64,000 nt of DNA, taken from positions 1 through 64,000 of the forward strand of contig JBHGAY010000024.1 of the NCBI GenBank assembly GCA_041946735.1, read 5' to 3'. Position 1 is the first letter of the stretch. The number at the start of each line of letters is the position of its first letter. Origin of the DNA: Candidatus Eiseniibacteriota bacterium. Its GTDB lineage: Bacteria; Eisenbacteria; RBG-16-71-46; CAIMUX01; VGJL01. The notes below the pieces were generated by a model. The model made no database searches, was not told the DNA's origin, and worked only from the letters and a program-made list of their open reading frames with translations. The position numbers were made by a program, and so were the translations under genes. This document shows, piece after piece, positions 1 through 64,000 of the stretch.

Positions 1-320
1 AGTTCCGTTGCGATCTCTCTCCCAGTGCACCGACTCACAGCAAGAGAGATGCCGAGGAGTCCCAGCAAACGAACAACGCTGCAAGAGGCTACGCAACGCA
101 ACGCTGCGGCTGTACCGGCGCCGATCGCCGCCTGCCTGGTCTCGAACAGCGGCGTCGAGGATCAGACGAATCGTCAAAACGCCGACGCCTCGCCGTGTCC
201 CTATGGATGCATGTATATACGGATGGATGGGCTCGGGTGCTCGGCGCGAACGGACGCGCCAATCGGGCGAGGCGGCCGGCTCAGCCGCCCGGCCCCCGAT
301 TCCCTGCGGTCACCTCGCGG

Positions 321-1058
321 TTACCCGGCCGTCTCCCTCGACAGCTTGTCGAGCCACGCGAGGACGGCGCCTGCGAACGAATCGTAGGCGACACCGTCGA
401 CCCGCCAGGTCGCCGCATCGTCTTGCACGAACCCGCTCGCCTCGATCGCCTCCGCCGCCTCGAGCGCGCCGGCCAGATCACCTCGAACGGCCTTGGTGTA
501 CGCCATGATCAACCGCAGATCGTCGGCGTTGAAGGTGGCGCGATGCAGAAAGACGTAGGCCGGCTCCAGCGCAAGCGCGCCTGCCGCCGCTTCTGCGGCA
601 ACGTCGAGGCTGTCCCATCCGTACGCGAGCAGAACGGCGGCGCGGCCGGCGAGCGCGTCGGGGTCCCCCGCCGAGCGCCGCAGAGCCTCGCCAAATCGAG
701 CGAGCGCGAGGCTCCTCGGGGCCTCTCCCTGCGCGAGGGCCAGACGGGTCCACCCTTCCCCGACGTACGCCGGCTCGTACTCCGGATCCTTCCCGATCGC
801 CCTCTGGAAGCACTCGAGCGCCTCGGGCATCTTCCCGTCTTCGTAAGCATCCCATCCAGCCGCCGTGATCTGCTCGGCGGTCTCCTCCGGAGGCCGGGAC
901 GATTCGTCGTCCCCGCAACCGATGGGGAGCACGCACAAGGCACCGAGCACGCACAGAGAGGCAAGCCACAACACGCCGAACGACGTGCAGGCACCGCCGC
1001 GCACGCCCGGCGCGCGGAGGGCGCAAAGGGCACAAAGCGTCCGGAACAAGCGGATCAT
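321..1058 (-). CDS. TPR-repeat putative lipoprotein
   Basis: C-terminal part of ORF 321..2594. ATG at 1058 overlaps the upstream stop (ATGA). Hydrophobic stretch ending LPIGC (lipobox-like), then TPR-like helices (GWDAYEDGKMPEALECFQRAIGKDPEYEPAYVGEGW). Confidence 0.75.
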   Translation of the reverse strand: MIRLFRTLCALCALRAPGVRGGACTSFGVLWLASLCVLGALCVLPIGCGDDESSRPPEETAEQITAAGWDAYEDGKMPEALECFQRAIGKDPEYEPAYVGEGWTRLALAQGEAPRSLALARFGEALRRSAGDPDALAGRAAVLLAYGWDSLDVAAEAAAGALALEPAYVFLHRATFNADDLRLIMAYTKAVRGDLAGALEAAEAIEASGFVQDDAATWRVDGVAYDSFAGAVLAWLDKLSRETAG

Positions 1059-2722
1059 TTCGCGTTCCTCCTTGGATGCTCGAAGACGACCGCTGTCTCG
1101 GCCTCCCCCTCGAGGCTTCCGTTCGAGCCGTGCGCCTGCACGAGCGCGCTCGCCTTGCCGAACGCCAGATGAGCGGAACCGCGGTACAGCGGCCGCCCCG
1201 GCTGCCCGGTCCCGCCGGGGACCTCCTCCATCTCGATGGCCGTCCCGTCCACCACGACCGTCAAGGACGTAAGAGGCTGATCCGCCGTCACGAGGATCTG
1301 GAGCGACTGCGGACGGCCCGGATTGCGGAGCACGGCGAGCCCGAGCAGCGGCGCGGTCGCCGGCTCGATCGTGAAGCCCCCGACGTTGAATCGCCACGTC
1401 GTCTCGCGGCCATCGAAGGCGCCGACCTCGAGCCAAGCTTCGTCGCGCGGCGGTCCCGGGACGAGCCACTCGTAGCGTCCGGTGTTCGGCTGGTCCAGCG
1501 CGATCGGGATCCACGTGCGCAGCCGATCGATCGAGTAGCGCAGCGAGACGAGGATGTCTTCCGCAGGCGTGTCGCCGTCCGTGACCTCGTAGCGGATCGT
1601 CTGCACGGTCCCCACCTTCCACCGCTCTCCGCCCGCCGGCGAGACCACCTTCACTCCCGGCGGTCCGAGGATCGTGAAGTCCGCGTCGGACTCGTCCGAG
1701 ACGTGATGCTCGCCGTCCGATACCGTCGCTCGCAGGCGCGCGTGGTTGGTGGCGAGAAAGGGATAGATGAGCCAGCTGTACTCGCCCGTGTTCCTCTCCG
1801 GCCCGCCATAGAGCCTTTCCCACGTCGCGCCGCTGTTGATGGAGACGTCGAAGACGAGAGTGAGATCGGTCAGAGGCGTATCGGGGTCGTTCGCCTCGTA
1901 GGTGACGTCCGCCGGCCAGCCCGCCTCCCAGGCTTCTCCCCCGTTCGGAGCGAGCAGGGTCAGCGTGGGTGGCTGCGTCGTGATCGTCAGGTCGCTCTCC
2001 ATCGCGTCGGTCGCATCGCTGCCTCCGTCGGTCACCGTGACCCGGATCCGCCCGTGCGCCGTCGCCGGCCCGCGAACCCACCAGACATGGCTCCCGGTTG
2101 CGCGCTCGCGCTCGACGATCGGAGACCACGTCCATCCGCCATCCGGCGAGAAGTGGATCGAAACTAGGAGCAGGCCGAGCGGCGTGTCCGGATCGCTCGC
2201 CTCGTACGCGATCGTCACCGCGGTCCAGGCCTCCCAGATCTCGCCTCCTCGGGGCGAGAGGAGCGCGACCGAGGGAGGCGCCGGGCCTCCGCCTTCGGGC
2301 CAGGTGACCGTCAGCCGGTAGGAGCGCTCGGCATCGTGCGCGCCTCCCACTCCGTGGACGAGGACGTAGAAGCGCCCGGTGCGATAGGGAGCGAGCAGCA
2401 ACTCCTCGCTCTCCACGCCCGGCCGGTCTGAGCGCCAGCCGTCGAACGTCTCCACCTCCCCGGTCATCGTGTTCCTCCAGAACAGGGCGACCGCGTAGTC
2501 GCCGGGGAGATCCTCCAGCCGGATCCGCGTGACCCATCCCGTCCGGTACGTCTCGAAGGCGTACCAGTCGAGATCGCCTGCCGCGGAGATCCACGATTCC
2601 GTCGTCACATCGTTTCCGATCGGCGCCGCCGTCTCCGGAGTGTCGTTCGGCTCGAAACTGTCGGCGAAGGCGCTCCCCGCCAAGACGCAGAGGAGCACGA
2701 GCGTCGTGAGAAGCGACATCAT
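1055..2722 (-). CDS. Secreted protein with PPC (pre-peptidase C-terminal)-like domain and three Ig-like repeats
   Basis: Signal peptide MMSLLTTLVLLCVLAGSAFA; DSFEPNDT...GDLDWYAF PPC-like motif; three repeats beginning L-x-S/A-P-x-GGE-x-W; ATGA overlap with upstream gene. Confidence 0.75.
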   Translation of the reverse strand: MMSLLTTLVLLCVLAGSAFADSFEPNDTPETAAPIGNDVTTESWISAAGDLDWYAFETYRTGWVTRIRLEDLPGDYAVALFWRNTMTGEVETFDGWRSDRPGVESEELLLAPYRTGRFYVLVHGVGGAHDAERSYRLTVTWPEGGGPAPPSVALLSPRGGEIWEAWTAVTIAYEASDPDTPLGLLLVSIHFSPDGGWTWSPIVERERATGSHVWWVRGPATAHGRIRVTVTDGGSDATDAMESDLTITTQPPTLTLLAPNGGEAWEAGWPADVTYEANDPDTPLTDLTLVFDVSINSGATWERLYGGPERNTGEYSWLIYPFLATNHARLRATVSDGEHHVSDESDADFTILGPPGVKVVSPAGGERWKVGTVQTIRYEVTDGDTPAEDILVSLRYSIDRLRTWIPIALDQPNTGRYEWLVPGPPRDEAWLEVGAFDGRETTWRFNVGGFTIEPATAPLLGLAVLRNPGRPQSLQILVTADQPLTSLTVVVDGTAIEMEEVPGGTGQPGRPLYRGSAHLAFGKASALVQAHGSNGSLEGEAETAVVFEHPRRNAK

Positions 2723-5700
2723 CGCGTCACCAGGACTTTCCGCACCCACGCGCCCGACGGCGTGGTCAGCCGCAGCGCGTAGAGCCCCGCGGCGAGCGGA
2801 CGGCCTTCGCCATCCCTCGCCTCCCATAGAAAGTCGTGACGGCCGGGCTCGAAGCGCTCGTTGCGCAGCGTCGCGATCAATCGTCCCTGGAGATCGAGCA
2901 GATCGAGCCGGACCTCGGAAGCGGCTTCTGCGGCGGGAACCGTGAAGCGGATCGTGGCCCGCCCGCGCACCGGATGCGGCGCGGGAAGCTCGAGCCCCGG
3001 CCGCACGAGGACAGGTTCTCCGCTCCATTCCCCGAGACGCGCCTCGACCGGCTGCGTCTCGCCGGCGAGATGGACGAGCAGCGTGTAGACCGAGACGACG
3101 CCGCGCGGCGGCGCCGTGTCGAGGAACTCGCACCGCTCGCACGCCGGCAGACGCTCCGCGTTCAGCCGCACGCTCGTGCCTCCGCTCGCGCGCTGGACGT
3201 CGAACCCCTCGGGATCGACGTCCCCCGGCATGGACCAAAGCAGGCGCACGCCCTCCGGCGTCCCCTCCACGCGAGCGTCCTGCACGAGGACCGGAGAGAA
3301 CTCGCAAATGTCTTCGATGTCGGGGAATGTCTCGGGGCAGCCCGGCGGATCAGGTTCGGAGTCGCCGGGAACGTAGAGGCAGCTATCACATTCCGTGACG
3401 TCTCCTCCCGCGCGGTGGAGATAGAGTCTGAACGATTCGCTTTCGGTCGCGTTGCACCGGAACAAGAGGCTGTCTTCGGGGATCGCCGCCCAGGGCTCGT
3501 CCCCGTATCCCTTGACGCAGATTCCTTCCGACGGATCGAGATAGAGATGGATCGGCATGTCGCTCGCGAACGCGTTGCCCACCATCCGGAAATGCCCGGC
3601 GTTCGCCTCGCGCACTCCGTCGACCGCGAGGCAGGCCTGCAGGCCGGCGCCGAGGAAGCGGTTGCCGATCAGGTCGAACGATCCCTTCAAATGGACGTTC
3701 TCGGGCATGGCGCACATCATCCCGCTCACGTCGGTGAAGTCGTTGTTCTCGATCCGCGTCGGCCCTTCGGCGAACAGATAGGGAGTGTCGGAGCCGCAGC
3801 AATTGTCGAAGCGGTTGCCGGTCACCTCGCCGCGGACTGCTCCCATGCGCCACCGGCCCAGCCAGGCGAACCCGGGCCAGTTCTCTTGTACCCGGTTGCC
3901 GCGAATCACCCCGTCCGCGACGAGACCGGCACACGACTGGGCCGAGTTGTGCGCGATGTCATTGCCCTCGAGCCAGCAGTCGAGGCAGAACAGGCCGCCG
4001 GCGACGCCGGTAATCCCGGGATCGGTGGACCAGAGGTTGGCCGGCTCGCCCCCCTCCCCCGCATCGTTGTTGAAAACCAGGTTGCCAAGGATTCGCGCGC
4101 CGCCGCTCGCCGCGTAGATCCCGGCTCCTTTCGGGCCGTCGTTGTCGACCACGCGGTTGCCACGCAACATCGCCGGCGCCTCGCACAGGATGCCACCCGC
4201 CATGCCATCGGAGATCTGCAGGCTCTCCACGACGGCCAGGGGACCCGCCTCCTCGAGGATCCGTACGACCGGGGACAGAGGAACGGAGGGTCGCACGACC
4301 GGCAGGAGGTAGCCGTTCGGCACCCCGCGCAAGCGCAGCGGCTTGTCGAGGACGAGGTTGCCGACCCACGCGCGCTCGGCCACCTGAATCTCTGCGCAAG
4401 GCGGCGCGGCGTCGATCGCTTCGAAGATGCTCGGCTGATCCTCCGGCACACGGATGACCTCCGGAGCGCCGAGGAACAGGGCGGGCCGGACCGAGATCGT
4501 GTCGCCGCCCGGCAGGGCCGCCTCCAGGTCGTAGGGACCGGACGGCGCGGAGCCAAGATCCACGCGGACGTGAAGCGTCTCCGCCCCGGCCCTGCGAAGG
4601 ATCTCGACGGGCAGGACGACCGATTCGTCCGCCTCGCTCCGGAGGGCGAGCTCGATCTGCGCCGGCAGAGCGCGACCGGCGATCGCCCCCTCGTACGGCC
4701 CCGGCTCCCCCACCCACCCGTCGAAGAAGCCGACGATGCTCGCCGGGGAGACTCGGATGCCTTCCACACGCAGGTCGCCGGACGTCGCGGTGCGAACGAC
4801 GAGCGTCCAGTCGCCGTCCGCCGCGCCGCTCAGATCGAACCGGGCGGTCAGCCAGGTCCCCTCGAGGGCCAGCGGCGCGGAGGCGATGCTCTCGCCTCCG
4901 GGGCCCTCGAGCGAGGCATCGAGAGCCTCCTCCAGTCCGTAACCGTAGAGGCGGATCGCCTGATCCGGCGCCGGCTCGACGCGCAACGGCCGCATCGCGA
5001 TCGCGATCGGACCGGCGCACCCGACCGGCAGCGATCCGATTGGCCCGCAGATCTGGTCCGTCCACGCCGGCGAGCTCTCGTGCACCGACTCGGGATCGCC
5101 GGGGCAGATCCGAGGATCGGCGACGACGTCCGCGCCTTGCTTCTCCCATGTCTCCTCGACCTGCGGCGACAGCCCTCGCCAGAACAGGTTGCAGGAGGAG
5201 AGCGAGCCCTCCGCGACCAGGACGAACTTTCCGCTGCCCGGCCCGTCGGCGAAGAGGCAGTTGCGCATCGCGACCGGCACGTCGGAGGAGATCGCGTACC
5301 CGCTCTGCGCCTCGTTGCCGAGGAAGGAACAGCGATCGAACTCGATCTGATAGAACTCCAGGCCGCCCGCCGTGACGCGCGAGTCCTTTTCCGCCGTCCA
5401 GTCCCCGCTCGCGCCCACCGCGCCGCCGAATCCGGTGCCGGCTCCCGACAGCCGGTTGCGCGCGAACAGGCAGTCCGCGAAGCGTGCCGTCATCTCTCCG
5501 ACGCACTGGACGGCGCCGCCCAGCGTCGGGTCGTCGCAGTCGACCGTCGCCTCGTTGTCTCGGAAAGCGCAGCCCTGCACGCTCAGCGATCCTCCCTCTT
5601 GCCGGAGGGCCGCGCCTCCGAGCGCCGCGCTCCCGTTGTGGAACGCAAGTCCCTGGATCGCCAGCGAAACGGCCCCCGCATCGACGATCCTGTGCGCTCC

Positions 5701-6018
5701 CTCGCCGTCGAGGATCGTGGCGGCCGCTCCGTCCCGCCCGCGCAGTGTGAGCGGGATCGTGATCGCCAGCGACTCCGGGTAGGACCCCGGCGCGATCTCG
5801 ATCGTGTCCTGCGGCGCCGCGGCGTCGATCGCTCCCCGAATCGTCGAGTACGGTCCGTTCAGGGGATCGACGACGAGGACGTTCGAGCGGACGGGCGGGG
5901 CGGCGAAGAGGGCGACGAGGACAATGACCAGGAAGCAGAGCAGGACGAGGGGAACGGAGGCCGAGGCGAGATCGGCGAGGCGAGCAGGAGCATCGGACGG
6001 TCCGGCACGGTTCGACAT
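2719..6018 (-). CDS. Secreted right-handed beta-helix repeat protein with C-terminal FlgD-Ig/T9SS-like domain
   Basis: RBS AAGGAG before ATG 6018; hydrophobic leader; YSTIRGAIDAA and PSIFEAIDAA beta-helix starts; C-terminal LDLQGRLIATL...WEARDGEGRPLAAGLYALRL. Confidence 0.8.
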   Translation of the reverse strand: MSNRAGPSDAPARLADLASASVPLVLLCFLVIVLVALFAAPPVRSNVLVVDPLNGPYSTIRGAIDAAAPQDTIEIAPGSYPESLAITIPLTLRGRDGAAATILDGEGAHRIVDAGAVSLAIQGLAFHNGSAALGGAALRQEGGSLSVQGCAFRDNEATVDCDDPTLGGAVQCVGEMTARFADCLFARNRLSGAGTGFGGAVGASGDWTAEKDSRVTAGGLEFYQIEFDRCSFLGNEAQSGYAISSDVPVAMRNCLFADGPGSGKFVLVAEGSLSSCNLFWRGLSPQVEETWEKQGADVVADPRICPGDPESVHESSPAWTDQICGPIGSLPVGCAGPIAIAMRPLRVEPAPDQAIRLYGYGLEEALDASLEGPGGESIASAPLALEGTWLTARFDLSGAADGDWTLVVRTATSGDLRVEGIRVSPASIVGFFDGWVGEPGPYEGAIAGRALPAQIELALRSEADESVVLPVEILRRAGAETLHVRVDLGSAPSGPYDLEAALPGGDTISVRPALFLGAPEVIRVPEDQPSIFEAIDAAPPCAEIQVAERAWVGNLVLDKPLRLRGVPNGYLLPVVRPSVPLSPVVRILEEAGPLAVVESLQISDGMAGGILCEAPAMLRGNRVVDNDGPKGAGIYAASGGARILGNLVFNNDAGEGGEPANLWSTDPGITGVAGGLFCLDCWLEGNDIAHNSAQSCAGLVADGVIRGNRVQENWPGFAWLGRWRMGAVRGEVTGNRFDNCCGSDTPYLFAEGPTRIENNDFTDVSGMMCAMPENVHLKGSFDLIGNRFLGAGLQACLAVDGVREANAGHFRMVGNAFASDMPIHLYLDPSEGICVKGYGDEPWAAIPEDSLLFRCNATESESFRLYLHRAGGDVTECDSCLYVPGDSEPDPPGCPETFPDIEDICEFSPVLVQDARVEGTPEGVRLLWSMPGDVDPEGFDVQRASGGTSVRLNAERLPACERCEFLDTAPPRGVVSVYTLLVHLAGETQPVEARLGEWSGEPVLVRPGLELPAPHPVRGRATIRFTVPAAEAASEVRLDLLDLQGRLIATLRNERFEPGRHDFLWEARDGEGRPLAAGLYALRLTTPSGAWVRKVLVTR

Positions 6019-6124
6019 GGCTCTCTCCTTTGGCAATGGAGGCGGCAGAGCGCTATTCGTTCGCAGCATCGATTGTATTCCACGGCGGAGCGTGCGGGAA
6101 ATGGGAACCTCGATGGAAAGCCGA

Positions 6125-6220
6125 AGTCGACGGGAAAGTCGACGGGAGAGCCAACGGGAGAGTCGATGGTGGAGTCGATCGGTGGAGTCGATGGTCGAGT
6201 CGATCGGTGGAGTCGAACGG
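6125..6220. repeat. Eight degenerate 12-13 bp tandem repeats (AGTCGA-core)
   Basis: agtcgacgggaa/agtcgacgggag/agccaacgggag/agtcgatggtgg/agtcgatcggtgg/agtcgatggtcg/agtcgatcggtgg/agtcgaacgg, read directly. Confidence 0.85.
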
Positions 6221-6305
6221 CTAAAGCGACGACGCGGCGCCGCTGCCCGGGATCGACTCCCGGCAGTGGCGCCGCGCCGTTTTTCGAGGGCGATCCGTTC
6301 CGCGC

Positions 6306-8696
6306 TTACCCGCGCTTCGCGAACGCCTCCGCGTAGCGCTTCACGGCCGCGTATTGCGAGGCGCCGTCCAGTCCCGCCTCCTCGAGCACCTTCGCCGCCT
6401 GCCCGCTTCCCGGATAGCGGCCCTTCCAGAAGGCATGCAGCGAGTGCGCCCGCCCGAAGTCGGATCCGACCCAGCGGTACATCGTCGGCATCGTGAAGCC
6501 GGTGATCCCCATCGCCTCCGCCGCCCGCTCGGGCGGGAAGATCTTGTGCTGCTCCTCGATCGGGAGCAGATCGAACAGTTCCGCGCTGGTCACGAGGTAG
6601 ACGTTCATGCGCAGGCCGTCGGCGTGGAGCTTCGGCAGCACCTCGTCGACGAACGCGTACGCGACGCCGCTCTCCTGCAGGACAATGGTGCCGTGGTACG
6701 GCTTCCCCTTCGGGTCGGCCGTCCGAAGCGCGTAGATCCCCTTCGCCGCCATCGTCGCGGGCGGAATCCCGAGCGCGCCGCGATCGGGGACCTTCTCGGT
6801 CGGCCGCGTCACGAATGGAGCGAGCACGGCAGGCCGCGCCGCCAGTCCCGCGATCGTGAGCGGCCAGAGCTCCTGCGGCTCCCACGGCGTGAGCGTGATC
6901 GCGACGCCCTTCGGGAAGTTCTCCTGCAGGAGCTGGAGCGCCTGCGGATCGGCGTGCGTCGGACCGTCCTCTCCCGTCTTCAGCCCGGCATGCGCGCACA
7001 CGATCATCATCGTCTTCATCGGATCGCCCGACATCTCGTGGCGCGCCTGCTGCCCGATCCCATGGAGCCGGCCGGCGACGTGCTGGAGAGCCGCGATGAA
7101 CGCGGCGTACGAGGAGCCGACTCCGATGTGGGCGCCGTACGTCGATACTCCGGCGAGGAAAGCGCCCATCGTGTCTTCGCAGATCCCGCCGGTCGCGACG
7201 AGACGCGCTCCCGGATTCGTCTGCGAGTTGTAGAAGCCTTCGGCGAATCCCTTGCCTGCGTTGCTGACGCTCGTCGATCCGAGGAGATCGGCGGCGGCGG
7301 CGAGGATCGCCCCCTTCGTCGCCTTGTTCAGGTAGCTGAGCGTGTCGCCGAGCGCGCCGCGCAGGGTCGAGTCGCTTCCCGGCTTCAGAGTCAGCTCCGG
7401 CGGGATGGCGTTGGCCTGGATCGATCCGGCATAGAGCGGACCGAGATCCGGCTTCTCGGGGCGCGGGACGCGACGGGCGCGCGCCAGGGACTCCTTCCGC
7501 TCGAGGAGCGAAGCGGCGAGCGTCTTGCCCAGCCCCTTCTCGACGATCCCCCGGAACACGAGCAGCGTCTTCCAGAACGCCGCCTCCGCTTGCTCATCGT
7601 CCATCTTCCCCTCGAAGTGCGGGAAGTTGACGCCGAAGCGCTCCTCACACTCCTTGAGCGAAGCGTAGAACTCGGGCGAGCAGAACTTGTGCCCGGCGCC
7701 ATGCGAAGCGCGCCCCTCGATCCCGTAGCGCCATCCCTTCGTAGTCCGGTAGACGATCGCCGTCGGCTGCCCGTTGCCGAGCGCCTTCGCCGCCTGTTGC
7801 GCGGCCAGGATCTGACGCCAGTCGCGTCCGTCGTCGACGCGGAGAGCGTTCCAGTCGTGCAGGTACGCCATCTCGAGCGGATTCCACTGCACGTAGTCGC
7901 CCGGCGCGTCTCCATCCCGGCAGACGCGGTTGGAGTCGATGCTCGCCTGGTTCCAGTCGACGTGCAGGAACGCGTTGCCGAGGCTGGCGGACGCGGCGGT
8001 CGCGAGCGCTTCGCTCACGCGTCCCGGCGTCATGCCGCCTTCGCCTTCGAGCAGGTGCACGCGCGGCGCGGCCTGCGGGCCGTAGGCGTCCATCGCGCCC
8101 ATCGCGAGGCCGAGACCGGCGGGAACGCCGACGCCCGAGGCGCCGGTCGCGATCCGGACGCCTGGCGTCGTCGGCGTCGGGTGGCCGTCGAGCGCCTTCG
8201 AGCGGAACTCGCGGAACAGAGGGGTGCGGGTGGTCGGATTGCGGCGGAAGCCGAGCAGATCCTCGAGGCGAAGCTGCAGGCGATCCTCGCGCGGCAAGAG
8301 CTGCGGAGCGCCGGCGCGCGCAACCTCGTTGCGAAGCGCCCACATGGCATAGAGACCCATCGCCTTGTGCCCGGCCGCGTAGACGAGCAGGTCGTTGGCG
8401 GGATCGTCGGGACTTGCGAGGTCGTAGTCGAGTCCGCCGAAGAGCAGAGAGGTGACGATCCGGCCCGAAGAGATCGATCCGCCCGGATGCCCGGAGGTCG
8501 GGACGTAGTTGTAGAGCACGCCGCATAGAGCGCGGTAGAGGCAGTCGTAACGCTCGAGAGCATCGATCTGCTCGGCCGGCGGGTCGCGAAAGGCGAGCTT
8601 GCCCTCGGCGAGAGCGGCGGTCACCGGAACGTAGACGGCGCGGCGGGCGCCGAAGGAGAGCTTCTGCGCGGCGGGATGGCTGGCGCTCATCATCAT
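6306..8696 (-). CDS. tkt: Transketolase-family TPP enzyme (divergent, long form)
   Basis: SGHPGGS, AAGHKA, LDGHP, TPP motif variant GEG...WN, and GEDGPTHADP (cf. transketolase GEDGPTHQP). Confidence 0.8.
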   Translation of the reverse strand: MMMSASHPAAQKLSFGARRAVYVPVTAALAEGKLAFRDPPAEQIDALERYDCLYRALCGVLYNYVPTSGHPGGSISSGRIVTSLLFGGLDYDLASPDDPANDLLVYAAGHKAMGLYAMWALRNEVARAGAPQLLPREDRLQLRLEDLLGFRRNPTTRTPLFREFRSKALDGHPTPTTPGVRIATGASGVGVPAGLGLAMGAMDAYGPQAAPRVHLLEGEGGMTPGRVSEALATAASASLGNAFLHVDWNQASIDSNRVCRDGDAPGDYVQWNPLEMAYLHDWNALRVDDGRDWRQILAAQQAAKALGNGQPTAIVYRTTKGWRYGIEGRASHGAGHKFCSPEFYASLKECEERFGVNFPHFEGKMDDEQAEAAFWKTLLVFRGIVEKGLGKTLAASLLERKESLARARRVPRPEKPDLGPLYAGSIQANAIPPELTLKPGSDSTLRGALGDTLSYLNKATKGAILAAAADLLGSTSVSNAGKGFAEGFYNSQTNPGARLVATGGICEDTMGAFLAGVSTYGAHIGVGSSYAAFIAALQHVAGRLHGIGQQARHEMSGDPMKTMMIVCAHAGLKTGEDGPTHADPQALQLLQENFPKGVAITLTPWEPQELWPLTIAGLAARPAVLAPFVTRPTEKVPDRGALGIPPATMAAKGIYALRTADPKGKPYHGTIVLQESGVAYAFVDEVLPKLHADGLRMNVYLVTSAELFDLLPIEEQHKIFPPERAAEAMGITGFTMPTMYRWVGSDFGRAHSLHAFWKGRYPGSGQAAKVLEEAGLDGASQYAAVKRYAEAFAKRG

Positions 8697-8799
8697 CCTC
8701 CCTTCCCCATGCCAGGCGGCTGTTGAAGAATCCCTTATGCAGCGTAGCCGAGCTTCGCTTCCGGGACAAGCGGGAAGCGACCGCGCGGAGGTTGTCGGC

Positions 8800-10365
8800 T
8801 CAGCCGTTCGGGTCGTGGGGCGCGGAAGCCGGCCGCTCCCCCGCGATCGGCTCGCGGCGCCACGCGCCGTCGCCGGAGATCCAGTTCGCGGCCAGATCCG
8901 TAGCGTCCTTCACGCACTGGTTCACGGCGACCCCGCGATACGCGTTCCCGAGGAGGCCGAGGCGGCGTCCACCGCCCGGATCGAGGCGCGCGAGCCTGCC
9001 CGCGATCCTCTCCAGCCGGGCGCCATGTCCGATCTCGTACTGCGGAATCCCGAGCGGATGGCGGAAGAGATGCACCCGCCGCGGGGGCGCCTCGATCCCC
9101 ATGCTCTTGCGCAACTCGTCGCGGACGATCGCGACGATCTCTTCGTCGGGCAGCGAAGCCGCCTGCGGATCGTGCGCGCCGCCGAGCATCGCGCGGACGA
9201 GCACCCATCCCTCCGGCGCGCGGTGCGAGAAGACGGAGGAATCCCAGAGGCAGCCCAGGATACGCAGTCCCTGCCCGCGCGGAACGAGGAAGCCGAATCC
9301 GTCGGGAACGGACGCGAGATCGGACACCGGCCAGGCGAAGGCGGCGACGGCGAGCGGCGCCGAAGCGATCCCCGCGAGATCGGTGGCCATCGGCTCGTCG
9401 AGCGGGCGCAGGATCCGCGCGGCCGCGCCGGCGGGGACGGCGATCACGACCCGCTCTGCCTCGAACGATTCCCCGTCCTGGGTGGCGAGGACGAATGCGC
9501 CCGAGCCTTCGACGCGTGAGATCGACGCCACCGGGCGGCCGAGGCGGACCCGGTCGGCGCCGAGACGCTCGCCGAGGCGCTCGATCAGGGTTTCCATGCC
9601 GTCTCGAAACGAGGTGAGGACTCCCGAGGGACCCGATGGGCCGCCGCGCCCGTTCTTCTTCCGTCCCCCGCCCTCGCGCTCCCGTCCTTCGCGCGCCCGT
9701 CCGTCGCGCGCCCGTCCGTCGCTGGCCCGTCCGTCGCGGGCCCGTTCGTCCCGCGCCCGCCGCGCCTCGCTCCGCCTGGCGAGCATCGCTCGCACGAGAC
9801 TGCCGTGGTCGCGCTCCATCGCCGCCATCTTCGGGAAGGTGCTGGCGAGCGAGAGCTTCCTCGCATTGCCGGCGTAGACGCCCGACACCATCGGATCGAC
9901 GAGGAACTCCGCCGCTTCCCGCCCGATGCGCCGCGCCGCGAAGTCGAAGACCGTTTCGTCTCCTTCGGGACGGCGAGGCGCAAACGGCTCCCACAGCACC
10001 CGGAGCCGCCCGCGCACCGAGAGGATGTCGGAACGAAGGAAGCGGGGTGGCGCAAGAGGGATCTCGCGAAGCCGTCCCTCTCGCCAGAGAAAGCGCCGGC
10101 CGGCTGCGTCGCGCGCCCGCTCGAGCTCCGCGTCGAGGCCGAGATGCGAAACGAGCGCGAGCGTCTCCGGGACGGAGTCGAGAAAGCCGTTCACGCCCCA
10201 CTCCACGACGAAGCCGTCCTCGCGCAGGGAGCGGATGTTGCCGCCGAGCCGCGACGCGCCCTCCAGGACGAGGAGGTCCGTGCTCGGCCTCCGCCGGAGG
10301 ATCTCGAAGGCGCTCGCGAGCCCGGCGATGCCTCCGCCCGCCACGACAACCTCGAGCTTCCTCAC
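8800..10365 (-). CDS. hemY: FAD-dependent protoporphyrinogen/coproporphyrinogen oxidase (HemY family)
   Basis: GTG start; VAGGGIAGL FAD motif, RLGGNIRS, LVDPMVSGVYAG, GIPQYEIGH, GNAYRGVAVNQCV; last gene of the heme operon. Confidence 0.9.
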   Translation of the reverse strand: MRKLEVVVAGGGIAGLASAFEILRRRPSTDLLVLEGASRLGGNIRSLREDGFVVEWGVNGFLDSVPETLALVSHLGLDAELERARDAAGRRFLWREGRLREIPLAPPRFLRSDILSVRGRLRVLWEPFAPRRPEGDETVFDFAARRIGREAAEFLVDPMVSGVYAGNARKLSLASTFPKMAAMERDHGSLVRAMLARRSEARRARDERARDGRASDGRARDGRAREGREREGGGRKKNGRGGPSGPSGVLTSFRDGMETLIERLGERLGADRVRLGRPVASISRVEGSGAFVLATQDGESFEAERVVIAVPAGAAARILRPLDEPMATDLAGIASAPLAVAAFAWPVSDLASVPDGFGFLVPRGQGLRILGCLWDSSVFSHRAPEGWVLVRAMLGGAHDPQAASLPDEEIVAIVRDELRKSMGIEAPPRRVHLFRHPLGIPQYEIGHGARLERIAGRLARLDPGGGRRLGLLGNAYRGVAVNQCVKDATDLAANWISGDGAWRREPIAGERPASAPHDPNG

Positions 10366-10375
10366 CGGAGCTTCC

Positions 10376-11446
10376 TCACCGGCGGCGCTCTCCTTCCCGC
10401 GCTTCCGTTCCTCCCCGTCCCGCCCGCGCGCCTGCTCCCCCTTCCGCTCGCGCCCCGGCTCTCTCCTCCGCCGCCTCGAACGCTCCGATTGCGATCGCGG
10501 CGAGCGCATCCAGGAAGGCCGGGTCGCTGTTGAGCGACGGCACGCGCGCGAAGCGCGCGATCCCGGCGCGCCGCGCCTCCTCTCCGAAGAGCATGTCGAT
10601 CTCGTAGAGCGTCTCGATGTGGTCGGAGACGAATGCGACGGGGATCGCGAGGACGCAGCGCCGCCCGGCGAGCGAGCGAATCACCTCGTCGGTCCCCGGG
10701 CCGACCCACCGTACCGGTCCGACGCGGCTCTGGAATCCGAGCCGGTGCTCCGGGCGCCGCCCCAGCGTTCCCTCGAGCGAATGCATCACGGCGTCGACCG
10801 TCTCGCGGATCTGCCGCACGTACGGATCGCCGCGCCGCGCGAGCCGCTCCGGCACCCCATGGGCGCTGAACAGCAGCACCGCCTCCGCGCGGTCCTCCTC
10901 GTCGAGTCGGTCGAGCGCCTCCACGATCCGTCCGACGAGCGCCGCGACGTAGCCCGGATGCTCGTGATAGCTATGGACGATGTCGATCGTCATCGCCGGC
11001 GCCACCCGGTCCCGGGCGGCGCCGAGATCGGCGAGGCTCGAGCCGGTCGTGGCGCGGCACTCGTGCGGATAGAGAGGCAGAGCGAGCGCCCGCTTCTCGC
11101 CCGCTTCGACGAGCCGCGCGAGCGCCTCCTCGGCGAACGGCGGCGCGTAGCGCATCGCCACCTCGACCCGTACGCCGGGCTTCCCGCGTCGGGCGAGCGC
11201 GCGCTCGAGGCCGCGCGCCTGCTCGCGCGTGAGACGCAGCAGCGGCGATCCCCCGCCGATCCGCGCGTAGAGCTTCCGCACCCGAGGCGCCCGCGCCGCC
11301 GTGATCGCCCGCGCGAATGCCGGCTGCACCCACCGCCCGCCCGGCAGCGCGATCAGCATCGGATCGGAGAAGAGCCGGAGCAGGAACGGCCGCACGTCGT
11401 CGAGCGTCTCCGGCCCCCCCATGTTCAAGAGGACGATCGAAGCCAC
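10376..11446 (-). CDS. hemH: Ferrochelatase
   Basis: LLNMGGP, YARIGGGSPL, LFSAHGVP, FQSRVGP, FVSDHIETLYEID. Confidence 0.95.
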   Translation of the reverse strand: MASIVLLNMGGPETLDDVRPFLLRLFSDPMLIALPGGRWVQPAFARAITAARAPRVRKLYARIGGGSPLLRLTREQARGLERALARRGKPGVRVEVAMRYAPPFAEEALARLVEAGEKRALALPLYPHECRATTGSSLADLGAARDRVAPAMTIDIVHSYHEHPGYVAALVGRIVEALDRLDEEDRAEAVLLFSAHGVPERLARRGDPYVRQIRETVDAVMHSLEGTLGRRPEHRLGFQSRVGPVRWVGPGTDEVIRSLAGRRCVLAIPVAFVSDHIETLYEIDMLFGEEARRAGIARFARVPSLNSDPAFLDALAAIAIGAFEAAEERAGARAEGGAGARAGRGGTEAREGERRR

Positions 11447-11449
11447 GCC

Positions 11450-12847
11450 CTAGACCGTCCTCGAGAAGACCGGCTGCCCCGACGCCTGCTTCGCCGCGAG
11501 GTAGGCGTCGAAGAGCATGCAGACGTTCCGGACGAAGAGGCGCCCGGTCTGCGTCACCCGCACCCGGTCCGCCTCGACCTCGACGAAGCCGTGCTCCTCG
11601 GGGACCTTCAGCTCCTCCAACTCGCGCGCGAAGTAGGCGCGGAAGTCGATGCCGAAGCGCTCCTCGATCCCCGCGAGGCGGACCTCGAAGTTGCACATCA
11701 AGCTCGCGATCACGACCTGCCGGATGCGGTCGTCCACCGACAGCTCGTATCCCTTCTCGATCGGCAGCCGCCCTTCGTCGAGCGCCGGGTAGTAGGTGGA
11801 GAGCTTCTTCACGTTCTGCGCGAACGCGTGCCGGACGTTGCCGATCGAGCTGATCCCGATCCCGACCTGGTCGGCCGCCGGCATGACGGTGTACCCCATG
11901 AAGTTCCTGTAGAGGCGCCCCTCCGCCTGCGCGATCGACAGCTCGTCCTCCGGCAGAGCGAAGTGGTCCATCCCGATCTGCCGGTACCCCGCCGCCGTGA
12001 ACGCCTCGAGCGCCTGCAGGAACAGCTCGAACTTCACCTCCGGCGGCGGCAGCGTCGCCGGGTCGGTCTTCTTCTGGTTGCCCCGGATCCAGGGAACGAA
12101 CGCGAAGCTGTAGACGGCGACCCGGTCGGGACGCATCGCCACCACCTGCTCCAGATTCTTGCGGAAGGTCGCGACCGTCTGCATCGGGAGCCCGTAGATC
12201 AGATCCACGTTGATCGACGAGAAGCCGATCCCGCGGCAGTATTCGTACAGCTCGACCGTCTGCTCGAGCGACTGGTTGCGGGCGATCGCGGCCTGCACCT
12301 CCGGCGTGAAGTCCTGCACCCCCATCGAAAGCCGCCCGAAGCCGATGTCGCGCAGCGTGTCGATCTGCTCGCGCGATGTGACGCGCGGGTCGACCTCGAT
12401 CGCGATCTCCGCCTCCGGCGCGATCGTGAAGTGGCGCCGGATCTCGGACATCAGGTCCCGCATCTCCTCGGACGTCTGATAGGTCGGCGTCCCGCCCCCC
12501 CAGTGCACCTGATTGACGAGCCGGCGGTGGGGCAGGCGGGAGGCGACGAGAGCCGTCTCCTTCTTCAGGTACTCCAGATAGCGGCGCGTGATCTCGTGCT
12601 TGTGCGTAATGATCACGTTGCATCCGCAGAACGTGCAGCGCTCGTGACAGAACGGCAGATGGAAGTAGAGCGAGAGCGGCTCGCCCGAGCGCGCATCCGC
12701 CTCCGCCAGCTTGCGCTCGTAGGCGGCGGAGTCGAACCGTTCGTGGAACTCGACGGCCGTCGGATAGGACGTGTAGCGCGGGCCCGGCCTGTCGTAGCGC
12801 CGCAGCAGCTCGGCGGTCACGCGCCTCGGGGTCGTCTCTTCGATCAT
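11450..12847 (-). CDS. hemN: Oxygen-independent coproporphyrinogen III dehydrogenase (radical SAM)
   Basis: GPRYTSYPTA N-terminal motif of true HemN; HLPFCHERCTFCGC; WGGGTPT; RNFMGY. Confidence 0.95.
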   Translation of the reverse strand: MIEETTPRRVTAELLRRYDRPGPRYTSYPTAVEFHERFDSAAYERKLAEADARSGEPLSLYFHLPFCHERCTFCGCNVIITHKHEITRRYLEYLKKETALVASRLPHRRLVNQVHWGGGTPTYQTSEEMRDLMSEIRRHFTIAPEAEIAIEVDPRVTSREQIDTLRDIGFGRLSMGVQDFTPEVQAAIARNQSLEQTVELYEYCRGIGFSSINVDLIYGLPMQTVATFRKNLEQVVAMRPDRVAVYSFAFVPWIRGNQKKTDPATLPPPEVKFELFLQALEAFTAAGYRQIGMDHFALPEDELSIAQAEGRLYRNFMGYTVMPAADQVGIGISSIGNVRHAFAQNVKKLSTYYPALDEGRLPIEKGYELSVDDRIRQVVIASLMCNFEVRLAGIEERFGIDFRAYFARELEELKVPEEHGFVEVEADRVRVTQTGRLFVRNVCMLFDAYLAAKQASGQPVFSRTV

Positions 12848-14019
12848 CGGCTTCTTCCTTCCGGCCGGCCTGCTTCCTTCTCGCCGCGCCCCGCGGGCGG
12901 GCCCGCCGCGGCGCCGCCGGGGTTCCGTGCGGCACCGCCCGCGCTCGACGCGGCATGCGCCGCCTCGACGAATGCCTGCGCGTTCTCGACCGGGGTCTCC
13001 GGCAGGATGCCGTGCCCCAGATTCAGAACGTGCCCCTTCAGCCCGCGCGCCTGCTCGAGGATCTCGCGCGTCCGCGCGACGATCGTCTCCGGCCGCCCCA
13101 GCAGGATGCCGGGGTCGAGATTCCCCTGCAGCGCGAAGCGATCCTGCAGGACTTTCCGCGCCTCGGCGAGCGAGATCCTCCAGTCGATTCCGATCACGTC
13201 CGCCCCGACCGTCGCGATCCGCTCGAGCGCCCCCATCGCGCCCGGCGCGAAATAGATCCTCGGAACGCCGTCGCGCCGCACCCGCTCCAGCACCTCGCGC
13301 GCATACGGCAGCGCGAACGCCTCGTAGTCCTCCGGAGAGAGGATCCCCGCCCAGGAATCGAAGAGCTGGACGGCCTGCGCGCCCGCCGCGATCTGCCGCT
13401 CGAGCGAGACGACGGCGGCGTCGGTGATACGCCGCAGCAGGCGGTGGGCCGCCTCCGGATCGCCGAAGAGCAGCGAGCGCATCTCGACGTGGTTGCGCGA
13501 GCCTCCTCCGCCGGTCGCGTAGGCGGCGACCGTGAACGGGGCGCCGGCGAATCCGATCAGCGGCACGGCCCCGTCGAGCGCGCGCCGGATCGATCGGACC
13601 GCGTCGTCCACGCGATCGAGGATCGGGCTGCCGGACGGATCGCGGAGACGATCGACGTCGGCGGCGACGCGGATCGGGTCGCGAATCTCGGGCGCCGGAT
13701 GGAACTCGATCGACAGCCCCATCGCGGCGAGCGGCACCAGGATGTCGGAGAACAGGATCGCCGCGTCGACTCCGAGCCGCCGCACCGGCTGCAAGGTCAC
13801 CTCGGTCGTCAACTCGGGAATCGTGCACATCTCCCAGAACGTGTGCTTCTCCCGAAGCGCCCGATACTCAGGCAGGAAGCGCCCGGCCTGCCGCATGATC
13901 CACACGGGGGCCGCGTCGACCGGCAGGCCCCGGCAAGCGCGCAGGAATCGCTCGTTCTTCGTGGGGCTCGGAATGCCTGGCGTGCCTGCCGCACCGACCC
14001 CCGCGCCGGTCCCGCTCAT
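12844..14019 (-). CDS. hemE: Uroporphyrinogen decarboxylase
   Basis: PVWIMRQAGR, DAAILFSDILVP, LIGFAGAPFT, LQGNLDP, NLGHGI. Confidence 0.95.
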   Translation of the reverse strand: MSGTGAGVGAAGTPGIPSPTKNERFLRACRGLPVDAAPVWIMRQAGRFLPEYRALREKHTFWEMCTIPELTTEVTLQPVRRLGVDAAILFSDILVPLAAMGLSIEFHPAPEIRDPIRVAADVDRLRDPSGSPILDRVDDAVRSIRRALDGAVPLIGFAGAPFTVAAYATGGGGSRNHVEMRSLLFGDPEAAHRLLRRITDAAVVSLERQIAAGAQAVQLFDSWAGILSPEDYEAFALPYAREVLERVRRDGVPRIYFAPGAMGALERIATVGADVIGIDWRISLAEARKVLQDRFALQGNLDPGILLGRPETIVARTREILEQARGLKGHVLNLGHGILPETPVENAQAFVEAAHAASSAGGAARNPGGAAAGPPAGRGEKEAGRPEGRSR

Positions 14020-14032
14020 GCTCTCGTCCCGC

Positions 14033-15331
14033 TCATGCTCTCTCCCCCTGCGCGACCGCCAGCGACTCGCGGGCCGCCGCGACGACGCGATCGATCTCCT
14101 CTTCCGTGTGCGCGGCCGACAGGAACCATGCCTCGAACTGCGATGGCGCGATGTAAATCGACCGCCGCAGCATCTCGCGGAAGAAGATGGCGAAGCGCCC
14201 GGTGTCCGCCTCGCGCGCCTCGTCGGCGTTCTGCGGGAGGAACGGACGGAACCACAGCGTCCCGAGCGAGGCGATCCCGACATAGGAGGACTCGCCGCCG
14301 AGATCGGCGACGGCGCGGTTCAGTCCTGCCGCCAGGCGCGCGCCCAGCGCCTCGAGACGCCGGTAGACCGCGCCGTCGCGCAGCATCTCGAGCGTAGCGC
14401 GTCCGGCCGCGACGGCGAGCGGATTGCCGGACAACGTCCCGGCCTGGTAGATCGGTCCCTCGGGGGCCAGGTAGCGCATCCAGTCCCTCCGTCCCCCGTA
14501 CGCGCCGACCGGAAGGCCGCCGCCGATCACCTTCCCGAGCGTCGTCAAATCGGGCAGGACGGAGAAGCGCTCCTGCGCGCCGCCCCATCCGAGCCGGAAC
14601 CCGGTGATCACCTCGTCGAAGATCAGCGCCGCCTTCTCGCGATCGCAGATGTTCCGCAGTCCCTGCAGGAACCCGTGCGCGGGGAGCAGGCAGCCGATGT
14701 TCGCCGCGACCGGTTCGACGATGATCGCCGCCAGCCGCCCCGGATTGTCGGCGACGATCCGCTCGACCGAGGCGAGGTCGTTGTAGCGGGCGACCGCCGT
14801 ATCCCGCGCCATGCCCGCCGTCACACCGGGACTGCTCGGATAGCCGAGCGTCGCTGCGCCCGAGCCGGCCTGGATCAGGAAGGAATCGGCGTGGCCGTGA
14901 TACCCGCCGTCGAACTTGATCAGGAGATCCTTGCCGGTCACGCCGCGCGCCAGGCGCAGCGCGCTCATCGTCGCCTCGGTGCCGGAACTGACCAGCCGCA
15001 CGCTCTCGATCGAGGGCACCGCCTCGACGATCGTCTCGGCCATCTCGATCTCCGTGACGGTCGACGCTCCGAAGCTCGTGCCGTCGCGGGCCGCCCGCGT
15101 GATCGCCTCCACGACCGGCTCGGGCGCGTGGCCGAGGATCAACGGCCCCCACGATCCCACGAGGTCCAAGTACTCCCGCCCCTCCTCGTCCCAGACATGC
15201 GATCCGGCGCCGCGCCGCAGGAACGGCGGCCCGCCACCGACCGCGCGGAACGCTCGTACCGGCGAGTTGACCCCTCCCGGGATCACCCGCAAGGCGCGCT
15301 CGAAGAGCGACGCGTTGCTCACCGCAGCCAT
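14033..15331 (-). CDS. hemL: Glutamate-1-semialdehyde 2,1-aminomutase
   Basis: [50 protein letters not shown]; start at ATG 15331 or GTG 15322. Confidence 0.95.
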
Positions 15332-16290
15332 CGGGCCGCCTCCTTCGCGAAGTAGGTGAGGATCAGATCCGCTCCGGCGCGGCGGATCGCGGTCAGCGTC
15401 TCGAGCGCCGCCGCGCGCCGGTCGATCCAGCCCCGCTCGGCGGCCGCGCACAGCATCGCGTACTCGCCCGATACGTTGTAGGCGGCCACCGGCAGGTCGA
15501 ACTCGCTGCGCACGCGCAGGATCACGTCGAGATAGGCAAGCGCCGGCTTCACCATCACGATGTCGGCCCCTTCCTCGACGTCGAGCGCGACCTCGCGCAG
15601 CGCCTCGCGCGCGTTCGCCGGATCCATCTGGTATCCCTTCCGGTCGCCCGAACGCGGCGTCGATTCGGCCGCTTCCCGAAACGGACCGTAATAGGCGCTC
15701 GCATACTTGGCGGCGTAGGAGCAGATCGCCGTCTGCTCGAAACCCGCCTCGTCGAGCGCGGAGCGGATCGCGCCGACCCGTCCGTCCATCATGTCGGACG
15801 GAGCGACCACGTCGGCGCCGGCGCGCGCATACGCGAGGGCCGCGCGCGCGAGCAGGTCGAGCGTCGCGTCGTTGTCGACCGTCCCGTCGCGCAAGACGCC
15901 GCAATGTCCGTGGTCGGTGTACTCGCAGAGGCAGACGTCCGCCCAGATCGAAAGCCCCGGCAGCGACTCGCGCAGCGCGCGGATCGCCCGCGGCACGATC
16001 CCCTCGTCGTCGTAGCCCTCCGTGCCGGTGGCATCCTTGCGCTCCGGAATCCCGAAGAGGATGACCGCCGGGACGCCGGCGGCCTGCGCCTCGCTGCACT
16101 CCTCGACGAGACGGTCGATCGAGAGCCGCTCGACCCCCGGCATCGAGGAGACCGGCTCGCGGAGCCCGCTCCCATGCCTCACGAACAACGGCAGGATCAG
16201 ATCGTCGACCGAGAGACGCGTCTCGCGGACCATTCGCCGTATCGTCTCGTTGCGCCGCAAGCGCCGGGGGCGCTCGGCCGGAAAGCTCAT
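15319..16290 (-). CDS. hemB: Porphobilinogen synthase (Zn-type)
   Basis: [50 protein letters not shown]. Confidence 0.97.
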
Positions 16291-17879
16291 CGCAAACCTC
16301 CCTCGATCCGGTCCCTCGTGATCGGACGGCCGGCACCGGCGGGGGCGGCGCCGCTACCGCCGCCGCCATCGCCGATTGCCTCCCCGGTCGCCTCCCTGCC
16401 GCTCGCCGGCTGCGCGTGACCGAGCAGCGCACGCTCGACCGCCTCCGCCATCCCTTCGTTCGAAGCCTCCCGCGCCTCCGCGTCCGGAGCCATGCCGAGC
16501 GAGCGCATCGCGGCCGCCGTCGTCGGACCGATCGCCACGACGCGGGGCCGCGGAGCGGGCGCTTCCCGCCACGCGCGGCCGAGCAGCGCCTCGAACGCGC
16601 GCGCCCCCGACGGGCTCGTCAGGCAGATCGCGTCGATCCTGCCCGCGAGGAGATCCGCCTCGATCGCTTCGAACGCGACGCCGCCGGAGAGCTCCGTGCG
16701 GTACGCGACGACCTCCGTCACCTCGACGCCGGCCGCGCGCAACCGCGCCGGCAACTCGGGCTGCGCCTGCTCGGCCCGCGGCAGGAGCGCGCGGAGTCCC
16801 GCAGGCCGATCGACTCGCGCGAGCAGCGCGCCGGCGAGCGCGCCCCCGGTGGCGGTGGCCGCCACGAGATCGCACCGGCCGAAACGGTCACGCGCGCGGG
16901 CCGCCGTCGCCTCGCCCACCGCGCCGATCGCGGGACGATTCCCGGACAGCGGCCGGCCGGCCCCAGCCGGCGCCGCGCCGCCTTCCGTCGCGTCGGCGAA
17001 CGCATCGACCCCGCGCGCGCTCGTGAAGAGGACCCAGTCGTACGAGGCCGCCCGGGCCGCAGCCTCCTCGAGCGGACGTCGATCCCGCGGGGGCTGCGTC
17101 ACGAGCAGGGGCAGGTGGAGCGCAACTCCCCCGCGCCGCTCGATCGCAGCCGCCAGGCCGTCCCCCTCCTCGCGCGTCACGAGAATCCGCGCTCCCCGCA
17201 GCGTTCCGGCGATCCCGCTCCCCGCCGCGGCGCCTCCTGCCCCGAGGCCGCGCCACACGAAGTCGAAGAGCTGCTCGGGCTCCGCGTTGCCGCGTTGCGC
17301 GGCCTTCCCCTCGGCGAGACACCGCAGCGCCGCTCCCTCCAGCGCGCCGAGCACCAGATCGGTCGCCATCTCGACCGGCATCGCGCGCACGCTTCCTTCC
17401 GCAAGCCCTCGCTGCAGCTCTTCGCGCAGCAGGGAGCGGAGCCGGTCCCATCGGGGCGCCGCGCCGCCCTCCACCGCGCTGCCGATCGGGCAGGCCTCCT
17501 CCTTGCGCATCATGCGGAAGAAGTTCGGGTAGCGGAGCAGGAACAGGAGGACGTGGACGAGGATCTTCCTCAAGCGGAGCTTCGAGCTCTCCTCCCCCTC
17601 GAACGCCGCGCGCAATCCCTCCATCAGGTGATCCATGCGCGAGTCGAGGATCGAGAGGTAGAGGTTCTCCTTCGAGGGGAAGTACAGGTAGAGCGTCCCC
17701 TTCGCCACCCCGGCGCGTTCCGCGAGCTCTTCCATCCGGACCTGGGAAAGCTCGCGCCCGGCGAAGAGCCCCGCCGCCGCTTCGAGGATCTCCTCGCGCC
17801 GGCTCCGGCCTCCGCCGCCGGCAGCGCCGTTGCCGTTCGCGCTCCTCGCGCGCCCGCCTCCCGCCTCCGCCGCCATCAC
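16287..17879 (-). CDS. hemD: Fusion: TetR/AcrR-family regulator (N-term) + uroporphyrinogen-III synthase HemD (C-term)
   Basis: N-term [13 protein letters not shown]...[23 protein letters not shown] (TetR HTH); Gly/Ala linker; C-term [45 protein letters not shown] (HemD). Sits between hemC and hemB with 4-nt overlaps. Confidence 0.88.
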
Positions 17880-18916
17880 GGCTCCCCCGGCTGCGCCGCT
17901 CCGCGCGCCCGCGCCTCCGCGAGAAGCTCCTTCGCCCCGGAGGCGAGAAGCTCGGCGGCCAGCGCGACGCCGGTCGCCTCGGCCTCCGCGATCGTCCCCT
18001 CGCGCGCGCCTCGAAGCAGCTTCCGCCCGTCGGGATCGGAGACCATCGCCTCCAGCCGCAGCCGCGGCCCTTGCCCCTGCCCCTTCCCCTGCCCCTGCCC
18101 CTGCGGATCTTGCGGGACGATCCGCGCCAGCGCCCCCACCGGAACCTGGCAGCCTCCCCCCAGCGCGTGCAGGAAGGCTCGCTCCGCCGTCACCGTCGCC
18201 CGCGTCACGGGATCCTCCAGGCGCGCGAGAAGCGTCGCCGCCCAGCCGTCCGCCTCGCGGATCTCGACGCCCAGCGCCCCCTGCGCCGGCGCCGGCAGCA
18301 GCAGGGAGGCCGGCAGGACTTCCGTCACGTGACGAAGCAGGCCGAGCCGCGCAAGACCGGCGTGCGCGAGGACCACCGCGTCCAGCTCGCCCCCGAGCGC
18401 CTTCTCGAGTCGCGTGGGGACGTTGCCGCGCAGCGGCAGGATCTGCAGATCGCCGCGCGCGTGCAGCAGCTGCGCCCGCCGCCGCAGGCTCGAGGTCCCG
18501 ACCCGCGCCCCCTGCCGCAGGTCCGCGAAGCTCGACGCCCCGCTCGCGACGAGGACGTCGGCCGGCTCTTCCCGCGACAGGATCCCGCCGAGCGCGAGCC
18601 CGCCGGGCAGCTCGGTCGGAAGGTCCTTCAGGCTGTGCACGGCCAGGTCGATCGAGCCGGCGAGCAGAGCGCGCTCGATCTCCTCCGTGAACAGTCCCTT
18701 GCCACCGATCTCGGCGATTGGCTGGTTGAGGGCTCGATCCCCGCGGGTCGAGAGGATCTCGATCCTCACCTGGAGATCCGGCTCCAGCTCGCGCAGTCGC
18801 GCCGCGACGTGCTCCGCCTGCCAGCGCGCGAGCGCGGATCCGCGCGAGCCGATCGTGAGCTGCCGGCCGGCGCCGGGAGCAGGACCGCGCGCGCCCGCGT
18901 CAGCCGGCGTTTCCAT
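17876..18916 (-). CDS. hemC: Hydroxymethylbilane synthase
   Basis: IGSRGSALARWQ, GGKGLFT, VHSLKDLP, GTSSLRR, LRGNVPTRL, GGGCQVP. Confidence 0.96.
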   Translation of the reverse strand: METPADAGARGPAPGAGRQLTIGSRGSALARWQAEHVAARLRELEPDLQVRIEILSTRGDRALNQPIAEIGGKGLFTEEIERALLAGSIDLAVHSLKDLPTELPGGLALGGILSREEPADVLVASGASSFADLRQGARVGTSSLRRRAQLLHARGDLQILPLRGNVPTRLEKALGGELDAVVLAHAGLARLGLLRHVTEVLPASLLLPAPAQGALGVEIREADGWAATLLARLEDPVTRATVTAERAFLHALGGGCQVPVGALARIVPQDPQGQGQGKGQGQGPRLRLEAMVSDPDGRKLLRGAREGTIAEAEATGVALAAELLASGAKELLAEARARGAAQPGEP

Positions 18917-20180
18917 CGTGCCCTCCCAGTCCGAAGAGATGGCGGATCGTTTCGAGCGGCGCGAATCCGTCCGGACCGAGCCGCTGATATCCCCGGATCC
19001 GCACGCTCGGCTCGTGCAAGAGCTTGTTGACGATTCCGCGCGTGAGCGCGTCGAGCTGCTCGCGATCCTTCTCGCAGAACTTCCTGCCGAACCGTTCGAC
19101 CTCCTGCGCCCGCACCTCCTCGAAACGATCGCGAAGCGCCTTCAAGATCGGCGCCGCCCCGAGCGACTCGTACCAGCGCAGATACTGCTCGGTCTCATGG
19201 CGGATGATGCTCTCGACCTTCGGGATCTCCTTCGCGCGCCGCTCCAGGTTCTTCTGCACGAGGTCCTGCAGCGAGTCGACGTCGTAGAGAAACACGTTCG
19301 GCAGATCGCGCACGGCCGGCTCGACGTCGCGCGGCACGGCGATGTCGAGGATCAAGAGCGGTCGATTGCCGCGGGCGGCGAGCGCGCGCTTCACCGTCTC
19401 GTAGCGGACGATCGGGACGGGAGAAGCGGTGGCGCTGACGACGATGCTCGCGATCGTGAGCGCCCCCTCCAGCTCGGCGAAGGGAATCGCCCGGCCGCCC
19501 AGCATCCCGGCGAGCGAGGCCGCATGCTCCGGCGTGCGATTGGTCACGAGAAGCTCGCCGATCCCCTGGTCGCACAGGTGCCGGGCGGCAAGCGCCCCGG
19601 TCTCTCCCGAGCCGATCAGCAGCGCCGTCTGCTGGCCCATGTCGGAGAAGATCCGCGAGGCGAGGGCGACGGCGGCGAAGCTCACCGACACCGCCCCGGA
19701 CCCGATCTCCGTCTCGGTCCGCACCCGCTTGCCGACCCGGAAGGCGGCCTCGAGGAGGCGATGGAACAGCGGCCCGGCCGTCCCCGCGCGCCGCGCGATC
19801 TCGAACGCCTCGTGGACCTGTCCCAGGATCTGCACCTCTCCGACGACCATCGAGTCGATCGACGACGCCACCCGGAAGAGATGGCCGACCATCGACTCCC
19901 CGCAATAGCGGTAGAGGCTGTCCGCGTGCGCCGCGAGGTCCACGCCGCGCTTCTGCTGGACGAGCGCGCGGAAGTGCCGCTCGAGCGGCTCGCTCCCCTC
20001 GGCCAACGCGTACATCTCGGTTCGGTTGCAGGTGGAGAGGAGCATCCGCTCGAAGATCGGCTCTCGATCGCCGAGCGGAACGCGCAGCGTCTCCTCCGCC
20101 TCGGCCGGAGTGAAGGCGACACGCTCCCGCAGCTCGATCCCGGCGGTGCGATGGTTCAGGCCGACGACGATGAGCTCCAT
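18900..20180 (-). CDS. hemA: Glutamyl-tRNA reductase
   Basis: GLNHRTA, LSTCNRTEMY, DSMVVGEVQILGQV, IGSGETG, DIAVPRDVE. Confidence 0.96.
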   Translation of the reverse strand: MELIVVGLNHRTAGIELRERVAFTPAEAEETLRVPLGDREPIFERMLLSTCNRTEMYALAEGSEPLERHFRALVQQKRGVDLAAHADSLYRYCGESMVGHLFRVASSIDSMVVGEVQILGQVHEAFEIARRAGTAGPLFHRLLEAAFRVGKRVRTETEIGSGAVSVSFAAVALASRIFSDMGQQTALLIGSGETGALAARHLCDQGIGELLVTNRTPEHAASLAGMLGGRAIPFAELEGALTIASIVVSATASPVPIVRYETVKRALAARGNRPLLILDIAVPRDVEPAVRDLPNVFLYDVDSLQDLVQKNLERRAKEIPKVESIIRHETEQYLRWYESLGAAPILKALRDRFEEVRAQEVERFGRKFCEKDREQLDALTRGIVNKLLHEPSVRIRGYQRLGPDGFAPLETIRHLFGLGGHDGNAG

Positions 20181-21007
20181 GCCGGTCCCGCGAAGTGGTG
20201 GAAGCTGTGAAGGAATGCCCCGACGAGGAGAAGCGCGATCCCCATCAGGAGGAATCCGGAGATCGACAGGTAGATCGCGCGCTTCCCTCGCCATCCCAGC
20301 CGGTAGTACGCCAGCACGCATGCCAGATAGATGCACCAGACGGTGACGGTGAGCAGGAACATCGGATCGCGCGTGAAGCCGTGCACCAGGCGACTCGCCC
20401 AGAAGATCCCCGCCACGATCGCGACGGTCAGCGACGCGAGGCCGAGCACCGCCGCGCGGATGTTCATCCGCCCGAGGACGTCGAGCGGCGGGAGCCTCCG
20501 GTAGACGAGGCCGAAGCGCGAGGCCTTCAGCTCGTGATAGAGCAGGAGGAACAGGAAGCCGTAGATCGCCGAGACGGCGAACGCCGCATAGCCGAGGATC
20601 GCGAAGCCGGTATGCAGTCCGAACCACGGCAGCCGCAGCAGCTCCGGCACCTCCGCATCGAGCGCGATCCGCCCCGAGGAGGCGAACTGCAACAGGGTCG
20701 AGAACGCGAGCAGGAAGAAGCCGGTCGAGAGGTTCTTCGTGCGCGTCTCCACGTAGAAGTATGCGACCGCCGTAGCGAAGGCGATCACCGAGAGGAACTC
20801 CGGCGCGTTGGCGAGCGGCATGCGCCGGTGCGCGAGCACGAACGAGACGAGATAGAGGAGGTGGACCGAGAGCGTTGCCATCAGCGCAGGACGCGCCATG
20901 CGCCCGATACGGTCCCCCCGGCCGAAGAAGACGTATCCATAAAGGAGGAAGGTCGCCACGTAGAGCGTGGGGACCGCGCAGCGAAGGACGGCGAGCAGAG
21001 TGCTCAT
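20156..21007 (-). CDS. CcsA/HemX-like cytochrome c assembly family membrane protein
   Basis: About 8 hydrophobic segments with conserved His (WFGLHTG, C-terminal SFHHF); this family commonly precedes hemA. Confidence 0.8.
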   Translation of the reverse strand: MSTLLAVLRCAVPTLYVATFLLYGYVFFGRGDRIGRMARPALMATLSVHLLYLVSFVLAHRRMPLANAPEFLSVIAFATAVAYFYVETRTKNLSTGFFLLAFSTLLQFASSGRIALDAEVPELLRLPWFGLHTGFAILGYAAFAVSAIYGFLFLLLYHELKASRFGLVYRRLPPLDVLGRMNIRAAVLGLASLTVAIVAGIFWASRLVHGFTRDPMFLLTVTVWCIYLACVLAYYRLGWRGKRAIYLSISGFLLMGIALLLVGAFLHSFHHFAGPAWSSSSSA

Positions 21008-21090
21008 TGGGGGACCGAGCGCGTCACGGCGGCAACCTCCTGGTTCGGCGCCCCGCAGCCTCCCGCGGCTGCCGAACGCGCGGCGCGGCC

Positions 21091-21110
21091 TGCACTGACC
21101 GGTCAGTTCA
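21091..21110. promoter_or_regulatory. Putative TetR-type operator, perfect palindrome ACTGACCGGTCAGT (21094-21107)
   Basis: TGcACTGACCGGTCAGTtCA lies immediately downstream of the predicted -10 of the heme operon. Confidence 0.7.
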
Positions 21111-21116
21111 TCGCGA

Positions 21117-21146
21117 ATCGTAACGAGACCGTTCTGCGGGGGTCAA
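21117..21146 (-). promoter_or_regulatory. sigma70-like promoter of heme operon
   Basis: Minus strand TTGACC-N18-TACGAT in the AT-richer intergenic region upstream of ccsA. Confidence 0.6.
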
Positions 21147-21317
21147 TGACCATTGGGTAATCGTTCTAACGTTGCGAGAAAGAGAATCTGGTGGGTTGGC
21201 CCGGCGGCCGGGAGGGTACGACCTCCCGTGAGCCCGCGCCTGCGCGGCGCGGCCCCTCGCGGGATCTGGCTCGACTTTCGCGATTTGCGGACCTGCGATC
21301 CGGATGTTCCGGAGGAC

Positions 21318-22067
21318 CTAGAAGGGCCTCTCCTCCTTGTCGAGGAACGCCTTCACCAGCTCGCTGAAGTCCTCGGCACCGCTGCTGCCGGGGGCGGTCA
21401 CCTGGATCGGCGCATGGAATCCGCCCGCCTCGGCGAGCCGCGCGTTCTCACGGATCGGCGGCAAGACGGAGGCGCCGTACACCTCGCGGAGCGTCGCCTC
21501 TACCTTCCCGCTGAGCCGTGTGCGCACCGTCCGGTTAGGGACGATTCCGGCAATCCGCAGGCGAGGATTGCGGTGCCTCTGCACCTGCTCCACGACCTCG
21601 ATCAGAAGCCCGAGGATCTGGAGGTCCAGTTCGCGGGTCGTGACCGGCACGATGACGCCGTCGACCGACGAAAGGCTGGCGACGAGGAGCGATCCCCAGG
21701 TCGGCGGCGTGTCGATCAGGACGTAGTCGATCTCGGGGTCGACCTGCCCCACGAGATTCGCAAGCCGCTCCCGCGTCGGATGCGCGCCGTTGTCGAACGG
21801 GGCGAGCATCCGGTTCCCCGGGGCGATCGTGAGGCCGGTGACCAGGGTGCTGGTCAGAACGTCGGCCAGCCGCTTCTCGCCGGCGAGGCTGTCCGCCAGG
21901 TTGCCGTTACAGGACCGGGGAAGCAGATGGAAGCTGCTCGATCCCTGCGGATCGAGGTCGAAGAGCACGACGTTGCGTCCAGCCAGGGCCAGCCCGGCCG
22001 CGAGATTGACGGCGATCGTGGTCTTGCCCGATCCGCCCTTGATGTTGGCGATCGCGTACGATCTCAT
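21318..22067 (-). CDS. ParA/Soj-family ATPase (orphan)
   Basis: Deviant Walker A KGGSGKTT, DLDPQG, LIDTPP; RBS AAGGAGG; no adjacent parB. Confidence 0.88.
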   Translation of the reverse strand: MRSYAIANIKGGSGKTTIAVNLAAGLALAGRNVVLFDLDPQGSSSFHLLPRSCNGNLADSLAGEKRLADVLTSTLVTGLTIAPGNRMLAPFDNGAHPTRERLANLVGQVDPEIDYVLIDTPPTWGSLLVASLSSVDGVIVPVTTRELDLQILGLLIEVVEQVQRHRNPRLRIAGIVPNRTVRTRLSGKVEATLREVYGASVLPPIRENARLAEAGGFHAPIQVTAPGSSGAEDFSELVKAFLDKEERPF

Positions 22068-22266
22068 CGCCCCTCCTTCTTTCGTAAGGTCGACGTCGCC
22101 AAAATGTCAGCCGCGAGGATAACAGCGAATTCATGCTGGGTCTAGCGGAAAGCGCGAGCGACGCGACGAAATGTCCGGCGGGACGGGCGTGCGGCAAAAG
22201 GATCACTCAAATGGAGCGGGACGATCCGGCCGGCGGGCGTGCCTGACGCCCGTGGTTCCTGAGGCT

Positions 22267-22797
22267 TCAGGCGCTCCGCGGCACCCAACCGGAGGGGTAT
22301 CGGCGGGCGAGGTCGACGTACGTCTCCTTGAATCGGGTCCACTCCGCCTTGTACGCCTCGTCCACCTCACGATCGAGGACGCGCGCAGGGATACCGACCG
22401 CGATCCGCCCCGGCGGGATCTCCTGGCGCTGCTTGACCACCGCCCCCTCCCCGATCGCGGCCCACCGCCCGACCTTCGCCCAGTCGGAGACGATGGCGCC
22501 CATGCCGACGACCGCCCAGTCGTCGATCCGCGCCGCGTTGTGGATGATCGCTCCATGGCCGATCGTCACCCAGTCGCCGATCGTGCAGATCTCTCCCGGG
22601 CGGGCATGGATCACGCAGTTGTCCTCGACGCTCGACGCCTCGCCGATCCGAATCGCGCCGTAGTCGCCGCGAAGCCGCGCGCCCGGACCGATCCAGCAGC
22701 GCGCGCCGATCACCACGTCGCCGAAGACGTCCGCCGACGGATGGACCCACGCCCCTTCGCCGATTCTCGGATGCTTCCCTTCGAAGCTCGCGATCAC
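22267..22797 (-). CDS. Gamma carbonic anhydrase family (hexapeptide repeat) protein
   Basis: LRGDYGAIRIG, EDNCVIH, TIGHGAIIH; GTG start overlapping the upstream stop. Confidence 0.9.
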   Translation of the reverse strand: MIASFEGKHPRIGEGAWVHPSADVFGDVVIGARCWIGPGARLRGDYGAIRIGEASSVEDNCVIHARPGEICTIGDWVTIGHGAIIHNAARIDDWAVVGMGAIVSDWAKVGRWAAIGEGAVVKQRQEIPPGRIAVGIPARVLDREVDEAYKAEWTRFKETYVDLARRYPSGWVPRSA

Positions 22798-23672
22798 CGC
22801 GTTTCCTCCGGGACTTCGGCAGCTCCGTAGACCGCGTCCGGCCCCAGCCTCTCCGGAAACCGCCCTCGAAGCTCCCTGCGCGCGAGGAAGCAGAGATGGC
22901 AAGCATCCGCGAAGCGGCCGCGCAGGGGCAGACCGTGCTCCTCGACGAGGGCTGCCGGACCGCCCCGCGCGAGAGGCCCGAGGACCGGATCGGAGTCCGG
23001 GTCATAGCCGTGCACGAGGTCGGCAAGGCTGTTCCACCAGAGGCTGCCGATCAGGACGCCATGGCAGAGGTGGACGTTGCCGAATGGGTCGACCCAGACC
23101 GCACGGGGATCGCGCACGCGCCCGTGCGCGCACGAGGTCCAGGCGCTCCAAGGGCGCGTGCCGGGAAGCGTCTTGCCCCCGAGCGCAAGTCCCAGCGCGA
23201 GCGCGGCGCGGCCGTTGTGCTCGAGCGCCTCGCTCGCCGGCTCCGCCTCGATCCCGATGTTCGCGGCGACGGCCAGCGCGCGGTCGGCGCGCGAATGATC
23301 CCCGCGGAAGATGTGGAACCGATCCCGGCTGACGACGAGCCGGTCGAGGCGAGCCTCGCGCAGCGGGTCGAGCCAGGCGACGGCCGCAGCCTCGTCGCTC
23401 GCCCAGTCTCCGTTGGTGTGGGCCGTGACACGGAAGCCGAGCGCCTTCGCCTCGCGAACCCCTTCGAGCAGCACCGGGAAGTAGAGGAACGGCTCCCCGC
23501 CGTCGAAGTGCACCTCCTCGACCGTCCCCAGCTCCGCCGCGTCGGCGAGGATGCGGCGCACCTCCGCGCAGCCCATCGCCCCCTGCTGCTCGGGAGAGCC
23601 GAAGACGTAGCAGTGCTCACAACGGTAGACACAGCGGTACGTGAGCAGGAGACCGAGAGATTGGAGACGCAT
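22794..23672 (-). CDS. Radical SAM protein with Cys-containing C-terminal domain
   Basis: CVYRCEHC, DGGEPFL, TNG; C-terminal C...HLC...ACHLC. Confidence 0.88.
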   Translation of the reverse strand: MRLQSLGLLLTYRCVYRCEHCYVFGSPEQQGAMGCAEVRRILADAAELGTVEEVHFDGGEPFLYFPVLLEGVREAKALGFRVTAHTNGDWASDEAAAVAWLDPLREARLDRLVVSRDRFHIFRGDHSRADRALAVAANIGIEAEPASEALEHNGRAALALGLALGGKTLPGTRPWSAWTSCAHGRVRDPRAVWVDPFGNVHLCHGVLIGSLWWNSLADLVHGYDPDSDPVLGPLARGGPAALVEEHGLPLRGRFADACHLCFLARRELRGRFPERLGPDAVYGAAEVPEETR

Positions 23673-23918
23673 CGTCTCGCTCCTTCCATCGGCAAGCAGA
23701 ACGAGGGCCGGCCGTCGCAGTTTAGTCGAGCGCGCGCGCGTCGCGCAAGGACCGCGCCGGCGCTGCCGAACCCCGCGGGAGCCCGGCGGGAGCGCCGCGG
23801 GGGCAGCGCGGGAGGCCTGGTTGCGCGACGTCCGTCCGGGGCCGAGAATCGGCGGCGACCGCTCCACGCCGGCGGCGTGCCGGCGCCACGTATCCGACTC
23901 GCGCCGAGGGAGGTTTCC

Positions 23919-24971
23919 GTGAGATCTCTCCGCTTCCACGGAGTCGTTCGGGCCGCTGCCCTTTTCGCCTTCGCCGCGTCGATCGCCGCCGCTCCCGTTC
24001 GGGCGGCCGATCCGGTGAGCACCTTCTCCTGCGTCGGCTACGACCCGGAGACCGGCGACCTGGGCGTCATCGTCCAGTCGAAGTTCTTCGCGGTCGGGGC
24101 CGTCGTTCCGTGGGCGCGAGCGGGGGTCGGCGCGATCGCGACCCAGGCGTTCGCGAACACGACCTTCGGACCCCGGGGCCTCGACCTGCTCGCGGAAGGC
24201 AAGAGCCCCCAGGAGGCGATCGAAGCGCTCACGCGGCCCGACTCGCTACGCGATCGGAGGCAGGTCGGCATCGTGGACGCGACCGGCCGCAGCGCGACCT
24301 ACACGGGTCCCGAATGCCAAACCTGGGCCGGCGGGACGGCCGGCGCCGGCTTCGCCGCGCAGGGGAACATCCTCGCGGGCGAGGAGGTCGTGCGACGGAT
24401 GGCGGCGGCGTTCCAGTCGACCGCCGGCATGCTGGGCGACCGCCTGCTCGCCGCGCTGGAGGCGGGACAGTCCGCGGGCGGGGATTCGCGCGGCATGCAG
24501 TCCGCCGCGCTGCTGATCGTCCGCAAGAACGGCGGCTACGGGGGCTACGACGACCGCTATTGCGACCTCCGCGTGGACGACGCGGCCGATCCGATCGCCG
24601 AGCTGCGGCGCCTCTATCAGATGTGGAAGCCCAACGCCCTGGTGACCGAGGGCTACCGGCTCGTCGAGGAGCGGCAGTTCGCGCGCGCGTACGACCTCGG
24701 CCAGGAGGCCGTGGCGCTCCAGCCGGAAGCGGGCGAGTACCGCTACCATCTCGCCTGCTACTACTCGCGTGGCGGGGAGCGCGAAAAGGCGATCGAGACT
24801 CTCGGCGAGGCGCTTCGCCGGGACTCCTCGCTGGCGCAGAACGCGGTCCGCGATCCGGACCTCGCCCCCTTGAAGGACGATCCGCGATTCGGCCGGATGC
24901 TGGAGGCGGCGACGAAGGCCCGCTCAGGAGACGCGAAGGGATCGAAGGAGCCCGAGCAAGGTGGGAACTGA
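23919..24971 (+). CDS. DUF1028 (Ntn-hydrolase-like) protein with C-terminal TPR
   Basis: RBS GGGAGG + GTG; signal peptide then TFSC, VGAIATQA, RQVGIVD, QGNILAG, GGDSRG, DLRVDD; TPR YHLACYYS. Confidence 0.88.
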   Translation: MRSLRFHGVVRAAALFAFAASIAAAPVRAADPVSTFSCVGYDPETGDLGVIVQSKFFAVGAVVPWARAGVGAIATQAFANTTFGPRGLDLLAEGKSPQEAIEALTRPDSLRDRRQVGIVDATGRSATYTGPECQTWAGGTAGAGFAAQGNILAGEEVVRRMAAAFQSTAGMLGDRLLAALEAGQSAGGDSRGMQSAALLIVRKNGGYGGYDDRYCDLRVDDAADPIAELRRLYQMWKPNALVTEGYRLVEERQFARAYDLGQEAVALQPEAGEYRYHLACYYSRGGEREKAIETLGEALRRDSSLAQNAVRDPDLAPLKDDPRFGRMLEAATKARSGDAKGSKEPEQGGN

Positions 24972-25100
24972 TGCGCGGCCCCTCGGGCCGCGGTCTCCCG
25001 CGTGCGGGAGTTGCCGCGAGACGAAGCTGCAGCTTACGCGCGCCGGAGCTGCCGCGCGCCGGAGCTGCCGCGCGGCGGCGGCGCCGCCGCCATCTCTATA

Positions 25101-26522
25101 TCACATCTGCTCGAGCAGCTCGCGAAGCGCCGGGCCGATGCTCACCTTATATACGTGCGGGTGGAGAAGGCGCCGGGACGTCGGGTGGAGCCGCTCGAGC
25201 TGCTCGCGCAGGACGCCCCGGATCTCCTGCAGCCCGGGCAGCGCGGTCACCAGACTTCCACGGCGCAGCACCGGCCGGAGCAAAGGCTCGACCCTCGCGA
25301 CCGGCTCGTAGCGCTTCTCGAGCTGCGCCAGGATCGGATGACGTCCCACGATCCCGCCGGAAGGATCGGGCGGCGCCGACTCCAGCTCGACCAGATCGCC
25401 CATCATGTACCCGTCGGCGCCGTGCAGGCGGTAGACCTGCTTGATCCCCGGAAGGTTCGACTTCTCGGGCGCGTCGGTCCGTTTGCGCTTCGGAAGCCAT
25501 GCTCCGGTCTCGTCCTGGATGGCGGCGAGCTTGTACACGCCGGTCAGCGCGCCGTCCCCTTTGCCGGTCACGATGCTGGTCCCGATTCCCCAGGAGTCGA
25601 TCGCCGCCCCCTGCGCCCGCAGATCGTGCACGATCCACTCGTCGATCTCGTTGGAGGCGAGGATCCGCGCGTCCGTGAGGCCGGCGGCGTCGAGCATCCG
25701 TCGCGCCTCGCTGGACAGGTAGGCGAGGTCGCCGCTGTCGAGCCGGATCCCGAGGAGGCGCTCCCCGCGCTCGCGCATCTCGAGCCCGACACGGATCGCG
25801 TTCGGGACTCCGCTCGCGAGCGTGTCGTAGGTGTCGACGAGCAGGACCGCGTCGTCCGGATAGATCGCCGCGTAGGCGCGGAAGGCGGCGATCTCGTCGT
25901 CGAATGCCGTGACCCAGGAATGCGACATCGTTCCCCGCACGGGAATGCCGAACATCCTTCCCGCCTCGACGTTCGACGTCGCCGCGCAACCGCCTGCGAA
26001 CGCGGCGCGCGTCGCCCGGAACCCTCCGTCGGGACCGTGGGCGCGACGCAAGCCGAACTCGACGACGCTCTCCCATCCCGCCTCGCCGCAGACCCGGGCC
26101 GCCTTCGTCGCAACGAGCGTTTCGAAGTTGACGAGGTTCAAGAGCGCGGTCTCGACGAGCTGTGCCTCGCCGATCGGCGCGGTCACGCGCAGGATCGGGG
26201 CCCAGGGGAAGACGAGAGTTCCCTCCGGCACCGCATCGAGGTCGCCATGAAAGCGAAACTCCGAGAGCCTCCGCAGGAACGGCTCTCGGAACAGGCCCAG
26301 GCCGCGGAGGTAGGCGATCTCCTCGGGGAGGAAGCGCAAGCCGGTCAGGAAGCGGACGACGTCCTCGAGACCGGCCGCTACTGCGTAGCCCCCCTCGTAC
26401 GGGAGGCGGCGCAGGAAGAGATCGAAGACGGCCAGGCGGTCGGGAATGCCCGACAGCTCGTAGCCCTGCATCATCGTCAGCTGGTAGAGGTCGGTGAAGA
26501 GAGCGGACGGCTCGCGCGTCAT
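25101..26522 (-). CDS. pncB: Nicotinate phosphoribosyltransferase
   Basis: TDLYQLTM, EFGLRRAH, GTMSHSW, LVDTYD, IRLDSGDL, GVYKL. Confidence 0.95.
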   Translation of the reverse strand: MTREPSALFTDLYQLTMMQGYELSGIPDRLAVFDLFLRRLPYEGGYAVAAGLEDVVRFLTGLRFLPEEIAYLRGLGLFREPFLRRLSEFRFHGDLDAVPEGTLVFPWAPILRVTAPIGEAQLVETALLNLVNFETLVATKAARVCGEAGWESVVEFGLRRAHGPDGGFRATRAAFAGGCAATSNVEAGRMFGIPVRGTMSHSWVTAFDDEIAAFRAYAAIYPDDAVLLVDTYDTLASGVPNAIRVGLEMRERGERLLGIRLDSGDLAYLSSEARRMLDAAGLTDARILASNEIDEWIVHDLRAQGAAIDSWGIGTSIVTGKGDGALTGVYKLAAIQDETGAWLPKRKRTDAPEKSNLPGIKQVYRLHGADGYMMGDLVELESAPPDPSGGIVGRHPILAQLEKRYEPVARVEPLLRPVLRRGSLVTALPGLQEIRGVLREQLERLHPTSRRLLHPHVYKVSIGPALRELLEQM

Positions 26523-26526
26523 CGTG

Positions 26527-27198
26527 TCAGCGACGCGCGCCGCGCTCGATCGCCCGCTCGAGCGATCCCGAACGCACCCGGGCGACCCCGGCGTCGTCCA
26601 TCTCGCGCCAGGCCGCCTGCAAACTGCCATCGAGATCGATCGCCCCGCAAGCATCTTCAACGACGACGGCTTCGAGGCCGAGGCGCCGCGCGTCGATCGA
26701 CGAGTACAGGACGCAGAAGTCGGTCGCCAATCCGGCGAGGAACAGCCGCCGGATCCCCCGCTCCCGCAACGCCCCGCCGAGCCCGGTCGGCGTCTTGCGG
26801 TCGTTCTCGAAGAAGGTGGAGTAGGAGTCGATCTCGCGGCGGTATCCCTTGCGCACGATCATCTCTGCGCGGGTCGCTTCGAGCATCGGATGGAACTCGG
26901 CCCCCGGAGTCCCCTGCACGCAATGGTCCGGCCACAGGACCTGCTCGCCGTACGGGAGCCGGATCGTCTCATACGGGTCGCGGCCGTGCTGCGAGGCGAA
27001 GGAAACGTGGTCGCGCGTGTGCCAGTCCTGGGTGAGGATGACATGCGGGAAGATCGCGATCAGCCGGTTGACGACCGGAACGATCGCGTCCCCTTCGGGA
27101 ACGGCGAGGGCGCCACCCGGACAGAAGTCGTTCTGCACGTCGACGACGAGAAGCAGGTCGCCGTCCTCGATCCTCGAGGTGTCGGATCGCACGCTCAT
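26527..27198 (-). CDS. pncA: Nicotinamidase/pyrazinamidase
   Basis: VDVQNDFCPGGAL, TQDWH, WPDHCVQG, DSYSTF, GLATDFCV. Confidence 0.95.
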   Translation of the reverse strand: MSVRSDTSRIEDGDLLLVVDVQNDFCPGGALAVPEGDAIVPVVNRLIAIFPHVILTQDWHTRDHVSFASQHGRDPYETIRLPYGEQVLWPDHCVQGTPGAEFHPMLEATRAEMIVRKGYRREIDSYSTFFENDRKTPTGLGGALRERGIRRLFLAGLATDFCVLYSSIDARRLGLEAVVVEDACGAIDLDGSLQAAWREMDDAGVARVRSGSLERAIERGARR

Positions 27199-27349
27199 GA
27201 CCCGATCCTAACGTTTCCGCTCCGGCAGGGGGGACACTGCTCCGGCATCCGGGAGGACACCGGACGTCCTGCCGTATCCGTGGTGACGGCAGCGGGCGCG
27301 CGGTCCGGCCGCACGCGGGCACCCGCGATCCTCGCCCGCCGGCGCGCGG

Positions 27350-27802
27350 CTACAGAGCGGCGAGCACCTGGTCGACGTGCCCGTCGACCTTCACCTTCCG
27401 GAACGCCTTCTGGATCTTCCCCGTCTCGTCGATGACGAAGGTCGATCGCTCGATCCCCATCGATTTCTTCCCGTAGAGCGTCTTCTCTACCCACACGCCG
27501 TACGCCTTTGCGATCTCGTGATCCGGATCGGAGAGCAGGGGGAAGGAGAGGTCGAACTTCTCCGCGAACTTCGCGTGCGAGGCGGCGCTGTCGGGGCTCA
27601 CGCCCAGAACGACCGCCCCCTTGCGCTTGACGCGGGCGAGGTTGTCGCGGAAAGCGCACGCCTCTCGGGTGCACCCCGGCGTGTTGTCCCTCGGATAGAA
27701 GTACAGGACGACCTTCTTGCCGCGGAAATCGCGCAGCGACACGCTCTCCCCCGATCCGGTGGCGGCGGTGAAGTCGGGCGCCTTGTCCCCCTCGCTCGGC
27801 AT
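27350..27802 (-). CDS. bcp: Peroxiredoxin Bcp/PrxQ
   Basis: YFYPRDNTPGCTREAC. Confidence 0.95.
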   Translation of the reverse strand: MPSEGDKAPDFTAATGSGESVSLRDFRGKKVVLYFYPRDNTPGCTREACAFRDNLARVKRKGAVVLGVSPDSAASHAKFAEKFDLSFPLLSDPDHEIAKAYGVWVEKTLYGKKSMGIERSTFVIDETGKIQKAFRKVKVDGHVDQVLAAL

Positions 27803-28021
27803 CGTCTTGCCTCCTTCCTGCTTGCCGCGCGTCCGGACTCCCCTCGCCGGCCGGCGAGCGCCCCGGGCGCAAGGGACGAAGGTGCGGGCGAGGGGGCGGC
27901 TCTGTCAATCCCGCGCCGCGCCCTTTCCCGGCACGACCGGCCAAGGTAGACTCGGGCGGTGTTTTCGGAGCGCAGGCGGCGCGGGCGCCTGCAGGCGTCG
28001 GAGCAGCGAGGAGGGAGTCCG

Positions 28022-30814
28022 ATGACCGAGGGATCGAGGAGCGGCGGGAGCAGCGGGAGCGGCCGAAGCGGCGAAGAGAGGATGGTCTGCGGGCACCGGC
28101 GTTTCGCCGCCGGAAAGTGGACGCTGCGCGAGGAGACGCCGAAGTACGCGCCCGATCGCACGTGCGACGTCGAGCATCTGCGCCTCGAGGCGACGGTCGA
28201 TCTGCCGGGGCGGCATCTCGACTGCGTCTGCAAGCAGCGCCTCCGCGCCGCCTACGGCCCGTTCGACTCGATCACCCTCGACGCCGTCGACCTGAAGATC
28301 CGTTCCGTCCGCGACGGTTCCGGGCGCGATCTCTCCTACAGCTACCTCGACCGCAAGCTGACCGTCCGCTTCCCGGAAAAAGTGGCGGAGAGCGCGGAGC
28401 TCGAGATCTCCTACGAGGTGGACCATCCGGTCCTCGGGCTCTACTTCTTCGGGCCGACCGAGGACGAGCCGGAGGCGACCTTCCAGCTCTGGAGCCAGGG
28501 GGAGGACGAGGAGACGCGCTTCTGGATCCCCTGCCATGACGCGCCCCACGAGCGGATGACGACCGAGATGGTGATCACCGTCGAGCCCCGCTACACCGTC
28601 CTCTCCAACGGCGCCTTGCAGGAGGTCACGGAGAACGTCGGGCGCAAGACATTCCACTGGCTCGAGTCGGTCCCGCATCCCTCCTACCTGATCACGCTCG
28701 TCGTGGGCGAGTTCGTGCGGGTCGTCGACGAGTGGAACGGCGTCCCGGTCGACTACTACGTCGAGCCGGGCCGCGAGGAGGAGGCCCGCCGCTCCTTCGG
28801 CAAAACTCCGCGGATGATCGACTTCTACTCGCGCAAGTTCGGAGTTCCGTACCCGTACGAGAAGTACAGCCAGGTGGCCATCCGCCACTTCCACTTCGGC
28901 GGGATGGAGAACACCTCCGCGACGAGCCAGACGGACGGCACCCTCCACGACGAGCGGGCGGCGCTCGACTTCACGAGCGACGAGCTGGTGTCGCACGAGC
29001 TGGTCCACCAGTGGTTCGGAGACCTCTTGACCTGCAAGTCGTGGGCGCATGCGTGGCTCAACGAAGGGTTCGCGACCTACTTCGAGGCGGTCTGGAAGGA
29101 GGAGGATCTCGGGCGCGAGGAGTTCGACTACGAGATGCTGGCAAACGCCGCCTCGTACATGAGCGAGCCGTACCGCCGTCCGATCGTGACGAATCGCTAC
29201 GCCTATCCGCACGACCTCTTCGACATGCACCTCTATCCCAAGGGCGGATGGGTCCTCCATATGCTGCGCCGGCGCATCGGCGACGAGACGTTCTGGAAGG
29301 CGATCTCGCTCTACACGAACCGTCACGCGCGCTCCGGCGTCGAGACGATCGACCTGATCCGCGCCTTCGAGGACGCCTCGGGGAAGAACCTCGCGGGTTT
29401 CTTCGACCAGTGGGTGATGAGCCCGGGCCACGCGGAAGTCGAGGGCTCCGCCGAGTGGGACGCCGAAGGCAAGCGCGTCAAGGTGGCGCTCAAGCAGACG
29501 CAGAAGACCGACGACGGCACGCCCGTCTTTCACATTCCGGTCCGCATCGAGTGCCGCACGAAGTCGGGCGGGACGGTGGGCCAAACATTCGAGATGGATC
29601 GCGCCGAGCAGACCTTCTATCTCCCGAGCGACAGCGAGCCGGTCTCCTTCGTCATCGATCCGGAGCTGGCGGTCCTCGCCACGTGGAAGGTGACGCGGCC
29701 GGTGGAATGGATCGAGGGAACGCTGCTCGGGGACGCGCGCGATCCGCGCGTCGCCGCCCGCGTCGAGACGGTGCGCCAGCTTGCGGAGAAGCCAACCTAC
29801 AAGGGGGAGGAGATTCTCGGACGCGTTCTGCGCGAGGACCCATTCTGGGGCGTGCAGGCGCAGGCGGCACGTGCGCTCGCCCGCACCCGCACCCCGCATG
29901 CCCGGCAGATCCTGCTCGAGGCCACCGGCCTTCCGCATCCCAAGGCGCGGCGGGCCGTGGTCGAGGGGCTCGGCGCCTTCCAGTCGGCCGACGTCGCCCG
30001 CTCGCTCACCCGGATCATCGAAGAGGGAGACCGGAGCTACTTCGTCGAATCCGCCGCCGCCTCCGCTCTGGGCGCGACCCGGCAGCCGGGGGCCGTCGAG
30101 ACGCTTCGCCGCGCCCTGGGCAAGCGCACCTGGCACGACCTCCTCACCTTGGGAGCGGTGGAGGGGCTCGCGGCGACACGGGACGAGTCGGTCGTCGAGA
30201 ACCTGCTCGCGGTCGCGAACGACCGCCGGCGCTACTGGAGCTGCCGCCTCGCCGCGATGCGAGGACTCGCGAATCTCGGCGCCGCCCGGCCGCAGCTCGC
30301 GCCGCGCATCGCCGAGGAGCTGATCCGCTTCCTCGAGGATCCCGAGCGGCTGATCCTCGAGCGCGTCCGCGGCCCGATCGTTCAGCTCGGACACGAATCG
30401 GGCGTCGCGGCGCTGCACCGCGCCGCATCGGCGACTCCCGATCCCCGCATGGCGAACGAGTACCTGATGGCCGCCGAGGAGCTGGCCGGCGGACGCAAGC
30501 GCGGCGAGGACATCGACCGGCTGCGCGACGAGCTGCAGAAGGTGCGCGACGAAGCGAAGGAGATGCGCGAGCTGCTCCACGCCCTGCAGCAGAAGGTGGA
30601 CGGCCAGACGCCGGAAGGAACCGGCGGCGGCAACGGAGCGCGCCCGCGCGCGGCCGCCAAAGAGGCCACCAAAGAGGAGAAGCGTCGCCGTCCGGAAACC
30701 GCGCCGGCGAAGACCAGCAAGAAGAAGACCGCGGCGAAGGGGACGAAGGCAGCGCCGAAGCTACCCGCGACCCCGCGCCGTGGCGACGTTCCGAAGGAGC
30801 GCAAGCGGCGCTGA
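28022..30814 (+). CDS. M1 family aminopeptidase with HEAT-like repeats and basic C-terminal tail
   Basis: GGMEN, HELVHQWFG...WLNEG (HEXXH-X18-E), YPKG; helical repeats; K/A-rich tail. Confidence 0.92.
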   Translation: MTEGSRSGGSSGSGRSGEERMVCGHRRFAAGKWTLREETPKYAPDRTCDVEHLRLEATVDLPGRHLDCVCKQRLRAAYGPFDSITLDAVDLKIRSVRDGSGRDLSYSYLDRKLTVRFPEKVAESAELEISYEVDHPVLGLYFFGPTEDEPEATFQLWSQGEDEETRFWIPCHDAPHERMTTEMVITVEPRYTVLSNGALQEVTENVGRKTFHWLESVPHPSYLITLVVGEFVRVVDEWNGVPVDYYVEPGREEEARRSFGKTPRMIDFYSRKFGVPYPYEKYSQVAIRHFHFGGMENTSATSQTDGTLHDERAALDFTSDELVSHELVHQWFGDLLTCKSWAHAWLNEGFATYFEAVWKEEDLGREEFDYEMLANAASYMSEPYRRPIVTNRYAYPHDLFDMHLYPKGGWVLHMLRRRIGDETFWKAISLYTNRHARSGVETIDLIRAFEDASGKNLAGFFDQWVMSPGHAEVEGSAEWDAEGKRVKVALKQTQKTDDGTPVFHIPVRIECRTKSGGTVGQTFEMDRAEQTFYLPSDSEPVSFVIDPELAVLATWKVTRPVEWIEGTLLGDARDPRVAARVETVRQLAEKPTYKGEEILGRVLREDPFWGVQAQAARALARTRTPHARQILLEATGLPHPKARRAVVEGLGAFQSADVARSLTRIIEEGDRSYFVESAAASALGATRQPGAVETLRRALGKRTWHDLLTLGAVEGLAATRDESVVENLLAVANDRRRYWSCRLAAMRGLANLGAARPQLAPRIAEELIRFLEDPERLILERVRGPIVQLGHESGVAALHRAASATPDPRMANEYLMAAEELAGGRKRGEDIDRLRDELQKVRDEAKEMRELLHALQQKVDGQTPEGTGGGNGARPRAAAKEATKEEKRRRPETAPAKTSKKKTAAKGTKAAPKLPATPRRGDVPKERKRR

Positions 30815-30836
30815 GATCCGCCGCTCCGGCGGTCTC

Positions 30837-32093
30837 CTACTTCGTGAGGCTCGGCGTCCGCAGGACGTAGCCGTGCGCGTCGCGCGGTAGCTTCTCGATC
30901 AGATCGAGGCTCGGGCCGCCCAGGACCGACGCGAAGCCGAAGCGGTCGCGTACGCGATCGAGGCCCGCCTCGAGATCGGCTTGGCGCGTCGCCGCGCCGG
31001 CGTCGAGCAGGTCGAGCTGCTCCCCCGCCGCCGGTCCGAAGTGCGAAAGCTCGACCCCGACATTGCGGACGGCGGCCCGCCTCGTGAACAGCTCCTCGAG
31101 CAGCCGCATCGCGCGCGCGTAGAGCTGCGCATCGACCGCCGTCGGCGACGGGAACGAGGAGGCGCGCGCGCACGCCTCCCCATCGTTGTAGCGGAGATGG
31201 ACGCGGACCGTCCGGCACGCGAGCCCGAGCCGCCGCGTCTCTCGCCCCGCCCGGCTGGTCAGGTAGTGGAGCATCGCGGCCAGCTCGCGTCTCTCGATCG
31301 TCGGATGATGGAAGGTCGTCTCCCGCCGCACCGAGCCCGGGATTTCCCGCGCCGAGACGACCCGAGTGTCCCTCCCCCACGCCCGCTCCCACAGCGCGTG
31401 CCCGAGCGAGCGGCCGAACAGGCCGTGCAACGCCTGCTCCGGAAGCTCGCGAAGCTGCGCGACGGTGCGGACGTTCAGCCGCTCGAGCACCGGCCCGACG
31501 GCATGCCCGATCCCCGGCAGATCGCCGATCGGGCGCGAGAGGACGAACTCCTCCTCCGCCCCGGGCGGCAGCAGCCCCAGCCCATCCGGCTTCACCGTCT
31601 TCGTCACCATCTTCGCGATCATGCGGTTGGAGCCGATGCCGATCGAGACCGGCAGGCCGGTCTCCTCACGGATGGCCACCCGCAGCGCGGCTCCGGCGCC
31701 GCCGAAGCTGCCGTGCAGCCTCTCCGTCCCGCTCAGATCGAGGTACGCCTCGTCGAGGAACGTCTCCATGGAAGGCGCGAAGCGCGCGGCGATCTCGAAG
31801 ATCCTCTCCGCGAAGCAGCGGTAGATCTGCGCGTGGCCGTCGAGGAAGACCGCTTCGGGGCAGAGGCGGCGCGCCTGCGCGAGTGGCATCCCCGCCTTGC
31901 AGCCGCGCCGGCGCGCCTCGTAGGAGCAGGAGGCGATGACGCCGGCGCCCACGATGACAGCGCGCCCGCGCAGCCTCGGGTTACGGAGCTGCTCGACCGA
32001 CGCGAAGAAGGCATCGATGTCGACGTGCAGGATGGCGGGGTGGTCGCCCCAGGCGGCGGGGGACGGCTCGACGGTCCGCGGCGCGCTCTGCAT
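30837..32093 (-). CDS. dinB: DNA polymerase IV (Y family)
   Basis: LHVDIDAFFASVE, SYEAR, DEAYLD, SIGIG, KPDG, LPGIG. Confidence 0.93.
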   Translation of the reverse strand: MQSAPRTVEPSPAAWGDHPAILHVDIDAFFASVEQLRNPRLRGRAVIVGAGVIASCSYEARRRGCKAGMPLAQARRLCPEAVFLDGHAQIYRCFAERIFEIAARFAPSMETFLDEAYLDLSGTERLHGSFGGAGAALRVAIREETGLPVSIGIGSNRMIAKMVTKTVKPDGLGLLPPGAEEEFVLSRPIGDLPGIGHAVGPVLERLNVRTVAQLRELPEQALHGLFGRSLGHALWERAWGRDTRVVSAREIPGSVRRETTFHHPTIERRELAAMLHYLTSRAGRETRRLGLACRTVRVHLRYNDGEACARASSFPSPTAVDAQLYARAMRLLEELFTRRAAVRNVGVELSHFGPAAGEQLDLLDAGAATRQADLEAGLDRVRDRFGFASVLGGPSLDLIEKLPRDAHGYVLRTPSLTK

Positions 32094-32139
32094 GACGCTC
32101 TCCTCTCGTGTGCCGGCCGGATCGCGGCTCCACGGGAGG

Positions 32140-32169
32140 AAGGTACCGAACTGTCGTTCGTGTCGTCAA
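32140..32169 (-). promoter_or_regulatory. dinB promoter (TTGACG-N18-TACCTT) with LexA-type SOS box CGAAC-N4-GTTCG (32147-32160) in the spacer
   Basis: Plus strand CGAACtgtcGTTCG matches the Firmicutes/Actinobacteria LexA consensus GAAC-N4-GTTC and lies about 55 nt upstream of dinB. Confidence 0.75.
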
Positions 32170-32173
32170 GGGG

Positions 32174-33274
32174 TCACGCGCGGATCGTCCTTCCGGCACG
32201 GGCGACGGCCGAGGGGCTCGCCGGCAGGGCCGCGGCCGCCGCCTCGAGTGCCCGCCCGACCGTGACCGAATCGGGCGCCGCGAGAAGCAGCATCTCGCGA
32301 TTCCGCAGGTGGGAGACCTCGCCCACCCGCTCCCCCTTCGGGTTGTAGATGCCGATCCGGGCGCCGACGTAGCGGCGGTAGTCGACCTCCAGGCACCCGA
32401 CCGTTCCCCACCGCGCGAGCCTCCTCGCCACCTCCCCCGCGTCGAGGTACCCCTCGTCGTTGCAGGAGAAGAGAACGGTCCGGGCGCGCAGCCCGTCGAG
32501 GAGGTCGTCGAGCGCGGGGGCGAAGCCCCTACGCGAGTTGTAGGCGCTCTTGTTCTCACGGCAGTCGACGCGCTTGCAGGCGACGCCGTAGACGGCGGGA
32601 CGGTCGTTGCGGACGAGTGTCTCCCAGACGTGGTAGTTGCCGAAGAAGGAGTGCTGGTTGTAAGGCGGATCGAGATAGGCGAGGTCCTGCTCGGGCAGAT
32701 CGCGGACGAGCGCGTTGGCGTCGCGCCGGCTCACCGTGCCGGTCCCCGGCAGCAGCCGCGGCATCCGAAGCTCGAGATCGGCGAGCGCCCGCGGCGCCCA
32801 CCGCTTGAGGTACGCCATCTGCAGACCGGTCGTCGAATCGACCCGGTCGGCCGCCTCGAGGAGGCTCGTCAGCGCGATCGCCCGCAGATCGCCGGCGAGC
32901 CGGAGGGCCTCGATCTCCTCGCGGATCGCGTCGATCCTCGCCCCGTTCTTCGGATGGAAGTAGCGCGACCGCACGCAGAACGTCTCGGTGAAGTAGCCGG
33001 CCCGCGGCGGCAGCGAGGAGAGATGCGCGAGCAGCTCCTGCGCCTCGGCGACGGGAATCGACCGCGCGTCGGCCCGGACGTAGCACTCCGCCAGCACTTC
33101 GCTATAGCTCGCCGTGTCGTTCGCATGGACGGTGAGGCCGCATTGCTTGAGCGCCTGCGACACGCGCGTCGTTCCGCAGAACGGATCGACGGCCGTGGCG
33201 GCGCCGGGCAGGGAACGAGCCACCGCGGCGATGGCCGGGACGAGCAGCCGCTTCGACCCGATGTACTTGATCAT
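32174..33274 (-). CDS. D12-class N6-adenine DNA methyltransferase (orphan)
   Basis: IKYIGSK, DPFCGT SAM-binding motif, YLDPPY catalytic motif; no endonuclease adjacent. Confidence 0.88.
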   Translation of the reverse strand: MIKYIGSKRLLVPAIAAVARSLPGAATAVDPFCGTTRVSQALKQCGLTVHANDTASYSEVLAECYVRADARSIPVAEAQELLAHLSSLPPRAGYFTETFCVRSRYFHPKNGARIDAIREEIEALRLAGDLRAIALTSLLEAADRVDSTTGLQMAYLKRWAPRALADLELRMPRLLPGTGTVSRRDANALVRDLPEQDLAYLDPPYNQHSFFGNYHVWETLVRNDRPAVYGVACKRVDCRENKSAYNSRRGFAPALDDLLDGLRARTVLFSCNDEGYLDAGEVARRLARWGTVGCLEVDYRRYVGARIGIYNPKGERVGEVSHLRNREMLLLAAPDSVTVGRALEAAAAALPASPSAVARAGRTIRA

Positions 33275-33600
33275 CGGCCTTGCCGTCCCGGCTCGAGGGC
33301 GGCGGCGAGACGGAGCCGCAACGCCTCGGGCGCCAGCCCCTCGATCTGTGCCGCCTTGTCCCGGGAGGTCTCCCCCGCCGCGATCGTCACAGCGGCGGCC
33401 GGAAGGCCGAGCGCCCCGGCGAGAAGCGCGCAGATCGCCCGGTTCGCGCGTCCCTTCTCCGGCGCCTCTCTCACCTGCAGCTTCAGCGCATCTCCGTGGA
33501 CTCCGAGGAGCGCATCGGTCGCCGCCTTCGTCTTCACGCGGAGGCGCAGCCGCGCGCCTCCCTCCACGGGGTGGATCGACAGGCAGGAGAGATCGATCAT
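33271..33600 (-). CDS. DUF167/YggU family protein
   Basis: PEKGRAN...GETSRDK pattern. Confidence 0.85.
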   Translation of the reverse strand: MIDLSCLSIHPVEGGARLRLRVKTKAATDALLGVHGDALKLQVREAPEKGRANRAICALLAGALGLPAAAVTIAAGETSRDKAAQIEGLAPEALRLRLAAALEPGRQGR

Positions 33601-33704
33601 CGGCTGCAGTCTAGCGGCGCGCTTGCCGCCCCGCCACCGCTCTCCGGCCGCTCCGGCGCAGCCGTTCGCCGATGACGCCGCCGCCCCGTGTCAGGAGCCG
33701 CTCT

Positions 33705-34154
33705 CTAGTTCCCGCCCTTCGGGATGATGGAGATCCCGCCGTTGCTCTCGAGCACCGCCCAGCGGATCTGGTCGAGCCTCTCCAGCCCTTGCAGCTTCCG
33801 CGCCGCCGCAAGGATGTCGGTCTCGTCGACGCGCGCCTTCCGCATCCGGTCCTCGAGAAGCCTGCCATCGTCGACCAGGATCGTCGGCACCCCTTCGAGC
33901 ACCTTCTGCACGCCGCGCCAGCGCCGCTTCGCGCCGGAGAGGAGCACGTCGGTCCCGACGAGCGTGAGGATCACGATCATGGCGTTCGTCATGGAGAAGT
34001 CCCGGCCGATCATCGCCTGCTGCGTCGCCTCGGCGATGATCAGGATCAGCACGAAGTCGAAGCTCGTCATCTCCGAGAGCGTCCGCCGGCCCGCCAGTCG
34101 GAAGACGACCATCAGGAAGACGTAGATCCCGAGCGGCCGCAGCAACGACATCAT
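33705..34154 (-). CDS. DUF421/YetF-domain membrane protein
   Basis: GRRTLSEMTSFDFVL, EGVPTILVDDG, AVLESNGGISII. Confidence 0.88.
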   Translation of the reverse strand: MMSLLRPLGIYVFLMVVFRLAGRRTLSEMTSFDFVLILIIAEATQQAMIGRDFSMTNAMIVILTLVGTDVLLSGAKRRWRGVQKVLEGVPTILVDDGRLLEDRMRKARVDETDILAAARKLQGLERLDQIRWAVLESNGGISIIPKGGN

Positions 34155-34264
34155 CGCCTGCCTCCCCCTCGTTTTTCGCCGGCGCTATCGCCCGCGCTAT
34201 CGCCCGCGTGCGCTCGCGGCTTCCGGCTCGCCGCTTCCCCCTCGGACGGCTCGCAGCTCGCATC

Positions 34265-34783
34265 TCACGGGAGGATCCACAGCCGGATCGTCACCTCGTC
34301 GCCGGCGCCGTCCCAGGCCGGGACATCGAACCGGCCGGTGCGCCGCACAAGCGCGTCGACGGTCACCGTCAGGGGCTGCTCGGCGTCGCCCAGCGAAAAC
34401 GCGTAGACCATCCCTCGTCCCGAAAGCTCCGTGCGGACAGGCTCGGGCGTGATGCGATCGATCTGGAACAGTTCCGAAAAGCGTTCCCCGATCACGATCT
34501 CCGGCTCCTCGTCGACGGCCGCGTCGGGACTCAGATGGAACCGGAATGTGGCGGGAGCGGAGGCGCGCAGGACCTTCTCGTGCTCGACCCACAGTCCGCT
34601 CTCGCGGGAGCCCGCCACCGCATGGCTGATCGGACCGTTCCCGAAAAGTCCCGCCAGGGCGGCGAGCAGGGCAAGAGCGCCGATCGCCCAGGCGATCCGC
34701 TCCGCGCGCCAGGTCTTCTTCTGGAACGAGAGGTCTTCGTCGATCGAGAGAGACTCGATCTGCTTTGCGCCGCCGTCCGACAT
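34265..34783 (-). CDS. Conserved hypothetical membrane-anchored protein (partner of DUF421 gene)
   Basis: FQKKTWRAERIAW, TM helix, GLFGNGPIS; coding-like composition. Confidence 0.7.
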   Translation of the reverse strand: MSDGGAKQIESLSIDEDLSFQKKTWRAERIAWAIGALALLAALAGLFGNGPISHAVAGSRESGLWVEHEKVLRASAPATFRFHLSPDAAVDEEPEIVIGERFSELFQIDRITPEPVRTELSGRGMVYAFSLGDAEQPLTVTVDALVRRTGRFDVPAWDGAGDEVTIRLWILP

Positions 34784-35141
34784 GCCGCTCCGCTTCCCGG
34801 CCGCTTGCACATTTCGCGCTCTCCGGTTGGTACTTGCACCGTAGGGACGGCGGCGCCGCTCCGTCAACCGGCCCCCGACGTCAAAAGCGTCACTTGGAAC
34901 GTGTCGGGACCCGCTACGATGGATCCAACGGCGCTCGCCGCGGCGCCGCCATTGGAGTCGCGGCCATCCGTCCGGCGGCGTCCGCCACGACGGGGTGCCG
35001 CGCGCCGGTTCGCTCCGCCGCAAACGATCCGACGTTCGACACGGCCGGCCGATCGCAAGGGAACCTCGCAGGCGCCGCAGGCGTCGAGAGGACCAGGTCG
35101 AGAGGACCGGGGCGAGAGAACTGGAAGGAGACGAGCGAAGG

Positions 35142-37964
35142 TTGGCTCTGGAGACGTATCGCAAGAAGAGGGACTTCCGCCGGACGCCCGAGCCTCGCGG
35201 CACCGTCCGTCGCCCGCGCGGTTCGCTCCTCTTCGTCATCCAGAAGCACGCGGCCCGCCGGCTCCACTACGATTTCCGTCTCGAGATGCACGGAGTGCTG
35301 AAGAGCTGGGCCGTTCCCAAGGGACCGAGCTACGACCCGAACGAGAAGCGCCTCGCTGTCCACGTCGAGGACCACCCGATCGAGTACGGCGACTTCGAGG
35401 GGATCATCCCGAAGGGGGAGTACGGAGGCGGCACCGTCCTCCTCTGGGACCGAGGAACGTGGACGCCGCTGGGCGACCCCGAGGAAGGCTACCGCGCGGG
35501 GAAGTTCGCCTTCACGTTGCACGGCGAGAAGCTGCAGGGCGACTGGGCCCTCGTCCGCATGAAGGGCCGCGACGACGAGCCGGGCAAGGAGAACTGGCTC
35601 CTCATCAAGGAGAAGGACGACCGGGTGATCCCGCAGTCCGAGTGGGACGTCACCGCAGAGCGCCCCGAAAGCGTTGCGACCGGACGCAGCATGGAGCAGA
35701 TCGCGGCGGACGCCGACCGCGTGTGGGACAGCCAGACCGGCGAGCGCGAGCCGGAGCCTGCCGGCAAGCGGCGCGCCGCGGCGCCGCCAAAGACCCCCGC
35801 GCGCGCCACGGCCGGGCGAGATGCCGCCGCTCGCGCCGCGGCCAAGCCGCGCGCCGCGAAACAGGCCGAGCGCAAGACGGTGCACGCGAAGGGCGACTTT
35901 CGCCTCCCCGTCCCCGAGCCGACGGCGATCCCCGGCGCGCGACGCGCCGCGCTCCCCGCCTTCGTCGAACCGGCGCTCGCGACCCTCGCGAAGGAGGCCC
36001 CGCAGGGATCGGACTGGCTCCACGAGATCAAGTTCGACGGCTACCGGATCCTCTGCCGCATCGACGGCGGGCAGGTCCGCCTGTTCTCGCGCAACCGTCA
36101 CGACTGGACTTCGCGCCTCCCGTCCGTCGTCCGGGCGGCGGCGGATCTGCCGGCGCGCAGCGCGATCCTCGACGGAGAGGTGGTGATCCTGCGTCCCGAC
36201 GGCACGACCTCCTTCCAGGACTTGCAGAACGCGATCGCCGAGGGAGGCCGCGGCGCGTCGATCCTTTACTACGCGTTCGACCTGATCCACCTGGACGGCT
36301 ACGACCTGCGCGCGGTCCCCCTGGTCGAGCGCAAGGAGGCGCTCGCCGGCCTCGTCAGCCGCCGCGAGGGCGGCCAGGGGACGATCCGCTTCAGCGACCA
36401 CATCCAGGGACGGAGCGAGGAGTTCTTCCGCCACGCCTGCCGCTATTCGCTCGAAGGGATCGTCTCGAAGCGGGCTGACTCCCCCTATCGATCCGGGCGC
36501 AGCAAAGACTGGCTGAAGATCAAGTGCGTCCAACGGCAGGAGTTCGTCATCGCCGGCTACACCCGTCCCGAGGGAAGCCGCGAGGGGTTCGGCGCGCTGC
36601 TGCTCGGCGTCCACGACCGGCAGGGACGCCTCCACTATGCGGGGCGCGTCGGCACCGGCTTCACCGACGCGACGCTCAGCGACCTGATGCGCCGCATGCG
36701 CCCGCTCGTGACCGCTTCCCCCGCCTTCGTCGACCCGCCTCGGGGGGCCGCCGCGCGTGGCTCCACCTGGCTCCGCCCGTCGCTCGTCGGCGAGGTCGAG
36801 TTCACCGAGTGGACGAGGGACGGACAGCTCCGCCATCCCTCCTTCAAGGGATTGCGCGAGGATCGCGACCCGAAGGAGGTCGTCCGCGAGGAGATCGGCC
36901 TCCCGGTCGAGGTCGGAGGCGACGAAGCGGAGCCGGAGGAGCCGGCGCAGCCGGGCCATAAGGCGAAGGCGCCCGCAGCCGCGCGCGCGCGTGCCGGTGC
37001 CCGCCGCGCTCGCGTTCCCGCTCCCGCGAAGGCTCCCGCCGCTTCCGGCGCAACAACCCCTCCGTCCGACCCGGTCGTCGCCGGCGTCCGCATCACGCAT
37101 CCGGATCGCATCCTCTGGCCGGAGCAGGGAATCGAGAAGATCACGCTCGCGCGCTACTACGAGACGGTCGCCGGCTGGATGCTTCCCCACCTCGCCAACC
37201 GGCCGATCATGCTGCGCCGCTGTCCCGAGGGCCGTCACCGCGCCTGCTTCTACCAGAAGCACGCGACCGACGGCACGCCCGAGGCGATCGGCCGCGTCGA
37301 GATCCGGGAGCAGGACGGCGTCGACACCTCGCTCTACATCGACGATGCCGCCGGCCTGCTCTCCGCGATCCAGCTCGGCTCCCTCGAGATCCACCATTGG
37401 ACCGCGCGCATCGACAAGATCGAGCAGCCGGACCAGATGATCCTCGACCTCGATCCGGACCCGAGCGTCGTATGGCCCCGCGTCGTCGAGGCGGCGCACC
37501 TGCTGCGCGTCCGCCTCGAGGACCTCGGCCTCCGCTCCTTCCCGAAGACGACGGGCGGCAAGGGCCTGCACGTCGTCGTCCCGCTGGCCCGCCGTCACGG
37601 TTGGGACGAAGTGAAGTCGTTCTCGCGCGCCGTGGCCCAGTCGATCGTCGCGCTCGATCCCACCCGCTTCACCGCCACGGTCTCGAAGCGCGCGCGGGGC
37701 GGGAAGATCTACATCGACTACCTCCGCAACGCGCGCGGGGCGACGGCGATCGCCCCCTACTCGACACGGGTCCACCCGGCGGCGCCGGTCGCCACGCCGC
37801 TCGCGTGGGACGAGGTCCGAGAGGAGATCCGCTCCGACACGTTCCACATCGGCAACGTCCCCGACCGGCTTCGCCGCCTCCGGAAGGATCCCTGGGAGGA
37901 CATCGGCAAGCTCCGCCAGTCGATCACCGCGCCGATGCAGCGCAAGCTCCTCGGGCGAGGCTGA
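35142..37964 (+). CDS. ligD: DNA ligase D (phosphoesterase-ligase-polymerase), NHEJ
   Basis: YRKKRDF, QKHAARRLHYDFRLE (PE); EIKFDGYR, EGIVSK (ligase); DLDP, KTTGGKGLHV, IDYLRN (Pol); TTG start with AAGGAG upstream. Confidence 0.95.
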   Translation: MALETYRKKRDFRRTPEPRGTVRRPRGSLLFVIQKHAARRLHYDFRLEMHGVLKSWAVPKGPSYDPNEKRLAVHVEDHPIEYGDFEGIIPKGEYGGGTVLLWDRGTWTPLGDPEEGYRAGKFAFTLHGEKLQGDWALVRMKGRDDEPGKENWLLIKEKDDRVIPQSEWDVTAERPESVATGRSMEQIAADADRVWDSQTGEREPEPAGKRRAAAPPKTPARATAGRDAAARAAAKPRAAKQAERKTVHAKGDFRLPVPEPTAIPGARRAALPAFVEPALATLAKEAPQGSDWLHEIKFDGYRILCRIDGGQVRLFSRNRHDWTSRLPSVVRAAADLPARSAILDGEVVILRPDGTTSFQDLQNAIAEGGRGASILYYAFDLIHLDGYDLRAVPLVERKEALAGLVSRREGGQGTIRFSDHIQGRSEEFFRHACRYSLEGIVSKRADSPYRSGRSKDWLKIKCVQRQEFVIAGYTRPEGSREGFGALLLGVHDRQGRLHYAGRVGTGFTDATLSDLMRRMRPLVTASPAFVDPPRGAAARGSTWLRPSLVGEVEFTEWTRDGQLRHPSFKGLREDRDPKEVVREEIGLPVEVGGDEAEPEEPAQPGHKAKAPAAARARAGARRARVPAPAKAPAASGATTPPSDPVVAGVRITHPDRILWPEQGIEKITLARYYETVAGWMLPHLANRPIMLRRCPEGRHRACFYQKHATDGTPEAIGRVEIREQDGVDTSLYIDDAAGLLSAIQLGSLEIHHWTARIDKIEQPDQMILDLDPDPSVVWPRVVEAAHLLRVRLEDLGLRSFPKTTGGKGLHVVVPLARRHGWDEVKSFSRAVAQSIVALDPTRFTATVSKRARGGKIYIDYLRNARGATAIAPYSTRVHPAAPVATPLAWDEVREEIRSDTFHIGNVPDRLRRLRKDPWEDIGKLRQSITAPMQRKLLGRG

Positions 37965-38318
37965 TCCTCCCGAAGGCAGGCGGAATCCGCTGCCTCTCGT
38001 GCGCGCAGGGCCGGCGGCTCACCGCCGCCTCGCTGATCCTCTGGAGAAGCGGAAGTTCTGCTACGCGCGTGCGGCCCTCCTCGGGGGACGGACGGCCGCA
38101 CGATCCTGCTTCCCCTCGCCTGCGCCAGCCCCTACTCTTCGATGCGAATCGGCAACTCCCCGAGCGCCGGTGACGAATGGGACGCCGCAGGCGGCCGACC
38201 GGCCGAATCGCCGCCCGCAGGGCCGACGGTCCATCCGAGAAGCGAAGGCGAACGGGGCAGAGAGGTGGGAACCGGCCGCGCAGACCGCGCCGCCGGTGAA
38301 GATGGGAGGACGTCAAAG

Positions 38319-38843
38319 ATGAAGATCGTGAGGTCGCTGGCCCTGATCGGCGCGCTCGCGCTCCTGGCGCTCGCCGTCGCGGTCGTGCAGAACGGGCAGG
38401 CCCAGCAGCAGGCGGACGCGCACAAGTTCATCGGCACCGAGCAGTGCAAGATGTGCCACAAGAACATCTACGACACCTGGCTCACAACGGACCACGCGAA
38501 GGCATTCGACATCCTCCCGAAGGAGTCGCAGGCGAACATGACCTGCCTCGGCTGCCACGCGACCGGCGCGGGCAAGGCGGGCGGCTACGATCCGAAGGCC
38601 GAGAAGAACCTCGGCCTGACCGGGGTGGGCTGCGAGGTCTGCCACGGCGCCGCGAGCGACTACAAGATGGTCCACATGAAGGACAAGGCGAAGGCGGCCA
38701 CGCTCGGGATGGTCGTCCAGCCGACGGCCGACAACTGCAAGCTGTGCCATGCCGGCAAGGTGCCGGAGGGACACAAGCCGCTCCCGCCGTTCGACTTCAC
38801 GAAGGCTTGGCTGAAGATCGAGCACCATCTGCCGAAGAAGTAG
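38319..38843 (+). CDS. Periplasmic tetraheme cytochrome c (c554-like)
   Basis: RBS GGGAGG; signal peptide; four CxxCH motifs: CKMCH, CLGCH, CEVCH, CKLCH. Confidence 0.92.
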   Translation: MKIVRSLALIGALALLALAVAVVQNGQAQQQADAHKFIGTEQCKMCHKNIYDTWLTTDHAKAFDILPKESQANMTCLGCHATGAGKAGGYDPKAEKNLGLTGVGCEVCHGAASDYKMVHMKDKAKAATLGMVVQPTADNCKLCHAGKVPEGHKPLPPFDFTKAWLKIEHHLPKK

Positions 38844-38916
38844 AGCCGGAGAGCGCGATCCGATTCGAGGAACGGGAGGCGAGTTCTCGCCTCCCGTTTC
38901 GCTTGCCCGCGCGTTC

Positions 38917-39038
38917 GCCCCGCGATCCGCTCGCGACGTCCGCAATCCGCTCGAGACGCCTGCGATCTGCTCCCCGGCGCCCCGCGATCCGCTCGCGGCG
39001 CCTCCCTCGCTCCGCTGAGCCCGCGATCAGCTCGCGGC
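38917..39038. repeat. Degenerate ~20-bp tandem repeats (CGCGATCCGCTCG core) between convergent genes
   Basis: ccccgcgatccgctcgcgacg / tccgcaatccgctcgagacg / cctgcgatctgctccccggcg / ccccgcgatccgctcgcggcg / cccgcgatcagctcgcgg. Confidence 0.65.
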
Positions 39039-39557
39039 CCCTCCCCCGCTCCGCGGCGCGGTGGCCCGGCGCGCCATCTTTCCGATCTCCTTGTCGACCA
39101 GGAACAGCCCGCGTCCCTCGAGCCCGGCCACGCGCATCATGTCGAGGATCGACTGGAACAGCTTCTCCTCCTCGTGCTGCTCAGCGACGTACCACTGGAG
39201 GAAATGGAAGGTCGAGTAGTCCTTCTCGCCCAAGCAGAGGTCGACGACGCGATTGATCTGCGCCGTCACCTTCCTCTCGTGCTCGAGGGTGCGCTCGAAG
39301 ACATCCTGGAGCGACTCGAACTTCGCCGGCGGCTCGGCGACAGCCGCGACCCGCCCGTGTCCGCCGGCGTCGTTCACGTAGTGGAGCAGCCGCATCATGT
39401 GCTCGCGCTCCTCCTCCGCGTGCGCGAAGAGGAAGGAGGCGGAGCCGGGAAGCCCGCCGTTCGCGCACCAGGAGGCGAGGGCGAGGTAGTAGTGAGCGGC
39501 GTAGTCCTCGTCCCGGATCTGATCGTTCAACGCCTTCTCGATCTTCGCGCTGAGCAT
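39027..39557 (-). CDS. ftnA: Non-heme ferritin
   Basis: LNDQI, HAEEEREHM, HERKVT, FLQWYVAEQHEEE; RBS AAGGAG. Confidence 0.93.
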   Translation of the reverse strand: MLSAKIEKALNDQIRDEDYAAHYYLALASWCANGGLPGSASFLFAHAEEEREHMMRLLHYVNDAGGHGRVAAVAEPPAKFESLQDVFERTLEHERKVTAQINRVVDLCLGEKDYSTFHFLQWYVAEQHEEEKLFQSILDMMRVAGLEGRGLFLVDKEIGKMARRATAPRSGGGAAS

Positions 39558-39799
39558 CGGTCTCTCCTTCTGTCGTGCGGCCGGTCCCGCCGGCGGTCGC
39601 GGCCCCGCCCCCGGGGCGCACGCTCGGCGCCGCCGAGCATAGCCGGTCGGCTCGCTTCCGGCTATGGAGCAGCCCCGGGTTCGTCGCCCGGCATCGCCCG
39701 CCGCGCGACACGGCCCGCCCGCCGCCCGACACCGCCCGCCCGCCGCGCCAGCGCCACCCGCCCCTGCCCGCGCCGCGCACGTCGCGCCGCGCCCCGCGT

Positions 39800-41002
39800 C
39801 TACTCCGCCGCCAAGGCCTCCACCGGATCGAGGGAGGCCGCCCGGCGCGCCGGCAGGATCCCGCTCGCCAGCCCGACCACGAAGCTCACGCCGAGCGCGA
39901 GGAGCACGTAGAGGAGGGGCGTCCGCACGGGAAGCGCGGGAATCGCCGCGTGGATCAGCCGCGCGAGCCCGATGCCGGCGGCGAGCCCCAGAATCCCGCC
40001 GCCCGTCGAGAGGACGAGCGCCTCGGCGAGGAAGAGCGCGAGGATCTGCCCCGGGGTGGCGCCGAGCGCCTTCTCGAGGCCGATCTCGGCGGTCCTCTCG
40101 TTGACCGAGATCCACATCATCGTGAGGATGCCGATCGCGCCGACGAGCAGCGAGATCGCGCCGATTCCGACGACGGCGAGGCTCACGATCCGCAGGATGC
40201 GGTCGAGCGTCTCCAGCATCCCGGTCTGGGTCGTGATCGAGAAGTCCTCTTCCCCGTCGTGACGCTCCGCGAGCACCGCCTCGATCCGCGCCGAGACCGA
40301 GTCGACGACGGAGAGGTTCGAGAAGACGACGTCGATCTCGGTCAGTTCGTCCTTGTTGAAGAGCGGCATCGCGAGGGTCACCGGAATGTACGCAGCGTCG
40401 TCGATGTCGAAGCCGAGGAACTGCCCCTTCGGCTCCATCACTCCGATCACGCGGAATCTCTGCCCGCCGATCCGCACGTGCTCGCCGAGCGCGTTCTTCT
40501 CGCCGAACAGCTCGCGCTTGAGGGTCGGGCCGAGCACCGCCTCGGCGGATCCGCCGTACGCGCCGGCGTTGGGCAGGAAGCGGCCGACACGCACCGACAT
40601 CCCCCATGCGGCCGCGGCGTCCCTCGTCGCGCCGTAGACGAAGACGCTGCGCGAACGCCCCGCGTACTCGACCGGCGCCGTCCCGACCGACGCCGGCACG
40701 ACCGTCTGCACTCCCCGAACGCGGGTCACGGCTTCGGCGTCGCCGATCGTCAGGGGATGGACCGTCCCGCCGATCGCGGCCGGCACCCCCGTCGTCTCCG
40801 TCCTCCCCGGGTGGATGGCGGCGAGATTCGTCCCGAACTGCGTGAACTCCGACAGGATGTAGAGGCGCGTGCCCTCCCCGATCGACGTGAGCAGGATCAC
40901 CGAGGCGATGCCGATGAGGATTCCGAGCATCGTCAGGGCGGACCGTTGGCGGTGGCCGCGCACGGCGCGCAACGCCGAGCCGACGACGTCCTCGAAGATC
41001 AT
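39800..41002 (-). CDS. MacB/FtsX-family ABC permease
   Basis: RSALTMLGILIG, SLLVGAIGI, ERTAEIGL, LDPVEAL. Confidence 0.92.
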   Translation of the reverse strand: MIFEDVVGSALRAVRGHRQRSALTMLGILIGIASVILLTSIGEGTRLYILSEFTQFGTNLAAIHPGRTETTGVPAAIGGTVHPLTIGDAEAVTRVRGVQTVVPASVGTAPVEYAGRSRSVFVYGATRDAAAAWGMSVRVGRFLPNAGAYGGSAEAVLGPTLKRELFGEKNALGEHVRIGGQRFRVIGVMEPKGQFLGFDIDDAAYIPVTLAMPLFNKDELTEIDVVFSNLSVVDSVSARIEAVLAERHDGEEDFSITTQTGMLETLDRILRIVSLAVVGIGAISLLVGAIGILTMMWISVNERTAEIGLEKALGATPGQILALFLAEALVLSTGGGILGLAAGIGLARLIHAAIPALPVRTPLLYVLLALGVSFVVGLASGILPARRAASLDPVEALAAE

Positions 41003-42204
41003 CCCCGCCTCCGCATCAGGGCCTGGATCGGATCGAGACGCGCTGCGCGCCGGGCCGGCAGGATCCCGAACGCGAGCCCGACCGAAGTCGAGACGGCGAG
41101 CGCGGCGACGACCGCCCAGACGGGGGGACGCGCCGGAAAGTCCGGGAAGAAGCCCTGGAAGATCCGGCCCCCGAGGATGCCGATCGCGAGGCCGAGGATC
41201 CCGCCCGCGGTCGAGAGGATCGACGCCTCGAGCAGGAACACGGCGACGATCTGGCGGGAGCCGACGCCGACCGCCTTCAGCAGTCCGATCTCGCGGGTGC
41301 GCTCGGAGACCGAGACGAGCATCACGTTCATGATCCCGATTCCCGCCACCGAGAGCGAGATCGCGGCGATCCCGGCGAGAGCGGCGGTGAGCATCCCGAG
41401 GATCTTCTGGAACGTCGAGAGGACCGCATCCTGCGTGAGCGTCGTGAAGTCCTCCTCGCCGTCGTGGCGCTGCTTCAGGATCTCGATCGCACGCTCCCGC
41501 GCCGGCTCGATCGCCGGCGCGCTTCGCAGCTCGATCAGCACACGGAAGAGGCTCCGGGCGTTGAGCAGACGCATGCCGGTCTCGATCGGGATGTGGACGG
41601 TCTCGTCCACGTCCATGCCGATCGAGGTGCCTCGCGGCGCGAGCACGCCGATGACGCGGAAGTTCGTGTCGCCGATCCGCACCTTCTCGCCCAGCGGATT
41701 GCGATGGCCGAACAGCTCCTGCTGCACCTTGGCTCCCAGGACGGCGAACGGCGCGTCGCGCGTGCCCGGCGGGAAGTAGCGACCGATCCGCACCGACAGC
41801 TTGCGCACCTCGCGCATGTCGTCGGTCGTCCCAAGCACCATGATGTCTCGGCTCCGGTCGCCGACGCTCGCCGCGGCGCTGCCGACGACGAGCGGAGCGG
41901 CGCGCACGATCTCCGGCATCTGGCGCTCGAGCGCGCCGACGTCCTCGAGGGTCAGGTCGTGCGGCGCGGTGTTGACGACCGGCGCTCCGCCCTGCGTCTC
42001 CGTCTTGCCGGGCAGGAGAATCAGGAGGTTCGAGCCGAGCGACGCGAACTCACCGGTCACGTAGAGCCGCGCCCCTTCTCCGAGGCTCGTCAGGAGGACC
42101 ACCGAGCCGACGCCGATCGCCACGCCGAGCAGCGAGAGGAAGCTCCGGAGGCGATGCCCGCGCAGCGCGCGCAGCGCGTAGCGCGCGAGATCGCGCGCCC
42201 TCAC
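40999..42204 (-). CDS. MacB/FtsX-family ABC permease
   Basis: [43 protein letters not shown] overlap start. Confidence 0.92.
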
Positions 42205-42977
42205 GGCCGCTCCGTACCGGGCGCCGGAGACGCCGGCGGCGCCGGGAATGACGCCGGCGCCTGCTCCGGCGCCGGCGCCACCGCTCCGCTCCGCTGCCGT
42301 TCGTCGGCAACGATCGCCCCGTCGCGCAGCCGGACGCCCCGAGCCGCCCGCGCTCCGATCGCCGGATCGTGCGTGACGATCACGAGCGTGAGCCCCGCCC
42401 GGTTGCGCTCCTCCAGGAGCCCGATGATCTCGCTCCCCGAGACGCTGTCGAGGTTGCCGGTCGGCTCGTCGGCCAGCAGGATCGCCGGCTCCATCACGAC
42501 GGCGCGCGCGATCGCCACGCGTTGGCGCTCCCCACCGGAAAGCTGGTCCGGCCGGTGCTCCGCTCGCGGCGCGAGACCGACCGACTCGAGCGCCCGCGCC
42601 ACGCGCCGCCGCCGATCGGCCGGCTCGACGCCGGCGAACATCATCGGCAGCTCGACGTTCTCCGCGGCCGTCAGGCGGGGCACCAGATGGAAGAACTGGA
42701 AGACGAAGCCGATCTTCTCGCGGCGCACGAGCGACAGCTCGCGATCCGAAAGCTTCGACGTCTCCTGCCCGTCGAGACGGTAGGAGCCGGACGTCGGACG
42801 ATCGAGGCATCCGATGAGGTTCAGCAGCGTGGACTTTCCCGACCCGGAAGGTCCCATGATCGAGACGTACTCGCCGGCGCCGATCGAAAGGTCGACGCCG
42901 CGCAGCGCGAGCACCGGGCGTCCGCCGACCTCGAAGGTCCGCGAGATTCCCGACAGCAGGATCATCGGCTCCGCCAT
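42201..42977 (-). CDS. ABC transporter ATP-binding protein (LolD/MacB-type)
   Basis: [33 protein letters not shown]. Confidence 0.95.
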
Positions 42978-43019
42978 CGCCCGCGCGCTCCGCTCGCTCA
43001 CCTGACCCGCCGCCACCGC

Positions 43020-44174
43020 CTAGCGGCGGGCCGTCCGCTCCGCCACGGTGGCCCGCACTCCTGCCTTCACCTCCGGACGGTCCAGCGAGACGACGACCTC
43101 CTCCCCCTCGCGCAGCCCTCCCGTGATCTCGGCGTACTCCCAGTTGCGCAGTCCGATCCGGACGGGACGGCTCACCAGCCTGCCCTTCTCGACCACGAGC
43201 ACGCGATCCCCCTCGAGGAGCGCGTAGGTCGGGATCCGCACGACGTCCTCCTGCGCCTCGAGAATCACTTCGACGTCGGCGGAGAGCCCCGGCACGAGAT
43301 TCCGTGGAAGATCCTGCTGCGTGAACGTCGCCTCGACGGTCAGCGTGCGGTTCTGCTCCTGGCGCGTCTCGACGAACGAGGAGATGTAGGTCAGCACACC
43401 GGGGAACTCCTGCCCGCGAAAGGCGTCCATCGTGATCCGCACCGGCAGTCCCAGATGGACCTTCGCCACATCGGCCTCATCCAGCGGCGCGCTCACGTAG
43501 AGCGAATCGGGATCAATCAGATCGACGACGGGCGGGATCATCACCCCGGGCGGCGAGGGGGTGATCCATTCGCCGACCTCGGTCGTCACGTCGAGGACGA
43601 CCCCGTCGAAGGGGGCGCGAATCACCGTCTTGTCGAGGGCCGCCTGCGCCGCTTCGACCGACGCCTGCGCCTGGCGCGTCTGCTCCCGCGCCGCCTCGCA
43701 CCCCGCCGTCGCGACTTCCGCGTTCGTCCGCGCCTCCTCGAGGCGCTGGTCCGCGATCAACCCCTGCGTCGCGAGCTGCTCGGCCCGCTCGCCGTCACGC
43801 CGCGCCTGATCCGCCGACGCGCACGCCTGTTCCGCCGCAGCGCGCGCCGCCGCGCGCGATCGGTCCGCCTGCGCGAACTGCGCGCGATACTCGGTGTCGT
43901 CGATGCGAAGCAGCACGTCCCCCGCCCGCACCCGTTGCCCTTTGCGCACCGGGATCGCGGCGACCAGCCCAGACACGCCCGGACTCATCTGCGAGCGCCG
44001 GCGGGACTCGACGGTCCCCGCTCTCGTGTTCACCACCGTCGACTCGACGCGGCCGCGCTCAACCGTCGCCACCGTGACGGGCACCGGCTCCGGACGAAAG
44101 ACCGTCCACCGGAGGATGAGGACGACGAGGACGATTCCACCGAGAATCAGAAGCCTGCGTGTCCAACGGCTCAC
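43020..44174 (-). CDS. Efflux periplasmic adaptor (MacA/HlyD family)
   Basis: N-terminal TM, lipoyl half motifs (VRKGQRVRAGD; IRAPFDGVV), coiled coil, PGLSADV. Confidence 0.92.
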   Translation of the reverse strand: MSRWTRRLLILGGIVLVVLILRWTVFRPEPVPVTVATVERGRVESTVVNTRAGTVESRRRSQMSPGVSGLVAAIPVRKGQRVRAGDVLLRIDDTEYRAQFAQADRSRAAARAAAEQACASADQARRDGERAEQLATQGLIADQRLEEARTNAEVATAGCEAAREQTRQAQASVEAAQAALDKTVIRAPFDGVVLDVTTEVGEWITPSPPGVMIPPVVDLIDPDSLYVSAPLDEADVAKVHLGLPVRITMDAFRGQEFPGVLTYISSFVETRQEQNRTLTVEATFTQQDLPRNLVPGLSADVEVILEAQEDVVRIPTYALLEGDRVLVVEKGRLVSRPVRIGLRNWEYAEITGGLREGEEVVVSLDRPEVKAGVRATVAERTARR

Positions 44175-44334
44175 GGGAACCTCGCGTTCGATTGGGTCCT
44201 TCGGGGATCCTAACAGGGGGGCGCAGGGCCGCAAGGCGTGGCGCGGTCGCATGCCGGGGCGCTCGCACCGCCGCCCGAGCTATCGCCCGAGCCGCCGCCC
44301 GAGCCGCCACCATATGCGCCGCGGCACGCGCGCT

Positions 44335-45114
44335 TCAGGGCAGAACCAGGGCCGCCGGTGGAGAGACGCGCAGGAGATCCCCGCCGGAGAGCGCCGCCAC
44401 CCGGCAGAAGACGGTGGCGCCGGAGACGCCCAGACGCGCGAGACGCGCCGGGTCGAGAACCAGGCTCGTGTCCGCCGTCGTCGCCGGCCACGCGGTCTCG
44501 GCGAGCGAGTCGCCATAGAAGAGGATCCGGTAGGAGTCCGCTCCGCGTACGCTTCGCCAGGCAACGCGCACCGATCCACCGGCAATCCGCTCGAACGAAG
44601 GGGCCGGCGTGCTCGAATCGCCCGGCTCGCCGCGCAAGGCAGGCGTCGCCGGCGGGGCCGGAGAGCGCGGCTGTAGCAGCGAGCCGCCTCCCAGTTCGAG
44701 GAAGATCCCGATCACGAGAAGCGCCGCGCCCGCGGCGAGCGCCGGCCGGAACGCGGGAACGAGAAGGCGGGCGAGCCGGCCGAGCGGCCCCGGCGGCCCC
44801 GGCGGCTCGGGCGGGCCGGACCGCCCCCGCCGGCCTGCTTCGCGCCCTTGCTCTGCGTCGCCGTCCGTCCATCCGCGCAGCGACTCCGTCACCGGCAGTC
44901 CCGCCTCCCGCCGGATCGCGCGGGACAAGCGCTCGGCCGCCTCGCGCGGCTCCGCCCCTTCCGGCACGGCCGCCGCGGGATCCAGGAAGAGCTGCAGGGA
45001 ACGCCAGCGCGCCCGGCATCGCGGGCAGCCTTCGAAGTGCGCACGCGCCGGATCGGAAGCGGGAAGCCGATCGATCCGCTCGAGCGATTCGACCGGCGGG
45101 CAGATCTCGGTCAC
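44335..45114 (-). CDS. Putative zinc-finger (ZAS) transmembrane anti-sigma factor
   Basis: HFEGCPRC (HxxxCxxC), one TM helix (LAAGAALLVIGIFL), beta-rich C-terminal domain; GTGA overlap with the sigma gene. Confidence 0.75.
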   Translation of the reverse strand: MTEICPPVESLERIDRLPASDPARAHFEGCPRCRARWRSLQLFLDPAAAVPEGAEPREAAERLSRAIRREAGLPVTESLRGWTDGDAEQGREAGRRGRSGPPEPPGPPGPLGRLARLLVPAFRPALAAGAALLVIGIFLELGGGSLLQPRSPAPPATPALRGEPGDSSTPAPSFERIAGGSVRVAWRSVRGADSYRILFYGDSLAETAWPATTADTSLVLDPARLARLGVSGATVFCRVAALSGGDLLRVSPPAALVLP

Positions 45115-45806
45115 GTTGCGCCTCCTCTTCCTTCGCCTCGCGCGCGATCGTCCGCGACACGGCGTCCGATCGGCGCCGCCGCGCCGCCGGCGTTCACGCG
45201 CCGGCCGAGCGCCGCGGCCTCGTGCTTCGCCCCGTCTTCGAGCGCCGCGCGGAGTTTCCGGCGCGCTCGCTGCAAGATCCCTCGCGCTCCCGACGCGGTG
45301 TCGATCGCGAGCAATCGGGTGATCTCCTCGACCGGCAGCCCCTCGTAGCACCGCAGCCAGATCGCCTCGCGTTCGAGCGGATCGAGGTGCCGCCGAACGA
45401 GCGCCAGCACCGACTCCTCGTCGAGCCTCTTCTCGAGCGTTTCGCTCGGATCGGGCGCCGGATCGGCCACGCGCTCGATCCCTTCTTCGTCCTCGTCGAA
45501 CAGCGGCGAGGGCCGCCGCACGACGCTCAGGCAATGGTTGCGCGCGATCACGAAGAGCCAGGTCGCGAAGCAGCTGCGCCCTTCGTAGCCGGCGATCCCG
45601 CGGTACGCCTTCAACAGCGAGTCCTGAGCCAGGTCGAGCGCCTGCTCGTGGTCCCGCACGATCCGGTAGCACCAGAGGTAGACACGCTCCCGGTAGCGCT
45701 CGAGGAGGACCGAGGCGGCCCGCCTCGCCTCCTCGCCCGCACGATCCTCGCGAGCGATGCAGACCAGCTCGGAGTCGTCGAGCAGCGCCAGATCTCGTTC
45801 GGTCAC
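45111..45806 (-). CDS. ECF RNA polymerase sigma factor
   Basis: Region 2 ALDLAQDSLLKAY...FATWLFVIARNHCLS; region 4 YEGLPVEEITRLL...RARRKLR; C-terminal part of ORF 45111..48932. Confidence 0.9.
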   Translation of the reverse strand: MTERDLALLDDSELVCIAREDRAGEEARRAASVLLERYRERVYLWCYRIVRDHEQALDLAQDSLLKAYRGIAGYEGRSCFATWLFVIARNHCLSVVRRPSPLFDEDEEGIERVADPAPDPSETLEKRLDEESVLALVRRHLDPLEREAIWLRCYEGLPVEEITRLLAIDTASGARGILQRARRKLRAALEDGAKHEAAALGRRVNAGGAAAPIGRRVADDRARGEGRGGAT

Positions 45807-48757
45807 CCCATGGGACGCTCGCTTTCTGAATCCGTCACGCGAACCGTTGCCTCCGGTCCAGGCGGCAGCGTCCGGCCCGCCGCCTCCGGCCGCTCCCCCG
45901 CCGCCGAGAATGAGCGCAACACGATGCCCAGCAGCACGAAGGCGGCGCCGCCGGCGAGGGCGAGCCGGCCCCAGGGCACAGGCCGGGCCGGTTGGATCGG
46001 GATCCGAAGGGAGCCGTCCCCCAGCACGACGAAGCCCGCCCAGAAGAACGGGTGGCGGGTGCGCGGGTCCTCGCGGATCGCCTCGCGCGCGCGCATCAGC
46101 GCGCCCGAAACCGTCGCCCCGCCGGCGAGCTCGTCGTAGAAGCATGCGGCGAAGCGTTGCGCCGCTTCGTCCTCGACCGGCCACAGGGTGGCGGCGACCG
46201 AGGAGGCGCCCGAGCAGAGGAGCGCAGTCGACAACCCCTGCATCCCCTCGCCCGAGACGATCGCCCCTCGCGCCGTGCGGCAGCACGACAGGACGGCCAG
46301 GCGTGCCGGAATGCGGGACGCGGCGATCGCCTTCGCGTGCAGCGGCCGCGCGCCGAGCGCGATCTCCGAGAGCCACGGGCGCCCGTCCTGTCCAAGCGCG
46401 TGCGCGGCGAAGTGGACGACGAGGCGCGGGGCGGCGAGATCGGCGAGGCCGAGCGTGTCGCGCGGCCCGAGGACTCGCAGATCGACCCCGCGATAGGCGC
46501 GCGCGATCCGCTTCGCCTCGCGCGCTGCGCCGGGCAGGCCGATCGTCCCTGCTTGGGGCGCGGCGACCGCCAGGATCGGTCTCGCGAGGAGCGCTTCCGC
46601 GCTGGCCGCGCTCGCGTCCGCGCCGGCCGCGCCCGCTTCCGCCGCCCGGGCTCCGGCCAGGATCGCGGGCGAGGCGATCCTCGTCCACTCGCGGTCCCGG
46701 CCGTCCCCTGCGGCATCGAACGACTCGAACGGGGCGAGGTGGGCGACGCCGTCTGCGGCGACGAGGATCCGATCGCTCTTCGCCACCCAGTCCCCCAGAT
46801 CGGGGAGGAGCGCGCGGCAGAGCGCGGCGGCCGCCATCCGGCATTCGCGCACCCCGGCGCCTCGCGCGGAGTCCGGGCTCGCGAAGAGGTCGAGGACGAG
46901 CCGCACGCCCGGCTCGATCTCCCCTTCGGGAGGAAGCGAGCGGACGCAGCAGGAATCGCGCGTGAACGCGAAGAGCCAGCTCGCCCGGCCGCCGAGATGG
47001 TAGTCGAGGAGCAGCTCGCCGGGCTCGAGCGGCGGCAGGAGCGCCGACGCGGCCGCGCTGCGCGGCAACGCCGTCGCCGGCCCCGCGATCCGCTCGAGGA
47101 GCGTTCGCGCCTTGAAGACGGCGACCCGCTCGTACGCGGCGCGCACCGCGCTCGGTCCCGCCGCCTTCTCCGGATCGGCGCCGAGGAGAAGACCGGCCAG
47201 GCTCGTCGCGATGCTCCGTCCCGCGGCGCTGCGCTGTTCGCGCCACTCGGGATCGAGCGGCAGCCCGCGCTGCGCCTCCCAGACGCGAGCCGCGGCTTCG
47301 AGCGACGCGCGCGCGCTGTCCGGCCGCCCGAGATCGACGAACGCGCGCGCCAGCGCGAGGAGCGTCTCGAGCCGGACCGCATCGAGGCCCGGTCTGGCCG
47401 AGAGCCCAGCAGCGAGGCGCAGGGGCGCCAGCGCCTCCGCGGGCCGTCCCTCCTCGACACGCAGCTCGCCGAGCCGCGCTGCGAGCCTTCCTCTCTCCTC
47501 GGGACCGTCGATCTCCGCGCGCGCGAGCGCCCCTTCGAGGATTGCGATCGCCTCGGCCCTCTCCTGCGCGCTCTCGCACGTGCGGGCGAAGGCGGCGAGC
47601 GCCGCCGCCCGCGTCGCCGCCGGGGCCGGCGGATCCGCCGCGAGAATCTGACGGAAGATGCGGCGCGCCTCGCGCGTCCGGCCCTGCGACGCCCGTGTCT
47701 GCCCGAGCTGCCGTAACAGCTTCGCCCGCAGATCGCCGTATCCCTCCCGCTCGCAGATCGCGAGCATCGCCTCGAGCGAATCGCATGCCTGCTCCGGATC
47801 CCCGAGCTCCGCGGCGCAGAGGGCGAGATTCATCCCTGGGACGATCGACTCCCGCATCTCTCCGTAATCCCGATAGCTCGCCAGAGCCTCGTCGAACGCG
47901 GTCGCCGCTTTCGCCGGATCTCCGAGCCGGTACTCGAGAGTGCCGAGATTGTTGCGGGCGAGGCACGTCACCATCGGATACCGGCAGGAATCGGCGAGGA
48001 CCGCCGCTCGCGCGAACTCCTCGCGCGACCGCTCGTAGGCGCCCGTTCTCCCGAGAGCCACGCCGCGCGAGTTCCGAGCCCACGCCTCGCCGCGCCGCTC
48101 CCCTCCTGCCCGGAAGAGCGCGATCGCGCGATCGAGCGTCGACGCCGCCTCCACCGCGCTGCCTCGCACGACCTGGTCCCACCCGATGCCGACGAGCGCC
48201 CAACCTTCCTGGACGCGATCCCCGCGAAGGCGCGCGAGGACAGCAAGCGAGTCGTAGAGCGCGCGCGCCTCCTCGGTCCGTCCCTGATTGGCGACGGCGA
48301 CCGAGAGCCAGCGGATCGCGACGCAGGCGGAGGCGGAATCGCCGCGTGCGCGCGCGATCGCGAGGCAACGACGGAGGATCGTCTCGCCTTCGCGCGCCGC
48401 GCCGATCGATGCGCGCAGCTCCCCCTCGCGGAGCCCGAGCCACAGCATCCGTCCCGAGTCGCCCTGCGCTTCGGCCTGCTCGCGCAGGCGCTCGATCGCG
48501 GGGAGCGCGGAGTCGGGCCGTCCGGCGAGACGGAGGCGCTCGACCCTCGCGAGATCCGGCGCGAGAGGGGTCGCAGGAGGGAGGAGCGGGCGCGGGCGCG
48601 ACAACGCGCGCGAAGCCAGCGACGGCGCAGGCACCGCGGCGCAGGCGGCCCCGAAGGCGCCCGCGCAGGCGGCGGCGAACACGAGCGCGAGCGCGCAGGC
48701 GCCGCGGCGCAGCCGCAACGCTCGCTCGCCCTTCGCGATCGACCGCAGGGATCGCAT
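45803..48757 (-). CDS. TPR-CHAT (caspase HetF-associated) protease with signal peptide and C-terminal TM anchor
   Basis: Hydrophobic N-terminus; TPRs (ARNNLG, MNLALC); VVHFAAH and LAVLSCCRT (His/Cys dyad), VAATLWPVED, HPFFWAGFVVLG; C-terminal LALAGGAAFVLLGIVL. Confidence 0.88.
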   Translation of the reverse strand: MRSLRSIAKGERALRLRRGACALALVFAAACAGAFGAACAAVPAPSLASRALSRPRPLLPPATPLAPDLARVERLRLAGRPDSALPAIERLREQAEAQGDSGRMLWLGLREGELRASIGAAREGETILRRCLAIARARGDSASACVAIRWLSVAVANQGRTEEARALYDSLAVLARLRGDRVQEGWALVGIGWDQVVRGSAVEAASTLDRAIALFRAGGERRGEAWARNSRGVALGRTGAYERSREEFARAAVLADSCRYPMVTCLARNNLGTLEYRLGDPAKAATAFDEALASYRDYGEMRESIVPGMNLALCAAELGDPEQACDSLEAMLAICEREGYGDLRAKLLRQLGQTRASQGRTREARRIFRQILAADPPAPAATRAAALAAFARTCESAQERAEAIAILEGALARAEIDGPEERGRLAARLGELRVEEGRPAEALAPLRLAAGLSARPGLDAVRLETLLALARAFVDLGRPDSARASLEAAARVWEAQRGLPLDPEWREQRSAAGRSIATSLAGLLLGADPEKAAGPSAVRAAYERVAVFKARTLLERIAGPATALPRSAAASALLPPLEPGELLLDYHLGGRASWLFAFTRDSCCVRSLPPEGEIEPGVRLVLDLFASPDSARGAGVRECRMAAAALCRALLPDLGDWVAKSDRILVAADGVAHLAPFESFDAAGDGRDREWTRIASPAILAGARAAEAGAAGADASAASAEALLARPILAVAAPQAGTIGLPGAAREAKRIARAYRGVDLRVLGPRDTLGLADLAAPRLVVHFAAHALGQDGRPWLSEIALGARPLHAKAIAASRIPARLAVLSCCRTARGAIVSGEGMQGLSTALLCSGASSVAATLWPVEDEAAQRFAACFYDELAGGATVSGALMRAREAIREDPRTRHPFFWAGFVVLGDGSLRIPIQPARPVPWGRLALAGGAAFVLLGIVLRSFSAAGERPEAAGRTLPPGPEATVRVTDSESERPMG

Positions 48758-48942
48758 GGCCGGTCGGCCGTCCAACGCCAAAGGCCCCTCCGCGGCACGA
48801 GTGAAAACCGCGTGAACCAGTGTACGCCGGTCGGATGATTGCGCCAGCCCTCTTCCCCCGCGTCGAACTGCCTCGCCGCCGCGCCGCTGTTCCCCGGCCG
48901 CCCCGCGTCTGGTAGCTTGTCCGGTCCCCCAAGGAGGAACCG

Positions 48943-50736
48943 ATGCACGAACGGCCTGTCCTGATGGTCGTCGACGACGACAGCGAGAGTCTGCACCGCC
49001 TCTACGAGGCGCTCGACCGGCGGCTCCACGCCGACTACCGGGTCTCCGCCCACACCTCCGCAGCCGAAGCGGTCGCCGAGCTGCGCCGCATCAAGGAGCT
49101 TGGACATGCGGTCGCGCTCGTGATCGCCGATCAGTGGATGCCGGAGATGACCGGAATCGACCTGCTCGGCGAAGCGCATCTGCTCCATCCTTCGGCGCAG
49201 CGGGCGCTGCTCGTCGATTGGGGGGATCGCACCGCGTCGCCGACCATCCTGCAGGGATGCGCGCTGGGCAAGCTGGAGAACTACATCACGAAGCCCTGGT
49301 CGCCCCCCGAGGTGCACCTCTATCCGCTCGTGGACCAGTTCCTCGCCGACTGGACGCGCGCACACCGCCCACAGATGGAGCTGGTCCGGATCGTCACCGG
49401 CCATCCCTCTCCACGCGGCCACGAAATTCGCGACCTTCTCGTGCGAAGCGGGATCCCGCACGGCTACCACCTCGTTGACTCGGAGACCGGCCATCGACTT
49501 CTCGAGCAGACCGGGCAGGACGGCTCGCGCCTCCCGCTCGTGATCCTGCTCGACGGCCACACGCTGGTCGATCCGACGAACGAGGAGATCTACGACGCGC
49601 TGGGCGCCTCGAACATGGAGGATCGCTTCTGCGACCTGCTCGTGATCGGCGGCGGCCCGGCCGGACTCGCCGCGGCCGTTTACGGAGCGTCCGAGGGCTT
49701 GTCGACCCTCGTGGTCGAGCGCGAGGCGATCGGAGGGCAGGCGTCGACGGCCGCGCTCATCCGCAACTACCTCGGCTTCCCCGCCGGAATCAGCGGCGCC
49801 GATCTCGCGCAGCGCGCCTACAACCAGGCGTGGCTCTTCGGCGCGAAGTTCGTCTTCGCGAGAGGCGCCGTCTCGCTTCACGCGAAGGGGACGAAGAGGA
49901 TCGTGACGCTTTCCGACGGCACGGAGATCACCGCCCGCGCGGTCCTGATCGCGACCGGCGCCTCCTATCGCCGGCTGAACATTCCGAGCGTCGACCGGTT
50001 CTCGGGCGCCGGCGTCTTCTACATCATCCCCTCCCGGGTCTCGCTCTTCCGCGGGCAGAACATCTACATCGCCGGCGGTGGCAACTCGGCCGGCCAGGCG
50101 GTCGTGCATCTCGCCAAGCAGGCGGACCACGTGACCTTGCTCGTGCGGGGAGACTCGCTCGAGAAGGGGATGTCCGACTATCTCGTCCAGCAGATCCGGC
50201 AGACGCCGAACGTCACGGTGCGGCTGCGGACGGAAGTGATCGGCGGCGAGGGGAACGAGACGCTCGAGCGGATCGTCCTGAGGGACCATGCGGCCGGAAA
50301 GGACGAGACGCTCGGGCTCGACGTCCTCTACGTGCTGATCGGCGCTCTCCCTCACACCGACTGGCTCGGCGCGGCGGTGCAACGCGACCGCAATGGCTTC
50401 GTCCGTACGGGCCGCGAGGTCGACACAGGCCGCGCGGCCGGCTGGCCGGCGGGGACCTGGCCGTCGAGGTTCGCCACGAGCCTTCCGGGCGTCTACGCGG
50501 TCGGCGACGTCCGGCTCGGTTCGGTCAAGCGAGTGGCTTCCGCGGTGGGCGAGGGGTCGGTCGCCGTCCAGTACATCCACGACTACCTGGACGATCCCAT
50601 TTCCCTGGAGGATGCCGGTTCGATCCTTGCCGGCGATACGGCGCGGATCGAGGGTCTCCCGACTCCGGAGCGCGTCTCGGTGGAGGCTGCAACGGCGGCG
50701 GCGAAGATGGAGGAACTGCCCCCCGGCCGGGTGTAG
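48943..50736 (+). CDS. Response-regulator receiver-modulated thioredoxin reductase-like FAD oxidoreductase
   Basis: VVDDD...IADQWMPEMTG...YITKPW receiver; IGGGPAG, IGGQA, GGGNSAGQA, AVGDVR, VASAVGEG; RBS AAGGAGG. Confidence 0.9.
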   Translation: MHERPVLMVVDDDSESLHRLYEALDRRLHADYRVSAHTSAAEAVAELRRIKELGHAVALVIADQWMPEMTGIDLLGEAHLLHPSAQRALLVDWGDRTASPTILQGCALGKLENYITKPWSPPEVHLYPLVDQFLADWTRAHRPQMELVRIVTGHPSPRGHEIRDLLVRSGIPHGYHLVDSETGHRLLEQTGQDGSRLPLVILLDGHTLVDPTNEEIYDALGASNMEDRFCDLLVIGGGPAGLAAAVYGASEGLSTLVVEREAIGGQASTAALIRNYLGFPAGISGADLAQRAYNQAWLFGAKFVFARGAVSLHAKGTKRIVTLSDGTEITARAVLIATGASYRRLNIPSVDRFSGAGVFYIIPSRVSLFRGQNIYIAGGGNSAGQAVVHLAKQADHVTLLVRGDSLEKGMSDYLVQQIRQTPNVTVRLRTEVIGGEGNETLERIVLRDHAAGKDETLGLDVLYVLIGALPHTDWLGAAVQRDRNGFVRTGREVDTGRAAGWPAGTWPSRFATSLPGVYAVGDVRLGSVKRVASAVGEGSVAVQYIHDYLDDPISLEDAGSILAGDTARIEGLPTPERVSVEAATAAAKMEELPPGRV

Positions 50737-50747
50737 ACTGGGCGCCA

Positions 50748-51380
50748 ATGAGCGCCCCGCTGCGACCGGAGAGTTGCCCGTGCGTGCCCACGCGCGAAAA
50801 GGGTACTCGACACACCCTACACGCTTTCGCGCTTCTCGGGTTCGTCGTTGTGCTCGTGCTCGCGGGCACGCCGGGCTGCTACACGCAGATCGCTCCGTCC
50901 CTGACGATTCCCCCGCCGGTCGCGGAGTCCCCTCCGGATCGGATCACCGAGGAGCAGGAGGCGGACGGAGACGGTATCGTCACCCGCTCGATCGGTCCGC
51001 TCGGCTTCACGCTTTCCGTGCAGCCGACGCGCTTCCGCGCCGGCGACCCCGTCGTCATCGAGATCACGCTCGACAACTCGAGCCCGACCTTCCCCTATGA
51101 GCGCACCTTCCCGAGCGGCTGCAACGTGGCGTTCGAGGTGCGCGACGAGGGAGGGAGGCTGATCGGGCCGTACCGTGTCTGCGACAACTACGGGAGCGAG
51201 ATCGTCCTCGCCCCCGCCGAGCGCCGGATCTACCGCTACGAATACTATGGCGGCGAGCAGGGATACTTCGGCGGCGAGGGCGAGCTCGAGCCGGGCCGCT
51301 ACTGGGTCACGGCCGGCTTCGTCAGCGGGTCGAGCCTGATGCCCACCGTTCCGCCCGTCGCAATCGAACTGCTGCCCTAG
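50748..51380 (+). CDS. Putative lipoprotein with Ig-like (BsuPI-like) domain
   Basis: Hydrophobic stretch ending TPGC; TFPSGC...FEVRDEGG...LEPGRY; start uncertain. Confidence 0.65.
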   Translation: MSAPLRPESCPCVPTREKGTRHTLHAFALLGFVVVLVLAGTPGCYTQIAPSLTIPPPVAESPPDRITEEQEADGDGIVTRSIGPLGFTLSVQPTRFRAGDPVVIEITLDNSSPTFPYERTFPSGCNVAFEVRDEGGRLIGPYRVCDNYGSEIVLAPAERRIYRYEYYGGEQGYFGGEGELEPGRYWVTAGFVSGSSLMPTVPPVAIELLP

Positions 51381-51430
51381 CTTCCGGCCCTAGCTTCCGC
51401 TCGGGCAGATTGCCCGGCTGTCCCGCCTGA

Positions 51431-51865
51431 TCAGGACGAACGATCCCGCCCGACCGCGCCAGCCCGTAGCAGCCCGATCCCGAGCAGCAGCACGGACGCC
51501 GCAAGCACGACGCCGCCCGCGTACGTGAAGCCGATCATCCCGCTCGGCGACGTCGCGTCCGGCGTGAGAACGGAGAGGAAGAATCCGAGCGGCATCAGGA
51601 TCGCCGCGATCGGGATACCGTGACGTGCTACCCAGAGCCACGGGCGGCCGAGCCGCGCATGATCCACATAGCGAAGCGCGACCAGGCTCAGAACGAGTAG
51701 CACGCCGGCGTGCGCGTGCCCGGCGCGCCAGAGGTCCTGGCGAAGCGGGTTGGCCTGGTACGCCGGATCACGAATCAGAAGCGTCAGAAGGCTCGCGCCG
51801 CCGAACATGACGGTCGGCAGCACGACCAGGAGGATTCCCGCAAGGCGCCTCGACTCCCAGCTCAT
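51431..51865 (-). CDS. Conserved four-TM membrane protein
   Basis: Four hydrophobic helices, WRAGHAHAGVL motif. Confidence 0.75.
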   Translation of the reverse strand: MSWESRRLAGILLVVLPTVMFGGASLLTLLIRDPAYQANPLRQDLWRAGHAHAGVLLVLSLVALRYVDHARLGRPWLWVARHGIPIAAILMPLGFFLSVLTPDATSPSGMIGFTYAGGVVLAASVLLLGIGLLRAGAVGRDRSS

Positions 51866-51976
51866 CGACGGCCCTCGCTCCGCGGCCGGCGGCGTAACGG
51901 GCGGTCGTCGTCCCATCGTCGTCGTCCTCCATCACGGCCAATCCGGATCCCGTGGTCTCCGCTGCTCGCGCACCGC

Positions 51977-52834
51977 TCAGCCGGTCGGCAGCGAGCGCGG
52001 CTTCTTCCCGCGCGGAAACGCGCGATCGATCTCCGCGATCTCCTCGGGCGACAGAACGAGATCTCCGGCGGTTGCGTTCTCCTCGACGTGCGCGGCGTTC
52101 GCCGACATCGGGATCGTGAAGAGCGGCTCCTCACGGACGAGGAAAGCCAGCGCGACCGCCGCCGGCGTCACGCCGTGCGCCTCGCCGATCCGTCGCAGCA
52201 CCCCGGCCGAAGCGCCGTCCTTCTCACCCTTCGCGCCCAGGGCGTGCCGCGCGCCGAGCGGCGTGTACCCGACGACGGCGATCCCGAGCGCGCGGCAGGC
52301 CGGGAGCAGTTCGTGCTCGATCCCGCGCTGCTCGAGATTGTACAAAACCTGATTGCACGCGATCCTGCCCGGCCCGGCGATCGCCACCGCCTCCTGCACG
52401 TCCCGCGCATCGAAGTTCGACACGCCGTAGGAGAGGATCTTCCCCTCGTTCCGCAGCTCCTCGAAGGCGCCGAGCGTCTCGCGCAGCGGGACAGAGCTGG
52501 GCCAGTGCAGCAGGTAGCAGTCGAGCCGGTCGGTCCGCAGACGCCGCAGCGAGGCCTCGCACGCGCGGCGCACGCCGTCGCGCGTGGCATTCGACGGCAA
52601 GACCTTGCTCACCAGGAACACCTCGTCGCGCCGCCCCGGAATCGCCTCGGCGATCACCTCCTCGGCGCGGCCCGATCCGTACATCTCCGCGGTGTCGAGA
52701 TGCGTCATGCCCAGGTCCAGGGCGCGACGGATCGCGCGGACCGCTTCTCCACGGTCCGCCTGCTCGATCCGCCAGGTTCCCTCCCCGATCAAGGGGACGG
52801 GGACGCCGGTCGGCCCGAAGGGTCGCTTGCGCAT
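51977..52834 (-). CDS. Aldo/keto reductase
   Basis: IGEGTW, LDTAEMYG, VSKV, LDCYLLHW, GVSNF, NQVLYNL. Confidence 0.93.
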   Translation of the reverse strand: MRKRPFGPTGVPVPLIGEGTWRIEQADRGEAVRAIRRALDLGMTHLDTAEMYGSGRAEEVIAEAIPGRRDEVFLVSKVLPSNATRDGVRRACEASLRRLRTDRLDCYLLHWPSSVPLRETLGAFEELRNEGKILSYGVSNFDARDVQEAVAIAGPGRIACNQVLYNLEQRGIEHELLPACRALGIAVVGYTPLGARHALGAKGEKDGASAGVLRRIGEAHGVTPAAVALAFLVREEPLFTIPMSANAAHVEENATAGDLVLSPEEIAEIDRAFPRGKKPRSLPTG

Positions 52835-53032
52835 GCCCCGCCAGTCTACGAGGATCGGGCGGCCCGGCGTCAGCGTGCGAGCGTCGGGAGGTGGGCGGGC
52901 GAGGCGGCCGAAAGCCCGGGAACATTCGCTTGGCGGCCGCGCGCCCGACGGCGATACTGGCCCGTCGGCAATCCGCGCATTCGCGCGCTCCGGTCGAGCG
53001 AGCGCCGCTTCGCCGGAGAAAGGAGACGCGAC

Positions 53033-53626
53033 GTGACGAAACGGATCCTCCTCGCCGGCCTGGCCGGCGGCATCGTTCTCTTCGTCTGGAGCAGCTTCTC
53101 GCACATGGCCCTGCCCATCGGCGAGATGGGGCTGTCGACGCTCGGCCACGAGCAGCCGGTCCTCGATGCGCTGCGCGCGAACGTGGACGCCGACGGGCTC
53201 TACTTCTATCCGCAGATGCCGCCCGGCATGGCAGGACGGAAAGCGCAGGAGCAATGGGCGCAGAAGATCCGCTCGGGACCGTCGGGACTCCTGCTGATCC
53301 ACGTCGCCGGGAGCGAGCCGATGACCCCCTGGCAGATCGTGATCGAGCTGCTGACGAATCTGATCGCCTGCATCCTCGTCGCGGCCCTCCTCTGGTGGCT
53401 GCACATTCGCCCGCTCTCGGCCGGGTTCGTCGGCGCATTGCTCGGCTTCCTCGGATGGCTGAACATCAGCGCGTCGTACTGGAACTGGTACGGCTTCCCG
53501 GCCGCCTTCGTGATCGGCGAAGGAATCGACCAGATCATCGGGTGGTTCCTCGCGGGGCTCGTGATCTCCGCCGTGCTTTGGACCGGCGCCCGCCGCTTCG
53601 CGCGCCGGGCGACCGTGGCCGCGTGA
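53033..53626 (+). CDS. Conserved hypothetical membrane protein
   Basis: RBS AAGGAG + GTG; four TM segments; GLYFYP and YWNWYGFP motifs. Confidence 0.75.
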   Translation: MTKRILLAGLAGGIVLFVWSSFSHMALPIGEMGLSTLGHEQPVLDALRANVDADGLYFYPQMPPGMAGRKAQEQWAQKIRSGPSGLLLIHVAGSEPMTPWQIVIELLTNLIACILVAALLWWLHIRPLSAGFVGALLGFLGWLNISASYWNWYGFPAAFVIGEGIDQIIGWFLAGLVISAVLWTGARRFARRATVAA

Positions 53627-53994
53627 GCCGGCCGGCCTCGCGGCGCGCGGCCTGAGCCGCCGCCGGTCGCTCGAGCCGGGACAATCAGCGCGGCGACACC
53701 GGCGAGATCCTCGCCGGCGCCGGACCCGCTCCGGCCGCGCCGCTCGGGCCGTGCCACCCGGGCCCCCGTCCCCCGCCGCCTGATTCCCGCCGCCTGATCC
53801 CCGCCTGCCCCGGCGCTCCCCCGCCTTTCGAGAGCCCGACCGTCCCCGCGTCGACCCGGCCGTCGTCCCTGCGTCGACCCGACCGCGCCGATCGGTGTAC
53901 CATCGCCGCCCGAGGCGCCGGGCGTGGCCGCCTCCCCCGTTTCGCCCGGCATCGAAGGGCGGACGGCGGGCGGGAGGCGGCAGGAAGGGAAGGG

Positions 53995-55284
53995 ATGCGA
54001 AGACGAGGCCTCTGGATTCTCCTCGGCACGGTGCTGCTCGCTGCCGCGGTCGTTCTGCTCTCCGGATTCCCGCTGACCGGCAAGGTCAAGATCCCCACGG
54101 CGAAGGTGCGGAAGGGCGATTTCCTGATCTCCCTGAAGGCGACCGGCGAGGTCCAGGCCAAGCGGGCCTACACCGTCGTCGCCCCGCGCATCCGGAACAT
54201 CCAGATCACCTGGATGGCCCCGGAGGGGAGCATGGTCAAGGCCGGCGACGCGGTCATCCGCTTCGACTCCAGCCAGCAGCAGGCCGATCTGGCGGAGAAC
54301 CAGTCGTCCCTCCAGATCAGCCAGACCGCGCTCCAGCGGCAGAAGACGGAGTACGAGATCCAACAGAAGGAGCTTTCGCTCGAGCTGCGTCGCGCCCAGC
54401 GAGCCTACGACGAGCAGAAGCACGAAGCGCCGAAGGTCGCCGAGGAGGCGCGGCTCGCGCTCGAGCTCGCCGAGCTGAACGCGAAGGCGAAGCTCGACCA
54501 GATCGAGGCCGACATCCGCAAGGCGGAGCTCGAGGTGCAGCGCGCCGAGGACAAGGTCGACCTCGCCCAGAAGGAGCTCGACCAGATGACGCTGACCGCC
54601 CCGATCCCGGGGATGGTCGTCTATCTCGAGATCTGGAAGGGAAGCACCATGGGGAAGGTCCAGGAGGGCGACTCTCCCTGGCCGGGACAGGGATTGATCA
54701 ACCTGCCCGACCTGGGCGAGATGATCGTCAACGCGACGGTCTCCGAGGTGGACGCGAGCCGCGTCGACGCCGGCCAGGAGGCTCTCGTCACGCTCGACGC
54801 CTTCCCTGACGTCCGCTTCCAGGGGAAGGTGACCCGCAAGGGAACGCTCGCGCGCCGCAAGGAGCCCGACTCGAAGATCAACGTCTTCGACGTCGAGATC
54901 GCGATCGACGACGTCGACGAGCGCCTGAAGCCCGGAATGTCCGCTTCCGCTCAGATCGTCGTCGACAAGATCCCCGACGTCGTCTCGGTCCCGCTCGAGG
55001 CGGTGTTCGAGTCGGCCGGCTCGCCGGTCGTCTACCTCGAGAATCGCAAGCCGCACACCGTCGCGGTCGGCCGCCGCAATGACATGGAGATCGAGATCAC
55101 CTCGGGACTCGCCGGCGACGAGACGATCTGCCTCGTCGACCCGAAGATCGCGCGCCACGGCCTCCCCGGGGATCGCGCCACCGAGCCGGAGCTGAACCGC
55201 GGTCGGACCGCCCCGTCTCCCGCTCCCACAACGTCCGAGCCGGCCGCGGCCCCCGCGCGACGCGGCCGGGCGAAGTCCGGATGA
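53995..55284 (+). CDS. Efflux periplasmic adaptor (MacA/HlyD family)
   Basis: N-terminal TM, PEGSMVKAGD, long coiled coil, TAPIPGMV, LKPGMSA. Confidence 0.92.
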   Translation: MRRRGLWILLGTVLLAAAVVLLSGFPLTGKVKIPTAKVRKGDFLISLKATGEVQAKRAYTVVAPRIRNIQITWMAPEGSMVKAGDAVIRFDSSQQQADLAENQSSLQISQTALQRQKTEYEIQQKELSLELRRAQRAYDEQKHEAPKVAEEARLALELAELNAKAKLDQIEADIRKAELEVQRAEDKVDLAQKELDQMTLTAPIPGMVVYLEIWKGSTMGKVQEGDSPWPGQGLINLPDLGEMIVNATVSEVDASRVDAGQEALVTLDAFPDVRFQGKVTRKGTLARRKEPDSKINVFDVEIAIDDVDERLKPGMSASAQIVVDKIPDVVSVPLEAVFESAGSPVVYLENRKPHTVAVGRRNDMEIEITSGLAGDETICLVDPKIARHGLPGDRATEPELNRGRTAPSPAPTTSEPAAAPARRGRAKSG

Positions 55285-56588
55285 TCGACACCGGCCTGGT
55301 CTTCCGGCTCGCCATCGAGTCGCTTGCGGTCCACAAGCTCCGCACCGCTCTCACCATGCTCGGTGTGATCTTCGGCGTCGCCGCCGTCGTCTCGATGCTC
55401 TCGATCGGCGAGGGGGCGAAGCGCGAGGCGATGCAGCAGATCTCGATCCTCGGAATCGACAACATCATCGTCGAGGCGCGCGTCCCGATCTCCGAGAAAG
55501 GGACAGACGAGACATTCCAGCGTTCCCCCGGCCTCGGGCTCGCGGACGCCGAGAACCTCCGCCTCTACGACGATCTGATCTCCAACGTCGTGCCGCAGCG
55601 ATTCGAGACGCCTGCGACGATCCGAAGCGGGTCGATCGAGGCGCCGGTGCGGGTCGTCGCCACCACACCGAACTTCACCATCTCCTCCTCGATCGAGGTC
55701 GAGGGCGGCCGCTTCCTGACCGATGGCGACATGGCGGAGTTCGCGCAGGTCTGCGTCCTCGGCGCGAAGGCGCGTCGCGCGCTCTTCGCCTTCGACGATC
55801 CGCTCGGACGGATCGTGCGCATCGCCGATCTCGACTTCACCGTGGTCGGCGTGATGGCGGACAAGTACATCGGCCGCGGGAAGGTCGAAGGGCTCGAGCT
55901 TAAAAACCTGAACGAGGACGTCTACATCCCGTTCTCGACGGCGGTCAAGAAGCTCGAGCGCGCGGGAATGACGACGCGATCCGACCCGCGCCACTACTTC
56001 GGCGACCGCTCGAACGAGCCGCAGCGCAACTACAACATTCCCGAGATCGACCAGCTCACGATCACCGTGAGCGACCTCGATTTCGTTCCCGCGGTGACGC
56101 TCCTCGTGCGGCGCGTCCTCGAGCGGCGCCACGGCGGAATTGCCGACTACGACGTGATCGTCCCGGAGTCGCTGCTCCGGCAGTCGCAGAAGACGCAGCA
56201 GATCTTCAACATCGTCATGGGCGCGATCGCCGGCCTCTCGCTCCTGGTCGGCGGCATCGGAATCATGAACATCATGCTCGCGACGGTCCTCGAGCGGACG
56301 CGCGAGATCGGGACGCGCCGGGCGGTCGGAGCGACGCGCGGCGACATCCTCCGTCAGTTCCTGCTCGAAGCGGTGGTGATCTGTCTCGTCGGCTGCCTGG
56401 TCGGCCTCGTCGTCGGGCTCTCCCTCTCGAAGGGGATCAGCCTCTACGCCGGATGGCCGACGATCGTCTCGCCGTTCGCGATCCTGCTCGCGATCGGCGT
56501 CTCGACGGCGGTCGGGCTCATCTTCGGCGTCTATCCCGCTCGCAAGGCGGCCCGGTTGCACGTGATCGAGGCGCTCCGCTACGAGTGA
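55281..56588 (+). CDS. MacB/FtsX-family ABC permease
   Basis: RTALTMLGVIFGV, SLLVGGIGIMNIMLATVLERTREIG, IEALRYE. Confidence 0.93.
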   Translation: MIDTGLVFRLAIESLAVHKLRTALTMLGVIFGVAAVVSMLSIGEGAKREAMQQISILGIDNIIVEARVPISEKGTDETFQRSPGLGLADAENLRLYDDLISNVVPQRFETPATIRSGSIEAPVRVVATTPNFTISSSIEVEGGRFLTDGDMAEFAQVCVLGAKARRALFAFDDPLGRIVRIADLDFTVVGVMADKYIGRGKVEGLELKNLNEDVYIPFSTAVKKLERAGMTTRSDPRHYFGDRSNEPQRNYNIPEIDQLTITVSDLDFVPAVTLLVRRVLERRHGGIADYDVIVPESLLRQSQKTQQIFNIVMGAIAGLSLLVGGIGIMNIMLATVLERTREIGTRRAVGATRGDILRQFLLEAVVICLVGCLVGLVVGLSLSKGISLYAGWPTIVSPFAILLAIGVSTAVGLIFGVYPARKAARLHVIEALRYE

Positions 56589-56694
56589 CGCGTTCGAGTC
56601 GGCCGGTCGCCGCGGTGATCCGCGACGCCGTGTCGCTGTCCTTTGGGGTCTCTGTCTCTTGGGGTCTCTGTCTCTCCTCGCGAGGTTGCACGCC

Positions 56695-58200
56695 ATGTTC
56701 GAAGCGAATTCCCTCCGCTGCCGTTTGCTCATGCTCTGCACCGTCGCCGTGGTCGCGGCCGCGGCCGCCGTCGGCTTCTCTCCCGGGCTCGGACGCGCGC
56801 AGCCGATGACGCTCGACGAGGCAATCGACCAGGCGATCCATCACTCCTCCCGCGGGGCGATCCTCGAGGAGACGGAGCGGATCGCGGAGTCGAGCTACCG
56901 GGCGAAGAAAATCAACTTCTACGTTCCGTTGATCACGATCAACGGCGCGCTCCCCTCCTACGACGTCGACCAGTCCTACAAGTTCTTCGGCGGCTCGACG
57001 CGCAAGCAGCTGTACAAGACGAGCGATTTCCGGATGAACAGCTTCATCAAGCTCGAGCAGAGCCTGCTGACCGGTGGAAGCCTCGCGATGTCGGCGAACC
57101 TGAACCGGTCGCAGAGCCGCTACCCCGACACGAACCCGGAGGTGCCGAGCGGCAGCTTCCTCGACGAGAACGGACGGCAGGGGTACTTCGAGTTCCGGCT
57201 CACGCAGCCGATCTTCAAGCCCTCGACGCTGAAGAACGAGCTGCTCGACCGGACGGAGAACCTCGAGCTGGCGCGGATCGGACGGCGCGAGGAGGAGGCG
57301 GCGCTGCGCAAGGAGGTGGCCGAGGCGTTCCTCGGCTTGATCGAGGCGGAGGTGCAGGACTCCATGCAGGCGCTCACGCTCGATGCCGCGAGCCTCAAGG
57401 CGGAGATCGATTCGGTCAAATGGCAGGACGGTGTGATCGCGGAGGAGGCGCGGCTCGAAGCCGCCTCCGCGAAGCTCGACGCCGAGCTGGCGCGCCGGGA
57501 GGCGACCGACAAGCTGCAGGAGCAGCAGCGGGCGCTGGCGCTGCTGCTCGACAGGCCGGTCGAGGGGACGTTGCAGTTGGTGGAGCCGGAGGCGGGTGAG
57601 GCGCTGTCGGCGGAGCAGTTGTTGAAGATGAAGTCCGGCTGGGAGAAGTCGCTGCCGGTGCGGCGGGCGCTCGAGAACCGCTCGCGCTCGAAGCGGATGG
57701 CATCCTACACCGCCAAGGGAAAGAGCCTGACCGGCGACTTGACCGCCAGCTACGCCGCCGGCCGCGGCAAGGTCAGCCTCGAGGACCGTCCCGACGAGGA
57801 CATCAACACGAACGGCTGGGGCGTCTCGCTGAACCTCTCCTACCCGATCTGGGACGGTGGATCGGGGAGCGCCGCCACGCAGGCGGCCCGCGCCGAGGCG
57901 AACCGGGCCGAGCTGGAGCTGGTGCAGGCGAAGCAGGCGGCGCAGGCGGAGATTGCACGCCTCGTGCAGCAGGTGGACGTCGGGTACCGGAGGCTGGGGA
58001 TTCAGCAGAGCCGGGTGAAGCTCGCTGACGACAAGCTCGCGATCGCGAGGGAGCGCTTCGCCGACGGACGGATCTCGACGCTGCAGCTCCGCGAGGCGGA
58101 GATCGACCGGCTGGAAGCACGGGCTGGGTACCTGGCGGAGCTGAAGACGTACCTCGGGAACAAGATCACGCTGGAGGGCAGCTTCGCCGGTCAGGAGTAG
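56695..58200 (+). CDS. TolC-family outer membrane efflux protein
   Basis: Signal peptide, MTLDEAIDQA, LTQPIF, LSYPIWDGG, RERFADGRIS. Confidence 0.88.
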   Translation: MFEANSLRCRLLMLCTVAVVAAAAAVGFSPGLGRAQPMTLDEAIDQAIHHSSRGAILEETERIAESSYRAKKINFYVPLITINGALPSYDVDQSYKFFGGSTRKQLYKTSDFRMNSFIKLEQSLLTGGSLAMSANLNRSQSRYPDTNPEVPSGSFLDENGRQGYFEFRLTQPIFKPSTLKNELLDRTENLELARIGRREEEAALRKEVAEAFLGLIEAEVQDSMQALTLDAASLKAEIDSVKWQDGVIAEEARLEAASAKLDAELARREATDKLQEQQRALALLLDRPVEGTLQLVEPEAGEALSAEQLLKMKSGWEKSLPVRRALENRSRSKRMASYTAKGKSLTGDLTASYAAGRGKVSLEDRPDEDINTNGWGVSLNLSYPIWDGGSGSAATQAARAEANRAELELVQAKQAAQAEIARLVQQVDVGYRRLGIQQSRVKLADDKLAIARERFADGRISTLQLREAEIDRLEARAGYLAELKTYLGNKITLEGSFAGQE

Positions 58201-58236
58201 GTGGTTGCCGGCCGGCTCCTGGTTGATCGAGCAAGC

Positions 58237-58304
58237 AGGCAGGTAGGTAGGTAGGTAGGCAGGTAGGTAGGTAGGCAGGTAGGTAGGTAGGTAGGTAGGT
58301 AGGC
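58237..58304. repeat. Tetranucleotide microsatellite (AGGT/AGGC)x17
   Basis: Counted directly: 13 AGGT and 4 AGGC units. Confidence 0.95.
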
Positions 58305-58372
58305 GGGAACGCGAGCAGGCGAGCGAGGCAGGATTCGAGTGAAAGGGCAGTGCCGGCAGGCACGGCGCTCCT

Positions 58373-58551
58373 CGGCGGGATCGCGCCGGCGGCCTCGCCC
58401 GAGGGATCGGCGCTCGCTGGGAGAAGACGGACGGCCGTCGCTCGCGCCTCTAGTTCGCCGCGCGAGTGACTCCCTACCGGCTGCAAGGGTGGCAGCCCAC
58501 GCGCGTCGAACGCGTCCCTCGGGCCGAGGCCTCACCGGGCGCTCCCCGCCG
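58373..58551 (+). repeat. ~180-bp element with imperfect ~40-bp terminal inverted repeats, copy 1 (MITE/REP-like)
   Basis: Near-identical to the reverse complement of 58811-58988; ends CGGCGGGATCGCGCCGG...CCGGGCGCTCCCCGCCG. Confidence 0.85.
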
Positions 58552-58810
58552 CAGATCGATCCGCTGAGCACATCTCCCCCCCACACACACTATTTGGGCC
58601 GCGCGCCGTCCGAGTGACGGAAGACCGAGCGGCGCGCGCCCTCGCTCGCGCGAACAATCACCACGCAAACCGGTCGGCCTTGCCCGCGCGGCTCGACAGC
58701 CGCCGGAATCTCACGAATGCCTCGATGAAGGTGGCACACACACGGGAGAGGGCACGGGATGCCACTACACCAGACCGCTGTCGAGTGGAAGGCGCGGCAC
58801 TGCCCTATGG

Positions 58811-58988
58811 CGGCGGGGAGCGCCCGGTGAGGCCTCGCCACGAGGGACGCGTTCGCCGCGCGGTAGCCGCCACCCTGCAGCCGGTAGGGAGTCACTCGCG
58901 CGGCGAACCAGAGGCGCGAGCGACGACCGTCCGTCTTCTCCCCGCGAGCGCCGATCCCTCGGGCGAGGCCGCGGGCGCGATCCCGCCG
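58811..58988 (-). repeat. ~180-bp element, copy 2 (inverted relative to copy 1)
   Basis: For example, gcagccggtagggagtcactcgcgcggcgaac is the reverse complement of copy 1 gttcgccgcgcgagtgactccctaccggctgc. Confidence 0.85.
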
Positions 58989-59061
58989 CAGATCGATCCT
59001 CGGAAGACATCCCTTCCCACATGCGCTATTCGCCCGCGCGGCTCGACCGCCGCCGGACGCG

Positions 59062-60075
59062 TCACAGCCGCGCGCGCACCAAGGCGATCGCGTCGGCGGC
59101 GTCGGGCGGGACCGCCACGTCGGGCGCGATCCCCTCGGCGTCGACGGAGAAGCCGGGGAGCCAGCGGGCGCGGCTCATCGGGACGACGAGGATCGCGGCG
59201 CCGGACGGCAGCCGCACCCGGCGCAAGTTGGAGTAGTCGAGGGAGCCGCGGGTGTTCTCGCCGAAGAGGCGGACCTTCCCGCTCTGGCGCGCGAGGAGCG
59301 CGAACGCTTCCGCGGCGCTCGCGCAGCGCCGGTCCATCAGGATCCCGATCCGCTCGGGCAACGGGTGCAGCTCGTCGAAGGTATCGATGCGGTCCGGTGG
59401 ACCGTCGACGAACGTCCCGGGCGCGGCCTCCATGCGAGCGGCGAGGTCGCATAGATACGTCACGTATTCCGCCGGCATCCCCGGTTGCGCGGCATAGCTG
59501 CGGATGCACGCGGCGTTCGCCGGCGTCGCCCAGTAGTCGCAGCCGGTCACGCGGATCGGACCGGTCGCGATCCAAGGCAGCAGCGACTCGAACGTCGCGT
59601 CGCTGCCGCCCCCGTTGCCCCGGATGTCGATCAGGAGGACTGGCGTGCGCGAGAGCTCCTCGCGGGCGGCGGCGAGCAGCGCATCGAGCCGCTCCCGCAC
59701 CGGCGCCCCAAAGGTTGGGATCGTGAGAAGCAGCGCCTCGTCGTCGAGGCGGGCGAGCGTCGGATCGAGACGCCCTGCCGCGACGTCCCGCTCGAAGCGC
59801 TCCTGACCCGTCGCCGACGAGAGGCCGAGGTGGCGGTCGCGGAAGAAGACCAGCCAGGAGCGGAGGATCTCGATCCGCTCGTCTGGTGATCCGCGTGAGG
59901 AGAGGATCGAAGCTCGGACCGACTCCGTGAGAACGCCAAGCTCCGCCTCGCGGCCGCGCACCTTGTCGCGGTAGCCGGCGTAGTTCCTCGACACCTCGTC
60001 GAGCACGCAGGCGAAGTCGGGAGGATCGCCGTCGCGGGCGAGACGATCCTCCGACCGGTGTCCGGCTTCGCTCAC
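59062..60075 (-). CDS. S41 family peptidase
   Basis: NYAGY, DRHL, IDIRGNGGGSD, CASAAEAF (catalytic Ser), FGENTRG, GIAPDV; GTGA overlap. Confidence 0.85.
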   Translation of the reverse strand: MSEAGHRSEDRLARDGDPPDFACVLDEVSRNYAGYRDKVRGREAELGVLTESVRASILSSRGSPDERIEILRSWLVFFRDRHLGLSSATGQERFERDVAAGRLDPTLARLDDEALLLTIPTFGAPVRERLDALLAAAREELSRTPVLLIDIRGNGGGSDATFESLLPWIATGPIRVTGCDYWATPANAACIRSYAAQPGMPAEYVTYLCDLAARMEAAPGTFVDGPPDRIDTFDELHPLPERIGILMDRRCASAAEAFALLARQSGKVRLFGENTRGSLDYSNLRRVRLPSGAAILVVPMSRARWLPGFSVDAEGIAPDVAVPPDAADAIALVRARL

Positions 60076-62846
60076 CGGAGCAGGGTCACCTTGCGGATCG
60101 CCTCCGTAGAGGCGGAGCGGATCCGAAGGAAGTAGATCCCGGGCGCGGCGGCGCGGCCCGTCGCCGTGCGGCCGTCCCACGCGGGGACGCCGCCGCTCTG
60201 CGGCCCGTCGATCGTGCGCCGCGCGACGAACCGTCCCGCCGGATCGACCACGTCGATCGTCGCCGACGCGCCGCGCGGAAGCTCCATCTCGAGATCGAAC
60301 GCGCCGCGGCCCGGATTGGGAAGCGCGCGCCCGATGCGCAGCGCGAGCGCATCCGCCGGATCCTCGGGGAACGTGTAATCCCAGTCCTCATCGAGCAGCG
60401 GGATCGAGTCGTCGGCGATCCGAATCCGGTTGCCGGCGTAGGCGAGGAGGACGAACCCGCTCGTGTCTGCCGCAGCGGGGCAGGTGGACTGCGCCATCTC
60501 ACTGATCGTGAAGCCGTCGCCGTCGATGACGACGCCGTCCCTCGCGATTCGATTCCCGAAGATCCCGCGTTCGGGATAGGCGCGGGACCAGGTTACGAAG
60601 TACTGGTTGCCGTCCCAGATGCCGTCGACGGCGCCGGGAGTCCCGGGCATCCGGCTCACCTCGATGCCGCCGGGATCCAGCAGGGCCCCGTTCTCGTCGA
60701 AGCGCGCCGCGTAGACGTCGTGCTCTCCCCCGCCGCCCGCTCGTTCCACCGAGAAGAGGGCGAGGCTCTGCCGGTCGCCGCGGAGCAGCCACAGGCTGCT
60801 ATGCGAGAGGCCGAGCTCGGGAAACAGCGACGTGCCGGTGATCTCCTCGCCCGGCGCCGCCGGATCGACGATGGCGGCGTAAACGCGGTTGCCGGAATCG
60901 GTCGCGTGCAATCCCAAGAGGAGCAGACGGCCTCCCGTGAGCGGGGCGAGTGTCGCCGCCTGGGTCGTCGTGTCCGGCATCACCGTCCATCGACGCAGGC
61001 GCTCTCCTGCCGGATCGATCAGGTCGACCCGGATTCCCGGGCTCTGCGTGTTGCGGTCCGGCGTGTAGTCGTACGCGAAGAAGATCGAGTCAGGTCGCTC
61101 CACGAAGTCGCAGCGACCGACGGCCGGGATGGCGCCGTATCCGCCTTGGTGCGCAACGACGGTCGAGACGAATCGCTCCCGCAGACCATCCAGGCCGATG
61201 CGATCGATGGCCACGATGAAGTCGTTGCTGTATTCCCCGAGTTGGCCGGACCAACCCTCGCTTCGCACGTATCCGATCGAAACCCCGGTTCGGTCCGCTC
61301 GCGACCGGAGCGAGGAGGTGCGCGCCCAATCGCAGTTGTCCATCCAGTCGCAGTCGGAATGCTCCGACGGGCCGCTCCATCGGTCGGGCGTGTCGGTGAG
61401 CTGGCCCTCCGCATCGAAAGCGAAACGGTGGTAGAAGCCTCCCTCCCGGTTCAACAGATGCGGCTCGCCGCTCCCCCAGAGCGGAATCGCATACAAAGGA
61501 TGCGTCCCTACGTTGAGGCGCAAGGGCTCCGGCTCGATTGGCAGCCCTTCCAGGGGCACCCATTGCAGGAGAACCGGGTTCTCCGGGGGCCAGGGCATCG
61601 CCGGCTGGCCCGCCGGCTCCTTGCTCACCGGCAGCTCCATGGTCGTGGACCAGATCACGGCGAAACGTTCCCCGGTCCACCGGCACGCGACGTTCCGCGG
61701 ATCCTCCGGCTGCGCGCAGGGAGATTCGGTCACCAGCTCGACCGGCTCGGGATCGAGGCTCTCCTGATCGAGGCCGATCCGCGTCACGAGGATCCGGCCG
61801 TCCCAGTCACGCGTGGTTCGCCACGCGAGCAGCGCGACGCTGTCGGCGGCGCAGACGTCCAGGCCCATGTCGGCGGTCGAGTCGATCGTGAGAGGACCGG
61901 GCGCGATCGGCGCGCCGGTCGCGTCGAGGAGAGCGACCTCGATCCCATCCCCGGTGGTCCACGCGGCGACCCAGCGATCCGCGAATCGCGCGACCGCTAC
62001 CTCGGGAGGTCCCCACGTCCCCGTCGCTTCCCCGAGGGCAACCGGCGATCCCGCCGGCAGACCGTCCTGTCCCAGAGGTTGCGCGTGAGTTTCGCGGCCG
62101 TCTCCGACGTAGAGGACCATCCCTCCCGCATCGGACATCGCGAGGTCGAGCGCCATTTCGGGCAGATCGCTTGCGAGGACGTGCGGCGACGGATCGATCG
62201 CCTCGAGTCCGGGCGTGACGCGCGTGAGGAGCAGGCGATAGGGAGAGCGTTCGCCCTCCAGCCACGCGATCACGTGCGCCCCTTCCTCGTCGACCGCATT
62301 CGGAGCGAAGGCGATCGACGGCATCCGGACTTCGGCGACGCCGGGCGGCACGACGTCGACCGTCGCCGTCGCCTCGAGGGTCGCGGGATCGAAGGCACGC
62401 ACGCGAAGGCCGGGGAGGTCGATGTCGTACGACGGGGAGAATGCGAAAGCCATCTTCCATCCCGAGCCATCGGGATCGGAGAAGTCGATCCCGTCGATCC
62501 ACCCGTCCTCCTCTCCGCGGAGAGGCTGGTGGGCGTTGTCGATCTCCTCACCGGCCGGGCTCTTGCGGTAGCCGTAAGCAGCGTCGGCGCCCTGTTCGAT
62601 GAAGGCCAACAGGACCTCGGACGGCGAAACGCCGATCGCGCACGCCGTCGGATAGTAGACGGTTTCGCCGTACCGGAAGCCATGATCGAGGACGATCTCC
62701 TCCGTCATACTCGGCGGGCTGGCGAAGGCGGCCGGCGCGAGCAGGAGCGGGAGCGCCAGTGCCACCACAAGAACGGCGAGAACGGTGAGAGCGGACGAAA
62801 CGACGAAGGTCGGTACGGCGACGAAGAAAACTGCGGCCGGGCGCAT
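60072..62846 (-). CDS. Large secreted protein with C-terminal FlgD-Ig/T9SS-like domain
   Basis: RBS GGAGG; signal peptide; beta-rich repeats (WTGERFAVIW, WDGNQYFVTW, LLDPGGI); C-terminal PNP...WDGR...PGIYFLRI. Confidence 0.82.
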   Translation of the reverse strand: MRPAAVFFVAVPTFVVSSALTVLAVLVVALALPLLLAPAAFASPPSMTEEIVLDHGFRYGETVYYPTACAIGVSPSEVLLAFIEQGADAAYGYRKSPAGEEIDNAHQPLRGEEDGWIDGIDFSDPDGSGWKMAFAFSPSYDIDLPGLRVRAFDPATLEATATVDVVPPGVAEVRMPSIAFAPNAVDEEGAHVIAWLEGERSPYRLLLTRVTPGLEAIDPSPHVLASDLPEMALDLAMSDAGGMVLYVGDGRETHAQPLGQDGLPAGSPVALGEATGTWGPPEVAVARFADRWVAAWTTGDGIEVALLDATGAPIAPGPLTIDSTADMGLDVCAADSVALLAWRTTRDWDGRILVTRIGLDQESLDPEPVELVTESPCAQPEDPRNVACRWTGERFAVIWSTTMELPVSKEPAGQPAMPWPPENPVLLQWVPLEGLPIEPEPLRLNVGTHPLYAIPLWGSGEPHLLNREGGFYHRFAFDAEGQLTDTPDRWSGPSEHSDCDWMDNCDWARTSSLRSRADRTGVSIGYVRSEGWSGQLGEYSNDFIVAIDRIGLDGLRERFVSTVVAHQGGYGAIPAVGRCDFVERPDSIFFAYDYTPDRNTQSPGIRVDLIDPAGERLRRWTVMPDTTTQAATLAPLTGGRLLLLGLHATDSGNRVYAAIVDPAAPGEEITGTSLFPELGLSHSSLWLLRGDRQSLALFSVERAGGGGEHDVYAARFDENGALLDPGGIEVSRMPGTPGAVDGIWDGNQYFVTWSRAYPERGIFGNRIARDGVVIDGDGFTISEMAQSTCPAAADTSGFVLLAYAGNRIRIADDSIPLLDEDWDYTFPEDPADALALRIGRALPNPGRGAFDLEMELPRGASATIDVVDPAGRFVARRTIDGPQSGGVPAWDGRTATGRAAAPGIYFLRIRSASTEAIRKVTLLR

Positions 62847-63034
62847 CGGAAACCTCCACTCGAAATGCACAGGAGCGACCCCGTGCGATTCACCCCTCGT
62901 GATGCGAACGGGCCCAATTGTCGCCCCGCCGGAGGCATGTGTCAAACGAAGGCTGCCGGGCACCGGAGCTGACGCGCGGTCCGCTGGCGTGGCGAGTGTC
63001 TTCTCGCGCGACTACGCCCGGGACCCCCGTTGCG

Positions 63035-64000
63035 TCAGAAGATGAAGTCGGTCGTCAGGAAGGACGACATCCTGCCCGTGACGATCGTGGTCACCAGCTC
63101 CTTGTCAGCCTCCGTGCTGGCGATCGAGGCGACGTTACGGATCGAGAAGCAGCGCAGCGCGTCGCTGACCGACAGCGTCCCTTCAGCCGAGTCTTTGCGG
63201 CCGGTGAACGGGAAGGTGTCCGGGCCGCGCCGGCATTGCGTGTTGAGGTTCACGCGACACACCTGATTGGCGAGCGCGTCGACGAGATACGCGACGCGCT
63301 TCGGATCGCGCCCGAAGATCGAGACCTGCTGTCCATACGGGCTCGAGCGCATGAACTCGTCGATCTCCCGCTCGTCCTCGTAGGTCGCGACCGGGACGAC
63401 GGGGCCGAACTGCTCCGTCCCGTAGAGGCTCATGTCCGGGCGGACCGGGTAGACGACCGCCGGTCGATAGAAGGTGCCGGTCGCGTCGCCTCCGTCGTTG
63501 ACGACGCGCGCGCCCTTGGAGACTGCGTCCTGCACGAGACCGGCCAGATACTCCGGCTTACCGTCCTCCGGCAGAGGGGTGATCTGCACCCCCGACTCCC
63601 ACGGCATTCCCGCCCCGAGCGCATCGACCGCCTGCGCGAGCTTCGCCACGAAGCGCTCGGCGATCGAGGCGTGCGCGAAGAAGAGCTTGAGCGCAGTGCA
63701 CCGCTGGCCGTTGTAGGACAGCGCGCCCGAGACGCCCTCCTTCACTGCGACGTCGAGGTCCGCGTCCGGGAGAATCACTGCGGGGTTCTTCGACTCGAGA
63801 CCGAGGATGCAGCGCAGCCGGTTGGGGCGCGGATGCTGCTTCTGTAGCGTGTTCGCGACCTTGCTCGTCCCGATGAAGGCCAGGACGTCGATGTCGCCCG
63901 AGCTCATGATCGGCCCGATGACGGTGGGACCGTCGCCCTGGATCACGTTGACGACGCCCGGCGGGAACGCCTCCTTCATCGCCTCGAGCAAGGGGAGGTG
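63035..64000 (-). CDS. Aldehyde dehydrogenase family, GapN-like (5' part outside window)
   Basis: FIGTS, LGLESKNP, NGQRCTALK, EQFGP, FPFTGRKDS. Confidence 0.88.
   Translation of the reverse strand, partial: HLPLLEAMKEAFPPGVVNVIQGDGPTVIGPIMSSGDIDVLAFIGTSKVANTLQKQHPRPNRLRCILGLESKNPAVILPDADLDVAVKEGVSGALSYNGQRCTALKLFFAHASIAERFVAKLAQAVDALGAGMPWESGVQITPLPEDGKPEYLAGLVQDAVSKGARVVNDGGDATGTFYRPAVVYPVRPDMSLYGTEQFGPVVPVATYEDEREIDEFMRSSPYGQQVSIFGRDPKRVAYLVDALANQVCRVNLNTQCRRGPDTFPFTGRKDSAEGTLSVSDALRCFSIRNVASIASTEADKELVTTIVTGRMSSFLTTDFIF

Follow-up and report, generated by a model that had tools for sequence, protein, structure and literature searches.

We propose that the haem operon of this Eisenbacteria-type bacterium is probably controlled by one of its own biosynthetic enzymes. 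In the window, the 64,000-nucleotide stretch of DNA that was analysed, the gene at the hemD position encodes a TetR repressor module fused to uroporphyrinogen-III synthase (HemD), and a palindrome suited to such a repressor lies on the promoter of the same operon. Because the fusion and the palindrome occur together, we consider it likely from sequence that the protein is a bifunctional HemD enzyme that makes a haem precursor and also acts as autorepressor of the haem operon.

A TetR module joined to HemD in a haem operon

The earlier note on this DNA described a complete haem operon, and we found all ten genes around the fusion, in the order hemX-A-C-(tetR::D)-B-L-E-N-H-Y. All of them lie on the minus strand. 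The first encodes a HemX-like, CcsA-type membrane protein (Pfam PF01578; 20156..21007) and is followed by hemA, encoding glutamyl-tRNA reductase (18900..20180, with its ATG at 20180), hemC, encoding hydroxymethylbilane synthase (17876..18916), and the tetR::hemD fusion gene (16287..17879), which stands at the hemD position, after hemC and before hemB. Next come hemB (porphobilinogen synthase, 15319..16290), hemL (glutamate-1-semialdehyde aminomutase, 14033..15331; TIGR00713, 556 bits), hemE (uroporphyrinogen decarboxylase, 12844..14019), a gene for a hemN-type radical-SAM coproporphyrinogen oxidase with Radical_SAM and HemN_C matches (11450..12847), hemH (ferrochelatase, 10376..11446) and a gene for a hemY-type flavin oxidase with an Amino_oxidase match (8800..10365); the starts of hemE, hemN and hemY are approximate. 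An ORF at 14016-15152 on the minus strand, once considered as a conserved operon gene of unknown function ('unk378'), is spurious and lies in the wrong frame over hemL.

The claim that the fusion is a single uninterrupted ORF of 530 amino acids held, as the frame is open throughout from the GTG at 17879 to the stop codon at 16287-16289. An ATG one codon after this GTG (17876) gives a 529-aa form (P0002). The 4-nt overlaps with both neighbours are likewise present; the hemC stop/tetR::hemD start junction is gTGATG and the tetR::hemD stop/hemB start junction is ATGA. The fusion gene is translationally coupled to hemC and hemB.

Pfam matches to TetR_N and HEM4, together with a nine-helix TetR body, agreed with the assignment of a TetR HTH, a ligand-binding domain and a HemD domain to one chain. 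The TetR module comprises residues 27-212 (17244..17801, minus strand), as judged from Pfam, the AF2 model and PDB profile matches. Its HTH (Pfam TetR_N, residues 31-76; 17652-17789, minus strand) scored 56 bits against a cut-off of 24 (E 3.2e-15), and a weak Pfam match to TetR_C_41 covers residues 146-193. The AF2 model of this half contains helices H27-41 through H199-212, with pLDDT mostly above 85. Profile matches in the PDB include FadR/YsiA 1vi0 (E 1.5e-26, profile positions 9-196) and 3whb (E 3.3e-26, positions 9-181), and Foldseek found that the half shares its nine-helix fold with the solved FadR/YsiA-type TetR repressors (TM ~0.78-0.80 normalised to the target). By domain, helix content and full-length matches, the N-terminal module is thus predicted to be a complete TetR-family repressor.

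By sequence comparison, the closest solved relatives of the TetR half are the acyl-CoA-binding FadR/YsiA repressors of Bacillus and relatives (1vi0, 3whb/3whc, 5gp9/5gpa and 6azh), which match it over its full length. Repressors of this type are dimers that bind palindromes at promoters. FadR/YsiA proteins are stand-alone, about 190 aa long, sense acyl-CoA and act on fatty-acid genes, whereas the fusion carries a 300-aa C-terminal enzyme and belongs to a haem operon. The Gly/Ala linker reported between the halves is present in the translation at residues 213-230 (17190..17243, minus strand); it is predicted to be disordered, with pLDDT below 50 at residues 216-224.

The predicted operator and promoter

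The predicted operator is a 10+10 inverted repeat at 21091..21110 that contains the perfect 14-bp palindrome ACTGACCGGTCAGT at 21094-21107. This palindrome, allowing up to 1 mismatch, occurs as a single copy in the whole 4.89-Mb genome. A promoter-like site, TTGACC-18-TACGAT (21117..21146, minus strand), is the only sigma70-like match in 12000-22500, and the predicted operator begins 6 nt past its second hexamer.

Our model predicts that the TetR module, as a dimer, would bind the palindrome, which overlaps the predicted start site of the only promoter before hemX, and that binding would block RNA polymerase. Since the fusion gene lies inside the operon driven by the hemX promoter, the protein would repress its own synthesis along with all ten haem genes. 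The outcome would be negative autoregulation in which the dose of repressor is linked one-to-one to the dose of HemD. Presumably, a ligand in the FadR-like pocket of the TetR body would set how tightly the repressor binds.

The palindrome was present upstream of hemX in all seven loci with a fused or split regulator (five perfect, one with 1 mismatch and one with 2), as opposed to 0 of 12 related hemX-hemA operons with plain HemD, where the best match had at least 4 mismatches of 14; the fusion-bearing operons are one lineage, so this contrast does not represent 19 independent events. HemX identity is 63-73% among the fusion-bearing operons, compared with 30-46% to the plain-HemD operons. In principle, the operator could have been inherited along with the operon and serve a different factor. 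We also searched the surroundings of 12 palindrome sites in genomes without the fusion, namely 11 one-mismatch matches and a perfect copy in G008, and none was within 1.5 kb of a hem gene. As most of these copies apparently lie inside coding sequence, they were rejected as operators and read as chance.

In the recognition helix, the stretch VAKGT.Y..F.SKE.LY is shared without change by the 70%-GC clade and the 34%-GC clade of Ignavibacteria. At the same place upstream of hemX the Ignavibacteria sequence is TTTTTGAACTCACAAGTCAG, compared with TTGAACTGACCGGTCAGT in the Eisenbacteria-type operon. When a matrix derived from the high-GC sites was run on Ignavibacteria loci, its best match fell in the 200 bp upstream of hemX in 4 of 11 and a top-5 match fell there in 8 of 11, with no top-5 match upstream of hemX in the other 3; this cross-clade scan is only moderately specific. 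The unique palindrome on the operon promoter, co-occurring with the regulator, argues for a regulatory role in the haem pathway.

Candidate signals for the proposed repressor

It is possible, if rather doubtful, that the pocket of the TetR module binds haem, protoporphyrin or coproporphyrin and that the ligand-bound form represses, giving co-repressor feedback by the end product. The regulated operon makes haem, and the pocket of the closest solved relatives holds large hydrophobic ligands such as acyl-CoA (FadR 3whb), both of which would suit this arrangement. HrtR ligates haem via two His residues, and the earlier note had offered a Cys-Pro dipeptide and His residues of the TetR half as possible haem ligands. 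The alignments supported neither proposal. Of 17 fused homologues, only 5 retain the Cys-Pro found at residues 129-130, and an alignment of 20 sequences from two clades contained no invariant His or Cys in the TetR half and no invariant His, Cys or Met in residues 80-212; His112 is replaced in P0011, P0019, P0021, L024 and L028. A haem-regulatory motif or axial ligation by a His pair or Cys-Pro, as in HrtR-type proteins, is therefore without support. Nor did the cross-clade alignment contain a polar, His or Cys residue conserved in the pocket that would point to a ligand, and an Arg-rich pocket (R102, R104 and R122) was dropped as a candidate because it is kept in the high-GC clade and not in Ignavibacteria.

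TetR-family haem sensors do exist, since HrtR, HatR and FhtR, like the fusion, belong to this family and are tied to haem homeostasis (accessible text of PMC11442138). However, the same text describes them as stand-alone proteins that control haem efflux pumps rather than synthesis and that are released from DNA by haem (PMC11442138). Release of the HrtR type would switch a biosynthetic operon on at high haem, which argues against this logic here.

We regard it as improbable that the signal is instead perceived by the enzyme, with hydroxymethylbilane (HMB) or uroporphyrinogen III in the HemD active site shifting the domains and thereby controlling operator binding. Flux would then be sensed by the enzyme itself, with no need for a separate ligand in the TetR pocket, which would agree with the lack of a conserved ligand-type residue there. 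The protein does combine an enzyme domain and a DNA-binding domain in one chain, as a trigger enzyme would, and the two modules are found in one chain across ~26 clusters and two distant clades. HemD is also a hinge protein, and the widely differing rmsd with which uroporphyrinogen-III synthase (U3S) structures aligned to the HemD half, 3.5 to 8.4 Å, fits open and closed forms. Moreover, the HemD-like domain of the actinomycete regulator NnaR has been proposed as a possible sensor of HMB or uroporphyrinogen III, according to the accessible text of PMC11162112.

Other observations point away from such coupling. The disordered linker varies from almost no residues to ~80 among close relatives (alignment columns 250-320). 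The AF2 model of the full protein (mean pLDDT 81) shows the nine TetR helices and a two-lobed HemD with no confident inter-domain packing (pTM 0.50). A complex prediction with two TetR modules and one HemD module scored 0.00 against a mark of 0.32 and weighs neither way. In addition, tetR (208 aa) and hemD are separate genes overlapping by TGATG in locus L021, a split that could be a sequencing error given the contig coverage of ~3.7x, and P0065 is a stand-alone 239-aa ortholog of the TetR half. The TGATG of L021 is a typical coupled junction, and a perfect 18-bp palindrome lies upstream of hemX in this locus.

Variation of the linker and the natural split form argue against tight allostery from enzyme to DNA, and together with the predicted packing they would fit two tethered independent modules at least as well. 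It seems correspondingly unlikely that HemD turnover or HMB occupancy directly tunes the tethered TetR dimer on the operator and that the cassette moves as a self-regulating unit. If the enzyme were the sensor, transcription of the haem pathway would track the load on the step that keeps the dead-end isomer uroporphyrinogen I from forming, and promoter, operator, regulator-enzyme and pathway would form one unit mobile between lineages.

The enzyme half, the fused frame and their distribution

The autorepressor that we favour would also have to be an enzyme. The HemD module comprises residues 231-486 (16422..17189, minus strand), as delimited by Pfam HEM4, Foldseek and residue alignment. The HEM4 match covers residues 242-478 and profile positions 3-230 of 231 (E 2.3e-49; 168 bits against a cut-off of 27.5), and Foldseek retrieved the U3S structures 1jr2, 3re1 and 4es6 with E values of 1e-9 to 1e-10 and TM of 0.68-0.77 normalised to the target. 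All of the HemD motifs listed earlier (FTS, AVG, PRA, YRT, TSPS and AIG) are in the translation, the last as AIGPTT. Seven residues, S287, G322, T325, Y393, S422, G451 and T454, are invariant across 20 sequences. Y393 aligned to the Tyr at chain index 189 of the tagged human U3S chain 1jr2, which we take to be Tyr168, the conserved active-site Tyr of U3S. The module is followed by a Gly-rich C-terminal tail (residues 487-530; 16290..16421, minus strand) that is predicted to be disordered and is absent from homologues.

The fusion is the one HEM4 match in this genome (G000, 94.8% complete), and of 7 other fusion-bearing genomes checked, 6 likewise have no HEM4 match besides the fusion. We infer that the C-terminal module is the cell's working uroporphyrinogen-III synthase. 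It shares the two-lobed fold, motifs, conserved Tyr and slot after hemC with stand-alone HemD/UroS enzymes (human 1jr2, Pseudomonas 3re1 and 4es6, Thermus 1wcx and 3d8r), which, unlike the tetR::hemD product, are without a DNA-binding module.

NnaR of actinomycetes likewise has a HemD fold and a DNA-binding domain in one chain, and the accessible text of PMC11162112 describes a protein that activates nitrate and nitrite assimilation genes, whose HemD domain reportedly has no activity in S. coelicolor and whose architecture is said to be restricted to actinomycetes. In NnaR, according to the same text, HemD is N-terminal and an OmpR/PhoB winged helix is C-terminal, whereas TetR precedes HemD in the fusion (PMC11162112). 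A Pfam search of the fusion protein found no OmpR-type domain. NnaR is thus a precedent for a HemD fold recruited into a transcription factor with loss of activity (PMC11162112), and we asked whether the HemD half could similarly be only a sensor, with catalysis by another enzyme. This is very unlikely, as the 94.8%-complete genome encodes all other pathway steps and has no second HEM4 match, the HEM4 profile is matched over its whole length (168 bits), neither the conserved Tyr nor the Ser/Thr motifs vary and the gene sits in the hemD slot between hemC and hemB. In contrast to that of NnaR, the HemD of the fusion is the sole copy and looks intact, and its operon consists of haem genes.

That a lost stop codon or a frameshift in assembly or sequencing merged two adjacent genes, as the separate halves in L021 might suggest, has a negligible chance of being true, because an open fused frame is seen in 6 species genomes from two families and also in ~14 Ignavibacteria genomes and ~26 clusters at 50% identity, and because a second assembly, possibly of the same sample, crosses the junction without differences. 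In that assembly, a Logan contig of run X1 (word depth 22.5) covers 16200-18000, including the linker, with 0 differences and 0 gaps, and since X1 may be the source sample its support is not fully independent. Runs X2 and X3 contained identical pieces of the gene, none of them across the linker, and 14 raw reads from X7 fitted only partially, with less than 99% likeness. A search for RNA runs containing this part of the DNA returned none.

The search for proteins combining TetR_N and HEM4 that had been suggested confirmed that the fusion is real and conserved in relatives of the same order and in Ignavibacteria. It identified 16 further TetR_N+HEM4 proteins with 31-51% identity, and 5 relatives of the same order have the fusion. 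In a library of 1.84 billion proteins clustered at 50% identity, 26 of the 150 best-matching cluster representatives were fused. The fusion was found in ~14 Ignavibacteria loci, and the 12 that reach that far have a hemX-hemA-hemC-...-tetR::hemD-hemE-hemN operon. Eisenbacteria-type and Ignavibacteria proteins share 24-29% identity. Relatives do not, then, always keep tetR and hemD apart, since the fusion recurs and separate genes are seen in L021.

The view that the architecture had not been recognised stood in part. A full-text search of the literature outside subscription journals returned no publication describing a TetR-HemD protein. On the other hand, the architecture is commoner than assumed, being common in Ignavibacteria, and the JGI annotation of some copies reads 'uroporphyrinogen-III synthase/AcrR family transcriptional regulator'.

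In a FastTree of 146 HemD domains, 26 of them fused, the fused proteins did not form one clade; 12 state changes were needed, at least 5 of them forced by well-supported branches, in a tree of heterogeneous composition in which 68 of 143 inner branches are unsupported. Either there was no single clean fusion or the tree is unreliable, and a single origin was set aside because the tree allows no conclusion on origin. CobA-HemD (TP_methylase+HEM4) and HemC-HemD proteins were among the homologue matches, and HemC-HemD proteins lie inside the main fused clade of the tree. Fusion of HemD to a neighbour in the pathway is frequent, and in these proteins HemD is joined to other enzymes of the pathway, whereas here its partner is a transcription factor. 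The operon of genus g19 resembles that of family f1 and differs from the operons of its own family, and it looks as though operon plus operator can be transferred between lineages. The Ignavibacteria TetR::HemD is likewise in the hemD slot, with a conserved operator predicted on the operon promoter; by comparison, the Eisenbacteria-type operator is a perfect palindrome and the operon has all ten genes, including hemB, hemL, hemH and hemY.

How bacteria regulate haem synthesis at the level of transcription is, to our knowledge, understood in only a few model groups. In the accessible text of one review, Irr, HbrL and PefR are named, as well as haem-efflux regulators such as HrtR (PMC11442138). 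For Eisenbacteria-type bacteria and Ignavibacteria, both of them poorly studied, our analysis predicts a dedicated, operon-specific repressor. This is a concrete prediction, in that it names a 14-bp operator, a promoter and a regulon made up of a single operon. Tying the dose of a repressor to that of a pathway enzyme would be an unusual design for homeostasis, and the TetR module could be used as a biosensor in pathway engineering if its ligand is an intermediate of the tetrapyrrole type.

The fusion gene and its haem operon

The tetR::hemD gene (16287-17879, minus strand) is a 530-codon frame without interruption. Pfam recognised TetR_N at residues 31-76 of its product (E 3.2e-15), TetR_C_41 at residues 146-193 (a weak match) and HEM4 at residues 242-478 (profile positions 3-230 of 231, E 2.3e-49, 168 bits), bearing out the earlier note's description of a single ORF at the hemD position. 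That note also gave the gene 4-nt overlaps with both neighbours. The overlap holds on the hemB side, where the fusion stop and the hemB start share ATGA. On the hemC side the sequence gTGATG covers the fusion start and the hemC stop, so that translation from GTG gives the 4-nt overlap and translation from ATG leaves one base in common with that stop; the entry in the protein collection is the 529-aa product of the ATG. In a second assembly, a Logan contig of sequencing run X1 (depth 22.5), which may be the source sample, spans the entire fusion gene with zero differences, whereas the identical pieces found in two other metagenomes all miss the linker.

The fusion lies among closely packed or overlapping genes of the same strand, and the earlier description of a complete haem operon was correct. 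The ten genes are, in order, a hemX-like gene of CcsA type (20156-21007), hemA (18900-20180; likely start ATG 20180), hemC (17876-18916), the fusion, hemB (15319-16290), hemL (14033-15331; 556 bits to the hemL model in a genome search, above cut-off), hemE (12844-14019; likely start ATG 14019), a hemN-type radical-SAM oxidase gene (11450-12847), hemH (10376-11446) and a hemY-type flavin oxidase gene (8800-10365). The mechanical ORFs of hemA (18900-20627) and hemE (12844-14283) extend past the likely starts by about 150 and 90 codons on the upstream side, into the preceding genes; from the likely starts, the overlaps with neighbours are only 15-25 nt. An Arg-rich ORF of 378 aa on the same strand (14016-15152) had no Pfam match and seemed conserved by tblastn (40-46% identity), but we rejected it as a conserved unknown gene, since the real gene there, hemL, is read in another frame; a protein-atlas feature search with this ORF still indicated the hemL family. 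Directly upstream of the haem promoter is a gene for a ParA/MinD-type ATPase (21318-22067, minus strand), which is in the same place in four of the six related operons that were set side by side (those of G001, G003, G004 and the window) and has no evident link to the haem operon.

Structure and enzyme residues of the two modules

An AlphaFold2 model built from a 20-sequence alignment covering both the high-GC clade and the Ignavibacteria (mean pLDDT 81) placed nine helices in residues 27-212 and a two-lobed alpha/beta domain in residues 231-486. The linker between them (pLDDT below 50 at 216-224) and the Gly-rich tails (1-23 and 489-530) were disordered. With a pTM of 0.50, the model does not predict how the TetR and HemD domains are placed relative to each other. 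Foldseek and profile searches of PDB sequences matched the N-terminal half to TetR repressors and the C-terminal half to uroporphyrinogen-III synthases (1jr2, 3re1, 4es6 and Thermus entries).

The enzyme half appears intact. S287, G322, T325, Y393, S422, G451 and T454 were invariant in the 20 sequences, and Y393 aligned with the tyrosine that has chain index 189 in the tagged human enzyme, which we take to be Tyr168, the conserved active-site tyrosine. The fusion is also the sole HEM4 match in the window's genome (94.8% complete) and in six of the seven other fusion-bearing genomes examined, the seventh (G041) having a second match.

Distribution of the fusion and history of the operon

A word-indexed search recovered 16 more TetR_N+HEM4 proteins (31-51% identity), one with the NCBI label Candidatus Eisenbacteria and several that JGI names 'uroporphyrinogen-III synthase/AcrR family transcriptional regulator'. 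When 1.84 billion cluster representatives were searched exhaustively with a profile, 26 of the best 150 rows were fused. Within the phylum, the fused frame is present in 6 of 206 species genomes (the window's included), namely in four of six from the window's family and in both that represent g19, a genus of a neighbouring family; G002 and G005, the two fusion-free members of the window's family that are about 99-100% complete, gave zero HEM4 matches. A species-genome scan found the same architecture in Ignavibacteria, where about 14 MAGs (33-36% GC) encode it at 24-29% identity over the full length. As far as the contigs reach, the order there is hemX-hemA-hemC-(199-aa ORF)-tetR::hemD-hemE-hemN in 12 of 13 loci examined; in the other, L028, the fusion is outside such an operon. 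The ORF of about 199 aa (e.g. L026:7362-7961) is present in 10 of these 12 operons, shares 43-54% identity among loci, has no Pfam match and has no counterpart in the window's operon. The fusion is thus real and conserved, and the earlier note's architecture is found again in relatives and beyond.

A protein encoded outside the window, P0018 (607 aa, 41% identity), carries, in this order, receiver domain(s) of response-regulator type, the C-terminal domain of TetR with the HTH missing, and HEM4. The DNA-binding head seems to have been replaced by a phospho-receiver, although the single 5.7-kb contig may be a chimera.

The g19 operon resembles that of the window's family far more than those of its own. 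HemX of g19 shares 67-69% identity with the window's protein, compared with 37-46% for other genera of g19's family, and the corresponding values for HemA are about 62.5% and 39-43% (L095 and L096 of G027 and G023, against L123-L130). This suggests that a self-regulating cassette, the whole haem operon with its regulator and predicted operator, was transferred. In a quick, poorly supported tree of HemD domains the fused proteins did not form one clade, and HemC-HemD fusions were nested among them.

The predicted operator and a model of autorepression

Seven loci were compared over the 350 nt upstream of hemX, namely those of the window, of five relatives that carry the fusion and of L021, a more distant case. 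The surrounding sequence could not be aligned, and a single element, TTGAACTGACCGGTCAGT, was conspicuous. The core of this element, ACTGACCGGTCAGT, forms a perfect palindrome of 14 bp and is intact in five of the seven loci, with one mismatch in G004 and two in G023. The window's copy (21094-21107) is within a 10+10 inverted repeat, and this predicted operator begins 6 nt past the site TTGACC-18-TACGAT (21146-21117), counted from its second hexamer; over the 10.5 kb between 12000 and 22500 there is no other sigma70-like match. Overlap with the transcription start is the classic position for repressor sites. Within the conserved operon, the TetR module is the sole DNA-binding protein encoded.

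With up to one mismatch the palindrome occurs exactly once in the 4.89-Mb genome, where the reversed-pattern control had zero matches; the mean count expected in the shuffled window at up to two mismatches was 0.13. In all 12 relatives of the same order or class with a plain-HemD hemX-hemA operon, the best match within 350 nt upstream of hemX had at least 4 mismatches of 14. Of 12 matches at up to one mismatch (one perfect, in G008) whose loci were searched in genomes without the fusion, none was within 1.5 kb of a hem gene. A near-copy, which extends to ACTGACCGGTCGGTCAGT (G020:C31:26197-26210, L113), is about 160 bp away from an unrelated TetR gene that stands alone; the product of this gene, with 33% identity over the HTH region, may be a paralogue that regulates through a similar operator.

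High-GC and Ignavibacteria proteins share an invariant recognition-helix stretch, VAKGT.Y..F.SKE.LY. Alignment of 11 Ignavibacteria loci revealed two conserved blocks upstream of hemX: a proximal TA.TTTTG.AC......GTCA (e.g. TTTTTGAACTCACAAGTCAG, with 14 of 18 positions common to the window's site) and a distal GAC-N6-GTC element (e.g. TTGACTCACCGGTCAAAT). When a symmetrised matrix from the seven high-GC sites only was scanned across these 11-17 kb loci, the best match fell within 200 bp upstream of hemX in 4 of 11, and a top-5 match did so in 8 of 11 and not in the remaining 3. Because the loci are mutually related, this result is supportive but not strong.

We consider it likely that the fusion protein serves the cell as its uroporphyrinogen-III synthase and also autorepresses the ten-gene haem operon, in which case it would act at the one predicted operator on the operon promoter and repress its own operon. 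The haem signal proposed in the earlier note is not supported: the Cys-Pro, suggested there as a possible haem ligand, is kept in just 5 of 17 fused homologues, and no His or Cys is invariant in residues 80-212. According to the review PMC11442138, haem binding releases the haem-sensing TetR proteins HrtR, HatR and FhtR from DNA and their targets are efflux genes, which is the wrong direction for feedback on haem synthesis. By sequence, the nearest solved relatives of the TetR half are FadR/YsiA (1vi0, 1.5e-26; 3whb, 3.3e-26; full-length alignment). As these sense acyl-CoA, they suggest a large hydrophobic ligand for the TetR pocket.

A true trigger enzyme, also raised in the earlier note, is unlikely. 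In L021, whose contig has a coverage of about 3.7x, a TetR part of 208 aa (about 36% identity to the window's protein) and HemD are encoded separately; the TGA of the first gene and the ATG of the second overlap as TGATG, and the operon retains a perfect 18-bp palindrome. The TetR half also exists as a stand-alone ortholog of 239 aa, P0065, and linkers of fused proteins vary from nearly zero to about 80 residues. The two modules are thus able to work apart, and these observations speak against a rigid allosteric link between them by way of the linker.

The earlier note did not recognise the architecture as described. Full-text literature searches, with most subscription journals outside their coverage, found no paper on a TetR-HemD fusion. 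Databases already contain, and partly label, such proteins. The nearest described protein combining HemD with DNA binding is actinobacterial NnaR, whose domains, according to PMC11162112, come in the opposite order; its DNA-binding domain is of OmpR type, its targets are nitrate-assimilation genes and its HemD is reportedly inactive. The fusion, by our reading, is a TetR autorepressor joined to an enzyme of the pathway, and it offers a directly testable model of haem-operon control in uncultured lineages.

Follow-up and report, generated by a model that had tools for sequence, protein, structure and literature searches.

The window analysed here, a contiguous stretch of 64,000 nucleotides from a Candidatus Eiseniibacteriota bacterium, carries three genes on its minus strand in the order TPR-CHAT, ECF sigma factor, anti-sigma factor, as read from the GC3 frame plot, the list of open reading frames and the sequence; all features given with coordinates below lie on that strand. 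The TPR-CHAT gene (45803..48757) encodes 984 amino acids from an ATG, with an alternative TTG start at 48781, and is identified by GC3 frame, open reading frame, Pfam, an AF2 model and fold matches. The sigma gene (45111..45806, 231 amino acids; Pfam, TIGR02937 and PDB relatives) starts with a GTG overlapping the CHAT stop, and the gene of the single-pass anti-sigma (44335..45114, 259 amino acids; NCBIfam, model and alignment) with a GTG overlapping the sigma stop. The chaining of the three genes by GTGA overlaps, proposed in the first-pass annotation, was borne out when both junctions were read on the coding strand (45806-45803 for CHAT/sigma and 45114-45111 for sigma/anti-sigma), and from the translational coupling of the latter two genes we infer that the anti-sigma binds its cognate sigma factor. 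Downstream follow MacAB-like efflux genes (39800..44252), which Pfam resolves into an HlyD-type adaptor (43020..44252), an ABC ATPase (42201..43016) and two MacB/FtsX permeases (40999..42204 and 39800..41002).

The first protein combines a TPR superhelix (residues 67-558, 47084..48559), matched by several Pfam TPR families including TPR_12 and built of paired helices throughout the model, with a caspase-like CHAT module (residues 581-913, 46019..47017) delimited in the AF2 model (pLDDT 85.6, pTM 0.80). Membership in the CHAT family is clear from Pfam, where PF12770 matches residues 643-914 with 137.5 bits against a gathering cut-off of 24. The whole model resembles separase (9hma, the best overall fold match, E 3.2e-13), DdvA (8rw5, E 1.7e-12; 8rot_A, about 2e-12) and Csx29 (8eey_B, E 1.3e-10; profile match about 7e-8), and the best PDB match of the CHAT module profile is again DdvA (8rot_B, E 1.5e-10). 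The His/Cys dyad that had been noticed in the HFAAH and LSCC motifs is present as H782, H786 and C826, and a catalytically dead domain, named earlier as grounds for refutation, gains no support, all three residues being invariant in 52/52 aligned homologues and in 34/34 sequences spanning phyla; such invariance suggests that proteolysis is under selection. His786 (codon 46400..46402) and Cys826 (codon 46280..46282), both codons checked, are presumed to be catalytic from their invariance and their alignment with the stretches around H862 and C907 of DdvA. Domain and dyad together point to a caspase-like protease of clan CD.

Two hydrophobic segments frame this protein, and its location is predicted from hydropathy, charge and comparison with homologues. 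The N-terminal one (residues 20-41, 48635..48700, hydropathy 2.12; translation checked) follows an Arg/Lys-rich start and is predicted to be an export signal or an N-terminal anchor; the C-terminal TM helix (residues 929-950, 45908..45973, hydropathy 2.01, a helix at the same residues in the model) probably tethers the CHAT module to the membrane, the hydropathy segments proper being residues 21-39 and 932-950. A hydrophobic segment within the first 60 residues occurs in 78 of 120 CHAT homologues, many of them resembling Sec signal peptides, and a C-terminal TM segment in 104 of the 120 by hydropathy, at a median distance of 19 residues from the WAGF motif. The tail beyond this helix is net positive in 89/90 homologues; that of the window protein is not net positive across its first 12 residues, which counts against the assignment. 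Taken together, the signal-like N-terminus and the C-terminal membrane helix with its positively charged tail predict a periplasmic location for the family, in agreement with the membrane-tethered extracytoplasmic CHAT domain suggested originally. That an outer membrane is present is indicated by a TolC-like OEP gene, which Pfam finds in the window.

The sigma factor has regions 2 and 4 only (Pfam Sigma70_r2 at residues 34-98, E 3.7e-14; r4_2, E 1.3e-4) and exceeds the cut-off of the superfamily model sigma70-ECF TIGR02937 (80.6 bits vs 42.9, NCBIfam), which places it among the ECF (group 4) factors, with no named NCBIfam equivalog reaching its cut-off. Its PDB relatives are ECFs of the AlgU/RpoE/SigE/SigH/SigW type.

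The anti-sigma has no Pfam match and a weak NCBIfam anti-sigma match (E 0.0035), and is recognized by its architecture, which the model divides into an N-terminal helical domain, a TM helix and a beta domain. Its HxxxCxxC motif (45016..45039) reads HFEGCPRC, spanning H26 to C33, and forms together with C5 (45100-45102) a C-H-C-C set; in 127 aligned anti-sigmas C5 is conserved in 119, H26 in 118, C30 in 123 and C33 in 123, and the motif is kept in 117/126 relatives. Its N-terminal position in a helical domain (helices 8-71 in the model) is the feature of class I ZAS proteins. Hydropathy (2.05) gives a TM helix at residues 125-143 (44686..44742; helix 123-143 in the model), and the zinc motif and membrane helix noticed at first reading are both present; a single TM segment is found in 19/19 aligned anti-sigmas. 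The protein is thus predicted, as a modelled topology of RseA/RsiW type, to be single-pass and N-in with an extracytoplasmic domain. The external beta domain assigned to it at first reading is real: residues 170-259 (44338..44607) are modelled with pLDDT >90 as a putative periplasmic beta-sandwich, for which Foldseek ranks FN3 domains highest (E about 1e-4, TM-score 0.5-0.66 on target).

Structure prediction of the complex of CHAT and anti-sigma, proposed earlier as a check, gave an ipSAE of 0.68 (runs 0.71, 0.68 and 0.66), against 0.00 for the best of three controls. The benchmark mark for such models was reached by 116/157 solved complexes and 2/215 mismatched pairs, and is a rough guide here, own alignments having been used. 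The runs share at least 42% of their contacts, with partner pLDDT of at least 72. On the CHAT protein the interface comprises residues 613-649 and 359-363, and the ectodomain is predicted to dock on helices 611-626 and 636-650. The model supports binding, with the FN3 domain docked against the CHAT module; the confident contacts involve this domain and not the linker, and Arg161 of the linker, discussed below, is not placed in the active site.

The close relatives of the locus comprise 24 loci, 23 with a CHAT phmmer E<1e-50 plus locus L066. An orthologous sigma gene (E<=4e-40) followed by an anti-sigma gene is present in 18 of the 24, the order being CHAT-sigma-anti-sigma in 14 and sigma-anti-sigma-CHAT in 4; in L005 and L023 the pair upstream is another ECF/ZAS pair, L010 has none adjacent despite full flanks, and L006, L014 and L017 run into contig ends and are hence not assessable. 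Conservation of the triplet, on which the initial proposal had been made to depend, therefore holds in 20 of the 21 close relatives that could be assessed, with two gene orders among them. The sigma/anti-sigma overlap is 4 nt in 10 related loci and 8 nt in 3. More broadly, HMM search found an ECF-like gene at most 2.5 kb from the CHAT gene in 44/80 fetched loci and none nearby in the other 36; the density is 44 ECF matches in 345,667 bp near CHAT vs 1 in 352,938 bp of outer flank. Four orientations occur, 17 loci being convergent and of Bacteroidota type, and sigma-70 regions were found by Pfam in 23/26 non-orthologous sigma ORFs. The relatives are FCB-type MAGs, and the split trio is present in Eisenbacteria- and Krumholzibacteria-like, Bacteroidota, Acidobacteriota and Aminicenantes MAGs.

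The leading position of CHAT in the operon in those 14 of 18 orthologous loci would suit a reading in which CHAT does not regulate the sigma factor but is its main output: an effector of an autoregulated operon that degrades envelope or foreign proteins, the sigma being freed otherwise, for example by oxidation of the zinc motif. The wide conservation of this motif would allow redox control, and no other conserved neighbour that might serve as a target was found beside the trio. We nevertheless consider this quite improbable. Specific docking, as predicted here, would not be expected if CHAT were just a target gene; the zinc motif is lost in three of the 19 aligned anti-sigmas (L007, L022 and L066), which keep both the linker Arg and the FN3 domain, and is wholly absent from the Bacteroidota-type partners; and a search of the operons' upstream regions found no common ECF-type promoter and detected no autoregulatory promoter motif.

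The reading of CHAT as a regulator that acts on the anti-sigma draws further on the linker outside the membrane. Arg161 (codon 44632..44634, motif A-L-R-G) lies 18 residues past the TM helix, inside a low-confidence segment of the model (148-164, pLDDT<50), and is one of five invariant columns in alignment A2 of 19 anti-sigmas (19/19); it is equally invariant in 127/127 family members, at 8-22 residues past the TM helix, with Leu at P2 in 103/127 and Gly at P1' in 90/127. Two unrelated anti-sigma families that adjoin CHAT genes have a similar (V/L)-R-(G/S/D) motif: in the DUF4384-type proteins of L005 and L023 the TM helix is followed by SPLVLRD and SPLVLRG, and TPR-type Bacteroidota anti-sigmas have at one aligned position V/Q-R-G/S in 14/16 and K-S in 2/16. 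A hydrophobic-Arg-Gly motif is easily found by chance in any single sequence, and its weight comes from invariance within aligned families. Proteases of the same clan (separase, gingipain R, clostripain, metacaspases) cut after Arg or Lys, and Arg161, in what is modelled as a disordered juxtamembrane linker, would suit a site-1 cut as the candidate P1 residue.

With slightly better than even confidence, we propose that the trio is a three-component envelope signalling module, in which CHAT is the site-1 protease that cuts the anti-sigma after Arg161 and so releases the sigma factor. The TPR-CHAT protein would be exported, the C-terminal helix keeping its catalytic module some 19 residues above the inner membrane; the single-pass anti-sigma would hold the ECF sigma by its cytoplasmic zinc-motif domain and dock on the CHAT module by its periplasmic FN3-like domain. 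Upon a signal, CHAT would cut the disordered linker after Arg161, immediately outside the membrane, leaving a short stub as a substrate for an RseP-type site-2 protease, which would free the sigma. The analysis directly establishes the gene structure, the domains and how widely the trio, the dyad and the Arg are conserved, and it predicts topology, fold and docking; what we infer in this scheme is sigma binding, the cut and where it falls, a subsequent site-2 step, and both signal and regulon. Several observations count against the site-1 reading: the modelled contacts that leave the linker and Arg161 away from the active site, the 36 CHAT loci without a nearby ECF gene, the lone L010 without the pair, the missing common promoter, and the lack of a site-2 protease (M50 peptidase) gene among Pfam matches in the window.

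The nearest known counterpart is Myxococcus DdvA, an anti-sigma with a fused periplasmic TPR-CHAT for which a site-1 role has been proposed but is unproven (PMC11506125). The likeness to DdvA-DdvS covers an ECF sigma with a single-pass anti-sigma bearing an N-terminal C-H-C-C zinc motif, a periplasmic (here only predicted so) TPR-CHAT of the separase/craspase type with a His-Cys dyad, and a flexible juxtamembrane linker as the proposed cut site, with an RseP step proposed next. In DdvA, however, TPR-CHAT and anti-sigma form one fusion protein, for which a cut in trans within a homodimer is proposed, whereas here the genes have their own starts, stops and membrane segments, and the protease, as a protein apart from the anti-sigma, brings its own signal sequence and a C-terminal anchor; the window anti-sigma has a small FN3-like ectodomain, unlike DdvA; and DdvA controls a CBASS/CRISPR island (PMC11506125), with no defence genes found by Pfam at the window locus. 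A one-polypeptide anti-sigma of DdvA type is ruled out by the separate genes. By analogy, the trio is best read as a split, trans-acting version of DdvA-DdvS with CHAT as the site-1 protease. The role of dedicated site-1 protease given to CHAT in the first-pass annotation is thus supported in part, by the predicted location, the invariant dyad, the triplet, the docking and the linker Arg; it did not name DdvA, for which the same role had already been proposed, and the idea is therefore a split variant of a published model (PMC11506125) and no category of its own.

The experiments on DdvA bear on the site-1 reading and on a further explanation. DdvA truncated to lack TPR-CHAT is degraded in an RseP-dependent manner, a precedent for the site-1 reading, and the bulky domain acts as a steric block to RseP; against that reading, unstimulated cells with dyad mutants behaved as the wild type did, and Mx4 infection led to no observed autocleavage (PMC11506125). 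CHAT might instead be a co-sensor or co-anti-sigma that binds and shields the anti-sigma ectodomain or relays a conformational signal, as RseB does on RseA, its protease acting on other periplasmic substrates or on itself and another protease cutting at Arg. Besides the steric block, such a role would fit confident contacts that join the FN3 domain to CHAT helices 613-649, away from the linker, and a CHAT pairing that persists as the ectodomain type of the linked anti-sigmas varies (FN3, DUF4384, TPR). We regard it as unlikely, since the only feature that unrelated anti-sigma families share is an Arg motif in the linker, as opposed to a binding domain, the dyad is invariant, and the trio has no second conserved protease. 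Alternatively, the Arg cleavage could be constitutive maturation instead of the signal step, performed or assisted by CHAT, the fragments staying paired until a signal separates them, as in self-cleaving RsgI or FoxR-type proteins. Precedents of pre-cleaved anti-sigmas are cited in PMC11506125, and an FN3 domain predicted to stay on CHAT could hold the cleaved ectodomain; against this, the TPR-CHAT proteases studied so far, separase and craspase, stay inactive until an allosteric switch activates them (PMC11506125), and we give constitutive maturation very little credence.

The site-1 reading may extend beyond this locus. We tentatively suggest, while not calling it probable, that periplasmic TPR-CHAT proteins tethered to the membrane serve, under the control of a signal, as dedicated site-1 proteases in a large and unrecognised class of ECF signalling systems with three components, spread over Bacteroidota, Eisenbacteria- and Krumholzibacteria-like bacteria, Acidobacteriota and Aminicenantes. 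They would recognise anti-sigmas with unrelated ectodomains via a short shared juxtamembrane degron, two hydrophobic residues and an Arg, with the cut falling before Gly/Ser/Asp, and the fused myxobacterial DdvA would be a rare derived form. Fusions like DdvA are reported only in Myxococcota and one Comamonas (PMC11506125).

Other known systems resemble the trio in part. Anti-sigmas are classically destroyed by regulated intramembrane proteolysis, DegS/RseP acting on RseA and PrsW/RasP on RsiW. With these systems (summarised in PMC11506125) the window shares a sigma of the AlgU/RpoE/SigW type, a single-pass anti-sigma with a sigma-binding domain predicted inside the cell and, as proposed, a site-1 cut just outside the membrane that makes the site-2 substrate; the classical site-1 enzyme, in contrast, is a serine protease or metalloprotease encoded elsewhere, and here it would be a clan-CD cysteine protease from the same operon. 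In type III-E CRISPR, the craspase Csx29 is likewise a TPR-CHAT protease, which cuts Csx30, a substrate that binds and controls an ECF sigma (PMC10028731), but it is cytoplasmic, Cas7-11-bound and RNA-activated, unlike the window CHAT with its predicted periplasmic, membrane-anchored location, and Csx30 is not a membrane anti-sigma. The window has no Cas gene, and with the signal-like N-terminus and C-terminal TM helix this sets the protein apart from type III-E craspase. Pfam found neither defence nor Cas families among 43 neighbouring window genes, and PADLOC, applied to just the three proteins of the module, returned a weak partial BovA match and a TPR match. In Actinobacteria, the conserved neighbourhood of ECF54 contains a TPR-bearing CHAT protein together with a subtilase and a carboxypeptidase-regulatory-like protein, with no anti-sigma predicted, according to the PMC7826278 supplement; neither of the latter two neighbours occurs here, an anti-sigma does, and the relatives belong to FCB-type MAGs, which excludes this type of neighbourhood. 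Separase shares the TPR-like superhelix and the caspase-like domain, as in the separase-securin pair, and cuts after Arg (PMC11506125), but is eukaryotic, soluble and cytoplasmic or nuclear, and global TM-scores are low (0.27-0.50). Finally, among the loci of CHAT relatives, MacAB-like efflux genes were found near the trio in L007 and L019 only; those of the window lie outside the conserved module and are a possible local target.

Third-position GC plots single out three consecutive minus-strand frames at 44.3-48.8 kb of the window, where a GC content of about 70% crowds the raw ORF list with spurious frames. They encode a TPR-CHAT protein (48757..45803, minus strand; 984 aa, with an in-frame TTG at 48781 as an alternative start), an ECF sigma factor (45806..45111, minus strand; 231 aa), and an anti-sigma factor (45114..44335, minus strand; 259 aa), with GTGA on the coding strand at both junctions. 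In Pfam, the first protein matches CHAT over residues 643-914 (137.5 bits) along with numerous TPR families, the second matches Sigma70_r2 and r4, and the third has no match; in NCBIfam, the sigma factor belongs to the ECF superfamily above the cut-off and the anti-sigma obtains only a weak anti-sigma match (E 0.0035). The three-gene arrangement reported by the first-pass annotation is thus confirmed by the GC plot, the ORFs, both junctions, and the family matches, and all motifs named there were found in the proteins. The sigma factor carries an Ala/Gly/Arg-rich C-terminal tail of about 40 residues (~190-231; window 45111-45240, minus strand) that is absent from orthologues of 194-225 aa.

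Conservation of the trio was assessed in a CHAT-alignment scan with one genome per species, in which the best 80 of 562 confirmed loci were analysed (L-numbers denote such loci from other genomes). The 24 close relatives comprise 23 loci with CHAT at E<1e-50 and L066, a CHAT fragment at a contig end. An orthologue of the window sigma factor (E<=4e-40) directly adjoins the CHAT gene in 18 of these 24, and an anti-sigma gene lies right after it in all 18 (16 by phmmer, L022 and L066 by inspection or alignment); the order is CHAT-sigma-anti-sigma in 14 and sigma-anti-sigma-CHAT in the other four. In L005 and L023, a different ECF gene and a different zinc-motif anti-sigma gene with a DUF4384 ectodomain stand upstream of CHAT. 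No adjacent pair was found in L010, whose flanks are complete, and L006, L014, and L017, cut by contig ends, were left out, so that an ECF/anti-sigma pair adjoins CHAT in 20 of the 21 assessable close loci. Paralogous trios occur within single MAG assemblies (L001, L012, and L018 in one; L009 and L013 in another).

The association extends beyond the close relatives. An HMM built from the orthologous sigmas detects an ECF-like gene within 2.5 kb of CHAT in 44 of the best 80 loci; the 345,667 bp near CHAT hold 44 matches, whereas the outer flanks of these loci hold a single one in 352,938 bp. Of the 26 sigma ORFs that are not orthologous, 23 have sigma-70 regions recognized by Pfam, and the other three, in L026, L030, and L067, have no Pfam match at E<=0.01. 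Seventeen of the 44 loci, all Bacteroidota-titled except the Aminicenantes locus L069, are convergent: the CHAT gene, which encodes a signal segment and a C-terminal TM segment, has a 3' end that overlaps a pair of minus-strand genes, an ECF-like sigma gene followed by one whose single-pass product (234-255 aa) has a TPR ectodomain but no zinc motif. In L016, for example, CHAT occupies 4339-7095 (plus strand), the anti-sigma-like gene 7075-7791 (minus), and the sigma gene 7796-8338 (minus). The 3' overlap of the CHAT and anti-sigma-like genes is about 10-30 nt in the Bacteroidota-titled L016, L026, L029, L032, L036, L037, L038, L051, L054, L061, L063, L067, L070, and L071.

A profile search with the anti-sigma against 1.84 billion representatives gave 837 matches at E<=1e-30, a number swollen by giant proteins with FN3 repeats; among the best 150, there are 126 full-length proteins (190-290 aa), which form at least 126 distinct 50%-identity clusters. 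The trio is very probably a real, conserved functional unit, and it appears to be common.

The AF2 model of the CHAT protein (pLDDT 85.6, pTM 0.80) shows, from N- to C-terminus, a helix (residues 11-38) and a disordered stretch, then a regular TPR superhelix (67-558), the CHAT module (581-913), and a further helix (929-950) with a disordered tail. Both terminal hydrophobic segments are recovered by hydropathy, and among the 120 CHAT homologues listed the C-terminal segment is present in 104 and the N-terminal one in 78, many of the latter resembling typical Sec signal peptides. Ninety homologues carry a WAGF motif as well as a C-terminal helix; in these, the helix starts at a median of 19 residues after the motif, and the tail that follows the helix has a median length of 11 residues and is net positive in 89. 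The pattern predicts an exported, C-terminally anchored family whose catalytic module would lie close to the inner membrane, on its outer side. The host probably has an outer membrane, since a TolC-like OEP protein is encoded in the window. H782 and the putative catalytic dyad H786 and C826 are invariant in the 52 homologues aligned of the 120 listed, as well as in 34 CHAT modules from loci of several phyla.

The anti-sigma model (pLDDT 77.5) shows an N-terminal helical domain (residues 8-71) holding C5, H26, C30, and C33, a TM helix (123-143), a disordered segment (148-164, pLDDT <50), and a beta-sandwich (170-259, pLDDT >90) whose top structural matches are FN3 domains. Only five columns are invariant in the alignment of 19 anti-sigmas, and one of them is Arg161 of the motif A-L-R-G, which falls in the sole disordered part of the periplasmic region of the model. 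When the 126 full-length proteins were aligned with the window anti-sigma, the linker Arg was retained in 127 of 127, 8-22 residues past the TM helix, preceded by Leu at P2 in 103 and followed by Gly at P1' in 90. Moreover, the unrelated anti-sigmas of L005 and L023 have SPLVLRD and SPLVLRG at the equivalent place, the unrelated TPR-type partners from Bacteroidota share a block Y-x-N-x-V-x-P-x-V-R-G (Arg in 14 of 16, Lys in two), and the FN3-type partners in Aminicenantes-titled loci have Y-R-G or Y-R-S at a matching distance from the FN3 Trp. Kept across ectodomain types, at a membrane distance similar to that of the tethered CHAT module, the Arg motif is the kind of feature expected of a shared cleavage or recognition site. 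Several relatives within this protease clan cleave after Arg. Separase is one such enzyme (PMC11506125). In L001 (9264-10025), a tandem run of H-S-P-D-V-like pentapeptides separates the conserved Arg from the TM helix, so that this Arg lies 41 residues from the membrane versus 11-19 in the other 18 aligned loci.

As the most likely mechanism, with slightly better than even credence, we favour a model in which the membrane-tethered CHAT protein acts as site-1 protease on its partner anti-sigma and would cut it after Arg161. Cleavage at the linker might also be a constitutive maturation step, which we regard as very improbable.

The contact between the CHAT protein and the anti-sigma was modelled for CHAT residues 49-931 and anti-sigma residues 144-259, with a separate alignment for each partner. 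The complex reached an ipSAE of 0.68 (runs 0.71, 0.68, and 0.66) versus 0.00 for the best of three controls; the mark applied was attained for 116 solved complexes out of 157 and for two mismatched pairs out of 215, a calibration that is only roughly valid with own alignments. The runs have at least 42% of contacts in common and a partner pLDDT of at least 72. The confident interface is formed by FN3 residues 171, 198-206, 234-238, 244-247, and 252-255 and, on the CHAT protein, by helices 613-649 and the loop 359-363, while the linker has no confident placement. No solved FN3-CHAT complex on which the model could have drawn is known to us. The docking is a prediction expressed as model confidence. 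A role of the CHAT protein in shielding or co-sensing, another way to read its pairing with the anti-sigma, is in our view unlikely.

Among known systems, the fold of the CHAT protein matches separase, DdvA, and the craspase protease Csx29 (E 3e-13 to 1e-10). A profile of the CHAT module against PDB ranks DdvA first (E 1.5e-10), before the craspase TPR-CHATs (~7e-8) and separase (~4e-5); PDB searches with single trio sequences returned only a TPR match or nothing meaningful, and the profile of the full-length CHAT protein was swamped by TPR proteins. The module alignments begin after three helices at 611-660, which might correspond to the 'three alpha-helix motif' that is missing from DdvA (PMC11506125). 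Identity with craspase was rejected, given a predicted periplasmic CHAT protein and no Cas7-11.

The Myxococcus anti-sigma DdvA combines a C-H-C-C zinc domain and a single TM helix with the flexible linker Q95-S143 and a TPR-CHAT region in the periplasm; its authors proposed that a signal induces cutting of the linker in trans between the members of a dimer, after which RseP acts (PMC11506125). RseP-dependent loss was demonstrated for truncated DdvA, whereas the CHAT step could be neither triggered nor observed; a CHAT-based site-1 cut was termed 'unprecedented' there and escaped testing, since the signal was unknown and protease and substrate were one polypeptide (PMC11506125). The window system follows the same logic divided over two proteins, and because of this split it does not have the defining feature of the DdvA family. 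It thereby offers, unlike fused DdvA, a separate protease and substrate and a specific candidate cut site, which makes the question directly testable: a proposal open and hard to test in DdvA becomes a two-protein assay with a named residue. We found no description of a split CHAT, ECF, and anti-sigma system in the literature. The ECF54 context was rejected as a counterpart, as this group is described from actinobacteria, next to subtilase genes and with no anti-sigma; the descriptive supplement of the ECF classification mentions CHAT under ECF54 only, and its spreadsheet tables could list CHAT for other groups (PMC7826278). DdvA-type fusions are reported only in Myxococcota and one Comamonas (PMC11506125), and the loci collected here suggest a far broader distribution of this mode of ECF control than has been described. 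If the site-1 model is true, a caspase-like enzyme joins the known routes of ECF sigma release, and many 'CHAT domain-containing' or 'TPR repeat' proteins of poorly known phyla acquire a function.

The CHAT protein could, conversely, be an output of the sigma factor, which we consider improbable. In a search for a shared promoter, no 5-mer/4-mer dyad (spacer 10-18) was common to more than four of 17 upstream regions, the same as in shuffled sequence; by eye, a GGAAC...ATAC resemblance was noted upstream of L003, L009, L015, and L021. Nor did Pfam reveal a consistent fourth gene among 73 flanking proteins of 21 loci. The MacAB-like pump after the window trio was rejected as a conserved target, as only L007 and L019 have relatives of it close to the trio. 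A defence-system reading was likewise rejected: PADLOC returned nothing beyond a BovA match (E 7.7e-7) spanning ~80 residues of the CHAT core and a TPR match. In contrast to DdvA, the window trio has no defence genes adjoining it.

Several minor observations were made in the surroundings. The unrelated second ECF/zinc-motif anti-sigma pairs lie in L005 at 4188-8811 and in L023 at 4320-8640, with V-L-R-G/D after the TM helix and a DUF4384-type domain in L023. L010 (22-2576 and 5602-10963), the sole close CHAT homologue without an adjacent sigma gene, continues with secretin-domain and VWA-domain genes; about 3 kb upstream, an ECF-like gene is followed by one for a zinc-motif protein of 683 aa whose TM segment spans residues 430-448. 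A FlgD_ig C-terminal domain recurs on secreted proteins near the trio, including proteases and beta-helix proteins adjoining it in L004, L012, L018, L019, L022, and L033, yet it is present elsewhere in the window too, where large predicted-secreted proteins at 2719-6018 and 60072-62870 (both minus strand) end in such a domain. Divergent from the CHAT operon, a gene at 48943-50736 (plus) encodes a fusion of a response-regulator receiver domain with a pyridine-nucleotide-disulphide oxidoreductase, and in L066 a Pyr_redox gene directly follows the trio. The small protein at 50850-51380 (plus), 2 kb from the protease gene, weakly matches the BsuPI 'intracellular proteinase inhibitor' (E 6.8e-5) and has no relatives in related loci. 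A second MacA/MacB/TolC-like efflux set (HlyD, MacB_PCD-FtsX, OEP) occupies 54031-58200 (plus), besides the one directly after the anti-sigma gene. The gene at 16287-17879 (minus) combines a TetR-type HTH with uroporphyrinogen-III synthase (HEM4) in one fusion protein, within a heme biosynthesis cluster at 11450-21007 (HemN, URO-D, HemL-like, ALAD, PBG deaminase, GluTR, and a cytochrome c assembly protein). Finally, 35142-37964 (plus) encodes a full-length LigD of 940 aa with phosphoesterase, ATP-dependent ligase, and primase-polymerase domains.
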